A stretch of DNA of 40,999 nucleotides, taken from positions 1 through 40,999 of IMG/VR virus record IMGVR_UViG_3300018910_000004. One strand, given 5' to 3'. The position numbers and the translations under genes are program-made. A model generated the notes under the pieces. The model was not told the origin of the DNA, did no database searches, and saw nothing but the letters and a program-made list of their open reading frames with translations. The DNA is from a virus. Positions 1 to 40,999 of this stretch are shown piece by piece. Numbering within the stretch: position 1 is the stretch's first letter; the number at the start of each line of letters is the position of its first letter.

Positions 1-127
1 CTTTATTTGCAGCCTGTTTTAAAATCTCTACATCATTTAACGCATCATCATATGATTTACCTGCCTGCTTTGCTAGCTTATCTACCCATGTTTTAAATAC
101 AGATAACTTAGATGTTTCCTCAGTTAC
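1..127. repeat. Terminal direct repeat, left copy; exact copy of 40873..40999
   Basis: Hand alignment shows 1..127 equals 40873..40999 with no mismatch. This implies a closed or circularly permuted unit of 40,872 bp. Confidence 0.9.
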
Positions 128-1786
128 TTTCTGAAAATTTCTTATACCATTATTAAACTTTGTACCAATAGATCTAATACCTGTCTTTTGTCCAAACCCA
201 GCTTCATTTAAAAATTCATCTAATGATTCATAAAAATTATTACGTTTAATAAGTCCAACCTTTTCAGCAGCGTTTACGATAGTCTGATCACCTTTACCTC
301 TATATTGTTTAATAGCACGTACATAATCCACAATCGTACGAGGTATTCCCCGACCTGTGGACATATCTGATAATATTTGGTTAGACATTAAGTTTCTAAT
401 ATGATATGCCGGATTATAAATTGTTTTAGCAGCTTTCCAATAATTAAGTGCTTTATCCATACGGTCGCTTTTGGAAACACTAACACTGCGATTAATATAG
501 TCAATAATTTCAGACGGCATTTTATACCCTCTAAAAACAGTTGCTACTTTTTCATTATTTATTAATCTATGGGCACTCTCCTCTGATCCTTTCTTAACTT
601 TAGTTCCAAATCTCTTTACCAATTCCAAATATCCCTTTTTCGCTTCAATGTCTTTCATTTCTGTTCCTATTCCTTTAAATACGGCTGGCGCATATTCCTG
701 AATATATCCTTCTTTTCCTTTTCGCTTTTCAAAGAACTTGCCTGATATTTGAGGAGCGGTTTTACGAACATTTGAAAATATACTTTCTATCTTCTCAGGA
801 TTAAAAAACGTATGAGGCATATATCCATCCTTAAATTTATCCAATGTTTCCTGCTTTAATAGTTTGGCTTCTTTCGCCTCTTCTCCGACTTTCTTTATAA
901 TGGGTCGTATTTCATTTACAATATCAATAAGTTTTTGATTAATAGGAGTAGCCTTACCTTCCAAAGCTGCACCCACTGCTTGCTGCTCTCCGGAATTTAA
1001 TCCTTTAGAGGTTCTCTTAATCACGTTATATAAATCATTTACTCGTTGACCTGCCGTATCCTCAACTCCCTGCAAAATCTTCCCTGCTTCTTTATTTCTA
1101 AAATATGGATTAACCCATTCAATAGGCTTATACACAGCAGGGGTTGATTTAGCGGCATTCGAAATATTAGCTGCTGCTTTTGAAGCGCTGTTTACAACAC
1201 TAGGCGCTATCGTCTTAACTAGAGAACTACCTTTTGAAATAGCTGCCCCAATAGGAAGATTAGGAGCCAATAAACTTGCACCAAAATTAAGAGCTGTTTG
1301 TCCGGCTTTATTCTTTACTCCAAAATAATCTCCTGCTAAATTGTAGTCACCAGGAGCTGCCGATATAGCACGACGATTTGCAACGCCCTGCGGAACATTT
1401 TTAATACCTTCTTTTAATTCAGTTAACTGTCCTTTCAAAAATCCTACACCTCGTGAAGTCTTATCATAATATCCTTCTTGTTTATGTTGCTCAGCTTTTT
1501 TAGCCGCACCTTGTAACAATCCTGCAGTTGCATAATAAGGAGTACTTATGACATCAATCGCTTTCTGTAAAATATTCCCCGACATATATTTACCATGAGG
1601 ATTAGGAGTAGGCTTATATGGATCTGCTGCAGGTAAAGGCTGAGCTTGTTTAACAGGTACGGGTACAGGTTTTGCAGCAACAGGCTTTGGCATAACAACG
1701 GGTTTATTCTGCTGAGGCACAGCAGGAGTAGGCGCTGCCGCCTGTGCTCCATATAACTTTCCCGGTGTGTAATATGAACTTTTCAT
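1..1786 (-). CDS. Large virion-associated protein, N-terminal part. The ORF runs off the left edge and continues at 40999..40094, about 854 aa in total.
   Basis: Absent from the ORF track because there is no stop on this side of the window. I translated the minus strand from ATG 1786..1784 (TAATG overlap with the stop of 1786..4974) down to base 2 and met no stop: MKSSYYTPGKLYGAQAAAPTPAVPQQNKP... The frame joins the 40094..40822 ORF exactly through the repeat. Confidence 0.75.
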   Translation of the reverse strand, partial: MKSSYYTPGKLYGAQAAAPTPAVPQQNKPVVMPKPVAAKPVPVPVKQAQPLPAADPYKPTPNPHGKYMSGNILQKAIDVISTPYYATAGLLQGAAKKAEQHKQEGYYDKTSRGVGFLKGQLTELKEGIKNVPQGVANRRAISAAPGDYNLAGDYFGVKNKAGQTALNFGASLLAPNLPIGAAISKGSSLVKTIAPSVVNSASKAAANISNAAKSTPAVYKPIEWVNPYFRNKEAGKILQGVEDTAGQRVNDLYNVIKRTSKGLNSGEQQAVGAALEGKATPINQKLIDIVNEIRPIIKKVGEEAKEAKLLKQETLDKFKDGYMPHTFFNPEKIESIFSNVRKTAPQISGKFFEKRKGKEGYIQEYAPAVFKGIGTEMKDIEAKKGYLELVKRFGTKVKKGSEESAHRLINNEKVATVFRGYKMPSEIIDYINRSVSVSKSDRMDKALNYWKAAKTIYNPAYHIRNLMSNQILSDMSTGRGIPRTIVDYVRAIKQYRGKGDQTIVNAAEKVGLIKRNNFYESLDEFLNEAGFGQKTGIRSIGTKFNNGIRNFQKVTEETSKLSVFKTWVDKLAKQAGKSYDDALNDVEILKQAANK

Positions 1787-4700
1787 TATTTCTTCTTTTT
1801 AAATGGATTCAAATTCTGTAAAAAGTTTCCAACATTTTGAGCTGCTTGTTGTACGGTCTTTACAATATTTGCCGGCGCTTGCTGCACTGCTTTCACTGCC
1901 TGCTGTACAGGAGCAGGAGGCTTATATGTAGGTATCGTAATCTTAGGCGCTGTAAACTGAGGAATCGTAATCTTAGGCATTTGTATAATAGGTTTACTTA
2001 CCGGATTTAATGGTTTCACTGTATCTTGAATTGGAACTCCTGTTGGTCGTGGAGTTGACGTAGGTAATGGCTGCACATCACGCGCAGGAGTATAGGTTGG
2101 TGATGGTGTGTCATAAGCTGACGCCACCTTAGCAGTCTGGCTTGTTTGTGAACGAATAACCGCACCATTTGATGTAGTTGTCTTTGGTTGTTGAATAGGC
2201 GTGGGTGAGAGCTGGGGTTTATTAATTGGTTTACCAGCAGCTTGTACTCCTTTCACAACAGGAAGATTATTATTAGATAACATATTCAAATACTTAGTAG
2301 CGGTTTGCGCAATCATTTGTCCTTTGTTGTCAGGGTTAACGGGTCGGCGTGCTCCAACAAAGTCACCTTTACTTGCAAGATCAAGAACTCCTCTATCTTT
2401 TGCAAACTGCACAGCTATCTTAGCGGCAATCTTTGGATCATTGGCAAGTTCGGGATTCTTGACTAAATCAACACCGATTTTTTTACTCATATCAGCATAA
2501 TTATAATCGTGGGTTAATTGGATATATCCTCGACCGAAATAATCTTCTCCTCCTGAATAACCTCTCTTTCGAGCTTCGGATCTTCCCGTAAATCCGGGTT
2601 GGTATCCATATTTTTCATCGTTATAATATCCTTCATTAACCGGCTTAAAAGAATTTGCGGTTTCATGCTGAATAGTTGCCAGCATATACGCCAAATTTTT
2701 AGGATTATATTGTCCTTGAGCTTTTAATTCATTCGTTAATGTACGTACTAATTCCTCAGGTACTCCTGTAACTGTTGGCGCCACGTTTGAAGGCTGCGAT
2801 TTGAGAGGTGCTTCCGCTGCTGCAACCGGCTTAATAATTTTGTTACCTATATTACCAAATGCACTTTGTATCCCCTGAAGAACCGGATTACTACCCTGCT
2901 TGGTGGGCTGAACTACATTTGGAGGAGTACTCTTATTAAATCCGGGTAATACGCTGTGAATGAAATTGGTAGCATTCGATACAGCTTTAGCAACCTCGGT
3001 GCTGACTTTATTGCCGATTGTGTTTTTATCAGTGAATGGATTGCTAAAGTTGTAACGTATATCACTAATTTGTTTTATAATACCCGGAGACTTTATCTCT
3101 GCCTGTCGTGGTTTATATATTAAATCAGCTCCGCCTTCTGCCGGCACAAACATATTCTTACTCTTTTTGACAAACTCTTCCGTCTGAGGTATATATTCTT
3201 TACCACCACCGGGTCTTGTTACTTCTAATATCTTTACCCGTTTTGCTGATCCATCTGCACCTATATAAAAAGGCTGATTTCCTTTTTGTCCTGCAATACG
3301 CTTAGGATCTTTAACAGAAATTTCTTGTCCCGTGACCGGATCAATTTGAGTAGGATATTGAATCTTTGCATATACACTACCGTCTTTCACATAGTTATTC
3401 TTAAATGTTCCCTTCATTTTTTCCTCTGATACATCCATAAGTGATATGTCACCTTTTTTCATCGCTTTACCTGAAATATTATTTAACGTACCATCACGAT
3501 CAATACGTATAAGCTCAAACCCTTGACCCATGGAATCAATAGTTTTTTTAATAAATTCATCTTTTCTTTTAAGATCAGGTATCTTATTAACACCATCAAT
3601 TAATGCACGATGAATAACGGCTGGTCTGGTTCCTGATAATTCAGCTACTGTTTGCTCAATTTGGTCAGCCCTATCATGATCATCAAATTGACGATAGCCA
3701 GTTGCCTCATCGGTATGTAAGGCAATACGAGCTCCTGTTAAATTAGCCGCTTCAAATAAATATTTTTCTTTTGTTATTTTCCCAGCCCGTAGATCATTCT
3801 CCAATTTCTTTTCTTCTAAATCTATTGCCCGCTTCTCGGAACTCACTGTTGATTTGAATGTACTAAAAGCAGCTTTTGACTGCATTTCCTGAATACGACC
3901 TACTTTATCCTGAATATTCTGATATTCACGCTCAACCGAATTATCAATTTCAGATAAGCTGCTTACCAAATTATTACGAGCAATAGTAAGCGACGTTCTC
4001 TGATCACCATCGGCTTGGGCAATAGCTTTATCATAGGTTGCAATCATTGCCTGTTTATCAGCTCTTGATGCCGCTAATCTATCCAATGTTTTTTGAGAAT
4101 TGTCTAATGCCTCAAAAGCATTTCGTATAGCAGCATTTGATCCGCCTGAATAAATAGCTTTTGAAACAGGAGTAGTACCACGGGTTGTAGCTCCTCCCGC
4201 GCCGCCGACACCTGCAGTCGGAGCCGAAGGAGCACGCCCCCCGCCAATCAGTTGATTGTATAATTGCCCGCCAGCCTCAGCGCTCGGTACACCTTGACCT
4301 CCGGGCAATGTTTCAGATACTGATTGTCGTGTATTAGTGATAAGATCATTTATATCAGCTCTTTTAGCTGCATCCAAATAATTTTGTTTGCTGGTTGCCA
4401 AAGTATCAGCGGTTTGATTGTCTCCATCAATACGAGCTTGATTTTCAAGCCGCTCATAGAGTCGAGCTTTTTCTCTCAGAGTTGCAGAGGAGTCATCCGG
4501 CATTTTGGCAATCCTCAGACTTTCCTGTACTCGATATGCTGTTCGTGCTTCACGTTCTGCTTTATCGGTTAATTCCTGTACTTTCCTTGATTGATTTTGG
4601 TATGCAACAGTATCAGTCTCAGGTATTCTTTCTAACTTACCCTGCTCATATTCTAATACTTCACTTGTTGATATTTTCCCACTTGAATATAGGGTATCAA

Positions 4701-4974
4701 CTTTAGCATCATTAACTTTGTCCGTTACGTTGCGAGATTTTTCTTGTAGATTAACAACTTGAAGAGGTGTCAATCCTGGGCGTACTAACCTGTTATTAAT
4801 ATGCGATAAATAAGTTTCCGCAGATATTTGTCCCTCACTATATTGATTGTCTATTATGGCATCCTCAGCTGCCTGCTGTTTTTTGGCGAGTGACGACGCA
4901 AAGGAAGAGAACCCGCTTGAAGATCCGGCTAGTGAAGGTCGACTAATTGATTTGTAGCTTCTAAGTTTTGCCAT
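1786..4974 (-). CDS. 1062-aa virion protein with a GH19 (chitinase/lysozyme-like) domain, a coiled-coil N-terminal half and a P/T/Q-rich C-terminal tail
   Basis: GH19-like signature YFGRGYIQLTHDYNY followed by NPELANDPKIAAKIAVQFA. Lies directly downstream of the portal gene in the structural operon. Confidence 0.7.
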   Translation of the reverse strand: MAKLRSYKSISRPSLAGSSSGFSSFASSLAKKQQAAEDAIIDNQYSEGQISAETYLSHINNRLVRPGLTPLQVVNLQEKSRNVTDKVNDAKVDTLYSSGKISTSEVLEYEQGKLERIPETDTVAYQNQSRKVQELTDKAEREARTAYRVQESLRIAKMPDDSSATLREKARLYERLENQARIDGDNQTADTLATSKQNYLDAAKRADINDLITNTRQSVSETLPGGQGVPSAEAGGQLYNQLIGGGRAPSAPTAGVGGAGGATTRGTTPVSKAIYSGGSNAAIRNAFEALDNSQKTLDRLAASRADKQAMIATYDKAIAQADGDQRTSLTIARNNLVSSLSEIDNSVEREYQNIQDKVGRIQEMQSKAAFSTFKSTVSSEKRAIDLEEKKLENDLRAGKITKEKYLFEAANLTGARIALHTDEATGYRQFDDHDRADQIEQTVAELSGTRPAVIHRALIDGVNKIPDLKRKDEFIKKTIDSMGQGFELIRIDRDGTLNNISGKAMKKGDISLMDVSEEKMKGTFKNNYVKDGSVYAKIQYPTQIDPVTGQEISVKDPKRIAGQKGNQPFYIGADGSAKRVKILEVTRPGGGKEYIPQTEEFVKKSKNMFVPAEGGADLIYKPRQAEIKSPGIIKQISDIRYNFSNPFTDKNTIGNKVSTEVAKAVSNATNFIHSVLPGFNKSTPPNVVQPTKQGSNPVLQGIQSAFGNIGNKIIKPVAAAEAPLKSQPSNVAPTVTGVPEELVRTLTNELKAQGQYNPKNLAYMLATIQHETANSFKPVNEGYYNDEKYGYQPGFTGRSEARKRGYSGGEDYFGRGYIQLTHDYNYADMSKKIGVDLVKNPELANDPKIAAKIAVQFAKDRGVLDLASKGDFVGARRPVNPDNKGQMIAQTATKYLNMLSNNNLPVVKGVQAAGKPINKPQLSPTPIQQPKTTTSNGAVIRSQTSQTAKVASAYDTPSPTYTPARDVQPLPTSTPRPTGVPIQDTVKPLNPVSKPIIQMPKITIPQFTAPKITIPTYKPPAPVQQAVKAVQQAPANIVKTVQQAAQNVGNFLQNLNPFKKKK

Positions 4975-4978
4975 TGTT

Positions 4979-6880
4979 TCATATGCCTGCTTTTGCGTTC
5001 ATGTTTTGTGTCGCTTGTGCGACATTCCCCGCCAGACTCGCAGTTTGTCCAGTGGGTGTTCCACCTGCGGACGGTATTCCGCGTCTATCATTTTGTTCAG
5101 GTGTCAAAAGAGGTGGTGTGCTTTTGGGTGTTGCGCCTTCTACCATTTGCTCCATTTGTCCCATAGCTTCTCCTCGTGCTTCTTCCTGTTGACGAGCTGC
5201 ATCAACTTGGGCTTTAACCACACCTGGTGCAAACTGAGTAAACTTTTCTCGAATGGTCATCATATCAGCATCTTGTACTTCTTTCTTTAATTTCTTTATT
5301 TCCTCACCTGGATTGGAGAATCCAGCTTCTTCTAAGTAAGTGGATAAAGATATAGCGCCTCTGTCTCGAAGAGTTGACGCATCAACGACTTTATCAGACC
5401 TTGAAAGTGGTAGTACATTTTCCCAATCAAATTCTATATTACGAATAATCAGATTTCCTTCTGTTACCTCACCTGTCACAGGATCAGTTATATGTTCTCT
5501 CATAAAGGCATGAGTTTCCGGAAAGTAATCAATAAAATATTGCTGGATCATATTAATCATTTGTTCTAATACTATTTCCCACTGGATACGAAGATCTGTC
5601 ACAAGATCAATAAATGGCTGGTATTGAATAGCACCAACCCGTCCAGTGTAAGGAGCAGTCCCTGACGCCAATGCAATTTTTGGAATACCGATATTAAACA
5701 TATGCTCAAGCATTCGGTTAATATATTCAGCACTAGGAAACGGAGTAATTGTCATTTGAAGTGGTCTAAAATCTGCATTCTCACCTTCAATAAATATGAC
5801 TTGTCCACTTCCCGGTTTTATAGAATCAGCATCAAAATCCGGCATGTTGATAGCCACGAATTTCATGTGAGCACCGATACGAATAAGATCTCCTTCTTCT
5901 CCCGATCTGTCATTTAGCTCAACTTGTGGATCAATAAGAGGGTCAATAAATGAAATACTCCATGGTTTACCTGCTGTCCCAAATGAGTGTCCGACAAAGG
6001 AGGGAATCTCTTTGTAATCTGTCACGATAAACTGTTTTAATTCCCGATTTATATATATGGCATTAATAACTTTTGTTTTATTATCAATAACTTCATATCC
6101 CCAATAATCAACGACTTCTCCTTTTGGTAAATTATTTTTCCCGGAGGGAATGGAAGACATGGCTGTTCCACCTCCTGCAAACAATCCATACTGATCATTG
6201 TTATGATTTCCTTTTTCAGTGCTCGTTGACTGCATTGTCGGATCAGAATACGTATCAGCGTCATAATTAAATTCACGTTTTATTTTAGCCAAACTCCACA
6301 TATCAGAATAGGCAATAAAAGAAAATGAAGAACCGGCAGCATCATCCCAGCCGACCATGACTTTCAGTAAATTCTCAACCTGCTGTATGGCAATATGTTT
6401 TCCTTTTTCATCATCCTTGACAACTTTACAGTTTAATACAAAGTCACCATCTCTGATTTGATTTATAGCACATCGTTTGAATACAACTTTGTAAAACTGA
6501 TTGTCTGATAGGACTTTTGAAATAGCTTTCTCAACAGCTTCGGCTCGTGCTGTTTCTATTTCGTCTGACTCATCACTGGCTTTTATTTTTATACGAGGAA
6601 TAGAATTAGTAAGGGCTTGATGAACTTTTGTGGCGAAGCGATAAATGTAATTTAAGACAACAAGGATATGACCTTCTTGAGATTTCATTCTTTGACCTTG
6701 TACGTTTGTCCATTTGTGATGACGACCCTCAAAAAAATCCTGACGCTTATTAATAATAACTTCACGCTCTCCAATTTCTTCTTTCATTTGACCAAGATTT
6801 TGAAGAATACGATCACTTATTTCGTCCCTCTTTTTTTCCGGAACTGAATCGTCAATGATGAATGTGCCTTTATTTGCCAT
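4979..6880 (-). CDS. Portal protein (633 aa)
   Basis: Size and position immediately after the large terminase. Disordered acidic and Gly/Pro-rich C-terminus as in many portals. No motif-level proof. Confidence 0.7.
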   Translation of the reverse strand: MANKGTFIIDDSVPEKKRDEISDRILQNLGQMKEEIGEREVIINKRQDFFEGRHHKWTNVQGQRMKSQEGHILVVLNYIYRFATKVHQALTNSIPRIKIKASDESDEIETARAEAVEKAISKVLSDNQFYKVVFKRCAINQIRDGDFVLNCKVVKDDEKGKHIAIQQVENLLKVMVGWDDAAGSSFSFIAYSDMWSLAKIKREFNYDADTYSDPTMQSTSTEKGNHNNDQYGLFAGGGTAMSSIPSGKNNLPKGEVVDYWGYEVIDNKTKVINAIYINRELKQFIVTDYKEIPSFVGHSFGTAGKPWSISFIDPLIDPQVELNDRSGEEGDLIRIGAHMKFVAINMPDFDADSIKPGSGQVIFIEGENADFRPLQMTITPFPSAEYINRMLEHMFNIGIPKIALASGTAPYTGRVGAIQYQPFIDLVTDLRIQWEIVLEQMINMIQQYFIDYFPETHAFMREHITDPVTGEVTEGNLIIRNIEFDWENVLPLSRSDKVVDASTLRDRGAISLSTYLEEAGFSNPGEEIKKLKKEVQDADMMTIREKFTQFAPGVVKAQVDAARQQEEARGEAMGQMEQMVEGATPKSTPPLLTPEQNDRRGIPSAGGTPTGQTASLAGNVAQATQNMNAKAGI

Positions 6881-6888
6881 ATAGTTCT

Positions 6889-6918
6889 AGTATGCAACGC
6901 CCGGTATTCTTCTGTCAA
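6889..6918 (-). promoter_or_regulatory. Candidate sigma-70 promoter in the terL-portal gap
   Basis: Minus strand reads TTGACA (6918..6913), 18 nt, CATACT (6894..6889), 8 nt, then the portal ATG at 6880. Confidence 0.35.
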
Positions 6919-6925
6919 GAAGATA

Positions 6926-8518
6926 TCAAACGAACGAGAAACCTTGGTTGCTTTGATAATTAAAATCAACTGCTTTTGTGTGTACCAGCTTTGGTGCTCG
7001 AGCTTCGATATAATGAAGCGCCATAGCAAATGACGAGAATTGATCCTGTTTTAATTTGTCATCGTCACGACTGGCTACTTCCATTTGTCGTTTCAATTCT
7101 TTGCAGCCAATACTAGCTCTGACGCCTCCCCAATTTGGATTTTTGTCTACCCGTTCACCTTTTTCGTTTATAACAAATTCACGATTTCGCCCGAGGACTT
7201 CCTTGACCTTCATAAACATTTCAGCTTTTATCTCAGCGTACGACCTGCCTTTCGGCGGAAACGGCAATCCGTTTAAATCTTTAAAAGCCTCACCTGCATT
7301 TTTTCCACCTAACGACCCAGCATCGTAAATAAACTTTGTCCTATTCGGGCTTACTCGTTTAAATTTCAGATAATATTCCTTGATGATCTGGTATTGAACT
7401 GACAGGGGCAGTGTATTTCCCCGCCATGCTTTATGAAACACCACCTGATGAGGTGCATATTCAACCCTTCCAAATTCATCTTTACTCCTCAAGATATTAT
7501 ACCGGATACACGTAATACTTGTCTCGTCTTTTGCAGCCGCCAGGTCTGTCGCAAATGCGTAATATGCTCCCTCAACCGGAGCTTGCGTAAATCCGGAATC
7601 AGGATCATAGGGCATTTCAGTTCTAAACATTTGTTTTACCTCGTCCCAACTGTACAAATGCTCAGTGTAGTCAACATAGAGTCCGTAAATAATCTGCTTT
7701 CGAAGTTCAGGATCAGCAGTATTTTCAATTTCCTGTATATGCTCTTTCGGCATAAAGTCGTTTGTATAGACTGACGCCATTTCAGGATTTGTTTTAGCAG
7801 ATAAAATAAAATAATTACTTTTGTCTCCTTTTTCAACCATGTCTTTTTCAGCAATCTCTGCAATCTCTTCGTACTCCAAACCCTTAGGCTGGCTCGTTCC
7901 TGATAAATGAATCGGGGCTTTGAAGAAAAAGGTACGAGGGAGTAACGTTCCATTTAAGAATAACTGCATTTCCGGTATGTCTCCGCATTCGTCTCCTGAG
8001 ACATAGGCAAGTCGCAGACGTTTAAACGCCTCTCCTAATCCGTCGTACGAGCGGATCAACGTTTCGGTATGATTAAACCAGATAATTTTTGGCGGTTTAG
8101 GCATATCCCAAATGTCAGTGATCGCCCAGCCTGCAAGCATTGACTTGTTAAACGAACCATTGGGCAGCAAATATCTTCCTTCCGTTATATCAATCACCGC
8201 TTCCATAACTCCTTTTGCAACTTCATACGTTTTTCCGAAATTAAGAGTCAAGTATCTCATACGATACCAGGTCTGAAAGTCTACGTTAAACCGGTCAAGT
8301 CCGGGTTTGCACATAGCCTGAAAGATATGAAAGATTGCAGTACCCGTTGTTTTTCCCCACTGGTTTGCCGGCTTTAAAATGTTAATCATTTTCCATGCAT
8401 TCTGCAGCCAGTACTCCTGACCACTGTGAAGTGGAATACCAAGAATGGTATTGGCAAACTCAACAATGTTGCGCTTTTTAAACGCTGTCTGTAAGACGTA
8501 AGGATTGATCTGGCTCAT
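6926..8518 (-). CDS. terL: Terminase large subunit (530 aa)
   Basis: Walker A-like NQWGKTTGT and Walker B-like LAYVSGDECGD, with a C-terminal nuclease-like half. GGAG lies 9 nt upstream of the ATG. Overlaps the terS 3' end by 41 nt. Confidence 0.85.
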   Translation of the reverse strand: MSQINPYVLQTAFKKRNIVEFANTILGIPLHSGQEYWLQNAWKMINILKPANQWGKTTGTAIFHIFQAMCKPGLDRFNVDFQTWYRMRYLTLNFGKTYEVAKGVMEAVIDITEGRYLLPNGSFNKSMLAGWAITDIWDMPKPPKIIWFNHTETLIRSYDGLGEAFKRLRLAYVSGDECGDIPEMQLFLNGTLLPRTFFFKAPIHLSGTSQPKGLEYEEIAEIAEKDMVEKGDKSNYFILSAKTNPEMASVYTNDFMPKEHIQEIENTADPELRKQIIYGLYVDYTEHLYSWDEVKQMFRTEMPYDPDSGFTQAPVEGAYYAFATDLAAAKDETSITCIRYNILRSKDEFGRVEYAPHQVVFHKAWRGNTLPLSVQYQIIKEYYLKFKRVSPNRTKFIYDAGSLGGKNAGEAFKDLNGLPFPPKGRSYAEIKAEMFMKVKEVLGRNREFVINEKGERVDKNPNWGGVRASIGCKELKRQMEVASRDDDKLKQDQFSSFAMALHYIEARAPKLVHTKAVDFNYQSNQGFSFV

Positions 8519-9098
8519 CTAAGATTTCTCCATCCTCAGTTTCTGAGGAAAAATTATAACCACACTGCGGACACTCACGGGGCGGCAATTTCCCCGCAAA
8601 CATTTTTCCGATTAATTCTTTTGCCCATGATTCCTTAATTTTATTTTCTTCCTGTTTTGCTTTTAAAAGTTCTACCCGGAAAAAGTCTAAGAACTTAAAG
8701 TCGTCAGGATTCTTTAACATTTTTTCAAATACTCGTCTTGCTATAAGCGTTCTCATTTCGTCAATCCCAACTTTCCCTTGTTCTATCCGATCAAGCAATG
8801 CTTCCTCTTCTGCTGTTAATTCCTTTTCCTCTTTTACCGGTTTCCCCCACCTCCCCATTTTTACAGGCGCCGGATTTAAGGATTTCTTTCTTCCTGGTTT
8901 TAATGATTGTTGAAACGCAGTCTCTGAAGCAGTTGACCTCTGCACAGCCTTCTGTAATCTAGTATACAAACCAATAAAGGACATGCCAACTTGTTCATGA
9001 TATTTGGTTGCAGTAACCCGAGCCCCATAAGCCGCCGCCTCTTGTTCAATTTTAACTCTCAGTAATGGATCTAGTAATGAATATTTAGGAGTAAACAT
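8478..9098 (-). CDS. terS: Terminase small subunit candidate (206 aa) with a C-terminal CPQCGYNF zinc-ribbon-like motif
   Basis: First gene of the late arm, immediately upstream of terL and overlapping it. Helical, basic N-terminal half. Confidence 0.55.
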   Translation of the reverse strand: MFTPKYSLLDPLLRVKIEQEAAAYGARVTATKYHEQVGMSFIGLYTRLQKAVQRSTASETAFQQSLKPGRKKSLNPAPVKMGRWGKPVKEEKELTAEEEALLDRIEQGKVGIDEMRTLIARRVFEKMLKNPDDFKFLDFFRVELLKAKQEENKIKESWAKELIGKMFAGKLPPRECPQCGYNFSSETEDGEILDEPDQSLRLTDSV

Positions 9099-9106
9099 AT
9101 TCTAAA

Positions 9107-9135
9107 TATTTAACATATTTTGTATTTTTATTCAA
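9107..9135 (-). promoter_or_regulatory. Weak candidate promoter for the terS/late arm
   Basis: Minus strand reads TTGAAT (9135..9130), 17 nt, TAAATA (9112..9107), 8 nt, then the terS ATG at 9098. The -10 is poor. Confidence 0.25.
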
Positions 9136-9239
9136 GTATGGTTATTATTTCGGGAACTATAGTCCTAAGTTGTATAAGGGTGTTAACATATATCTAACCT
9201 TACTTTTGAACTAATTGGACTACTAGTACCCTAGTACTA

Positions 9240-9480
9240 GAATAATTGGGAATAAGAATAAATATATTATTAAATAAGTATAGTTCTAATACTATACTAT
9301 TCTTTATCTTAGAATAAGAATATAAATAAGAATTAGAAGTAAGTAAGAACTATACCCTATTCATACCCTTATTAGATTCTTTATTAGTTCTTATTCTTAT
9401 TATCATTCTTATATCATTATTATTCTTTATCTTATTCTATTACTCTAACCTATTCTATTATTATTCTTATTCTTTAAATA
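9240..9480. repeat. Iteron-like array of a 9-mer, AATAAGAAT and its complement ATTCTTATT, arranged as an imperfect dyad
   Basis: Forward copies at 9251, 9313 and 9325. Reverse copies at 9393, 9405 (8 of 9) and 9463, plus ATTCT(T)TAT variants. A 14-nt direct repeat TATTCTTTATCTTA occurs at 9298..9311 and 9421..9434. ATACCCT occurs twice at the centre (9352 and 9364). Confidence 0.7.
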
Positions 9481-9508
9481 GTACTGTTACTATTACTATT
9501 ATACCGGT

Positions 9509-9600
9509 GGATATATACGCCTATGTATATTGTTAATTGCATATACATATATAGATATATCCGTGAGCTTGTGTAATAGCGTGCTCATATATATACGTTA
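9509..9600. repeat. (AT)n-rich block with short inverted and direct repeats, resembling a DNA-unwinding element
   Basis: GGATATAT (9509..9516) is inverted at ATATATCC (9555..9562). ATATATACG is a direct repeat at 9511..9519 and 9589..9597. Confidence 0.5.
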
Positions 9601-9612
9601 TATATTTACTAC

Positions 9613-9641
9613 TTGACAAATAACGTAGTATAGTGTATCAT
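9613..9641 (+). promoter_or_regulatory. Early sigma-70-type promoter
   Basis: TTGACA (9613..9618), 17 nt, TATCAT (9636..9641). The flank ACTTGACAAATAACG is shared with other promoters in the window. Confidence 0.65.
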
Positions 9642-9646
9642 AAGTA

Positions 9647-9688
9647 ATGAAGCTAAAAAGAAATACACGACAGACAAAAGGAAACTAA
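9647..9688 (+). CDS. 13-codon mini-ORF (MKLKRNTRQTKGN) starting 5 nt after the -10, possibly leaderless
   Basis: ATG at 9647 and TAA at 9686..9688. No SD. May be only the 5' leader of the early transcript. Confidence 0.2.
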   Translation: MKLKRNTRQTKGN

Positions 9689-9776
9689 ATAACCTTCGTC
9701 CAGTCTAACATCTTAATTAACTTCAACAACATTTATAAGTTGGTGAGATATAACACAAAAGGGGGGTGAATAAACT

Positions 9777-9944
9777 ATGGAATTTTGGAAAGAGTTTGAC
9801 AAAGTAACAAGAAAGCTAAGTCGTGAGTATGAAGATTTAGAGACCTTAGAAAATCAATCATCATATTTTGCAGAACTACGAACAATAGAGAGAATTGAGA
9901 GAGAGTTAGAGAGTGAAGCGGTAGAAGTACAATACGTCTACTAA
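9777..9944 (+). CDS. Hypothetical 55-aa acidic helical protein
   Basis: Below the track length cut-off. AAAAGGGGGGTGA lies 6 nt upstream of ATG 9777. Hand translation MEFWKEFDKVTRKLSREYEDLETLENQ... ends at TAA 9942..9944. Confidence 0.65.
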   Translation: MEFWKEFDKVTRKLSREYEDLETLENQSSYFAELRTIERIERELESEAVEVQYVY

Positions 9945-9989
9945 AAACATTATAAACATTTTAGATATAACATCTAAGCAATTATCAAT

Positions 9990-10283
9990 ATGAATAATTC
10001 AAAAGTTAAAGTTTACAATTTAGAAAGTCCTAGAACAGGTAAACCAGTAGCTAATCAATTTATTATAGCGGAGAAAATAAATAGCGGAGAGCTTGAAACA
10101 TTTCAAAGTTATAAAAGTATCATTGCTAAAAAGTTTCCAAGTGGTGAGGTAATACTTGATAGCTATTACTGGAATTACTCACGAACTACCAGTAAATACC
10201 GTAATCAATTCTTGAGAGAGTCAACAAAAGAGACGGAACAAAAGATCAAAGACGGTATTTATAAGTTAGTAAATCTTAACTAA
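9990..10283 (+). CDS. Hypothetical protein (97 aa)
   Basis: Track ORF with coding-like composition. No motif recognised. Confidence 0.6.
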   Translation: MNNSKVKVYNLESPRTGKPVANQFIIAEKINSGELETFQSYKSIIAKKFPSGEVILDSYYWNYSRTTSKYRNQFLRESTKETEQKIKDGIYKLVNLN

Positions 10284-10286
10284 CTT

Positions 10287-10460
10287 ATGAGTAATCAAGA
10301 AAGGATAGAACTAACCAACAAAGCCTTAGAGTTAAGACAGGCAGGCGTAAGTCATCAAGAAATAGAACGAGAGTTGCAATATGAGTTTATATTCTTTGAA
10401 GACATGTTAACCAAACAAGTGGTAAGGGCTACGTTGTGGGAGGGGGTGAATGGAAGATGA
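10287..10460 (+). CDS. Small putative HTH protein (57 aa)
   Basis: Hand-translated: MSNQERIELTNKALELRQAGVSHQEIERELQYEF... ALELRQAGVSHQEIEREL looks like helix-turn-helix. The TGA overlaps the next ATG as ATGA. Confidence 0.45.
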   Translation: MSNQERIELTNKALELRQAGVSHQEIERELQYEFIFFEDMLTKQVVRATLWEGVNGR

Positions 10461-10642
10461 GACAACTAACGGTAAGCCAAAAGAAACTATTAAATACAGT
10501 TCCTATGGACTGTCAGACAGTGGATGATCTACCAGATGGAATATGGGAAAGATTGGAAGAAATAAACGACACGGAAATATTATGGCAAGAGGTCAACCGT
10601 TACTTAACCGATAGGTATTACAAGAATGAATTTTCATCTTAA
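10457..10642 (+). CDS. Hypothetical protein (61 aa)
   Basis: The track ORF 10436..10642 starts at a GTG inside the RBS. ATG 10457 follows AGGGGGTGA at good spacing. Confidence 0.6.
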   Translation: MRQLTVSQKKLLNTVPMDCQTVDDLPDGIWERLEEINDTEILWQEVNRYLTDRYYKNEFSS

Positions 10643-10653
10643 TTATTAATTAT

Positions 10654-10697
10654 TATCTTTCTTCTAGGGATTATGAAAGCTCTCTAGAAGAAGGATA
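10654..10697 (+). other. 14-bp stem-loop in an intergenic gap
   Basis: 10654..10667 pairs with 10684..10697 (13 Watson-Crick pairs plus 1 GU) around a 16-nt loop. No U-tract. Confidence 0.5.
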
Positions 10698-10713
10698 TAA
10701 AACAAACAACATT

Positions 10714-10875
10714 ATGTATGACGTAATAAAAAAGCTAGATTCAAAAATTGACAGATGTTATGACGAACTAGAACAAGCAAAGAGTCAAGACAGCTTAGAA
10801 GATACTTGTTTTTATGAAGGTATGATTGCCGGATTATCAACGGCACTACTAGAAGTTAGAATGATACCAGAATAA
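10714..10875 (+). CDS. Hypothetical 53-aa protein
   Basis: Hand-translated: MYDVIKKLDSKIDRCYDELEQAKSQDSLEDTCFYEG... Fills the gap before 10878. Confidence 0.45.
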   Translation: MYDVIKKLDSKIDRCYDELEQAKSQDSLEDTCFYEGMIAGLSTALLEVRMIPE

Positions 10876-10877
10876 CT

Positions 10878-11069
10878 ATGACTATAAAAAACTTTGAAGT
10901 TGAAATATATTTTTCAACTCACGCAGACGAACAACCGGCAGTATTTTATATTGACGCTGTAGATTTTAACGAAGCTATAGACACGGCTAAAAGTTATATA
11001 GAATATCCAGAAGCTATAGACTACGTGGATTGTAAGGTTATAAGTAATAATTTTTATAAGTTCAATTAA
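10878..11069 (+). CDS. Hypothetical protein (63 aa)
   Basis: Track ORF, tightly packed with neighbours. Confidence 0.55.
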   Translation: MTIKNFEVEIYFSTHADEQPAVFYIDAVDFNEAIDTAKSYIEYPEAIDYVDCKVISNNFYKFN

Positions 11070-11075
11070 ATAATT

Positions 11076-11264
11076 ATGCTTTGTCCAAGATGTTTGACAA
11101 ATAAAACCATCGCCATGGATTGTGAAGAAGATAACGACATACGAATAGTAGAACACTGGCGTTGCAGACAGTGTCCAAAAGAAAACGAATTTAGAGTTAT
11201 TATGGAAATACAGAAAAAAGAAATAAAAATAATACCCATAGTGGGAGATTACACAACGTTATAA
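11076..11264 (+). CDS. Small zinc-ribbon protein (62 aa)
   Basis: CPRC ... CRQCP cysteine pairs. Confidence 0.55.
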   Translation: MLCPRCLTNKTIAMDCEEDNDIRIVEHWRCRQCPKENEFRVIMEIQKKEIKIIPIVGDYTTL

Positions 11265-11338
11265 ATTAAACAAATAATAATGAATATATTTACAGCATTA
11301 TATCTCTTGATCGTACACATGATAAAAGGGGGTGAAGT

Positions 11339-11584
11339 ATGAAAATAAAAGTATATGATAATGGTGGTAAGACGTGGGATAGATACACCGTATCAATTGA
11401 TGAGGACGTATACAGCATGAGTGCCAACGCCACAAGTCCAGACGGATTTAATCAATATTGGGGTGAGCTAAAAGACTTTGACAAACCAATGTCACGATTT
11501 GGAAAACGCTTATATATTGATGAAGGACAAGTGCCGGAAGAGGTATGTAAGGCAATCGCACAACGCGCACAGCTCACAGATTAA
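11339..11584 (+). CDS. Hypothetical protein (81 aa)
   Basis: AAAAGGGGGTGA RBS 4 nt upstream of the ATG. Confidence 0.65.
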   Translation: MKIKVYDNGGKTWDRYTVSIDEDVYSMSANATSPDGFNQYWGELKDFDKPMSRFGKRLYIDEGQVPEEVCKAIAQRAQLTD

Positions 11585-11606
11585 TATATCCGTATAACTT
11601 CTTACA

Positions 11607-11633
11607 CTAGCTTTGAGCTTCTCTCAAGGCTAG
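11607..11633 (+). other. 11-bp stem-loop after 11339..11584
   Basis: CTAGCTTTGAG pairs with CTCAAGGCTAG (one GU) around a 5-nt loop. No U-tract. Confidence 0.5.
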
Positions 11634-11666
11634 CAATAAGGAATTATAAATTTAAAAAATAACCTT

Positions 11667-12086
11667 ATGAAAAAAATAGTAATGGATACAAATAAGGAAC
11701 ATTTTTCAGAAATGTTTGATGTTTCGCACGACAGTTATAAATCATTTGTTAAGGGAGCAATGAACTATATTATGCAGGAAGCAAAAAAAGAATTGGATAA
11801 GGGAGGCGAAAAAGCACGGAAAGAAGGTATAGACATAATTCCGTTCATAGAAACCTACATAAATGAGCACGCCTTAGAAAATGGTATCGACATAACGAAA
11901 CCTAATCACTGCTTAGTATTAGGATATATAATTTTCAATCTCAAAGATAATGTTGAACAGATGGAAAAGAAAGCTATGCTCATGAGATCGCTAAGCGGAA
12001 TTATGGAAATCAAAGAAATTATGGATACTCTACAAAAAGAAGATGTTAAAAGTTCAGATGACGAAAAAGAAAGGATTTTAAACTAA
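11667..12086 (+). CDS. Hypothetical protein (139 aa)
   Basis: Track ORF. No motif recognised. Confidence 0.6.
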   Translation: MKKIVMDTNKEHFSEMFDVSHDSYKSFVKGAMNYIMQEAKKELDKGGEKARKEGIDIIPFIETYINEHALENGIDITKPNHCLVLGYIIFNLKDNVEQMEKKAMLMRSLSGIMEIKEIMDTLQKEDVKSSDDEKERILN

Positions 12087-12087
12087 T

Positions 12088-13458
12088 ATGGAACCAACAC
12101 CAATAACGCTAACAAACAAAAAAGGGGGTGAAACGGTGGAATATGGAGCGCTCGAATTTGAAGTGCTACACCAGAAAAATAAGTCAGTGCCAGATCATGC
12201 CGATCCTGTAGAAATGGTAGAGGATGACCGGAACGCCCTCGGTCTATCTATTATCAATGATTTGCCAACTCTTTTAATAGGAGAGACTGGAACGGGTAAA
12301 ACTTCCGCTATAAGAGAACTTGCTTTTCTTAGAAAACAGGGATACACACGTATTAACATGCACGGATATGCAACACCGGATGATTTGATTGGTAGCAAAT
12401 CGGTAAAGAATGGGTCTACATATTATGAACAAGGGATTTTGACAAAGGCTATGACCGAAGGTCACATAACAGTACTTGACGAACTAAACGCTACTCCGCC
12501 AGACTGTTTATTCATAATCCATGGATTGTTGGATGAGGATAAACGCATCAGTTTACCAAATGGAGATATTGTAAAACCTCATAAAGACTTTAGATTTTTT
12601 GCCACTATGAATCCTGATTATGAGGGAACACGAGGATTAAACCGAGCATTTATTGATAGATTTTCTGTCATACTAAACGTTGAAGTGCTAAAACCTCAAA
12701 ACGAAACGAATGTACTGATGCAACGCACCGGATTAAAACAGGAGATGGTAGAAAAAATGGTTATGTTGGCACATATGGGACGAAAAGCATACGCCGAACA
12801 AAAGACATTGACCTTTATATCTACTAGATCACTACTTCAATGGGCTGGACTTGTTAAACATGGATTGGACATCAAAAAAGCATTTCAAACAAGTATCGTA
12901 AATAAGGCACGAGCAGAAGAACAATCCGCATTTCAAGATTTCTTTAGTGCTGTGTTCAAAAAAAGTTCTGATAATAATAATCTTGATATGCCTGTATTCA
13001 CAACACGAGGAGAGATAAAAAAGAAGGATGATCAACTATTAAAATATGAAAAGGCTATCAAAGAATATGAACGCATACACAAAAATGAAGTAAAAGAATT
13101 AGAAGAATTACGAATAGAATCTGTGACGGCACGTACTAAACTTCAGAATTTACTTGATAATTTAACGGGTACTGCTGGTAAACAAGCTATACAAGAAGCT
13201 CAAGCAGTATTACAACCAAGCGGAACAGGAGGAAGTGTAAAAGTAGAATGGGAAAGATATGAACCGATAGGAACGCCACAAGAATATACAAACGCTGATC
13301 CTATAGACCTTACTAAACTTGCAGGCACATCACATGCACTTGATGAAAAAATGTTACTTAAAGCATTGAATGTTTTGGACACTCAAGAACCCGTTAAAAG
13401 AACACGCAAAAAGAAAGCAGTAGAACCAATTAAAAATATTGACGAGAATCCATTTTAA
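12088..13458 (+). CDS. AAA+ ATPase, MoxR/CobS-like (AAA_5 type), with a C-terminal coiled coil
   Basis: Walker A LLIGETGTGKTSAI and Walker B HITVLDELNA. The start is uncertain: an in-frame GTG at 12136 sits 4 nt after an AAAGGGGGTGA motif. Confidence 0.85.
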   Translation: MEPTPITLTNKKGGETVEYGALEFEVLHQKNKSVPDHADPVEMVEDDRNALGLSIINDLPTLLIGETGTGKTSAIRELAFLRKQGYTRINMHGYATPDDLIGSKSVKNGSTYYEQGILTKAMTEGHITVLDELNATPPDCLFIIHGLLDEDKRISLPNGDIVKPHKDFRFFATMNPDYEGTRGLNRAFIDRFSVILNVEVLKPQNETNVLMQRTGLKQEMVEKMVMLAHMGRKAYAEQKTLTFISTRSLLQWAGLVKHGLDIKKAFQTSIVNKARAEEQSAFQDFFSAVFKKSSDNNNLDMPVFTTRGEIKKKDDQLLKYEKAIKEYERIHKNEVKELEELRIESVTARTKLQNLLDNLTGTAGKQAIQEAQAVLQPSGTGGSVKVEWERYEPIGTPQEYTNADPIDLTKLAGTSHALDEKMLLKALNVLDTQEPVKRTRKKKAVEPIKNIDENPF

Positions 13459-13461
13459 TCT

Positions 13462-15012
13462 ATGTACGCAACACAAGAATATATAGACATATTAACAATA
13501 GGATTATCGGCTCAAACAGGAATTGAGATACGGGCAGGGGGGGAATGGGCAGCAGACGTAAAACAAAAAATACTTTACTATAAAGCTGACTCCCTTCGCA
13601 ACTTGCCCTTTGGGCTTGTTCGTGGATTACTACTTCATGAGATAGCACATATAAAATGGACTGAAGAAGTTGATCCGTTTTCAGCGGTTGCCAAACCGTA
13701 TGAACATGCTATCCATAATGTTTATAACGCATTTGAAGATTTACGCATTGAACGAGAATTAAAAAGCACGTATGGAGATTATGCGACAAATGCCATAGAT
13801 GTTGCAAATTATTATGCATTGATCGATAAGATAGAAAAGAGTAAACAAGACCTAACATCGCTGAGCCGTATTGATCAATTTTTGAACCTTGTATTAATAG
13901 AAGACTTGATGGGAAAAAATGCAATAGTAAGACATAATATATATATAAGACTAGATGAGTTTAAAACCGATAAAAGAGTACAAGAAATTTTTGAAGAAAA
14001 TGAAGACATAATAGACCAAATATGTAATAATGTTCGTTGGTCTACAAGTACCCGAAAAATGGCAGAAATAATAGATGGAAATTTAATTCCAATCATTCGC
14101 GAGTTACTAGAGGAAGACGAAAAAGAACAGCAAAAAAAACAACAGGAAGATCAAGGAAAAGAAGGCGAAGAGGAAGGACAGGGACAAGGACAGAATCAAG
14201 GAAAAGGACAACCACAATCAAGAAAAGGAGGACTCATGGCTCAGTTATTAGAAGAATTAAAAGAGCAAACAGGATTACAGTATTGTCTTGATGGACATTT
14301 TAAAAATGCACCGCCAGTTGAAAGACCTACTGAAGCTGAAGCCCTAGCAATTTTAAGACCATATTCTTCTACTCTTGCCCAACGTCTTCGAGATATACTC
14401 ATTGAACGTGCAACAATTAGATATACTGGCAATACCAAATCGGGTAGACTTCTCAATCGTAATGCATACAAAGTAACAATACCAAATGAGACTCGTATAT
14501 TTAGTAGACGAACTAATCCTGATACACCAGACTATTCTGTTTATATAGCGCTTGATAGTAGCGGAAGTATGGCTAGTGAAGGTCGAGCTGTGTATGCATT
14601 CATGGGTGCCGTGCTGTTAAAAGATGTATGCCACCGACTCAATTTTCCTATTAAGATATTCGCTTATGACACAAAGGCGTGGGAATTAAAGAGGACAGAT
14701 GACTATCATGGAAATGGCGGTGGAACTAATGACGCAACAGCGCTCGATGCTATTAACAATGAAATGATAGCCGGAGATAATAACATTGTCTTTGTAGTAA
14801 CTGATGGTGAAACAGGACGAACCCAACAGTTTGATACTGTTAAAAAAGAACTTATAAAAAAGGGCGCTACTATATATGGTGTAGGTATTGGAAAAGAATC
14901 AAGTATCCAACACGCCATAAAACATAACTACGACCCCGCTATCTATGTGCCGGAAGTTAAAGACCTACCGCTTGAGCTCATTCGTACCATGAGGTTATTA
15001 ATTAAAAGATAA
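13462..15012 (+). CDS. HExxH metallopeptidase-like N-domain fused to a C-terminal von Willebrand A domain (CobT/DUF2201-like)
   Basis: LLLHEIAHIKW (HExxH). MIDAS motif YIALDSSGSM with downstream VFVVTDGETG. Central E/K/Q/G low-complexity linker. Confidence 0.8.
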   Translation: MYATQEYIDILTIGLSAQTGIEIRAGGEWAADVKQKILYYKADSLRNLPFGLVRGLLLHEIAHIKWTEEVDPFSAVAKPYEHAIHNVYNAFEDLRIERELKSTYGDYATNAIDVANYYALIDKIEKSKQDLTSLSRIDQFLNLVLIEDLMGKNAIVRHNIYIRLDEFKTDKRVQEIFEENEDIIDQICNNVRWSTSTRKMAEIIDGNLIPIIRELLEEDEKEQQKKQQEDQGKEGEEEGQGQGQNQGKGQPQSRKGGLMAQLLEELKEQTGLQYCLDGHFKNAPPVERPTEAEALAILRPYSSTLAQRLRDILIERATIRYTGNTKSGRLLNRNAYKVTIPNETRIFSRRTNPDTPDYSVYIALDSSGSMASEGRAVYAFMGAVLLKDVCHRLNFPIKIFAYDTKAWELKRTDDYHGNGGGTNDATALDAINNEMIAGDNNIVFVVTDGETGRTQQFDTVKKELIKKGATIYGVGIGKESSIQHAIKHNYDPAIYVPEVKDLPLELIRTMRLLIKR

Positions 15013-15015
15013 TAC

Positions 15016-15044
15016 TTGACAAATAAGGTATTATATGGTATTAT
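15016..15044 (+). promoter_or_regulatory. Sigma-70 promoter with extended -10
   Basis: TTGACA, 17 nt ending in TGG, TATTAT, then ATG 15054 nine nt downstream. Confidence 0.65.
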
Positions 15045-15053
15045 AGAATCATA

Positions 15054-15239
15054 ATGAAAGCTAAAAGATACAAAATCACAACCAAAATACATTTTTTCGT
15101 AACAGCTAAGAATCCTGAAGATGCAGCCATGGAATTTATTAATATATTCAACACTGTGGTATATGCCACAGGGGGTGAGAGAAGTTTTGCGCTAGTTAAG
15201 GGAAAAGAAGGATTAAAAGTTGAAGAACTACCATTCTAA
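15054..15239 (+). CDS. Hypothetical protein (61 aa)
   Basis: First ORF after the promoter. No SD, and only a very short leader is expected. Confidence 0.55.
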   Translation: MKAKRYKITTKIHFFVTAKNPEDAAMEFINIFNTVVYATGGERSFALVKGKEGLKVEELPF

Positions 15240-15240
15240 T

Positions 15241-15375
15241 ATGAGAATACCTGAGGAAGATCTATGTCCGGACTGCGGACAAGAATTAATACGAACCTAT
15301 GAAGAACGAGCACCTGGATATGTAGAAGTTGTTTATTATTGTAAATGTGGATCAAACTATTATGAAAGACGTTAA
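15241..15375 (+). CDS. Zinc-ribbon mini-protein (44 aa)
   Basis: Hand-translated: MRIPEEDLCPDCGQELIRTYEERAPGYVEVVYYCKCGSNYYERR. Two Cys pairs. Confidence 0.5.
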   Translation: MRIPEEDLCPDCGQELIRTYEERAPGYVEVVYYCKCGSNYYERR

Positions 15376-15390
15376 AGATTTAATACTAGC

Positions 15391-15687
15391 ATGGGGATTA
15401 GTTCTTATCTTAGGAATTATAAGTTATTACATTATTACGCTCTTATGAAAAAACCAGAGCCATTTATAAATGATTTCAGTAAACCCAAGAAAGTTGTTGA
15501 AGCAGAGATTGAAGAAAGAAAAAAGATTGGTAACACTCGAAAACTTATGTATACAATAATAGGATTGTTAGTAGTCTTAGTACTCTACACAGTATTTTAT
15601 TACATAAGTTTATTTTACGATAATTATAAAGTCACATTTTATGAACCAATAAAATTACACGTTCCATTTACTATATATGAAAGATAA
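15391..15687 (+). CDS. Membrane protein with one TM segment (98 aa; alternative start at 15445)
   Basis: Hydrophobic segment LMYTIIGLLVVLVLYTVFYYISLFY. Confidence 0.55.
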   Translation: MGISSYLRNYKLLHYYALMKKPEPFINDFSKPKKVVEAEIEERKKIGNTRKLMYTIIGLLVVLVLYTVFYYISLFYDNYKVTFYEPIKLHVPFTIYER

Positions 15688-15973
15688 ATTATATCCAGAT
15701 TGCACAGCATGTAATGAATATCAAAAAAATAGAATAGGCATAGTCTGTCCTACTCATAAAAATGTAGAGATACAAAAAATGTGGGAAGCAGTAGTTAATA
15801 AAAAACCTAGCTACTGTATACTATGGTTTCATGATTGGGGAGATTGGAAAGATGATGAGCGATATGATATTTTAGGAATGTTTAGTGCGATTCGAGGACA
15901 TGGAATATTACAAATAAGAGAGTGTAACCAATGTCACAAAAAACAAATAAGAAAAGAGGAGGTATATGCATGA
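15677..15973 (+). CDS. Cys-rich hypothetical protein (98 aa)
   Basis: CTAC...CPTH and CNQCH motifs. Confidence 0.5.
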   Translation: MKDKLYPDCTACNEYQKNRIGIVCPTHKNVEIQKMWEAVVNKKPSYCILWFHDWGDWKDDERYDILGMFSAIRGHGILQIRECNQCHKKQIRKEEVYA

Positions 15974-16185
15974 TGAGCCCTGAAGAATTATCTGTTTTAA
16001 AAATGGTAAAGTTTGCAATACTGATGGAAACGAACAGCGGTGTTTTAGGGAAATCACCTGATTATATTATAGAAAAATTTGAAAGATGTGGAGACATTAA
16101 AACTCCAGAAGAATTATTAGACGGTCTTGATGCTGCTAATGAACATAAAATGAGAGGTTACCATGAACGATGGCTTAAAAAATGA
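15931..16185 (+). CDS. Hypothetical protein (84 aa)
   Basis: Track ORF. Start uncertain, and it overlaps the upstream ORF by 43 nt. Confidence 0.45.
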   Translation: MSQKTNKKRGGICMMSPEELSVLKMVKFAILMETNSGVLGKSPDYIIEKFERCGDIKTPEELLDGLDAANEHKMRGYHERWLKK

Positions 16186-16325
16186 ATAGAGAATGTAAAA
16201 GATGCACTAATTGCTGGGCGTTAAAAGATCTGAATATGTTTCATAAAGACAGAAAGAATAAAGATGGACTGCATTATTATTGTAAAAAGTGTAGAGAAAA
16301 TAATCGTAAAAAGTTAGAAATTTGA
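16182..16325 (+). CDS. Zinc-finger mini-protein (47 aa)
   Basis: ATGA overlap with the upstream stop. MNRECKRCTNCWALKDLNMFHKDRKNKDGLHYYCKKCRENNRKKLEI. Confidence 0.5.
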   Translation: MNRECKRCTNCWALKDLNMFHKDRKNKDGLHYYCKKCRENNRKKLEI

Positions 16326-16334
16326 GAGAGGATA

Positions 16335-16368
16335 AGAGCCTAACTTGTTTAGTAGGCGGTTAGGCTCT
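16335..16368 (+). other. Perfect 10-bp stem-loop
   Basis: AGAGCCTAAC (16335..16344) pairs with GTTAGGCTCT (16359..16368) around a 14-nt loop. No U-tract. Confidence 0.5.
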
Positions 16369-16380
16369 ACATATTAGCTT

Positions 16381-16683
16381 ATGAAAACTATCGAACACAC
16401 CACCGATCTAAATGCAGCGGCTTACTATTACGCAAAAGGTGGAAAGGTAAAAATTACTATTGGTGAAAATAGATGGGTAACTAAATACGCCTTTAGTCGA
16501 CGAGTAAAACAACGCATTTGGAAATTCGCTATCGAGATAGATGACAAGTATGTAAAATCTTACTGGTCAAAAAAGGCTACTATGAACGTAAGAAAATATA
16601 TGGAAAGCCGAAATGAAATAAAAAAGAAATGTTATGAATTTGACACAGGAAAACACGTTAACAGTTGGTTTCATCACTTATAA
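16381..16683 (+). CDS. Hypothetical protein (100 aa), possibly DUF5659-like
   Basis: The N-terminal TTDLNAAAYYYAKGGKV pattern resembles that family, from memory only. Confidence 0.5.
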   Translation: MKTIEHTTDLNAAAYYYAKGGKVKITIGENRWVTKYAFSRRVKQRIWKFAIEIDDKYVKSYWSKKATMNVRKYMESRNEIKKKCYEFDTGKHVNSWFHHL

Positions 16684-16688
16684 TACAC

Positions 16689-16717
16689 TTGACAATTAGT
16701 TACTAATAAGGTATAAT
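16689..16717 (+). promoter_or_regulatory. Consensus sigma-70 promoter
   Basis: TTGACA, 17 nt, TATAAT, then ATG 16728 ten nt downstream. Confidence 0.7.
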
Positions 16718-16727
16718 ATGGGATATT

Positions 16728-16907
16728 ATGGAAAATGAATACATGACAATAGAAGAGGTAGCAAATCTTTTAAAGATCAATCCTCGCCAAGTAAGAAAGA
16801 TGATAGAGACAGGAAGGCTGAGAGCTAAAAACATCAATGCTTCCGGCGGAATCCGGAAGATATATAGAGTATTGAAGGAAGATGTGATACGACCAGACAC
16901 TATTTGA
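16728..16907 (+). CDS. Excisionase/MerR-type HTH DNA-binding protein (59 aa)
   Basis: Hand-translated: MENEYMTIEEVANLLKINPRQVRKMIETGRLRAKNINASGGIRKIYRVLKEDV... The antisense track ORF 16703..16900 is its shadow. Confidence 0.6.
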   Translation: MENEYMTIEEVANLLKINPRQVRKMIETGRLRAKNINASGGIRKIYRVLKEDVIRPDTI

Positions 16908-16941
16908 TTACAAATATTGTGGAAAGGGGGTGAAAAAAATT

Positions 16942-17325
16942 ATGGGAGAATTAGCCAAGTTAGCTAAAGCGAGGTCGCCATTTCTACAGGTTGAACCTGG
17001 AAAATCGACGGTTTGCGTTTATAAGGGCTACAAAATGATTCCCGACACGTTTGATCCAACTAAGGAGAAATTTAGATTTATCCTTATTGAAGATGGTGTA
17101 GAGAAATTCTTTGATACATCATCGAATAGAGTTGCGCTTGTTATGGATGAAGCTGCGGAAGAGATTAAAAACAAAACCGGTAAAGGTTTCGTCAAAGTAA
17201 CAAGAGGAATCAAAACATCCAAAGACGGAAAAACAAAAACTCAATGGGAGGCAGAAAACGTTATGGACGAAAGTGGCACTGTTAGCAAAAAACAAGCTGA
17301 GGATTTCGCACTCGAGATCAAATAA
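16942..17325 (+). CDS. Probably abundant early protein (127 aa), function unknown; a DNA-binding or OB-fold role is speculative
   Basis: The track start 16930 is a GTG inside the RBS AAAGGGGGTGA. ATG 16942 lies 8 nt after it. Followed by an intrinsic terminator. Confidence 0.65.
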   Translation: MGELAKLAKARSPFLQVEPGKSTVCVYKGYKMIPDTFDPTKEKFRFILIEDGVEKFFDTSSNRVALVMDEAAEEIKNKTGKGFVKVTRGIKTSKDGKTKTQWEAENVMDESGTVSKKQAEDFALEIK

Positions 17326-17341
17326 GCGATGTTTTTTAAAG

Positions 17342-17373
17342 CCTGATGATGGTGGAAGCTATCATTAGGTTTT
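17342..17373 (+). terminator. Intrinsic terminator
   Basis: 9-bp stem CCTGATGAT / ATCATTAGG (one GU), 10-nt loop, then TTTT. Confidence 0.6.
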
Positions 17374-17380
17374 AGAAAAT

Positions 17381-17656
17381 ATGAATACATTTTATATCAT
17401 AATTGGTAAAGTAGTTTTACTCACACTAGCATTCTTTTTAACACTTGCCGCCACTCTTTATTTTAACTTCAAATACATTCCAGACAAACACGCTAATGAA
17501 ATGTTTGCCGCTATGCTTATAAGTTATGGAGCAGGCACAGTCTTTTCACTCATAACGGTGCTCCTATTCACTCGAGATGACTATGAATACACAACAGACA
17601 CTGATCAAACAGAAAGTGGAGTACGCCCTGAAGTTCTCGAAGAAGTTACAGTTTGA
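17381..17656 (+). CDS. Membrane protein with 2 predicted TM segments (91 aa)
   Basis: Hydrophobic segments VVLLTLAFFLTLAATLYF and LISYGAGTVFSLITVLLF. Confidence 0.55.
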   Translation: MNTFYIIIGKVVLLTLAFFLTLAATLYFNFKYIPDKHANEMFAAMLISYGAGTVFSLITVLLFTRDDYEYTTDTDQTESGVRPEVLEEVTV

Positions 17657-17822
17657 CTACGTGGCAAAAGATTTAGAAATAACTCGAGATCGCATAGTCA
17701 TTCCACACGAACTAAGAAACGATGAGAATGATGAACCGTGGAGATTGTTTGCAACCGATACAAAGGACAGTAAACTTCGAGGATTTCACGTTGCAGGCAT
17801 TCAAGAGTTAAAAGTTGTGTAA
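17577..17822 (+). CDS. Hypothetical protein (81 aa), start uncertain
   Basis: Track ORF that overlaps 17381..17656 by 80 nt in another frame. Confidence 0.4.
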   Translation: MTMNTQQTLIKQKVEYALKFSKKLQFDYVAKDLEITRDRIVIPHELRNDENDEPWRLFATDTKDSKLRGFHVAGIQELKVV

Positions 17823-17845
17823 TAATAGAAATGAGGTGAAATCAC

Positions 17846-18067
17846 ATGGGAAGAAAAAAGAAGATTGAAGAGCCTAAGAAAAAATGGTATGTTATTTCTA
17901 GTAGTATTTATGGCAGTCTCGACGACGTAAAAAGACAAATCGAGGAATGGCAAGAAGAAGAAAGACTAGATGGAGATGCACGTATTTTTATAGTTGAGAA
18001 AGAAATTGAATTTCAAATAAAAGAAATGTGTGTTACAGAAGAACCAGAAGAGGTTAGAGGATACTAA
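17846..18067 (+). CDS. Hypothetical acidic protein (73 aa)
   Basis: GAGGTGA RBS 7 nt upstream of the ATG. Confidence 0.6.
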   Translation: MGRKKKIEEPKKKWYVISSSIYGSLDDVKRQIEEWQEEERLDGDARIFIVEKEIEFQIKEMCVTEEPEEVRGY

Positions 18068-18091
18068 TTAATAGAAAGGAGGTGACGACGT

Positions 18092-18238
18092 ATGGATAGT
18101 GGACACAAACCAACACAAGACGAGGTTAATGCTCGCAATGAGGAAAGCCGCCGACTTGACGCTGAGAAAGATAACAAGGAGATGACTCCTGAAGAAAAAG
18201 AACAGCGTGAAGTAGATAACCAAAGAGGCGCAGAGTAA
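18092..18238 (+). CDS. Hypothetical 48-aa charged protein
   Basis: AAAGGAGGTGA RBS 6 nt upstream. Hand-translated: MDSGHKPTQDEVNARNEESRRLDAEKDNKEM... Confidence 0.55.
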   Translation: MDSGHKPTQDEVNARNEESRRLDAEKDNKEMTPEEKEQREVDNQRGAE

Positions 18239-18320
18239 CTTCTTTTTCAGTTGTCTCTAATGAAAGGTGGGACGACTGATTTGGCAAGTTAGCCAGAAAT
18301 AGGAAAGGGGGTGAAAAAAT

Positions 18321-18590
18321 ATGATCGTAACATTGATAGTAGGATTAATCGCAGGACTTATAGCCGCTGCAGTCATGAAAACTTCATACCCATGGTATGT
18401 AGACATGATAATTGGTGTAATAGGAGCTTTCGTCGGAAGTTTCTTATTAGGATTACTTAATGCACCTACATATAGTGGTGCTGCACCAGGAGGAAATATC
18501 GTTTGGGATATTATTGTTGCAACCCTAGGAGCTATTGCTCTTATTGCTGTCACAAGATTTATCGCCGGACAAATGGATAGCCGAACATAA
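18321..18590 (+). CDS. GlsB/YeaQ/YmgE-family (transglycosylase-associated) small membrane protein
   Basis: Gly-zipper TM pattern IVGLIAGLIAAAV ... IIGVIGAFVGSFLLG ... ATLGAIALIAV. AAAGGGGGTGA RBS. Confidence 0.7.
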   Translation: MIVTLIVGLIAGLIAAAVMKTSYPWYVDMIIGVIGAFVGSFLLGLLNAPTYSGAAPGGNIVWDIIVATLGAIALIAVTRFIAGQMDSRT

Positions 18591-18596
18591 AAGTTA

Positions 18597-18625
18597 AGGG
18601 CGGGTGAGTAATACTTATCCGCCCT
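18597..18625 (+). other. GC-rich stem-loop after 18321..18590
   Basis: AGGGCGG pairs with CCGCCCT and the helix can be extended. No downstream U-tract on the plus strand. Confidence 0.45.
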
Positions 18626-18635
18626 AAATATAAAC

Positions 18636-18893
18636 ATGATAATAGAACCAATTAGACCATACATGCTTGTTGAGATAGAAAAAAAGGAAGAAAAAACGCC
18701 AGGTGGCATTATACTACTTGAAAGAAGAAAAGATAGCTTACAAGAAGGCAAACTCATTAAATCATCCTTACCCATGTGTAATAATCGTGTTGGAATGAAA
18801 GTATATTTCAAGATGTGGGCAGGAGAACCGGTTGACAATACAAATTATAAATTAGTACATATAAAAGACATCGTTGCTTATGAACAAACTTAA
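18636..18893 (+). CDS. groES: GroES/Cpn10-like co-chaperonin (85 aa)
   Basis: Aligns by eye to GroES: IEPIRPYMLVE vs IRPLHDRVIVK, EEKTPGGIIL vs ETKSAGGIVL, VGMKVYF vs VGDIVIF, and a C-terminal KDIVAY. Confidence 0.7.
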   Translation: MIIEPIRPYMLVEIEKKEEKTPGGIILLERRKDSLQEGKLIKSSLPMCNNRVGMKVYFKMWAGEPVDNTNYKLVHIKDIVAYEQT

Positions 18894-19065
18894 TACAATG
18901 CTATGGATATATTCAGGGATTTGGTTAACAGCCCTCTTTATATTCCTCATATACGCCATGCTAAAACTTAATATAGATTTATTAGGCTACATAGCGCTAT
19001 CTATTGCACCCTTCGCTTTATTAACACTAAAGATTGGGAGAAAACACTTGACAAATTTAGAATAA
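18874..19065 (+). CDS. Small membrane protein (63 aa; the likelier start is ATG 18898, just after the groES stop)
   Basis: Two hydrophobic segments. Confidence 0.5.
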   Translation: MLMNKLNTMLWIYSGIWLTALFIFLIYAMLKLNIDLLGYIALSIAPFALLTLKIGRKHLTNLE

Positions 19066-19076
19066 TATACTAGATT
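19048..19076 (+). promoter_or_regulatory. Sigma-70-type promoter overlapping the end of 18874..19065
   Basis: TTGACA (19048..19053), 17 nt, TAGATT (19071..19076). Confidence 0.5.
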
Positions 19077-19185
19077 ATTTATAGACAACACAGAGAAAAT
19101 ATCTAGCTGATATTTAAACAGTTGTACGTTGGGCTTTGGCTTAGCTAGAGCCTACTCTGTGAGCCCAGCGTAGAGCTGTTTTTTT

Positions 19186-19410
19186 ATGGACAATCCACCA
19201 CAACAAACAACAATCAAACTGACTCCCCTACAACTTCTTAAAAAGAATGCGCCCGCCATATACCAAACATACTCCAACAAAATGATCAATAAACTTACCA
19301 ATGAGATACACGCACTCGAATTTGATCTTAAACATTCAATGGAAGAAAACAAACAGAAGATTATAGAGCTGATTACAGAAAAGAAAAATGAGCTTGCCCT
19401 ATTCGATTAA
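19186..19410 (+). CDS. Hypothetical coiled-coil protein (74 aa)
   Basis: Track ORF preceded by a roughly 100-nt structured leader that ends in T7 immediately before the ATG. Confidence 0.55.
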   Translation: MDNPPQQTTIKLTPLQLLKKNAPAIYQTYSNKMINKLTNEIHALEFDLKHSMEENKQKIIELITEKKNELALFD

Positions 19411-19492
19411 CAAAAAGGAGTCCCGAAGGACTCCTAATTGTTGAAAGCTAAAAAGTACGACTAGGGGTTTAATCTAAGCGGATACTTTTTAT
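19411..19492 (-). ncRNA. Candidate phage small RNA of about 80 nt
   Basis: Bounded by a consensus promoter (19499..19527, minus) and the terminator at 19412..19435. No AUG. A 5' domain has an 8-bp stem (19483..19490 with 19450..19457) closing a 25-nt loop. Confidence 0.55.
19412..19440. terminator. Bidirectional intrinsic terminator
   Basis: 8-bp GC-rich stem AGGAGTCC / GGACTCCT with a 4-nt loop (UUCG on the minus strand). Flanked by AAAAA on the left, which gives U5 for the minus transcript. Confidence 0.75.
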
Positions 19493-19498
19493 AGAAGT

Positions 19499-19527
19499 AC
19501 TATACCATACAAAGCGTTATTTGTCAA
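19499..19527 (-). promoter_or_regulatory. Minus-strand sigma-70 promoter with extended -10
   Basis: Reverse complement reads TCTTGACAAATAACGCTTTGTATGGTATAGT: TTGACA, 17 nt, TATAGT with a TGG prefix. Near-identical to the plus-strand promoters at 9613 and 15016. Confidence 0.65.
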
Positions 19528-19784
19528 GAGAGCTATTAAAGTCGTGAGGGGTACAGCAGATGGCGACTATAAATCGGTGCAACTCCGAATAAGAAATAAC
19601 TAGGCACATGTTCTTAGAAAGCGGACTGCTAGAAGTGAGTGACGCCTTACACCCGGCTAATAGGAAGGGTGTAACCAAACACGGAATGAACCGGATAAAT
19701 ACCTTAATAGAGGGGGTAGGGGGGAGTTGAATCCCAATCCGGAATAGAATATTTAAAAATACAATTCCTATTTAAAAATAAGTA

Positions 19785-19812
19785 TTGCAAAATTTAAAGA
19801 TAAGAGTATATT
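19785..19812 (+). promoter_or_regulatory. Candidate promoter with a leaderless start
   Basis: TTGCAA, 16 nt, TATATT, then ATG 19819 beginning 7 nt after the -10. Confidence 0.45.
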
Positions 19813-19818
19813 CAAAGT

Positions 19819-20211
19819 ATGGAACAAGAACAAAAGGGAGAAATAGAAACCTTTAGTCCACCAGAACAGGATAGAATAGTACAATATCAACGTATGCTTC
19901 ATTTAGTAGATTCAGCTTCAAGAGATCTTCAAGATAGAAACCCCACAGTCTTTGTATATAAATATGCGGATGAGAAACAGCCTCCACGCTATATGTATAC
20001 CATAGATGAATGTTTTATAGAAGGTATGCAGCATGCGGCGGAGAACTTAAAAAAGAAATATTCGGCGTCCCCTCATATGAAGCGAGCATTTGAGAATATA
20101 GACGAGGCGTATAGGATTGAGAAAGAAACCGAGGAGGCTTATCAAATCCGAGACTGTGAAAAGATGTGGGAAAATGGTATGCCAGTATACGATGACCCAA
20201 ATAACTATTGA
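19819..20211 (+). CDS. Hypothetical protein (130 aa)
   Basis: Track ORF. No motif recognised. Confidence 0.6.
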   Translation: MEQEQKGEIETFSPPEQDRIVQYQRMLHLVDSASRDLQDRNPTVFVYKYADEKQPPRYMYTIDECFIEGMQHAAENLKKKYSASPHMKRAFENIDEAYRIEKETEEAYQIRDCEKMWENGMPVYDDPNNY

Positions 20212-20236
20212 CATTTATCGTATTATATGGTATACT
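20208..20236 (+). promoter_or_regulatory. Sigma-70 promoter with extended -10
   Basis: TTGACA, 17 nt ending in TGG, TATACT, then ATG 20247 ten nt downstream. Confidence 0.65.
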
Positions 20237-20246
20237 AAGATATAAC

Positions 20247-20477
20247 ATGGAAGCTAAAGATATATCAACACCAATTCTTTCCGAAATTAAAACACTAGAA
20301 ATAAAACCAGAAGGACGTTATCTTTTGGTACTCCCCAAGTCCAGTGCTGGCACAGAGGCTGAACTTACTCAGCTTAATGAAGCTCTTAAAAACTTATTTG
20401 GAAGCGCTCGTGTATTAGCAATTTTTGTTAACGAAATAAGTGATGTAAAAATCGCTGCGTTAATGGAGGAAAAATAA
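20247..20477 (+). CDS. Hypothetical protein (76 aa)
   Basis: The track ORF 20208..20477 begins inside the promoter. The internal ATG 20247 (MEAKDIST...) fits the promoter geometry. Confidence 0.55.
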   Translation: MEAKDISTPILSEIKTLEIKPEGRYLLVLPKSSAGTEAELTQLNEALKNLFGSARVLAIFVNEISDVKIAALMEEK

Positions 20478-20513
20478 AGGGATTTATTATTAAAAATTTA
20501 TACACACAACAAT

Positions 20514-20771
20514 ATGAGTATAAGAAATAGCACGTTGGGTGGGAGACAGAAAATAAGTTTGAAAGAGCGCGATGTTCTTATTTACGGCGACGAGAAAATA
20601 TTAATATTCTCGACCGAAGATAATAACGATTTGTTAAGTTCAGACAAATTAATGGATATTGCCATCGGCTTCTTAGAAGAGGAAAAATATTTATTTGATA
20701 AAAAAGAAGATTTTAATAAATTTGTAGACGATTATATTAAAGAATTACAATCTATTAAAAGAAAAAAATAA
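20514..20771 (+). CDS. Hypothetical protein (85 aa)
   Basis: Track ORF. Confidence 0.55.
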   Translation: MSIRNSTLGGRQKISLKERDVLIYGDEKILIFSTEDNNDLLSSDKLMDIAIGFLEEEKYLFDKKEDFNKFVDDYIKELQSIKRKK

Positions 20772-20772
20772 T

Positions 20773-21003
20773 ATGGCAGACACAAGAATACATTTGGTAA
20801 AAGAATTAGAAGCACGATTACCTAGGGGTAATACTTCTATCACAAGCGACTTGCTGCAGATAATAGCAAAAGCTAAGGCTGGGTATTATCATGACTTTGA
20901 ATCACCTGTAGCAACGCCAAAGATGGAATTAGTAAAAGATCTACGCGATGTTGGATTTACTGATATAGCGTCCAGAGTTATCAATGGAGATTATGATGAA
21001 TAA
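20773..21003 (+). CDS. Hypothetical protein (76 aa)
   Basis: Track ORF, abutting the upstream stop. Confidence 0.55.
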   Translation: MADTRIHLVKELEARLPRGNTSITSDLLQIIAKAKAGYYHDFESPVATPKMELVKDLRDVGFTDIASRVINGDYDE

Positions 21004-21145
21004 TTACACACCACTTAAACTTATGACCGTTAAAGAACATGAAGCCAAATTAGTTGCAATGTTTTTAGGGATCATTGTAACCATATTATTAATTGTACTT
21101 GGAGTATGGTTTTTCTCTAACAATCCTCCTCCATCTATTAAATGA
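20993..21145 (+). CDS. Small single-TM membrane protein (50 aa)
   Basis: Hand-translated: MMNNYTPLKLMTVKEHEAKLVAMFLGIIVTILLIVLGVWFFSNNPPPSIK. ATGA overlap with the next gene. Confidence 0.5.
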   Translation: MMNNYTPLKLMTVKEHEAKLVAMFLGIIVTILLIVLGVWFFSNNPPPSIK

Positions 21146-21900
21146 CTATTAAACATTTTTTATATAACAATACCGTTGAGCTTGAGTTTGATGAAGAAAA
21201 GCATTTATATCATATAGGTCAAACTAAGGTTGATGGAGTCACAGGAGTTCTTACAGTCATCAACAAACCAGCTCTTATCTTTTGGGCAGTTAATAAGGCT
21301 GTCTCTTTTCTTGAGAAAACATTTGTAGCCGGCAAAGTCTATGATGAAATGCAGGTTAAGGAAATGTTAGACACCGCAAAGACCGCACATCGTAAGAGTT
21401 CCAGCGAAGCATCTAACCTAGGAAAGTTTGTGCATCAATGGATAGAAGATTATATTGCGGGTAAGAACCCAGCAATACCGGTGAACCCTCAAATGAAATT
21501 TGCGATAGATAGTTTTCTTAAATGGGAGAAAGATCACAATGTAAAGTTTTTAAAATCCGAACAGATTGTATATTCGAAAGAATTTAAGTATGCAGGTACG
21601 CTAGATTTTACCTGTGAGTATGACGGGAAAAAATACTTAGGAGACTTTAAAACATCAACCGCTATATATGATGAGTATTGGTTACAAACCGCTGCTTATC
21701 AACACGCTTACTTAGAGGAATTTCCTAATGAAAAAATTGATGGTACTATAATAGTAAGGATAGGGAAAGATGGTACTGTAGACTTTGAAGCTAGTACGCC
21801 GGAAGATTATAAAAAAGATTTCAACGCTTTCTTAGGAGCTCTCATGTTGCGAAGAAGGTTAGAAGAACGTAAGTTTAATAAAACACAAAATGGACAGTAG
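21142..21900 (+). CDS. PD-(D/E)XK nuclease (RecB/Cas4-like phage exonuclease)
   Basis: GTLDF ... YLGDFKTS (D...D-x-K) followed by QTAAYQHAY (QxxxY). Confidence 0.65.
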   Translation: MTIKHFLYNNTVELEFDEEKHLYHIGQTKVDGVTGVLTVINKPALIFWAVNKAVSFLEKTFVAGKVYDEMQVKEMLDTAKTAHRKSSSEASNLGKFVHQWIEDYIAGKNPAIPVNPQMKFAIDSFLKWEKDHNVKFLKSEQIVYSKEFKYAGTLDFTCEYDGKKYLGDFKTSTAIYDEYWLQTAAYQHAYLEEFPNEKIDGTIIVRIGKDGTVDFEASTPEDYKKDFNAFLGALMLRRRLEERKFNKTQNGQ

Positions 21901-22219
21901 TAAATTAGCCAATCTGACTAAATTAAATAATCATATAGACGAACAAGTAGAAGAGTTTGTAAAAGCTACATCTAATCAACGGGCATATATTATAGAGAGC
22001 CAAATTAAACAAGATTTATCCTTATTCGCAGCGCATGAAATTGAAACACTATTAATGAGTTGTATAAAAGGAATGTCACATGATGTAGCACGTATGATAG
22101 TAGATAAATTTAATATTGAAGTTGCATATGAAAAAGGTAACACAACCAATCCTTTACACGATCAGATGATTTTAAGATTAAGGTTGATTGAAAAAAGTAC
22201 AGGTAAGATAATAGAATAA
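21890..22219 (+). CDS. Hypothetical protein (109 aa)
   Basis: Track ORF. Confidence 0.55.
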   Translation: MDSSKLANLTKLNNHIDEQVEEFVKATSNQRAYIIESQIKQDLSLFAAHEIETLLMSCIKGMSHDVARMIVDKFNIEVAYEKGNTTNPLHDQMILRLRLIEKSTGKIIE

Positions 22220-22242
22220 CGGTTAATTATTATTAATAATAT

Positions 22243-22449
22243 ATGAAAAAAACATTAACAGCTATAGACATTAAACAGCCAGCGGGTAAACCTATATATA
22301 GTAAGGGTGTAGCGCATTTTAGAATTACAGAAGAATTCAGAGAGTTTATAGACCGCTGTGAAAAGAAACACGGTGTTATAGGTTTTGAATACACTAAAGG
22401 AGAATTGAGTTTAGGAGTATTGTTAGGAGATAAAGGGGGTGAAGAATAA
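22243..22449 (+). CDS. Hypothetical protein (68 aa)
   Basis: Track ORF. The antisense ORF 22233..22517 is judged to be a shadow. Confidence 0.55.
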   Translation: MKKTLTAIDIKQPAGKPIYSKGVAHFRITEEFREFIDRCEKKHGVIGFEYTKGELSLGVLLGDKGGEE

Positions 22450-22620
22450 ATGTACGATTCAGCAAATGATATTGAGATTAAATGTATAGGATGTGGAAAG
22501 AATTTTATCTTTACCACAAGAGATCAGGATTTTTACGCTGAGAAAGGATATTCAGATCCAAAGCGTTGTTATAGTTGTCGAAAGGCAAAAAAGTTAGAAA
22601 GAGAAAAAAATGACCGTTAA
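22450..22620 (+). CDS. Zinc-ribbon protein (56 aa), zf-trcl-like
   Basis: AAAGGGGGTGA RBS. IKCIGCGKNFIFTTRDQDFYAEKGYSDPKRCYSCRKAKK. Confidence 0.55.
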   Translation: MYDSANDIEIKCIGCGKNFIFTTRDQDFYAEKGYSDPKRCYSCRKAKKLEREKNDR

Positions 22621-22921
22621 TAAAGGAATATTTAAACCGGATAAGTATATAAAGCATGTCTCATTTAGCCGAGCTGTTTTATGGAAGAATAGAGAGTTGT
22701 CTTTACCACCCTCTATTATGAAAAAAATAGAGAAAGAAAAGATACCTCTTATCAGATTTATAGATGACGGCAAGCAAGAACAATGGGATTTTGATACTGA
22801 AGATGTAGTCCGACTTATGATGCTAAAACAGGTAGGACAAGAGAAACAGTATTATTTCCCAATAGGACTAGCCAAAAGATATAAGCCTGATGAAACTAGA
22901 ACTAAATTAATACGAATATGA
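22610..22921 (+). CDS. Hypothetical protein (103 aa)
   Basis: Track ORF. Confidence 0.55.
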   Translation: MTVNKGIFKPDKYIKHVSFSRAVLWKNRELSLPPSIMKKIEKEKIPLIRFIDDGKQEQWDFDTEDVVRLMMLKQVGQEKQYYFPIGLAKRYKPDETRTKLIRI

Positions 22922-22991
22922 AAAGTCTTGTATATAAAAAAGTACCAGTAATGGAGAATTTAGAAGTTGAGAAATGGGAGGAGGAAACACT

Positions 22992-23210
22992 ATGGACAAA
23001 ACTGACTTATCTACTGCAGAGGATATTGAGATTTTTGAAGGGGTAGGAGAAAAGATTATGAGCGGAAGTTTTCGCTTTACCTATAATCCTAAAGAAGAAA
23101 AATTCGATGCCTTTATAGAAAGATTTGATATGTATTGGAATCAACTAAGAACATCATGTTTAAGAAAAGCAGCTCGTGATCAGGGATTAGATATTAAATT
23201 TGAGGATTAA
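22992..23210 (+). CDS. Hypothetical protein (72 aa)
   Basis: GGAGG lies 7 nt upstream of ATG 22992. The track start 22974 lacks an RBS. Confidence 0.55.
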   Translation: MDKTDLSTAEDIEIFEGVGEKIMSGSFRFTYNPKEEKFDAFIERFDMYWNQLRTSCLRKAARDQGLDIKFED

Positions 23211-23227
23211 TAAAGCGTGATAGTATT

Positions 23228-23416
23228 ATGGAAAAATTTAATGGAGTACCACCAGAAGAATTAGGGATAGAAATACTAGGTTTTTGTGTTCCTTATGAGA
23301 TATTAGGAGTAACCGGATATGAAGAACAAGATTTAACTGATGCTGATCAATTTACAACACAACAAATAGAAGTGCTAGAAAAAGAGGGAGTTATATTTGA
23401 AGATAAATTAAAATAA
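23228..23416 (+). CDS. Hypothetical acidic protein (62 aa)
   Basis: Track ORF. Confidence 0.5.
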   Translation: MEKFNGVPPEELGIEILGFCVPYEILGVTGYEEQDLTDADQFTTQQIEVLEKEGVIFEDKLK

Positions 23417-23418
23417 TT

Positions 23419-23529
23419 ATGAAAGAAACAATACGATTTATAATAACAATACCGTTTATACTCATATATGTAGGCGTATCTATAATACTTGAGAAATTAG
23501 GTATATTAAAAGTTAAAGATGTAGAATAA
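23419..23529 (+). CDS. 36-aa membrane peptide
   Basis: Hand-translated: MKETIRFIITIPFILIYVGVSIILEKLGILKVKDVE. Fills the gap exactly. Confidence 0.4.
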   Translation: MKETIRFIITIPFILIYVGVSIILEKLGILKVKDVE

Positions 23530-23530
23530 T

Positions 23531-23845
23531 ATGGGAGGATTTGATTTAACAGATATAGCAGGAAATTCAGAAGGCGTTGCACCAACAACAACTAATGAAC
23601 CGTTATATCAGGTAAACAATAGAGGTTCTCGCAATCCTTTTGCTGAAGAAACCGAAGAAGCACCAAGTGCTCCTAGGGTTGACAAACAGGAGGTTGAGCG
23701 TACTATAATAAAGGAAGAACCGCAAGATGGAAAAGAGAAATTATGGGATATAACAAGTGAGGCTCATTCAGGAGGTCAGTTTAAAGCTGGCGAAGTGGAT
23801 GAAAAACATTTAGAATTTCTTAAAGATACTGAAATTATTGAATGA
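23531..23845 (+). CDS. Acidic, probably disordered protein (104 aa)
   Basis: Track ORF rich in E, D and P. Confidence 0.55.
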   Translation: MGGFDLTDIAGNSEGVAPTTTNEPLYQVNNRGSRNPFAEETEEAPSAPRVDKQEVERTIIKEEPQDGKEKLWDITSEAHSGGQFKAGEVDEKHLEFLKDTEIIE

Positions 23846-23891
23846 TATTCGACTTTTATAAAGTTCGAGTTAGAAAGGGGGTGAAGAAAAT

Positions 23892-24452
23892 ATGGCAAAC
23901 AAAAATACCAAGGTCACGGATGAAAGTGGAACAATGAAGGCGGCAACGTCTGAAACTGCAAAAGATAACGAATTTGCAGACTACAATAAACCTATGCAAC
24001 CTATTACCCCAGACGGTAATAAGTCTGTAGCAGGTGGAGTTCCAGGAGTAGATCCGGGAGTAAATTATGCTGAAGCTGATGCAGATCTTGTAGATCCTAA
24101 ATTAGTAGAAGCTGCTCAACTACGCCCACGAGGTGCACAGGGAGGCTCCCAAACAGACCGTCTTACCGGAATCCAGCAAAAAATGCAAGGTGCTGGAAGG
24201 AAAGATGAACCTTCTGCTCGTGGTACTGTTAAAGTTGGCGATGAATATGTCAACATGGCAGGACACCCACCTGGTTTACCAGGAGAGGAAAAAGTAGAAA
24301 AGAAAGGTGTTAGTATTCGCTCAGCCGATGGTAGATCACTTTATGTGTCTATTAATGGTCAAAAATGGGAAGGTACGGAACTTACTGTTCCTGAAAAATA
24401 TGCTAATGAAGCAAAAAGAATTCTCATGGAAGGCGGATATTACATTAAATAA
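23892..24452 (+). CDS. Hypothetical protein (186 aa) with a disordered N-terminal half
   Basis: AAAGGGGGTGA RBS 7 nt upstream. Confidence 0.65.
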   Translation: MANKNTKVTDESGTMKAATSETAKDNEFADYNKPMQPITPDGNKSVAGGVPGVDPGVNYAEADADLVDPKLVEAAQLRPRGAQGGSQTDRLTGIQQKMQGAGRKDEPSARGTVKVGDEYVNMAGHPPGLPGEEKVEKKGVSIRSADGRSLYVSINGQKWEGTELTVPEKYANEAKRILMEGGYYIK

Positions 24453-24464
24453 GCCATAAAACCT

Positions 24465-24758
24465 ATGTTTAAGCCCGATAAACATAAACAAGAGACAAAA
24501 CAGTTTACCGTCAGCAATGACGAATTATCTGAATTGTCCTTCTTGGCGACGGTGCTACGGATAAAGCAGGAAGAATTAGCCTTCTTTTCCGAACGACTCC
24601 GGCAAGTCCGAGCCGGGGTTGAGCGCCGCTATAGCCTGAATGAAACATTTGAAGTAGATTGGAGTCATGTATTCCCCGAAGGTAAAATATTTGCCAAAAA
24701 GCGTCCGTTACAAGAGGCTCCTAAAGATGGCAACGAATTACAGCAGGAGTCGAAGTAG
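24465..24758 (+). CDS. Hypothetical protein (97 aa)
   Basis: Track ORF. Confidence 0.55.
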   Translation: MFKPDKHKQETKQFTVSNDELSELSFLATVLRIKQEELAFFSERLRQVRAGVERRYSLNETFEVDWSHVFPEGKIFAKKRPLQEAPKDGNELQQESK

Positions 24759-25074
24759 AGAATACTTGACCCAACAAGAGTTTGAAAAAGATGGCTGGTA
24801 TGCCATTCGTTCAGCAGGATCGCATGGAGTCGCTGATGTGATAGCTATACGTCCCTCTGATTGTGGCATACCTTCTCATTTTGAAGTAAAGTTCATTCAG
24901 ATAAAAGTTTCTGAAAATTTACGGAAAACTTCGAAAACTATTTATATGGAAGATGAAAAGTTACCATTTCCTATAAATGTAGACTTATGGAAATTTCCGG
25001 TTAAATCTACCAAATGGCACAAAGCCACTAAAAAACAACATGCTAAACCTAAACAAAAAACAAGTGTTCGATGA
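24727..25074 (+). CDS. Hjc-type (archaeal-like) Holliday junction resolvase, PD-(D/E)XK fold
   Basis: SRSREYLTQQEFEKDGWYAIRSAGSHGVADVIAI ... FEVKFIQIK matches the E ... D ... E-x-K layout. I prefer the internal ATG 24727 to the track start 24667. Confidence 0.6.
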   Translation: MATNYSRSRSREYLTQQEFEKDGWYAIRSAGSHGVADVIAIRPSDCGIPSHFEVKFIQIKVSENLRKTSKTIYMEDEKLPFPINVDLWKFPVKSTKWHKATKKQHAKPKQKTSVR

Positions 25075-25594
25075 CGCACTCTATAATTCAGTCATGCAGC
25101 TTCACTATCCACTCTATCAATATATAGTTACTAATTATCGCAATGAAATATGGGATGGTAATTTAGCCTCAATAGCAGTGTTTGGTGATTACTCGCTTCC
25201 CCTAGCTATTGAACTCTCTCAATTTAGATACCCTGTAACATATATTGCAAAAGATTTACCCGAGCTTGAAGCTGCTAAGAAAAGTAATGAGAAGATGGGA
25301 GGACATTTAATCCATGATGCTTTTTGGTTTGATTACACTCAGAATATTCCTCGAGTACACATAGCACTTTTTGTAGATGTATTAGAAAACATGGTGTCAG
25401 ACAACAGGATATATACCTATATTGATCTTTTATTGCGAAGATGTGGGGAGATAGTGTGTAGTGTAAAATCGACGTTAAATTGGCGGTCTATTCTTGAACC
25501 TTTTTATGACATTAATATCATGCCGTATCCAAATAAGGAGAGATTAGTATTAAGAATTAGAGAGAAAGCTTCTCATCCGGAGAACTCCACATAG
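25040..25594 (+). CDS. Hypothetical protein (184 aa), weakly methyltransferase-like
   Basis: Track ORF. IAVFGDYSLPLAIELS is only a faint Rossmann-like hint. Alternative start at 25094. Confidence 0.5.
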   Translation: MLNLNKKQVFDDALYNSVMQLHYPLYQYIVTNYRNEIWDGNLASIAVFGDYSLPLAIELSQFRYPVTYIAKDLPELEAAKKSNEKMGGHLIHDAFWFDYTQNIPRVHIALFVDVLENMVSDNRIYTYIDLLLRRCGEIVCSVKSTLNWRSILEPFYDINIMPYPNKERLVLRIREKASHPENST

Positions 25595-25919
25595 GAATAA
25601 TAGGTTTTTCAGTCTCCAAATCTACAACCTTATATTTAGCAGTCGGTTTATCATTTCTTGCCTCACTTAATTCTTTAATCTTTTTAGCAACCTTACCTTG
25701 AGATAACCACGTTCCAATCTTTAACCATTCTTTAGGTAATGGACTACGAAAAAGAATAGCAAGACCCGTAAAAAAGAAATACCAAAAGGATATGGTGAGT
25801 ATGATAAGAGAATCTATAAAGGGAGGAAGTTTGGTTGTAACCACCGTATTAATTCTATCCCTAAATTGAACTTTAGGTTTAGGCGCTACATATGGTGTGT
25901 CTATCATTGGATGAGCCAT
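25557..25919 (-). CDS. Membrane protein (120 aa), last gene of the late arm
   Basis: TM segment LIILTISFWYFFFTGLAILF. Its 3' end overlaps 25040..25594 tail-to-tail. Confidence 0.55.
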   Translation of the reverse strand: MAHPMIDTPYVAPKPKVQFRDRINTVVTTKLPPFIDSLIILTISFWYFFFTGLAILFRSPLPKEWLKIGTWLSQGKVAKKIKELSEARNDKPTAKYKVVDLETEKPIIPMWSSPDEKLSL

Positions 25920-25920
25920 A

Positions 25921-26055
25921 TTATTTTTTCTTACTTCGAAGTTTAGTCATGCCGGGAATCTTTCCAGAATTTTCCATAGCATAATAAACCTGTTCTCCTT
26001 TTTTGTCACCGTATTGTTTTTTAAGTTTGGTCATGAGAGACCTTATGACTGGCAT
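25921..26055 (-). CDS. Basic 44-aa protein
   Basis: Hand-translated codon by codon: MPVIRSLMTKLKKQYGDKKGEQVYYAMENSGKIPGMTKLRSKKK. Tightly packed between its neighbours. Confidence 0.5.
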   Translation of the reverse strand: MPVIRSLMTKLKKQYGDKKGEQVYYAMENSGKIPGMTKLRSKKK

Positions 26056-26056
26056 A

Positions 26057-26353
26057 TTAGTAATTAGTTTTGGCGTTTAACTTTAAATTATCTCGAACAG
26101 GCATATTTTCCCATACAGCCTTGTATGATAATTGAGCCCATCCAAAGACTTGAATAATTGCACTGGAAATTCCATCTGCATAATCCATCATAGTAACATA
26201 TGTTTTAAAACCATCGGTTGTAATGTAGTTAAGACTAAGCCCTATAACACCACAAATCAGAACTGATACAAGAAACCGTAAGCTGCTATCTTTTATGAAT
26301 CTGTTAATAACGTCTATTATTGGTGGTAATAAAAATCCTATTAATGTAATCAT
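26057..26353 (-). CDS. Holin-like membrane protein (98 aa)
   Basis: At least two hydrophobic segments. Located in the lysis region. Confidence 0.4.
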   Translation of the reverse strand: MITLIGFLLPPIIDVINRFIKDSSLRFLVSVLICGVIGLSLNYITTDGFKTYVTMMDYADGISSAIIQVFGWAQLSYKAVWENMPVRDNLKLNAKTNY

Positions 26354-26359
26354 AATTAC

Positions 26360-26668
26360 TTAAGCAGGGTTATTAGGATTACCTTCAATCCCCAGCCCCA
26401 TCGTTTCTCGTTTGCGATCCCGTGCTCCTGCACAGCTTCGACAGAGAACTTGTAAATTATCCATACTATGTGTTTTGCCTTCGACAATGAGTCCTCGTTC
26501 TGTGTGGTGTCTGCCACCACCATCTATATGATCAATGACAAGATCTTCTGTTGAACCACAATTTTTACATTCAGCTCCTTTTTTAGCAAATACTTCTGCT
26601 CGAGTAGCGCCAAATCGTGCTTTCTCCATAGCTTCTCGCTGAGCTTTCTTTTGTTCTTCGTGATTCAT
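26360..26668 (-). CDS. HNH endonuclease (102 aa)
   Basis: CKNCGS...LVIDHIDGGG...NLQVLCRSCAG, i.e. Cys pairs around the H-N-H core. Confidence 0.8.
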   Translation of the reverse strand: MNHEEQKKAQREAMEKARFGATRAEVFAKKGAECKNCGSTEDLVIDHIDGGGRHHTERGLIVEGKTHSMDNLQVLCRSCAGARDRKRETMGLGIEGNPNNPA

Positions 26669-26790
26669 TTTTCTTTCTGAAAAACTTTTTCAACAATTTT
26701 TAAATCCTTTTGTATAACTTCTTCCGGAATTAATACTCTTTCTTTGCCTGATCTAACTACTAATTTTTTATCTAAATTTTCTTTTTTCAT
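26665..26790 (-). CDS. 41-aa hypothetical protein
   Basis: Hand-translated: MKKENLDKKLVVRSGKERVLIPEEVIQKDLKIVEKVFQKEK. ATGA overlap with the HNH start. Confidence 0.4.
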   Translation of the reverse strand: MKKENLDKKLVVRSGKERVLIPEEVIQKDLKIVEKVFQKEK

Positions 26791-26791
26791 A

Positions 26792-27253
26792 TTATTTAAG
26801 CTGCCAAATTACAAGGTTTTGGCTGAGAATATTTTTAAATCCTTGATATCCATTATCGCGGTCTAAGCGGTTTCCATATATATCGGTAGTTACAAAATTG
26901 CAATGAAGATGAGGTCCGCTAACATTTCCGGAAGCTCCTGTTAATCCAACAATAGCTCCTCGTAATAACTGTTGTCCAGGAGTTACATGGATTCTACTCA
27001 TATGACAATACCATACTGCACATTTTTGAATCGGATCCCAAATAACAACATAATATCCATATGCACCATCCCAACCAGTACGAATAACTATTCCTTTTGA
27101 GAAGGGACAAAGAAGTCTTATTCCAACCGGAGTTGCCCAATCTACGCCTTCATGACCTCGTAGTCCAAACTTAGAATAATACCATGGACGGGCACCATAT
27201 AGTTGTGAGATAGGAAAATTACCCTCAAATATATCTGATAATGTATACCTCAT
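26792..27253 (-). CDS. M23 (LytM/lysostaphin-type) peptidase, probable endolysin
   Basis: HEGVDW (HxxxD) and GPHLH (HxH) motifs. Confidence 0.8.
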   Translation of the reverse strand: MRYTLSDIFEGNFPISQLYGARPWYYSKFGLRGHEGVDWATPVGIRLLCPFSKGIVIRTGWDGAYGYYVVIWDPIQKCAVWYCHMSRIHVTPGQQLLRGAIVGLTGASGNVSGPHLHCNFVTTDIYGNRLDRDNGYQGFKNILSQNLVIWQLK

Positions 27254-27273
27254 ATGATTTTATCCTACGCCTT

Positions 27274-27786
27274 TTATTGTTTAATGTCAAGTTCTTTATC
27301 ATCAGGTACCAATTCTTCTGCAATAACAAAATCTTCTGTTATAAATTTAACAGTTTCTGTACGAAGTATATTTACTTTATAAGTAATTTCATATTCAAAA
27401 TGATAGATATCAGGTTTTGCTTGAATTGGAACAATAGTAGGTACCTCTAAGTCGTCGTTACACCCTTTTGAAGTCCGATCAATTTGTTCAGGAAGTTGTA
27501 TCTTAGTAGACTTGCCTACTAACCATCTTCTTACCACTCCGTTAGTATTCGTATTTTTACAATAGTCAAATTTCATTACTACAATACCATTTGGTTTGAT
27601 AGGATCACGATCAATGGGAACCGGTAACTTCCTAATAACTAATGGTTGAGTAGGTATATTAGCCAATAAGAAACCGCCAATCATAAAAGAAATGACTAAA
27701 ATAATAATAGTCATGGAGACATAATAGAAAAATTTAGTCTTATTCACATCCTGCTCTAATTGCTGTTTAAATTTTTTATCTGCCAT
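27274..27786 (-). CDS. N-terminally membrane-anchored protein (170 aa) in the lysis cassette
   Basis: TM segment FFYYVSMTIIILVISFMIGGFLL followed by a beta-rich ectodomain. Confidence 0.55.
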   Translation of the reverse strand: MADKKFKQQLEQDVNKTKFFYYVSMTIIILVISFMIGGFLLANIPTQPLVIRKLPVPIDRDPIKPNGIVVMKFDYCKNTNTNGVVRRWLVGKSTKIQLPEQIDRTSKGCNDDLEVPTIVPIQAKPDIYHFEYEITYKVNILRTETVKFITEDFVIAEELVPDDKELDIKQ

Positions 27787-27790
27787 ATTG

Positions 27791-28030
27791 TTAATTGTTT
27801 AATAAAAGAGTCATTCCCGCACCGACTACAGCAAGAAGTATTGCCATAATAATTCCATATATAATTTTTTCTAACCTATCAACCTTATCTTTTGTTAAGG
27901 CAAGCTCATCTTTGGTAACGTAATTCTTTTCTAATAAAGATTTTACTTCACCAACATTGTGATCTATATTTTTTATTTGTTCAGCCATTACAGCTAATTC
28001 AATATCGGATGATCTTCTGTTTTCGTTCAT
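27791..28030 (-). CDS. XhlA-like protein: coiled coil plus a C-terminal TM segment (79 aa)
   Basis: The architecture and sequence flavour match the XhlA family, from memory. First gene after the tail protein. Confidence 0.5.
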   Translation of the reverse strand: MNENRRSSDIELAVMAEQIKNIDHNVGEVKSLLEKNYVTKDELALTKDKVDRLEKIIYGIIMAILLAVVGAGMTLLLNN

Positions 28031-28051
28031 ATGTTAACTATATATAATTTC

Positions 28052-28079
28052 ATATTAAAAAATCAATTTCATATTTCAA
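28052..28079 (-). promoter_or_regulatory. Candidate promoter for the lysis cassette
   Basis: Minus strand reads TTGAAA, 16 nt, TAATAT, then a 21-nt leader to ATG 28030. Confidence 0.3.
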
Positions 28080-31000
28080 TTATGCTTCAAGTAATGTTAT
28101 AGGAACGTTATTTTCAATTCCATCCGTCTGATTAACCACGAAGTCATCAGATTGGTAATTGTGAAATAATATAGTATATGTCAGTTCATCTATATCGGTA
28201 TAAGTATACAGTGTTTTAGTTTGTTTTAATGTAAGCAATAACTTATGCATAACTCGACCCGTCATTTTAACCGTTAATCCAGTACCTGCATGAGTCGTAA
28301 GACCCACAACTCCCGTTAACTGATTCCCTGATTTTCCCGTCCATGAGAACTCATTTTCTACTCCATTATCTACTATAACCGCTTTATGTTTAGTAGGAAA
28401 TCCGGAAGCATCTGATAATGTTAATGTAGTTTGTCCATTCGTAATTGCTGCTGTTGTAGTGGCTATAGGTTCGGTGCCATCTAACCACACTAGATTATCA
28501 GCACAAACCAACTTCATCTTCCATAAATATTTGAAATCCGGAACTAATACATATCTCATATCAGCAATCTTGAGAGTTGGAGTAACAGCGGGATTTGTAG
28601 TAGTGAGGGTAAATCTTAATGAAATCTTACGACTTACAAATGCTGAGGCAAAACTAAACTCAGAACTTAAAGATCCTACTACGTTTGCCGTTCCAATAGA
28701 TGTCCAAGAACTATCTGATTCATCCGTTTTATATTCACATAAAATACTGGTTCCTGCAGGTAGTGCTTCGTGATGCACCACTAAAGACCGCCATTTTTTA
28801 TCAATATTAGGTAGTGCTGCTTCAAAATAAGAAAGCTGCATAGTTCCGCTATCTTGATACGTTGTAAATGATGTTTGGTATACCTGCCCATTATCGTTCC
28901 CTCCCATTAAATTATTATTAAACACATCTAATGAATACCAGCTTCTTCCTGTTACATTAAAGGCATTGTGAAATCCGTTACGATCAAATAGATAAATACC
29001 TTCGTTTCCGGAAGCCGCAGATCCAAGAGAAGGGGCAAGTGCCAATACTAATTTGTCATCCCATTTATCCATAGCTGTAATCTGCACATCCCATGGAAAT
29101 TCAAGCAATTTATCAACGCTTGCGGTATTATAAACATATAATCTTTTTTTAAGAGTTCCTAAGAATAATAAATTATCAAATACTTCCATACACTTAATTA
29201 CCGTGTGCTCGAACTCACTTACTTTTGTCCAGTTAAATTCATCATAAGAATATAAAAATCCTCCATACTGATAATTATTATTATAAAGCTGTTCAGGAAA
29301 TCCACCGGCAACATATAACCTGCTATTATATTCTTTCATCGTAAATACATATCCGGGATTATTCGGACTTGTAATGGTTTTGGAAACAGTATAAGTAGAT
29401 AAATTATCAGTTACATATACTTTTGCTTTAGAACCAAGTCCTATATACAATTTAGTTGTAGTTGATCCATATTCTGCAAAAGATAATACCGCTGTTTCAT
29501 TAGTCGCATTAAATATTTTAAAAAGAGAAAAATTAGTACCGTCATATGCAATAATACGAGCATCGCCTGCAGTTGTACTTTCTAAAGATCCTACACCAAA
29601 TAACATTTTTGTAGTTCCTCCAACCGTTGTTACAATAGACGCATTTATTGACGTTGTATTTCCTAAAACAGAAAATAACATATCTTGTCCAGCTATAGCA
29701 CTCCAAGCTCCTGCTCCTACTTTACTGGCTGCATTTCCGCTTGAATAAGTAGGACTACTTGTATCAACTCTCCAAACAACAACTCCCGTTTCTGAAGCTG
29801 CATTTGTTGATTCCAATACGATCCAATACGTTGTTGAAGCACTAAGATTGAATGAAGATGGGAACTCAAAATTCACCCAATCGTTTGTTGTCGGAATAGA
29901 AGCATTCGGAACTATAATAGTAGCACTTGCGTTCGCTAATGTTCCACTTGGTACGCTTCCACTATTTGTTTGGATTGTAACTTTATAATCCCCCACAGCA
30001 GTATTACGACGCATCTTCAGACGGACTCCTCTAACTGTTGTTGCGTTTGCTGATAGCTGAAATGATTGTGCCTGTCTATTATCCGCAGTTGATCCCACGT
30101 TAGCGTCCGCATCATCGCCGCTAATATACCAGGCGAGATTACGAGCATTAAATACTTCTGTATATGTCGAAGCTCCATCCCATTGATAAATCCTACCATC
30201 AGATCCTCCTACAAAGTGTTGAAAACCTGAAGTGGATGGTGTATCACTTAGTGTAGAATCAACAGCCGAATCAATAGTTGGAGAGGTCGTTCCTGTAAAA
30301 GATGTTAAATAATCAATATGTATGCGTCCTACTCCTCCATTACCTCCGTTAGCTGAAGCCATAACGGCAGTTCCTCCAACCCCTCCCGAAGCAGTAATAA
30401 GTGAACTTCCTAAAGTTGCAGTTTGTGCTTTAATAAGAATACTACCTCCTGCTCCTCCTCCTGCAGCACCGGAATTAGCTGAGGCATACGTGTCACCATT
30501 CGCTCCATTACTTACCACACTTCCTGTAATGGAAATTGTCTTTCCTAATATATAAATAGCGCCTCCTCCATTACCTCCATAGCGAGTAGTAAGTGCTTCT
30601 TGCCAGTTGACTCCGGGCGCTCCTCCTCCTCCTCCAAAAACAAGACTTGTAAGTGCCGCATTTCCTGAAGTTGATCCTCCCGATCCTACTACAGCTCCAC
30701 TACCATTTCTTGCTCCTCCCGCAGAACCAGCCGTACCATTTCCTCCTCCTCCACCACCAGCTATCCTTCCATTACTACTTTGCTCATTTTCTCCTCCTCC
30801 TCCCCCACTCGTATTTGCTGCGGTCGTACGTGTAGTATTATATGAAACAGTATAGCCTTCTCCGGCATATCCTGCTCCACCAGTATTTTGACCTACCCAC
30901 GTACTTCCTCGATACCCTTTACCTGTCGCATTTATAGATCCTGTAACCGTTAGTGTTCCATTACACAAAAAGGCAAGAATACCACCAGTGCTGCCATTCC

Positions 31001-31697
31001 ATGCTTTCGCTGTCCAAGTAACCCCTGAATTAACCGTTACATTTGCATATTGTTTTAATACTAGCACCTGAGCGCCTGCGACATAATTATATGTTAAAGG
31101 ATCTTCTGTTGTAATTGTTCCTGCGACATATCCTAATATTTTTGTACGTTGCCAATTTCCAGCTCCGGCTCCTTGTGATTGATGTATTAAAATATATTGA
31201 CCTGAAGCAAATGAGGCATTTGTTGCAGCAAGAGAGGTAGATCCCTGACTTCCTGTACAGGCAGAATCTATAGGAGCATCTGTAGTATTAGCCGATATGG
31301 TTAAATTACCATCGCTTCCGTTTCCAAAGTATGATGTACCCAAAGACCTCCACGACTCTTGTGTATTTATTTTTATTCCTGAGGTTGCAAGTCCAGCGAG
31401 AGTAAATCTTTTCTGCAAAGTTAATTTTTCTTGTGAGGTTATATCTACACCCGAACTTCTATAAAACTTCCCGCCATCATTAAATTGTTCCTGATCAAAT
31501 CCATTAAGCCAGTTGTTTTGTACGAAATGGGGGAAAAAGGAAGCATCACGATAGTTGGGATCACCTGACGAAAACTTATTTACAAACGTAGGAGCTTCTT
31601 CTCGACCATAGATATGACGATCGACTCGTGGTTGACGAGCCAGCATAAACAAGTAACCATCTATTGTTATATGTCCTTTAGATTGTATTGCTCCCAT
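28080..31697 (-). CDS. 1205-aa multidomain tail/host-recognition protein
   Basis: Gly-rich segment (GGGGGENEQ...GGGGGGNGTAGSAGG...GGNGGGAIYILG...GGNGGVGRIHIDY) and C-terminal Kelch-like repeats (KLYIGLG, RLYVAGG, LLFLGT, KLVLALA). Confidence 0.7.
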   Translation of the reverse strand: MGAIQSKGHITIDGYLFMLARQPRVDRHIYGREEAPTFVNKFSSGDPNYRDASFFPHFVQNNWLNGFDQEQFNDGGKFYRSSGVDITSQEKLTLQKRFTLAGLATSGIKINTQESWRSLGTSYFGNGSDGNLTISANTTDAPIDSACTGSQGSTSLAATNASFASGQYILIHQSQGAGAGNWQRTKILGYVAGTITTEDPLTYNYVAGAQVLVLKQYANVTVNSGVTWTAKAWNGSTGGILAFLCNGTLTVTGSINATGKGYRGSTWVGQNTGGAGYAGEGYTVSYNTTRTTAANTSGGGGGENEQSSNGRIAGGGGGGNGTAGSAGGARNGSGAVVGSGGSTSGNAALTSLVFGGGGGAPGVNWQEALTTRYGGNGGGAIYILGKTISITGSVVSNGANGDTYASANSGAAGGGAGGSILIKAQTATLGSSLITASGGVGGTAVMASANGGNGGVGRIHIDYLTSFTGTTSPTIDSAVDSTLSDTPSTSGFQHFVGGSDGRIYQWDGASTYTEVFNARNLAWYISGDDADANVGSTADNRQAQSFQLSANATTVRGVRLKMRRNTAVGDYKVTIQTNSGSVPSGTLANASATIIVPNASIPTTNDWVNFEFPSSFNLSASTTYWIVLESTNAASETGVVVWRVDTSSPTYSSGNAASKVGAGAWSAIAGQDMLFSVLGNTTSINASIVTTVGGTTKMLFGVGSLESTTAGDARIIAYDGTNFSLFKIFNATNETAVLSFAEYGSTTTKLYIGLGSKAKVYVTDNLSTYTVSKTITSPNNPGYVFTMKEYNSRLYVAGGFPEQLYNNNYQYGGFLYSYDEFNWTKVSEFEHTVIKCMEVFDNLLFLGTLKKRLYVYNTASVDKLLEFPWDVQITAMDKWDDKLVLALAPSLGSAASGNEGIYLFDRNGFHNAFNVTGRSWYSLDVFNNNLMGGNDNGQVYQTSFTTYQDSGTMQLSYFEAALPNIDKKWRSLVVHHEALPAGTSILCEYKTDESDSSWTSIGTANVVGSLSSEFSFASAFVSRKISLRFTLTTTNPAVTPTLKIADMRYVLVPDFKYLWKMKLVCADNLVWLDGTEPIATTTAAITNGQTTLTLSDASGFPTKHKAVIVDNGVENEFSWTGKSGNQLTGVVGLTTHAGTGLTVKMTGRVMHKLLLTLKQTKTLYTYTDIDELTYTILFHNYQSDDFVVNQTDGIENNVPITLLEA

Positions 31698-31698
31698 A

Positions 31699-32163
31699 TC
31701 ATCGTCCTTTAATTAAATAATCAATATAAATTATGGTATGACCTGCTCCTGTATCATCTTTCCAATAAATATCAACAGAAGAGGTCGTTTTATTATTATA
31801 CGTAACCTGCACATCTGCATCAGGGTCTCCACTGCTTATTGATAATAATACTGTTGGTACTTCCTGAAAAGCTGTTCCATATGTTAATGTTAATCCGCCA
31901 CCTGACGACAATCCTCCTGTCCACTGTGCAGTTCCTCTTTCTTCACGTTCTCGTGTTTTAAATCCCCTGACCATTTCAGGTGTTGCTTCTGCACGCAAGG
32001 GAAGAGAATCCACACTTGTATGTGTATGCGTTTTAATAAGTCGGAGCTCAAGGAAAAGAGCAGGACTCATGTGTTTCATGCTTAATTGCCCTTTTCCTAT
32101 ATCCGTGCCTCGTGTATAACCTTTAGGCGCATACTCAAATTGCCCATGGATTTCACCTGCCAT
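31699..32163 (-). CDS. Virion/tail-associated protein (154 aa), possibly with a lectin-like C-domain
   Basis: Start moved to ATG 32163 (MAGEIHGQ...), giving TAATATG packing with the upstream stop. The C-terminal pattern FQEVPTVLLSISSGD...VQV resembles an H-type lectin, weakly. Confidence 0.55.
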   Translation of the reverse strand: MAGEIHGQFEYAPKGYTRGTDIGKGQLSMKHMSPALFLELRLIKTHTHTSVDSLPLRAEATPEMVRGFKTREREERGTAQWTGGLSSGGGLTLTYGTAFQEVPTVLLSISSGDPDADVQVTYNNKTTSSVDIYWKDDTGAGHTIIYIDYLIKGR

Positions 32164-32164
32164 A

Positions 32165-33019
32165 TTACTTTTTCTTACCTCCTGTAAGAGATCGAAGCAA
32201 ACTATTAACAACGTTAGCAGCTTGACTTCGCAAGTTACTAGCAGCAGTAGCTACACTTCCTCTAATATCTCCCTGTGGTCTCTGTCCTCCAAAACTCTGT
32301 AGTTGATTTCCTACATTTTTAACAGCAGGACTATTAATAGCATTTCCGACTGCTGAGATAGCACGTCCAGCACCACCAGCCAAATATTGACCAGTTGTAG
32401 CCTGAACAGGCTTTTGTACCACTACCGGTTTATTAGAAGGTGCGTCAGCATACACTTTGCCACCTAACGTTCCGATTAATGGTTTAACAACAGCTTGAGT
32501 TCGGATGTTAGATCCTCCCTGCACTTGTTGATTCTGTTGAGAAGGTTGAGCCGGTTGAGCAGTTGAAGCTCCCATGACGTCTCCCTGAGGAGCCGGCGGT
32601 CTATAAGCTGTTGCCACATTTGCTGGGGCAGCATTCATAGCTCTCACTTGAGGTGCTGCTCCCGGATTTGGTCTGCCCGGAGAAGCTGCTTGGTTTCCAG
32701 GGTTGCCTTGAAACAATGCTTGTGCATTAGCTCCTGGTCTAGCTACTGCTCCTGAAGGAAGCCCTATCCCAGCATTTAATGGATCAACATCCATTGGTGT
32801 TACTACACCACCCTCAAGTGCAGGAGTAGCACTAACGATCTTTTCAGATCCGGGTGAAACAGGTCTTTCCAAAGGTTGCTCAATTTGAGCCCGTTGAATA
32901 CTTCCTGTTTGACCTGCTCCTGTTAAAGCCGCTTCATTGATTCCCTGTTCCACTACTTCTCGTAGTTTCCCTCCGGGATTGCCTTTAGCGACTAATGATG
33001 TTCCTAATGTGATAGGCAT
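32165..33019 (-). CDS. Low-complexity A/G/P/Q-rich virion protein (284 aa) ending in KKK
   Basis: AAAGGGGGTGA RBS. The composition resembles the C-terminus of the GH19 protein. Confidence 0.6.
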   Translation of the reverse strand: MPITLGTSLVAKGNPGGKLREVVEQGINEAALTGAGQTGSIQRAQIEQPLERPVSPGSEKIVSATPALEGGVVTPMDVDPLNAGIGLPSGAVARPGANAQALFQGNPGNQAASPGRPNPGAAPQVRAMNAAPANVATAYRPPAPQGDVMGASTAQPAQPSQQNQQVQGGSNIRTQAVVKPLIGTLGGKVYADAPSNKPVVVQKPVQATTGQYLAGGAGRAISAVGNAINSPAVKNVGNQLQSFGGQRPQGDIRGSVATAASNLRSQAANVVNSLLRSLTGGKKK

Positions 33020-33035
33020 AATATTTCACCCCCTT

Positions 33036-33893
33036 TCATGTTAATTTAATATCGGCTGCTCTTCTTACTCTTCGTAAAGACTGCAGACGTGAATTTGTAG
33101 TTTGTTGTAATCGTTCAATAATCCTTGAAATAGAAGGTATATTACCACCTTCAGGATTAACATTGGTTGTATATTTATAATACTTACTTCGGTCAGCCTC
33201 CATATCCTCATAGGCTTGAAGTCTCATAAGATCTAATATCAAGTCATCTAAAAACTCAGGAATTTCAGCTAATTTCTGAAACATTTTATCAGCATAAAGT
33301 CGCATGACATATCCAGTTGGAGGAAGTCCGCTGAATATAATTTGCTTTGCTCGTATAGTCCAGCTTCGGGGAGAAAACACTACGTTTCCTGCAGTATCTA
33401 AAAACTCAATATTATTTACTCGCTGTACACCTGTAGGAAAAGAATATTTCCAAGTATTAACCAGAGGACTTAGTGATTCATCAATAACCTCATTATAAGT
33501 GTGTGGATAGAGTTTATATATTGCAAGCTGTAAATACATTGAAATATCGTCGTTGGTAAAGAAATAATTAGCGGGATTAGTATCACGCATTTTTCGTCTA
33601 AAACGAGTGTGCATAATTGTAGTTCCTGCTTGAAAAATATCAGAATAACTTGAGTAAGCAGAGGATAAGGAAATCTTATATCTGAATCTATAATAATGAT
33701 CTGCGGTTCCTGTATTGTCTAAATAAGAAGTAAATCCGGTACTTAAATCTGTGGCTTTAGATGTGTCAATAGCCAGATTAGTTACAATATCAGCCATGTC
33801 GCTGCCGTTAGCAGCCAAACCTCGTTGTATTTCAATCTGATCATATGTTGTAACCAGATCTTTTGGATTACGAATATCTATTATTTCTGCCAT
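33036..33893 (-). CDS. Structural protein (285 aa), possibly an adaptor or tail component
   Basis: Position within the tail module only. Confidence 0.5.
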   Translation of the reverse strand: MAEIIDIRNPKDLVTTYDQIEIQRGLAANGSDMADIVTNLAIDTSKATDLSTGFTSYLDNTGTADHYYRFRYKISLSSAYSSYSDIFQAGTTIMHTRFRRKMRDTNPANYFFTNDDISMYLQLAIYKLYPHTYNEVIDESLSPLVNTWKYSFPTGVQRVNNIEFLDTAGNVVFSPRSWTIRAKQIIFSGLPPTGYVMRLYADKMFQKLAEIPEFLDDLILDLMRLQAYEDMEADRSKYYKYTTNVNPEGGNIPSISRIIERLQQTTNSRLQSLRRVRRAADIKLT

Positions 33894-33901
33894 AAATGTA
33901 T

Positions 33902-36703
33902 TTAAACTTTTTCAGGTTTATCACGACTTATAATCATTCCTGTGGGCTTATCATTATCTCGCACCATACCTGTCGGTTTATCACGTTCACTTACCATCAT
34001 ATTCCCTTTATCACGGTGCGAAATCATCCCCTCAGGAATGAAAGCCTGTATTCCCCGGATAGCTCCCTGAATGAGTCCAGGAATACCTGCTGTAATTCTA
34101 TTAAACACTTTTTCTATAGTGTCTGTCAAGGTAATAATTTCTGAAAATATCTTGCTAATAACCATACCAAATACCTCTCCTATGCTTAGATTTTCAATAA
34201 ACGTCTTATAAGTATTCTTCATAAAAGTCTCTACTATAGATATGGTCTCAGAAAATATAGTACCTATATTACGAGTAATAGTATCAGTTATATTTATTAT
34301 CTCCTCAAATATTAGCTGAGAAATATTTATAAATACATCGGAAATAGTTAAAACTTCTGCAAATACTCTGTTCATAGATCTCTCTATAATGTCTCCAATA
34401 GAAATAACTTCTGTTAATATTCGATTCTGAGCTCTTTCAAACGAGTCAGATATAGAGATAATTTCAAGTGCCATCGCTCTTCCTATGTCCTTTAGAACAG
34501 TATCGGAAACTGTAATACTTTCAGAAATCATACGAGAAACAGATCGTATAAATTCTTCCGTTAATGTTATTACTTCAGTAAGATTTTTAGCCATTACTCT
34601 TTCAAAACTATCAATGATGGATATTGTTTCTTGTAATAGACGTGCAGGATTACGAATTATACTATCAACTAATAAAATAGTTTCTGAAAATATACGAATA
34701 CTTGATTTAACTATGCTATCAGTAAGAGAGATTGACTCAGTAAAAATCTTTTCTAAAAAGGTAATAAGTTCATCCGTAACTGTAACTACCTCTGATAATA
34801 TACGTCCCGGTATTTTAGCGAACATATCTGTTATAGAGACAATCTCACTCAACAACCTACTAGAATATTTATTAATAGTGTCAACAATGGTGATTGGATC
34901 AGTCAGAACACGAGTAAAAGCTCTCGTAAAAGTATCAGCTACAGAAATAACCTCATTTAGTAATTTTGTAGCATTCTTAAGAAGAGTATCGTTAATTGAA
35001 ACTGATTCATTTAATAATCTATTAGGACGTTTGCTTACTGTATCAATGATAGGAATTGTCTCATTTAAAAATCTAGTAGGCAAACGTAAAAATACCTCTG
35101 TTAAAGTAATTGTTTCAGTTAATGTCTGCGTATAAACTCCACCAGAAGATATGATAAACGATCTAACTTCTGACCAATAACCATATTTATTCAAACCCGA
35201 TGGATCTTTACCTCTTACACGCCAATAATAAGTACCTGCTGTTAAAGCAGTTCCATACAATACTTCAAACCACTGACTTACAGCACCGCTTGTCGCCCAT
35301 GTTGTACCATTAAATATTCTAACCGTTTCATAAGCTACGCTTCCGGAACCTTTCCATACATAATTATCAGCACCATACGATCCAGTCCTATCCAAAACAA
35401 TCCAATAATATGTACCTGCTGTTAAAATAGTAGATCCTGAGAAGTAAAAAGTATATGTCAAACCCATCTGCTCTCCTGCAATAGCATTCATGGTTGATCC
35501 AGGGATAGTATTTGCGGTTTCCAATAATGTTCCTGGTTCGCCTGCATTATCGGTAAATATACTTACTTTAGCATGATCTGTTGGAATATTAGTGGTGTTT
35601 CGAGCCAATCTAAGACTAACAGCCGCTAGATCGCTTGTTGTCGCAGGAGTAAATCGTTGAGCTCTTTTCTGAGCCGTTACTGTACCCGTACCATAAGATC
35701 CTGTAGCTTGATAATTAGAAGTATTAACAGATAGAATAGCATTTGGATCTACTGTATATGCTATCTTTTCTCCTGAATTAAAAGGAGAGGTGTCGGCTGG
35801 GGTTACTGTATTTAAAAATCCCGTATGTAAATCAGATCTTCTATCTAATATAGGAATAAATACAGGATTAAATGTAACTAATCCGTGCATCACAATTTCA
35901 GTTCTGACTGTCCACGACATCGTTACATTATCGTCTCCCACCTTTTCACTGGATGCCATTCTGTTATCTACTACGGTATCCGATACAGCCAAAAGGACTT
36001 GATCTGCGGAAGTAGGATAAGGAGCTATTCCAGTACCATTGTCCGGAAGTCCAATCATATCTAAAACCATTGATCCTTCTAAACTCGTTATAGTAGTAGA
36101 TAAAGTAGACACATTACCTTTATTTTCAATATGGTGATAATAAAAGGGATTAGTTTGATTTACATTAAAATATGATGCAATAACTGCTTGAACTCCTTGT
36201 GTGTTTGTATTAAAAGTTCGAGTAATAACGACATTTGCAGTTCCAACTGTAGGAGCTGTTAGAAACCACCAGCTAATACCAAATGCGCTATTATCATCTG
36301 GTCTATCTAATAATTGATTTAGTTTAGTTAGTGCAACTCCACCATATGTCACACTGGACATAGAACCACCTCTTGACATAATACCTACTACTAAAAGCCT
36401 ATTATTTCCTGAACTTACAGTATGACTAATAGATACCGTAGACGTAGTAGAAGCTCCACCTTGAGTAACTCTGTCTCGAATAACTGGTAAAAAAATAGAC
36501 TGTTCATCTATCTGAATTTGATAATCAATACTATGTGCCTGCGTATCAATTCCTGTAAATTCTAAATCGGGAGTAGTATCAGATATTGTCGCAGCATCAA
36601 GAGGAGTATTTAAATCAACAGTAACATTTTCGTCAAGAATAATCTTATCACCATTCTCTAAAAGTAATCTATCAGAATCTTGTTTAAGTAAGTAGTTTGG
36701 CAT
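33902..36703 (-). CDS. 933-aa tail fibre/spike-like protein with an internal tandem-repeat array
   Basis: N-terminal LLLENGDKIILDE motif, two TAGTYYW beta-sandwich-like segments, then the repeat array. Confidence 0.7.
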   Translation of the reverse strand: MPNYLLKQDSDRLLLENGDKIILDENVTVDLNTPLDAATISDTTPDLEFTGIDTQAHSIDYQIQIDEQSIFLPVIRDRVTQGGASTTSTVSISHTVSSGNNRLLVVGIMSRGGSMSSVTYGGVALTKLNQLLDRPDDNSAFGISWWFLTAPTVGTANVVITRTFNTNTQGVQAVIASYFNVNQTNPFYYHHIENKGNVSTLSTTITSLEGSMVLDMIGLPDNGTGIAPYPTSADQVLLAVSDTVVDNRMASSEKVGDDNVTMSWTVRTEIVMHGLVTFNPVFIPILDRRSDLHTGFLNTVTPADTSPFNSGEKIAYTVDPNAILSVNTSNYQATGSYGTGTVTAQKRAQRFTPATTSDLAAVSLRLARNTTNIPTDHAKVSIFTDNAGEPGTLLETANTIPGSTMNAIAGEQMGLTYTFYFSGSTILTAGTYYWIVLDRTGSYGADNYVWKGSGSVAYETVRIFNGTTWATSGAVSQWFEVLYGTALTAGTYYWRVRGKDPSGLNKYGYWSEVRSFIISSGGVYTQTLTETITLTEVFLRLPTRFLNETIPIIDTVSKRPNRLLNESVSINDTLLKNATKLLNEVISVADTFTRAFTRVLTDPITIVDTINKYSSRLLSEIVSITDMFAKIPGRILSEVVTVTDELITFLEKIFTESISLTDSIVKSSIRIFSETILLVDSIIRNPARLLQETISIIDSFERVMAKNLTEVITLTEEFIRSVSRMISESITVSDTVLKDIGRAMALEIISISDSFERAQNRILTEVISIGDIIERSMNRVFAEVLTISDVFINISQLIFEEIINITDTITRNIGTIFSETISIVETFMKNTYKTFIENLSIGEVFGMVISKIFSEIITLTDTIEKVFNRITAGIPGLIQGAIRGIQAFIPEGMISHRDKGNMMVSERDKPTGMVRDNDKPTGMIISRDKPEKV
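33905..34030 (-). repeat. C-terminal short repeats of about 10 residues around RDKPTGM
   Basis: SHRDKGNMMV / SERDKPTGMV / RDNDKPTGMII / SRDKPEKV. Confidence 0.6.
34094..35122 (-). repeat. 19 tandem copies of a degenerate 18-residue (54-nt) coding repeat
   Basis: Hand-parsed units such as LNETIPIIDTVSKRPNRL, LNESVSINDTLLKNATKL and LSEIVSITDMFAKIPGRI. Consensus: (L/F)xEx(I/V)x(I/L)xDx(F/I)x(K/R)xxx(R/K)(I/L). Confidence 0.8.
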
Positions 36704-36716
36704 ATCATATTATTTA

Positions 36717-37361
36717 TTAAGCCCATCCTCCTGACTCAACAAATGAGCTTGCACCAATTTCATAAAAACGTATATAGGAACCAACCTTTGTTAAGTTAGT
36801 ACCTGTTGGATTAGCTGAGAAATTAATTTGAGGAGTAATCGTACCACCTAATGTAAAACGTGCTATTCCTTGAAAGTTAATAATAGTCCAAGCCGCTGCA
36901 GATGTTGCATTAATTACTTTAGAAGCTACTCCTGATACATGAGTATTACTCTGAGCTGTAGATATAGTATTTTGGGCAGCTGACCAAAGTTCTGCTAGAT
37001 ATTCAAATGAGGATACAGTGGCACCAGCTAAAGCAAATGCCATAGCCGTTGTATGAGTTGTAATTCCTGTATTCAATATATATTGACCATCAAACAAATA
37101 TGTCGTAGAGGCTTTAACAGTTAAAACGTCTCCTGTGGCTGGAAATACCGACTGCACTCCGGCAGCAGCAGCTAATGTAAAATCAGCAGAAGGAGCTGAG
37201 ATCTGCATCATGGGTAATACAAAATTAGAATTAATAGCTAAATTCTCTAAAGATATTTTTTGCGAAGTGGGAGTTCCGGCTGGATCATCAACTATAGGAA
37301 TTACATCCGTTGTTTCCGGTGTTGTCATTGCGGTTAATGCTGTTATTTTTTGATCTGCCAT
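36717..37361 (-). CDS. Fibre-like structural protein (214 aa)
   Basis: N-terminal KITALTAMTTPETTDVIPIVDDPAGTPTSQKISLENL, a pattern common at phage fibre N-termini, from memory. Confidence 0.55.
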   Translation of the reverse strand: MADQKITALTAMTTPETTDVIPIVDDPAGTPTSQKISLENLAINSNFVLPMMQISAPSADFTLAAAAGVQSVFPATGDVLTVKASTTYLFDGQYILNTGITTHTTAMAFALAGATVSSFEYLAELWSAAQNTISTAQSNTHVSGVASKVINATSAAAWTIINFQGIARFTLGGTITPQINFSANPTGTNLTKVGSYIRFYEIGASSFVESGGWA

Positions 37362-37394
37362 ACATAATTAGTTCTAAATAAATATTCATAAAAA

Positions 37395-37991
37395 TTAACT
37401 TACTTGGAATTTCCAAGTTATTGTTAAGGAATCTCCATTTACAACGTTAATTGCAGAAAATACTTGTCGCGCTAATAATACTCCTCCTGTAGCAGCATTT
37501 AGTACGCCTGACTCAGTTACGGCTACAGTTCCTGTTACGGTAAATTGGTTAGATAATTGAGCAGTATCATTAGTTACTGTAGTGGTAACACGAGAAGCAG
37601 TTGCGTTAGCACGAGATAATCCTGAAGCTGCAAGTTCGGTTTGTAGAGCAGTGTCTCCAATAGCTGCAGCAGTCGTTCCAGTACCCATTGCAATATAAGT
37701 GAAAGCAGCTTCTCCGCCTGCTCCATTTATACGAGAAGCAACTCCGGCTTTACCTGCGCTTGTCACTAAATTTGCTAAGATTTTTTTATCAGCTAAACCT
37801 CCAAGTAAAAAAGATAGAGGAGATCTGTACAATTTAGAAGATGGGGATAAGATATTATGTTTTATTAAATAACGAGAGAGTTTGTTTTCTTGAAATAATT
37901 GTTTAATATTGCCGTCTTTATCACGAAGTTCAAATTCAATATTGTATTTCATCTTCATGCGACCGCCGATAAGTTTGTTTGGTGTATTCAT
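37395..37991 (-). CDS. Structural protein (198 aa)
   Basis: ATGA overlap with the upstream gene. Ala/Thr/Gly-rich and beta-like. Confidence 0.5.
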   Translation of the reverse strand: MNTPNKLIGGRMKMKYNIEFELRDKDGNIKQLFQENKLSRYLIKHNILSPSSKLYRSPLSFLLGGLADKKILANLVTSAGKAGVASRINGAGGEAAFTYIAMGTGTTAAAIGDTALQTELAASGLSRANATASRVTTTVTNDTAQLSNQFTVTGTVAVTESGVLNAATGGVLLARQVFSAINVVNGDSLTITWKFQVS

Positions 37992-38275
37992 TTTATTGTT
38001 TGTCCTTCTAAGGAAACTTTTAATTTATCAACATTCTCTTGTATTTCTTCATTTTCTCTATCCTGTTTTGCCGATCTAAGAGCTTGTTCGTGATCCGAAT
38101 TAAATGTACGTATATATCGTTTTAATTGATTTCTTAGTTCTTTTTCAGGAATCTTATTATCAAATCCCAATATACGTGTCTCCACTACTTTGTTTGATTT
38201 TAAAATATTAACAGTAACAGATACTGTTTTATCAACATCTGAATGTCTTATAGATGCAATTCGTAATGTAAACAT
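37988..38275 (-). CDS. Small structural-module protein (95 aa)
   Basis: Track ORF, first gene after the post-capsid promoter. Confidence 0.5.
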   Translation of the reverse strand: MFTLRIASIRHSDVDKTVSVTVNILKSNKVVETRILGFDNKIPEKELRNQLKRYIRTFNSDHEQALRSAKQDRENEEIQENVDKLKVSLEGQTIK

Positions 38276-38281
38276 AATTTA

Positions 38282-38311
38282 ATATTAATCTTTTTATTTT
38301 CTTTTTGTCAA
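38282..38311 (-). promoter_or_regulatory. Sigma-70 promoter with a near-leaderless start
   Basis: Minus strand reads TTGACA, 18 nt, TAATAT, 6 nt, then ATG 38275. Confidence 0.5.
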
Positions 38312-38334
38312 GTGATCTTTATAAGCATTTTATA

Positions 38335-38373
38335 GGAAGCGTGTGCAACCGCCCGTAGTTAACACATGCCTCC
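38335..38373 (-). terminator. Stem-loop downstream of the major capsid gene, possibly an attenuator
   Basis: 11-position stem on the minus strand (9 Watson-Crick, 1 GU, 1 mismatch) with a 17-nt loop, followed by A/U-rich sequence. Confidence 0.35.
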
Positions 38374-38390
38374 TAAAAATCCTCAAGTGA

Positions 38391-39296
38391 TCATCTTGCG
38401 GACTCCAAACGTTTCATGAACGTTTGATTTAAGATAACGGCTTTAAGATATGCTTTCCATGCGATTGAAGTTTTAACTTCATATTCATCACCGTGTCCAC
38501 CCGGAGGTGTTACCACGACTTTGAAATCACCCGGAAGCAATCTAGCTATACCGAACGCATTTTCTCCAAGAACTATAGATCTATCAACCACAACCGATCC
38601 TGCATTCGTTACCGAAGCAGCAGTTGAAGTAACAATCATCTTTACTCCGTCGACGTTTACTAACTCACCTGTGAAGGTAGGATTCTTGCCAACTAAGTAA
38701 CGAGTAGCTTCTCTAAAAGCAGTATCCTTCATTAAGTTTGTCTTAACATAAGGAGATATGATAGCCATGTATAAGTCATTTATACGTGGTGTATCAGCAG
38801 CTTCAAGATCTTCAACCGTATTTAAGATGTCATCAAGATCTAATTTATCACCGGAAACTAAGTCATTTCTGCTAGCCTTACCATTAGCATATTCTACGTT
38901 AGTACCTGCGAACAGGACGTCTCGTACTTTTTCGTTAATGGTTTCCCCAGCGTTTTGTCCAACAAGTTTTTTAAATTCGTTAGGCAAATCTAGGAAAGAT
39001 GTTTTATCTAACATCTCGGTCATCTCTATACCATTACCCCACAACTCAAGAGTTGCAGTCACAGTTACGTTGGTAACAGTTTCAGGACTCCAAGCAGGAG
39101 ACTCTGAAAGAGCAGAAGATGGGATTGAGAGTTTTGCAAATCTCAACCAAGAAGCGGTTTTACCCTTTCTTTCCATCGTTAAATCCGGTGCACCAAATTG
39201 AGTATAAATCAATTTAGGTTTAGCGTATTCCAATGTCTTTCGCACTACAAATACTTGCAGTGTATCTGCGCCATTGGTTGTTGTCATTTGTGCCAT
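38391..39296 (-). CDS. Major capsid protein, HK97 fold (N4 gp56-like family by resemblance)
   Basis: 301 aa with an AAAGGAGGTGA RBS, immediately after the scaffold-like gene. The sequence flavour (..LWGNGIEMTE.., ..YMAIISPYV.., ..GENAFGIARL..) is typical of this family. Confidence 0.8.
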   Translation of the reverse strand: MAQMTTTNGADTLQVFVVRKTLEYAKPKLIYTQFGAPDLTMERKGKTASWLRFAKLSIPSSALSESPAWSPETVTNVTVTATLELWGNGIEMTEMLDKTSFLDLPNEFKKLVGQNAGETINEKVRDVLFAGTNVEYANGKASRNDLVSGDKLDLDDILNTVEDLEAADTPRINDLYMAIISPYVKTNLMKDTAFREATRYLVGKNPTFTGELVNVDGVKMIVTSTAASVTNAGSVVVDRSIVLGENAFGIARLLPGDFKVVVTPPGGHGDEYEVKTSIAWKAYLKAVILNQTFMKRLESAR

Positions 39297-39320
39297 GTTT
39301 TTTCACCTCCTTTCATAGTA

Positions 39321-40007
39321 TTATTTTGCCAAATTAGCTTTAACCTTATTAGCCTTTTTTTCCAGTTCATCTAAAGGTATATTCCAGTCATTCTGACCAG
39401 GATCACCTTCAGGTTCTGCTGCGGCATTAGGGTTTATAGCTGCAGGAGTAGGAACATTCCCTGTTTTATCGTTAGGAGCAGGCGGATTATTTTGACTGCC
39501 TAAGCTGTCTACATAATCTGCAATCTTTTCCTCAATATCCAATAAGGCATTCTCGGCATTAAGTGACAAGAACGAACTTTCTTGAGCATAAGCCCAAGGA
39601 TTTCGACGAATAGCATTCACTGACTCAGCGGGAAGTTCAGGATATAAATCCAAAACTCTTTCTAGCCCACTTCTTAAATCAGCACTCGCCATTTTCATTG
39701 CCATTCCATATTGCGTTTTCGGATCATTAAAATCCGGTTCGGCATTTGGATCTTGGTTATTGTTTCCACGATTTTGAGGTGCGGTTCCATTACGCCGGGC
39801 ATCAATGAGCTGCTTGTTTAAAGCCTTTAATTGCTTTTCATAATCAGCAATTTTAGTATCCCTAGGATCGGAAGACTGCCCACTCTGATTTCCGGGATCT
39901 CCTTGATCAGATGTTGGATTAGCGCCCTGGGTTCCTGGATCGGAATAACCTGGACTACCACCACCCGGATTTCCTGCGTTAAAATCATTTGCGTTGTTGT
40001 TTTCCAT
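39321..40007 (-). CDS. Scaffolding protein candidate (228 aa)
   Basis: Start moved to ATG 40007 behind AAAGGAGGTG. Disordered G/N/P/Q-rich N-terminus plus a helical C-terminal half. Directly upstream of the capsid gene. Confidence 0.55.
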   Translation of the reverse strand: MENNNANDFNAGNPGGGSPGYSDPGTQGANPTSDQGDPGNQSGQSSDPRDTKIADYEKQLKALNKQLIDARRNGTAPQNRGNNNQDPNAEPDFNDPKTQYGMAMKMASADLRSGLERVLDLYPELPAESVNAIRRNPWAYAQESSFLSLNAENALLDIEEKIADYVDSLGSQNNPPAPNDKTGNVPTPAAINPNAAAEPEGDPGQNDWNIPLDELEKKANKVKANLAK

Positions 40008-40060
40008 ATATTTGACACCTCCTTTCTTTATACACAATTAGTAAATTGCGTATACATATG

Positions 40061-40090
40061 ATATTAAATGATAGATAAGAATAAAGTCAA
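40061..40090 (-). promoter_or_regulatory. Sigma-70 promoter for scaffold and capsid
   Basis: Minus strand reads TTGACT, 18 nt, TAATAT, then a leader of about 45 nt that contains the SD. Confidence 0.5.
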
Positions 40091-40093
40091 GGG

Positions 40094-40999
40094 CTATCTA
40101 TTGTTATATATCTCTCGTAACCTAATAAGCCTCTCGCTTTTCTCTTCTTCGGTTAATCTATTATCATTAATAATACTTTTTGCTTCGTCCTGTAAGCTCC
40201 GTAATTCCTTGTCAGATTTACTTCGTGTTTTCTTATTCATTTCAGCAGGCGAGACTTTCTGAGTCTTAAATCCTAGAGCATCAACAATCGCCTGTACCTT
40301 TCCACGAGTACGTCCTGCATAATCCGTTTTACCTTGGAAGGCTGGAATAAGTTTATCTTGTATAGTTCCAACAACAGTTGGCTGCATGGTTCGTTGAAAA
40401 TGTTTTATGCGTTCGCCTCTGGCAACCTCAGGAATATTTGATCGGGCAATAGGTTGTTGGGTATACGCATCAAAATTAGAAATCTGACCGATTGCCTCAG
40501 AAATAAATGGATTAACTGACAAACCAAATGGCAGTTTACCCTGTTCTCCTCCTAAGTCCTGAAAGTTACCCCATGGTAAGATATATGTCGGATCAAAAAA
40601 CTTATTACGTCCTTCTGCGTCTTTTGTAGGTAATCTAACCATGCCTCTCATTTCTTTAGGTCGGTCATCCTGATTAATACCTTCGTCAGATGATAAACTT
40701 TCAACAGCATCTTTTCCTCTATAATATTTTGTTATACGTTCAGGATTTTTTGCTGCAGTTTTAACGGTAAATGGAAGAGCTTGACGAGTAAAGGAATAAA
40801 AAGGAAAAGCCTTTCCTATCACATTACGCTCAGCAGCTCCAATCCTATATGGAGAAAATATTGCCTCCTCAGCTTTATTTGCAGCCTGTTTTAAAATCTC
40901 TACATCATTTAACGCATCATCATATGATTTACCTGCCTGCTTTGCTAGCTTATCTACCCATGTTTTAAATACAGATAACTTAGATGTTTCCTCAGTTAC
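40094..40999 (-). CDS. C-terminal part of the junction-spanning large virion protein (see 1..1786)
   Basis: The track ORF 40094..40822 starts at an internal GTG. The frame stays open upstream to 40999 (...KAEEAIFSPYRIGAAERNV-IGKAF...) and continues into 128..1786. Confidence 0.75.
   Translation of the reverse strand, partial: VTEETSKLSVFKTWVDKLAKQAGKSYDDALNDVEILKQAANKAEEAIFSPYRIGAAERNVIGKAFPFYSFTRQALPFTVKTAAKNPERITKYYRGKDAVESLSSDEGINQDDRPKEMRGMVRLPTKDAEGRNKFFDPTYILPWGNFQDLGGEQGKLPFGLSVNPFISEAIGQISNFDAYTQQPIARSNIPEVARGERIKHFQRTMQPTVVGTIQDKLIPAFQGKTDYAGRTRGKVQAIVDALGFKTQKVSPAEMNKKTRSKSDKELRSLQDEAKSIINDNRLTEEEKSERLIRLREIYNNR
40873..40999. repeat. Terminal direct repeat, right copy
   Basis: Identical to 1..127. 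Confidence 0.9.

Follow-up and report, generated by a model that had tools for sequence, protein, structure and literature searches.

A viral CobS/CobT-like gene pair in an uncultured tailed phage: a MoxR-class ATPase and a VWA adaptor with a probably active zincin domain

Viral cobS and cobT genes are widely counted as auxiliary metabolic genes in viromics, and they are core genes in T4-like cyanophages. Do such genes serve cobalamin synthesis, or do they encode a machine of another kind? Two neighbouring genes raise this question in a 41-kb window, the whole stretch of viral DNA that was analysed. Our best reading, drawn from sequence comparison, is that the pair probably encodes a remodelling machine driven by ATP, its zincin domain being probably active, rather than a cobalt chelatase.

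The gene pair and its place in the phage genome

The window carries genes for a major head protein, a tape-measure protein and a large terminase as well as a lysin domain, confirming its phage origin, and its source is an uncultured tailed phage with a 41-kb genome of the siphovirus type. A nucleotide search of GenBank phages with the window returned no match, so this phage has no close cultured relative there; by tblastn, its capsid protein finds matches of ~30% identity at best, to Bacillus, Streptomyces and gut-metagenome phages. The structural and lysis genes lie on the - strand, opposite the + strand early arm that holds the ATPase and adaptor genes (Table 1). As the first-pass annotation had stated, the two genes are adjacent and only 3 nt apart (TAA-TCT-ATG). 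That annotation had also called them the largest investment of the early arm, and indeed they are the two longest ORFs of the + strand arm (9990-25594), in which the third longest encodes 252 aa. Hardly any other early functions can be recognised in this phage, and the pair is its main non-structural investment.

Smaller neighbours were considered as additional members of the module and rejected. The upstream 139-aa ORF (11667-12086), which ends 1 nt before the ATPase start, is unconserved in related loci and matches no family, and the same holds for the small ORFs downstream of the adaptor. A scan of the window for promoters and terminators gave site totals not above those of shuffled sequences, and three high-scoring intergenic sites offer weak context; two promoter-like sites near the pair are included in Table 1.

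Table 1. Features of the ATPase and adaptor genes and promoter-like sites nearby
Feature	Position	Strand	Basis
Promoter-like site, 11/12, where the early arm starts; the transcription unit of the pair may begin here	9613..9641	+	consensus match only
MoxR-class (CobS/NorQ/CbbQ-type) AAA+ ATPase gene, 456 aa	12088..13458	+	Pfam, PHROG and PDB matches
AAA_5 core, aa 61-192	12268..12663	+	Pfam; motifs kept in 5 viral homologues
Walker A GETGTGKTS, aa 65-73	12280-12306	+	sequence motif
Walker B VLDELN, aa 129-134	12472-12489	+	sequence motif
CbbQ/NorQ-type C-terminal lid, aa 206-278	12703..12921	+	Pfam CbbQ_C
Variable charged C-terminal tail, about aa 300-456, basic patch at end	12985..13455	+	alignment, 5 homologues
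CobT-like adaptor gene, 516 aa: zincin-like N domain, disordered linker, shaft loop, VWA/MIDAS	13462..15012	+	PHROG, profile, AF2
Zincin-like N domain, aa 1-230: helix alpha1, three-stranded beta-sheet, helical bundle	13462..14151	+	AF2; topology as reported for CobT_N
HExxH (H59 E60 I A H63; LHEIAH aa 58-63)	13636..13650	+	motif, invariant in 15/15
EDLRIE, aa E92-E97; E92 candidate third zinc ligand	13735..13752	+	conservation; role inferred
Q/E/G/K low-complexity linker, aa 215-262, disordered	14104..14247	+	composition; pLDDT <50 at aa 234-254
Predicted 'shaft' loop, aa 321-353, directly ahead of VWA strand beta1	14422..14520	+	conserved, low model confidence
VWA domain, aa 358-515	14533..15006	+	Pfam VWA
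MIDAS D365, S367, S369	14554-14571	+	sequence motif
MIDAS T422	14716-14727	+	sequence motif
MIDAS D448	14800-14817	+	sequence motif
Promoter-like site, 11/12, extended -10 TG, directly after the adaptor stop; possible next-unit start	15016..15044	+	consensus match only

Domains of the ATPase and of the adaptor

The upstream protein had been described as a MoxR/CobS-like AAA_5 ATPase with Walker A and Walker B motifs. Both motifs are present, and Pfam places AAA_5 (PF07728; 1.8e-27, 96.5 bits against a cut-off of 22) and CbbQ_C (PF08406; 5.7e-12, 46.1 bits against 20.6) in the protein well above their cut-offs; PHROG assigns it to phrog_249 at 1.2e-44. With AAA_5, a CbbQ_C lid and a VWA/MIDAS partner encoded next to it, the ATPase belongs to the MoxR class. 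Walker A (GETGTGKTS), Walker B (VLDELN), sensor 1 (FATMNPDYEGT) and sensor 2 (STRSLL) are intact and kept in 6/6 aligned homologues, the core being conserved and the tail after about aa 300 charged and divergent in the alignment with five homologues. Among PDB entries, the ATPase matches CobS (9ujv, 1.5e-25), its best single-domain structural relative, followed by NorQ (4.8e-21) and CbbQ (6.5e-20), and it also matches all six midasin AAA modules.

The partner had been said to combine an HExxH motif, a charged E/K/Q/G linker and a VWA domain with an intact MIDAS, and all three parts could be located. The VWA domain lies above its Pfam cut-off (24.5 bits against 23.8) and carries the MIDAS motifs DSSGSM (aa 365-370) and TDGETG (aa 447-452); D365, S367, S369 and D448 are present in 152/152 aligned relatives. 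The MIDAS residues, together with H59, E60, H63, N89, E92, D93 and R95 of the N domain, show no variation among 15 homologues, and in the top 150 cluster representatives their conservation exceeds 90%. The linker differs in length among the 15 homologues. An AF2 model of the full adaptor reached a pLDDT of 80.6. The loop at aa 321-353 is predicted with a pLDDT below 50, yet G328, L330, K337 and F347 within it are invariant in the 15 homologues, and in the family profile it aligns with the pre-MIDAS segment of midasin. By Foldseek, the VWA domain is closest to the MIDAS domain of Rea1/MDN1 (1.2e-7), with NorD at 6.4e-6 and VWA fold matches spanning 1e-7 to 1e-5.

This domain order is that of CobT. 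The adaptor matches phrog_1576 (5e-20), phrog_5298 (3.2e-14) and phrog_17276 (4.6e-10), the latter two being CobT families, and its family profile matches the solved CobT (9uka_G) at 1.5e-14 and midasin at 4.8e-15, the homology to CobT residing in the C-terminal half of the adaptor. Solved CobT consists of an M48-like N domain (alpha1-beta3-helical), a disordered linker of ~90 aa, a shaft and a VWA domain, the shaft (Q373-R413) inserting into the CobS hexamer, whose small domain, the counterpart of the phage ATPase lid, docks CobT_N through a CobS_S-CobT_N interface (bioRxiv 10.64898/2026.07.21.739949). The AF2 models agree with this description, so that the adaptor as modelled has the three-part architecture of CobT. 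Since genuine CobT has the same layout, with an M48-like N domain that lacks HExxH, the phage HExxH domain would be a homologue of CobT_N rather than an add-on. The architecture shared with genuine CobT had been overlooked in the first-pass annotation.

Because the layout of the adaptor matches that of the solved cobaltochelatase CobT, we assign the pair to the viral CobS/CobT-like module, which has featured in phage reports since 2011. By sequence, with both proteins matching phage families significantly, it is a divergent copy of this known module: proteins of isolate phages share no more than about 26% identity with it over a third of the adaptor and no more than about 30% over the core of the ATPase. 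A fold search of BFVD yielded full-length matches among viral CobS/CobT-like adaptors, and ATV ORF892 at 3.3e-5. The ATPase is matched by 433 GenBank phage records and the adaptor by 663 clusters (50% identity) at E<=1e-30. A MoxR ATPase paired with a metallopeptidase-vWA protein was described in jumbo phages in 2021 (Iyer et al., PMC7824862). The module being so common in viruses and already described in phages, the finding is less novel than first implied, and both its viral abundance and the earlier description of the pair had escaped the first reading. A search of the literature for experiments on phage CobS/CobT yielded annotation-level statements only, apart from ATV p618/p892.

The HExxH domain and the function of the pair

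A central question is whether the HExxH motif is a functional site or a coincidence of sequence. The latter can be set aside, since the motif is a trait of the family: it is invariant in 15/15 homologues, its HEH pattern is intact in 141/148 relatives possessing the N domain, and it occurs in isolate phages, namely in Gordonia phage Anamika gp80, Salmonella SSU5_049 and the 'peptidase' gp139 of cyanophage S-RIM8. The general-base glutamate, E60, is kept in 144/148 relatives and E92 in 149/149 aligned relatives. By contrast, HExxH is found in 0/120 cellular CobT sequences, which have GDSMAL at that position. When modelled alone, the N domain has a pLDDT of 93.4; H59, E60 and H63 sit on a predicted helix (aa 50-66), with the invariant E92 on the next (aa 78-104).

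Database searches with the N domain gave fainter signals. Pfam returned no significant peptidase match (best DUF2201_N at 0.005, in two homologues), with M78, YgjP-like and DUF2201_N scoring only 0.005-0.08 in few homologues. Foldseek against the PDB, in a library without CobT_N structures, retrieved selecase, jannalysin, BlaR1 M56 and SPRTN weakly (E about 1-2). Direct alignment of the phage N domain with CobT_N, by profile-sequence and profile-profile comparison, was non-significant (probability 0.2-0.3; profile-profile 0.26), and we therefore argue for their homology from topology, from the RGL and E[DQ]xR[IV]E motifs and from bridging sequences. Indeed, hhalign pairs the phage EDxRIE with the EQARVE of cellular CobT, and among distant HExxH-bearing family members (72 of 138 sequences were covered by the Pfam scan) 52/72 match CobT_C and 15/72 match the CobT N-domain family PF06213.

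Judged from these alignments, strong purifying selection has preserved HExxH and its catalytic-base glutamate in the viral lineage, whereas cellular CobT has lost them. The N domain of the adaptor is probably an active zincin. The intact motif could instead serve metal binding or delivery. The pair might act as a non-proteolytic metallochaperone in which HExxH only holds a metal, either structurally or for delivery to a client metalloprotein as in NorQD and CoxDE. MoxR/VWA systems are classically metal-insertion chaperones (bioRxiv 10.64898/2026.07.21.739949), the fold matches of the N domain to active peptidases are weak, and cellular CobT functions with a dead version of the domain. Metal binding alone, however, would not need the general base that E60 provides in nearly all relatives, and in the few lineages that lack a histidine of the HEH pattern the glutamate tends to be lost too (HQxxK, SIxxR), as expected for a catalytic site decaying as a unit. 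We therefore regard a purely metal-holding role as improbable.

The contrast between viral forms and cellular CobT also bears on the cobalamin question. According to the auxiliary metabolic gene hypothesis, put forward in PMC8651126 and PMC3037004, viral CobS/CobT would join host CobN as a cobaltochelatase and raise the B12 supply of the infected cell, class II ribonucleotide reductase being one enzyme that might profit. Cobaltochelatase is also the usual database annotation, and the hypothesis accords with CobS standing closest to the ATPase among single-domain structures (1.5e-25) and with an adaptor that shares the architecture of CobT and whose C-terminal domain is homologous to CobT_C. 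Both proteins, however, fall far under the equivalog cut-offs of NCBIfam, the ATPase scoring 87.3 bits against 558.55 for CobS (TIGR01650) and the adaptor 24.3 against 759.05 for CobT (TIGR01651); the adaptor also stays below the Pfam CobT cut-offs (16 against 21 for PF11775; 10.2 against 26.1 for PF06213). Its N domain is not of the cellular CobT type (GDSMAL...EQARVE, no HExxH) and has LHEIAH instead. HExxH with its catalytic glutamate is kept by the viral forms, against 0/120 in the cellular CobT sequences sampled, and a chelatase function would leave the selection on a peptidase site unexplained. The pair does not sit beside cobalamin genes as a standard CobS/CobT metabolic module would, for neither the 41-kb window nor any of the four related loci with called genes yielded a CobN-like, corrin or cobalamin gene, though the host may carry a CobN of its own. 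One relative lies on an integrative element amid recombination and replication genes. Moreover, a CobN-dependent aerobic pathway is not known from the hosts of several pair-carrying phages (Salmonella and E. coli, Vibrio cholerae, Lactococcus). All this makes a role in B12 synthesis quite improbable. The preference of the first-pass annotation for remodelling or cleavage over cobalt chelation fits the low equivalog scores, the HExxH contrast and the missing CobN; that the cleavage target is a host protein, as it further proposed, is a guess.

Where the pair is found argues on a third reading. A survey of synteny, suggested when the pair was first noticed, found the ATPase directly upstream of the adaptor in 5/5 IMG/VR loci, and these two are the only genes common to the related loci; viral genomes that are otherwise unrelated retain the pair. 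Here and in relatives, the pair sits in early or replication surroundings. If it were a virion-assembly chaperone or protease, its clients would be structural proteins of the phage itself, during maturation of the head or tail. Such a role has been proposed by Iyer et al. for the MoxR and metallopeptidase-vWA proteins of group 2.2 jumbo phages (PMC7824862), and in ATV the MoxR protein p618, assigned to tail development, binds the VWA protein p892 and virion proteins (PMC4124505), p892 being the ORF892 product to which our adaptor has a fold match at 3.3e-5. Against it, the pair occupies the + strand early arm, apart from the structural and lysis genes of the - strand; relatives adjoin RadC, DnaB-like helicases, ligase, DNA polymerase III or clamp-loader genes, and one is placed in a 'replication/accessory module'. 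Furthermore, the integrative element that carries a homologous cluster is non-viral, with no virion genes seen in the 17.6 kb examined around the cluster. We consider a role in virion assembly unlikely. Membership in a known anti-phage defence system was also considered and rejected, the PADLOC models giving nothing meaningful for either protein.

As a whole, the pair is best explained as an AAA+ machine of the MoxR / CobS-CobT type that is complete with its two components, a view to which we give slightly better than even chances. By analogy with the structures of CobSTN, NorQD and CbbQO, the ATPase would form a hexameric ring whose pore is entered by the adaptor loop (aa 321-353) as a 'shaft', while the N domain would dock on an ATPase lid domain. 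A client would be held between the VWA and N domains, with the MIDAS gripping one of its acidic residues, and ATP hydrolysis would pull on the adaptor and so remodel the client. Since the zincin site is intact, we propose, more speculatively, that the client may also be cleaved, in which case the pair would be a targeted protease powered by ATP and not a cobalt chelatase. The early-arm position points to activity in the early phase of infection, directed at a host protein or at one involved in replication or defence.

The locus is one more, very divergent example of a module found in hundreds of phages, and alone it changes little; its value is that of a clean, compact test case. HExxH with its glutamate in 141/148 relatives and in isolate phages, against 0/120 cellular CobT sequences, argues that the label of auxiliary metabolic gene is wrong for viral cobS/cobT, and "cobalamin biosynthesis / porphyrin biosynthesis AMG" is probably a mislabel. 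A bolder generalization, which we hold to be possible but rather doubtful, is that the viral 'cobS/cobT' class is no B12 module but an ATP-driven, MIDAS-targeted zinc protease of mobile elements acting early against a host or defence protein, its HExxH form being ancestral to cellular CobT (a dead zincin) and possibly also to the AAA-linker-MIDAS arrangement of midasin. Should the mislabelling be confirmed, B12-related readings in many virome studies would need revision, and phages would have a new class of ATP-dependent protease.

Comparison with known systems

The CobS-CobT pair of CobSTN (PDB 9uka and related) resembles the phage pair in having a clade-6 AAA+ ATPase with a CbbQ-type lid, encoded by a gene adjacent to that of its partner, and CobT shares with the phage adaptor the alpha1-beta3-helical N domain, the disordered linker, the pre-VWA shaft and the VWA domain with MIDAS. 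The CobT shaft (Q373-R413) and the phage loop (aa 321-353) occupy the same position. The phage adaptor differs in having LHEIAH where cellular CobT has GDSMAL and in being shorter (516 aa against 637), and the phage ATPase lacks the N-terminal extension of CobS and has a variable tail of ~150 aa. Unlike CobSTN, the phage pair has no CobN partner within the window.

NorQ-NorD and CbbQ-CbbO have homologous ATPases (E-values above), a VWA fold that in NorD is like that of the adaptor (6.4e-6) and a motor-adaptor-client logic in common with the phage pair. An HExxH N domain is not reported for NorD or CbbO, however, and the proteins they act on, cNOR and Rubisco, are enzymes of cellular metabolism with no gene in the window. 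Midasin (Rea1/MDN1) matches the linker, pre-MIDAS and MIDAS of the adaptor as well as CobT does (4.8e-15), and in both proteins an acidic low-complexity linker precedes the MIDAS domain. By contrast with the phage pair, midasin fuses six AAA modules in a single polypeptide of ~4900 aa that lacks a zincin domain, and it strips assembly factors from pre-60S ribosomes.

Among viral systems, ATV p618/p892 is the only MoxR-VWA pair found with experimental data, which comprise physical interaction and ATPase stimulation (PMC4124505); p892 differs from the phage adaptor in having no peptidase domain, according to Iyer et al. (PMC7824862), and in being a virion component of an archaeal bicaudavirus. 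The group 2.2 jumbo phages encode a MoxR ATPase and a vWA domain fused to an N-terminal metallopeptidase, an architecture matched by description only (PMC7824862), and the virion assembly or processing role proposed for them fits poorly with an early-arm site in a 41-kb siphovirus-type genome. Closest are the viral CobS/CobT-like pairs, namely ORF41/42 of Vibrio phage ICP2, gp80/81 of Gordonia phage Anamika, SSU5_049/050 of Salmonella phage SSU5, the 'peptidase' and CobS of T4-like cyanophages and those of haloarchaeal tailed viruses. The window pair is very divergent from them in sequence, and in some phages (SSU5, cyanophage) the adaptor gene comes first or small genes lie between it and the ATPase gene, whereas the window has the ATPase followed by the adaptor. 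It shares with these pairs the two-gene module, an equal domain order, HExxH and MIDAS in the adaptor, and the early or replication location.

The gene pair and its surroundings

The window is the genome of a phage of siphovirus type, whose minus strand encodes a major head protein, a tape-measure-like protein, the large terminase and a GH19 lysin domain. No GenBank phage is related to this genome at the nucleotide level. ORF calls and a check of the sequence confirmed the two adjacent genes of the first-pass annotation, an ATPase gene and the gene for its partner (henceforth the adaptor), with a gap of 3 nt. They are also the biggest investment of the early arm, as had been claimed, being the two largest ORFs of the plus-strand arm (9990-25594). 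Among the ORFs of at least about 100 residues scanned in this arm, only the pair and one exonuclease matched a Pfam or PHROG family. None of them was recognised as a DNA polymerase, primase or helicase, so the phage seems to depend on the replication proteins of its host. On the minus strand, the GH19 chitinase-type/endolysin-like domain occupies only residues ~740-940 of a 1061-residue protein (1786-4974); instead of a simple endolysin, this protein may be a lysin carried on the virion or a tail protein that includes a lytic domain. Two large minus-strand ORFs of the structural region (28080-31697, 1204 residues; 4979-6880, 632 residues) had no match in Pfam or PHROG.

Coordinates of the gene pair, the exonuclease and promoter-like sites of the early arm
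Feature	Coordinates	Strand	Remark
Promoter-like site, near-perfect sigma-70-like	9613-9641	+	early-arm intergenic gap
ATPase gene	12088..13458	+	ORF, 456 aa
Adaptor gene	13462..15012	+	ORF, 516 aa
Promoter-like site, near-perfect sigma-70-like	15016-15044	+	early-arm intergenic gap
Promoter-like site, near-perfect sigma-70-like	16689-16717	+	early-arm intergenic gap
Exonuclease	21142-21900	+ strand arm	phrog_298

From the sequence, the pair looks like the end of the first rightward transcription unit in the window, with the promoter-like sites at 9613-9641 and 15016-15044 on either side. The promoter scan behind this is weak evidence: the three sigma-70-like sites match at 11 to 12 of 12 positions, but the total of promoter-like sites is no higher than in shuffled sequences. 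A terminator-like hairpin within the ATPase gene (12226-12244) is probably a chance match. A plus-strand ORF of 139 residues (11667-12086) ends 1 nt ahead of the start of the ATPase gene, a spacing that suggests translational coupling; it matches no family, and related loci do not keep it beside the pair.

The pairing itself is conserved. The two genes are the only ones common to the window phage and five IMG/VR contigs (17-103 kb), and in all five the ATPase gene lies directly upstream of the adaptor gene. Neighbours elsewhere are early or replication genes (RadC, DnaB-type helicases, RNA ligase, Pyr_excise, DNA polymerase III, clamp and clamp-loader genes), and one paper assigns the pair to a "replication/accessory module". 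In one related locus (L009, 3992-9584), four small genes (174, 197, 267 and 162 residues) separate the ATPase and HExxH-VWA genes; strict adjacency is therefore not obligatory. Another relative, the CobT-like HExxH-VWA protein P0015, is encoded on an integrative element that is not viral and that also carries resolvase, integrase-like and ParB/RepB genes (loci L011, 5551-9593, and L012, 3525-7567). The cluster order there is an AAA_5/CbbQ_C ATPase, a DUF3150 protein, a 104-residue ORF and the CobT-like gene; we found no literature linking DUF3150 to CobS or CobT.

By the first-pass annotation, its reading would fall if the pair proved to be a standard CobS/CobT metabolic module beside cobalamin genes. 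The proteins score well short of the equivalog cut-offs (CobS, 87 versus 559 bits; CobT, 24 versus 759 bits), and neither CobN nor any other cobalamin gene was found in the window or in those four related loci for which genes had been called. The pair is thus not a standard cobalamin module.

A CobS-like ATPase and a CobT-like adaptor

The ATPase scores well above the Pfam thresholds for AAA_5 (1.8e-27) and the CbbQ/NorQ lid domain (5.7e-12), and its Walker A (GETGTGKTS, residues 65-73) and Walker B (VLDELN, residues 129-134) motifs are intact in the alignment of homologues. It is taken by phrog_249 ("porphyrin biosynthesis") at 1.2e-44. Its best single-domain relatives of solved structure are CobS (1.5e-25), NorQ (4.8e-21) and CbbQ (6.5e-20), and it matches all six AAA modules of midasin (PDB entries 5jcs, 6i27, 6qt8 and 8ql1; summed E 2e-85). 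The tail (12985-13455, residues ~300-456) varies in sequence among homologues, yet is always charged with a basic patch at its end; Pro-Phe is the terminal dipeptide in three of six sequences (window, L002 and L004).

The adaptor carries LHEIAH at residues 58-63, a linker rich in Q, E, G and K (residues 215-262), and a complete MIDAS site (DSSGSM, residues 365-370; TDGETG, residues 447-452) in a domain passing the Pfam VWA threshold, exactly the composition read from the sequence at first. Its PHROG matches are phrog_5298 and phrog_17276 (annotated CobT) and the unnamed phrog_1576. With 15 homologues as input, AlphaFold2 (pLDDT 80.6; 93.4 for the N domain modelled alone) predicts that residues 1-230 form helix alpha1, a sheet of three strands and a helical bundle, followed by a disordered linker (residues 234-254), two long helices, a loop and the VWA domain. 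The loop (residues 321-353) is of low model confidence and invariant sequence. Cellular CobT has the same layout: in a 2026 cryo-EM/crystal study of CobSTN (bioRxiv 10.64898/2026.07.21.739949), its linker of ~90 residues is disordered, a "shaft" enters the pore of the CobS hexamer, and the VWA domain bears a MIDAS. The phage-family profile matches solved CobT at 1.5e-14, and Foldseek neighbours of the C-terminal half include NorD. The HExxH-VWA protein is therefore a CobT-like adaptor, in which the HExxH domain corresponds to CobT_N and is no foreign domain fused on.

The HExxH signature in viral and cellular proteins

The 15 homologues show no variation at H59, E60, H63, N89, E92, D93, R95 or the MIDAS residues. 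An exhaustive profile search placed 663 clusters (50% identity) in the adaptor family at E<=1e-30. H-E-x-x-H is intact in 141 of the 148 top matches that have the N domain, with E60 preserved in 144 and E92 in every one; the few departures read HQxxK, HExxK, TExxH and SIxxR. The zincin signature is conserved, and the motif is not coincidental. Isolate phages carry it too: HHEIGH in Gordonia phage Anamika gp80, DHEVAH in Salmonella phage SSU5_049, and GHEVGH with EDARIE in the "peptidase" gp139 of the T4-like cyanophage S-RIM8, each with a DxSGS MIDAS motif and a CobS-like ATPase gene nearby.

By contrast, HExxH is absent from all 120 cellular CobT N domains, although 108 keep EQARVE; solved CobT instead has GDSMAL in this region, with FDAVEQARVE further on. 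Cellular CobT (residues 66-71 of chain 9uka_G) has an invariant H66 and H71 in the pattern H[DN]xxxH, ~8 residues downstream of the phage HExxH alignment position. hhalign pairs these with H59 and H63 by inserting a gap, which leaves it ambiguous where in CobT the lost site lay. When the phage and cellular N-domain families were aligned directly by profile, the match was not significant; they are bridged by P0015, which bears HExxH and matches Pfam CobT. Of 72 distant HExxH-bearing members, 52 match CobT_C and 15 the CobT N-domain family. The top-ranked fold matches of the N domain are known zincins (selecase, jannalysin, BlaR1 and SPRTN), all of them weak matches, in a fold library older than the CobT structures.

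By these alignments, viral and mobile-element forms have kept the peptidase signature while cellular CobT has lost it, a contrast to which the present analysis gives numbers. Without establishing function, it argues against both the "mistaken peptidase" view and the auxiliary metabolic label, under which the viral pair serves B12 synthesis with host CobN.

Proposed mechanism and known systems

By analogy with CobSTN, NorQD and CbbQO, the ATPase would form a hexamer gripping the invariant adaptor loop in its pore as a shaft, and the adaptor N domain would dock onto one of the ATPase lid domains. A client would be held via the MIDAS between the two adaptor domains and be remodelled by ATP hydrolysis. 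The zincin might then cleave it, a speculative step; conservation of the putative general-base Glu, not just of the two histidines, favours catalysis over mere metal binding. The initial proposal of remodelling or cleavage rather than cobalt chelation is partly supported: it was right as to the domains, and chelation is indeed unlikely, but that a host target is cleaved is no more than plausible. It strikes us as possible but doubtful that the viral cobS/cobT class as a whole is a targeted, ATP-driven protease from which cellular CobT descends.

The early, non-structural context of the pair favours a host, defence or replication-related client over virion proteins. A role in virion assembly is nevertheless a live rival, having been proposed for the jumbo-phage pair (Iyer et al., PMC7824862) and shown in part for ATV p618/p892 (PMC4124505).

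The window pair is a highly divergent example of a module already known. A CobS/CobT pair was reported in phage ICP2 in 2011 (PMC3037004), and Iyer et al. independently described, in jumbo phages, a MoxR ATPase with a vWA protein bearing a fused N-terminal metallopeptidase. BFVD holds dozens of full-length fold matches to the adaptor, named VWFA, CobT-like, cobalt chelatase or metallopeptidase. The acidic linker, pre-MIDAS loop and MIDAS domain match midasin (MIDAS region, 4.8e-15) slightly better than CobT, and the Rea1/MDN1 MIDAS domain provides the top Foldseek matches. The viral two-gene module looks like an unfused form of the motor-linker-MIDAS design of midasin.

Follow-up and report, generated by a model that had tools for sequence, protein, structure and literature searches.

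The whole stretch of DNA analysed here (the window, 40,999 nt, about 41 kb) corresponds approximately to the complete genome of a single uncultured phage, which is also represented in ENA and Logan assemblies by contigs of 41,013 and 40,902 bp. Structural genes occupy the minus strand at both ends of the genome, and a plus-strand arm (approximately 9600-25600) carries small early-type genes, a CobS/CobT-like pair, a GroES-like gene and an exonuclease gene. No DNA-level similarity to GenBank phages was detected (50,697 phage records, searched in near and distant modes), and no tRNA or tmRNA genes were found in the window. The minus and plus arms are separated by an AT-rich divergent region (9300-9500, 28% GC) with about 15 degenerate TTCTTA/ATTCTTATT repeats immediately upstream of the first early promoter (9613); this repeat region may be an origin or a regulatory region.

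Within the plus-strand arm, the first-pass annotation had pointed to a stand-alone RNA of about 80 nt, transcribed against the early genes from a consensus promoter into a minus-oriented terminator. At the level of the sequence this description is borne out (Table 1). Between the predicted start and the terminator lie about 57 nt, the predicted RNA ends within the U-tract, and the 82-nt RNA (19492..19411) contains no AUG, as had been claimed, and no GUG either.

Table 1. Features of the small-RNA locus and its putative target sites (positions in the window).
Feature	Position	Strand	Remarks
-35 hexamer TTGACA	19522..19527	-	context CTCTTGACAAATAACG common to plus-strand early promoters 9613 and 15016
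Extended -10 element TGG-TATAGT	19499..19507	-	17-nt spacer ends in TGG; TATAGT at 19504-19499
Predicted non-coding RNA, ~82 nt	19411..19492	-	start inferred at A19492, 7 nt past the -10
Hairpin 1	19449..19491	-	AU-rich 9-10-bp stem UAAAAAGUA / UACUUUUUA, 25-nt loop UCCGCUUAGAUUAAACCCCUAGUCG
Candidate seed 5′-GUACUUUUUAGCUUUCA-3′	19442..19458	-	3′ arm of hairpin 1 plus unpaired linker
Intrinsic terminator AGGAGUCC-UUCG-GGACUCCU + U5 (then GUU)	19411..19435	-	hairpin 19435-19416
Convergent orphan gene, 74 aa, hydrophilic	19186..19410	+	stop codon 19408-19410 adjoins the small-RNA 3′ end
Putative target 1	15054..15071	+	start and first codons of gene 15054-15239; 10 nt past the -10 of promoter 15016-15044
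Putative target 2	9647..9660	+	predicted 5′ end from promoter 9613-9641; AUGAAGCUAAAAAG opens a 13-codon ORF
Putative target 3	20247..20260	+	start codon region of gene 20247-20477; 11 nt past the -10 of promoter 20208-20236

The promoter reads on the minus strand as first described (TTGACA, 17 nt and TGG-TATAGT at 19527..19499), matching 11 of 12 consensus positions and carrying the extended -10 TG. Promoters with at least 11 of 12 positions and the upstream TG number three in the whole window, against 0.17 expected, and the pattern TTGACA-N14-TGGTAT-NN-T has exactly three perfect matches there (15016 and 20208 on the plus strand, 19527 on the minus strand). The claim that this is the sole minus-strand promoter in the plus-strand arm is true for this quality class (approximately 9600-25600). 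Its -35 flanks (CTTGACAAATAACG) are also found at promoters 9613 and 15016. A metagenome scan with the 26-nt promoter pattern returned 46 unrelated contigs; in nearly all of them a TATAAT-like hexamer comes next, and the downstream genes that are visible are preceded by a ribosome-binding site and a start codon. The presence of the pattern before TATAAT-like hexamers in unrelated contigs indicates that this is a generic, very strong promoter of the primary sigma factor, with a -16 element of the TRTG type. Such elements are typical of low-GC Gram-positive hosts.

The terminator, with an 8-bp stem containing five G-C pairs and the 3′ tail UUUUUGUU (hairpin and tail together, 19435-19408), ranks first among the terminator-like sites of the whole window. 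When read in the plus direction, the same hairpin (19416-19435) is followed by UAAUUGUUG and has no U-tract. The minus direction thus has the better U-tract, as had been noted, and its presence on that side only argues that the terminator serves the minus strand. Identical copies of the 23-nt terminator GGAGTCCTTCGGGACTCCTTTTT are found in 30 viral IMG/VR contigs that are unrelated otherwise (L066-L095), directly past the ends of unrelated protein-coding genes. Such recurrence points either to a small mobile module or to convergence towards an optimal terminator with a UUCG cap; the small-RNA terminator itself is an ordinary, effective one.

The whole small RNA folds with a minimum free energy of -27.7 kcal/mol (z = -6.5), mostly contributed by the terminator. 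The stem with a 25-nt loop that had been proposed for its 5′ part is present, with perfect arms of 9 nt each (19449-19457 / 19483-19491), and in isolation this hairpin 1 is weak (-8 kcal/mol, z = -2.5). A linker of 13-14 nt joins it to the terminator hairpin, and part of this linker (AGCUUUCA) is unpaired in the minimum free energy fold and has no partner inside the small RNA. No Rfam family, phage antisense families included, was matched: the whole window gave no match at the gathering score, and at E <= 10 the sole overlapping match in 19000-20000 was TarB, which is unrelated (15.9 bits against a gathering score of 80). Iterons or tandem repeats that would mark an origin were not found at the locus. 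We consider it likely, judging from promoter, terminator and the lack of a reading frame, that the locus is a real, discrete transcription unit producing a non-coding RNA of about 80 nt. It is probably a phage small-RNA gene, an orphan within the known class of phage-encoded antisense small RNAs.

The convergent 74-aa protein (GRAVY -0.66) had no significant match to defence or toxin families: PADLOC returned at best a hit of 13.9 bits (E = 0.0085), and NCBIfam returned none. A hit of this protein to the ParB family was weak and below threshold (E = 2e-4). A type I toxin-antitoxin arrangement of the SR4/bsrG or RatA/txpA kind was rejected, because the neighbouring protein is hydrophilic and not a small hydrophobic membrane peptide. 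The 74-aa gene begins right after an upstream U7 tract and has neither a ribosome-binding site nor a promoter of its own. Since two inward-pointing terminators bracket it, the gene should be transcribed by read-through only. The small RNA and the convergent message share just the terminator hairpin unless that message reads through, and the small RNA is perfectly complementary to any such plus-strand read-through.

The surroundings of the locus contain further unusual segments. Just upstream of gene 19186, on the plus strand, lies a second unit of promoter, structured RNA and terminator (19048-19185): TTGACA-17-TAGATT (19048-19076) is followed by about 100 nt without AUG, comprising a small hairpin and then a long one (19116-19181) with U7 (-39.9 kcal/mol, z = -4.8). 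This unit might encode a second small RNA; alternatively, it may serve gene 19186 as a terminating leader (attenuator). On the other side, the 290 nt between the small-RNA promoter and gene 19819 (19528-19818) hold no credible gene, which is unusual for such a tightly packed genome. They contain G-rich tracts (GAGGGGT at 19548 and GAGGGGGTAGGGGGGAG at 19710-19726) and a 10-codon ORF at 19561 with a ribosome-binding-like site ahead of it; the plus strand is moderately structured at 19640-19739 (z of about -3), and 19528-19818 gave no Rfam match.

Searches for relatives were largely negative. Five contigs of the phage compared over 19100-19900 are 100% identical, with no variation in that interval, and no relative carrying the small-RNA locus was found in any collection searched. 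The two flanking genes (74 aa and 130 aa) proved to be orphans when 5.8 billion proteins were searched, no protein of a GenBank phage matched the 130-aa neighbour, and defence and annotation libraries returned nothing useful for the neighbours or the putative targets. Homologues of the exonuclease share at most 67% identity, and the only syntenic one is on a 2.2-kb contig (L019) that ends short of the small-RNA locus. The other contigs sharing the exonuclease or CobS gene (L017, L020-L022, L096-L097 and L006-L016) are mosaics that lack the locus. A scan with the stem-and-terminator pattern found only unrelated terminators before ribosome-binding sites, and an nhmmer search of 92 loci (L006-L097, the five identical phage copies excluded) returned those same terminators only. 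One of the distant phages sharing the exonuclease (L020, positions 1-20783; Logan SRR32548942) encodes a set of RNA-repair-like proteins (TROVE/Ro60, RlaP, RNA ligase, PNKP-like kinase/phosphatase, Thg1 and NAMPT), with a gene-free gap of 650 nt before the TROVE gene; upstream of that gap Rfam models identified one tRNA (1094-1164), and no Y RNA reached the gathering score.

Listing every TTGACA in the genome exposed a motif common to early transcripts. This motif, AUG(N)AAGCUAAA(A)G, is predicted to open the transcripts of promoters 9613, 15016 and 20208, in the forms AUGAAGCUAAAAAG, AUGAAAGCUAAAAG and AUGGAAGCUAAAG, respectively, and the candidate seed of the small RNA is its complement. When the locus was compared with the genome by short-word BLAST, the longest two matches to its transcribed part were 12 nt (15055-15066) and 11 nt (9650-9660), both within the first 20 nt past strong early promoters. 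GAAGCTAAA occurs only twice in 82 kb (both strands), both times at these early 5′ ends. Target 1 could form 12 contiguous Watson-Crick pairs with the small RNA, and 16 of 17 over 15055-15071, a stretch that takes in U and G of the start codon. For target 2 there are 11 contiguous pairs plus one G-U (12 pairs with 9649-9660). Target 3 is the weakest of the three, with 8 Watson-Crick pairs, or 13 including G-U (20248-20260). The seed pairs are AU-rich.

Co-folding gave ddG values of -12.7, -12.0 and -7.9 kcal/mol for targets 1, 2 and 3, compared with -1 to -4 for the other promoter-proximal 5′ ends. Among 4030 windows genome-wide, however, the three sites rank 22, 35 and 248 by co-folding energy, and G-rich coding sites (for example 9880-9934) outscore them; target ranking by energy alone, which does not single out the proposed sites, was rejected. 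With 2000 dinucleotide-shuffled small RNAs tested against five promoter-proximal windows, the probability of a longest run of at least 12 was 0.0025, and the sum of the top three runs, 31, was reached by 0 of the 2000 shuffles (19.5 +/- 2.1), both comparisons being post hoc. Among real genomic 82-mers, a run of at least 12 was present in 0.2-0.5% of windows; none of the 2112 antisense windows of the plus arm attained a sum of 31 or more, and a single one of the 9208 remaining windows did. Runs of 12 nt to one or other of the five promoter-proximal windows also exist at three further sites in the genome, and the other high-scoring 82-mers match different parts of single windows, outside the shared motif. 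The seed match to three early 5′ ends, noticed post hoc, is thus unusual against both shuffled and genomic controls (P of about 0.003 or lower).

Neither a shared protein nor the fold of the small RNA readily accounts for the match. The first proteins past promoters 15016 and 20208 are unrelated, their genes not being paralogues, and at 9647 the motif falls in a different frame, which together indicate that the motif is conserved as nucleotides and not as protein. Likewise, AGCUUUCA has no internal partner, so formation of a hairpin does not account for the complementarity of the linker. As for the position of the motif, the AUGs are 6, 10 and 11 nt past the -10 hexamers (promoters 9613, 15016 and 20208, respectively), which places them behind predicted leaders of about 0-4 nt, the start sites themselves being inferred. 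Such spacing implies that these early messages would be leaderless or nearly so. Four strong promoters with the ATG of the first gene 7-11 nt past the -10 are seen at 15016-15056, 16689-16730, 20208-20249 and 19785-19821.

These observations suggest a mechanism in which host RNA polymerase with its primary sigma factor would initiate at about 19492, from the very strong minus-strand promoter, and would halt at the strong intrinsic terminator at about 19411. The RNA would act by antisense base pairing through GUACUUUUUAGCUUUCA, half of which is unpaired linker and half belongs to the weak, easily opened AU-rich stem. The seed would pair in trans with the motif on three early messages, covering the start codon and the first codons, and the pairing would either block ribosome binding or trigger decay. 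The predicted outcome is that the leading genes of three early operons would come under negative feedback with a delay. An additional local cis-antisense effect, of the lambda OOP kind, might be exerted on read-through of 19186-19410. Taken as a whole chain, a trans antisense regulator that uses linker and 3′ arm as its seed against the start regions of three early operons is the best-supported reading of function, which we put forward tentatively. That a single-seed trans RNA, pairing across leaderless start codons, amounts to an RNA-based global shut-off of early expression in three operons appears to us doubtful. The small RNA belongs to the same promoter class as its proposed targets, so that the logic of the timing is not obvious. 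Instead of pairing with an RNA, the shared motif may bind a protein at the DNA level or enhance initiation.

The main rival to trans regulation is a local cis element of the lambda OOP or P22 sar type, in which the RNA, or convergent transcription as such, would act on read-through of 19186-19410 only, either destabilizing the read-through RNA or insulating gene 19819-20211 from upstream transcription, with the match to early 5′ ends being incidental. The geometry suits this explanation, since the end of the small RNA abuts the stop codon of the convergent gene exactly, the gene lies between the inward-pointing terminators 19116-19185 (+) and 19411-19435 (-), and the lack of a U-tract in the plus direction makes read-through likely; known phage RNAs of similar size and layout act in this way (PMC12197685). 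Against it, the RNA covers an intergenic stretch only and finds there no coding sequence or ribosome-binding site to control, gene 19819 may be served by its own promoter (19785-19812), and the significant match to three distant early 5′ ends is left unexplained. We regard a local OOP-like or insulating role as rather unlikely.

It is unlikely, too, that the locus has no RNA function at all, being a relic promoter beside a terminator, or that TGAAAGCTAAAAAGTAC is a DNA site for a regulatory protein, present in four copies of the same orientation. All four copies are indeed on the plus strand, as would be expected of a DNA site or of duplication, the small-RNA 5′ end (AUAAAAAGUAUC) is similar to the early 5′ ends, as a duplicated promoter module might be, and the segment 19186-20211 is unique to this phage. 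However, chance is very unlikely to have placed a top-class promoter about 57 nt ahead of the best terminator, a terminator correctly oriented for this strand alone. The motif is not palindromic and lies 35-50 nt downstream of the small-RNA start, an odd position for an operator, and the likeness to gene 15054 ends abruptly after 17 nt, with no gradual decay.

The first-pass annotation had suggested a role for the loop of hairpin 1, in which AAACCCCU would mask the AGGGGGU core of the phage's ribosome-binding site. The favoured site AAGGGGGTGA is real but is found on a minority of genes: about eight have a very strong AAGGGGGTGA, and many others have no ribosome-binding site. Against 65 phage start regions the best duplex of the loop has -17.1 kcal/mol, compared with -18.7 +/- 2.3 for shuffled loops, 74% of which pair equally well or better, and the mean and top-five duplex energies are likewise unremarkable; the masking proposal did not survive this comparison. 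A C-rich-loop RNA of the RsaE/RoxS type was rejected on the same shuffled-level pairing to the 65 start regions and for want of an Rfam match. Exact matching of the 19-nt loop core and its complement found no copy in 185,579 species genomes (GTDB) or in IMG/VR, and so gave no sign of a mimic of a CRISPR repeat (an RNA anti-CRISPR) or of a host RNA. A pattern scan with the 20-mer of the linker gave six scattered chance hits. The small RNA's best predicted partner by energy (-20 kcal/mol) is a purine-rich repeat, GAGAGAGTTAGAGAGTGAAGCGGTAGAAGTAC, at 9880-9934 (+), inside the first early gene led by a ribosome-binding site; it contains AAGCGG, the complement of CCGCUU in the loop, perhaps by chance. 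Thus, although the large loop with its CCCC run, the weak stem, the succession of hairpin, U-rich linker and terminator typical of trans-acting small RNAs, and the precedent of phages that target host messages (lambda PreS and others) would fit a trans-acting RNA that uses its loop on host or other phage messages, by masking, decoy or mimicry, such a role is quite improbable given the shuffled-level pairing and the absence of the loop core from species genomes and IMG/VR.

Phage regulatory RNAs are known from few model phages, and most of the predicted ones come without proposed targets. The present candidate is unusually clean, as it combines a promoter of the top class, no ORF and the best terminator of the genome with a target hypothesis that can be falsified. 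If trans regulation through the seed is true, the RNA would be an RNA-only switch for early shut-off that silences three operons at their start codons. It would also be a case of small-RNA control on leaderless messages, of which, to the knowledge of the authors of a 2022 review of leaderless translation, no example had been reported (PMC9031893). If the seed is misread, the locus would be another orphan phage small RNA of the OOP type.

By layout, the candidate most resembles lambda OOP, a 77-nt RNA transcribed from promoter pO against the early operon and ended by an intrinsic terminator (PMC12197685). Both are non-coding RNAs of about 80 nt, with a host-type promoter of their own in the early region and an intrinsic terminator, at the 3′ end of a convergent gene. 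OOP, however, overlaps about 50 nt of the 3′ coding end of cII and acts in cis via RNase III, whereas the candidate stops at the stop codon (19408-19410), so that the overlap is noncoding and at most the U-tail touches the gene; this defining coding-end overlap of OOP is therefore lacking. In addition, the candidate has no similarity to lambdoid oop (50,697 phage records, near and distant modes), and the only non-random complementarity found for it is to distant sites. Lambda PreS is also a stand-alone RNA of about 80-90 nt with limited complementarity. It targets the host dnaN message and depends on Hfq, whereas the candidate targets found here are phage early messages only.

P22 sar is a small antisense RNA made from a promoter opposing an early phage one, and it pairs across a start region, blocking initiation of translation (PMC12197685). 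The pairing proposed for the candidate would also span start regions; in contrast, sar lies opposite the ribosome-binding site of ant and is fully complementary to it, whereas the start regions matched by the candidate are 800 to 9,800 nt away and the pairing involves 12-17 nt. The c4 RNAs of P1 and P7 and the CI RNA of P4 use short complementarity to repeated sites close to the start of early transcripts to shut down early expression. These RNAs are processed from the very transcript that they regulate, on its strand, whereas the candidate is encoded elsewhere, on the opposite strand and under its own promoter, and it does not match the Rfam C4 model. With its one seed matching three promoter-proximal sites, the candidate would nevertheless, by its logic, most resemble the c4/CI immunity RNAs of P1, P7 and P4.
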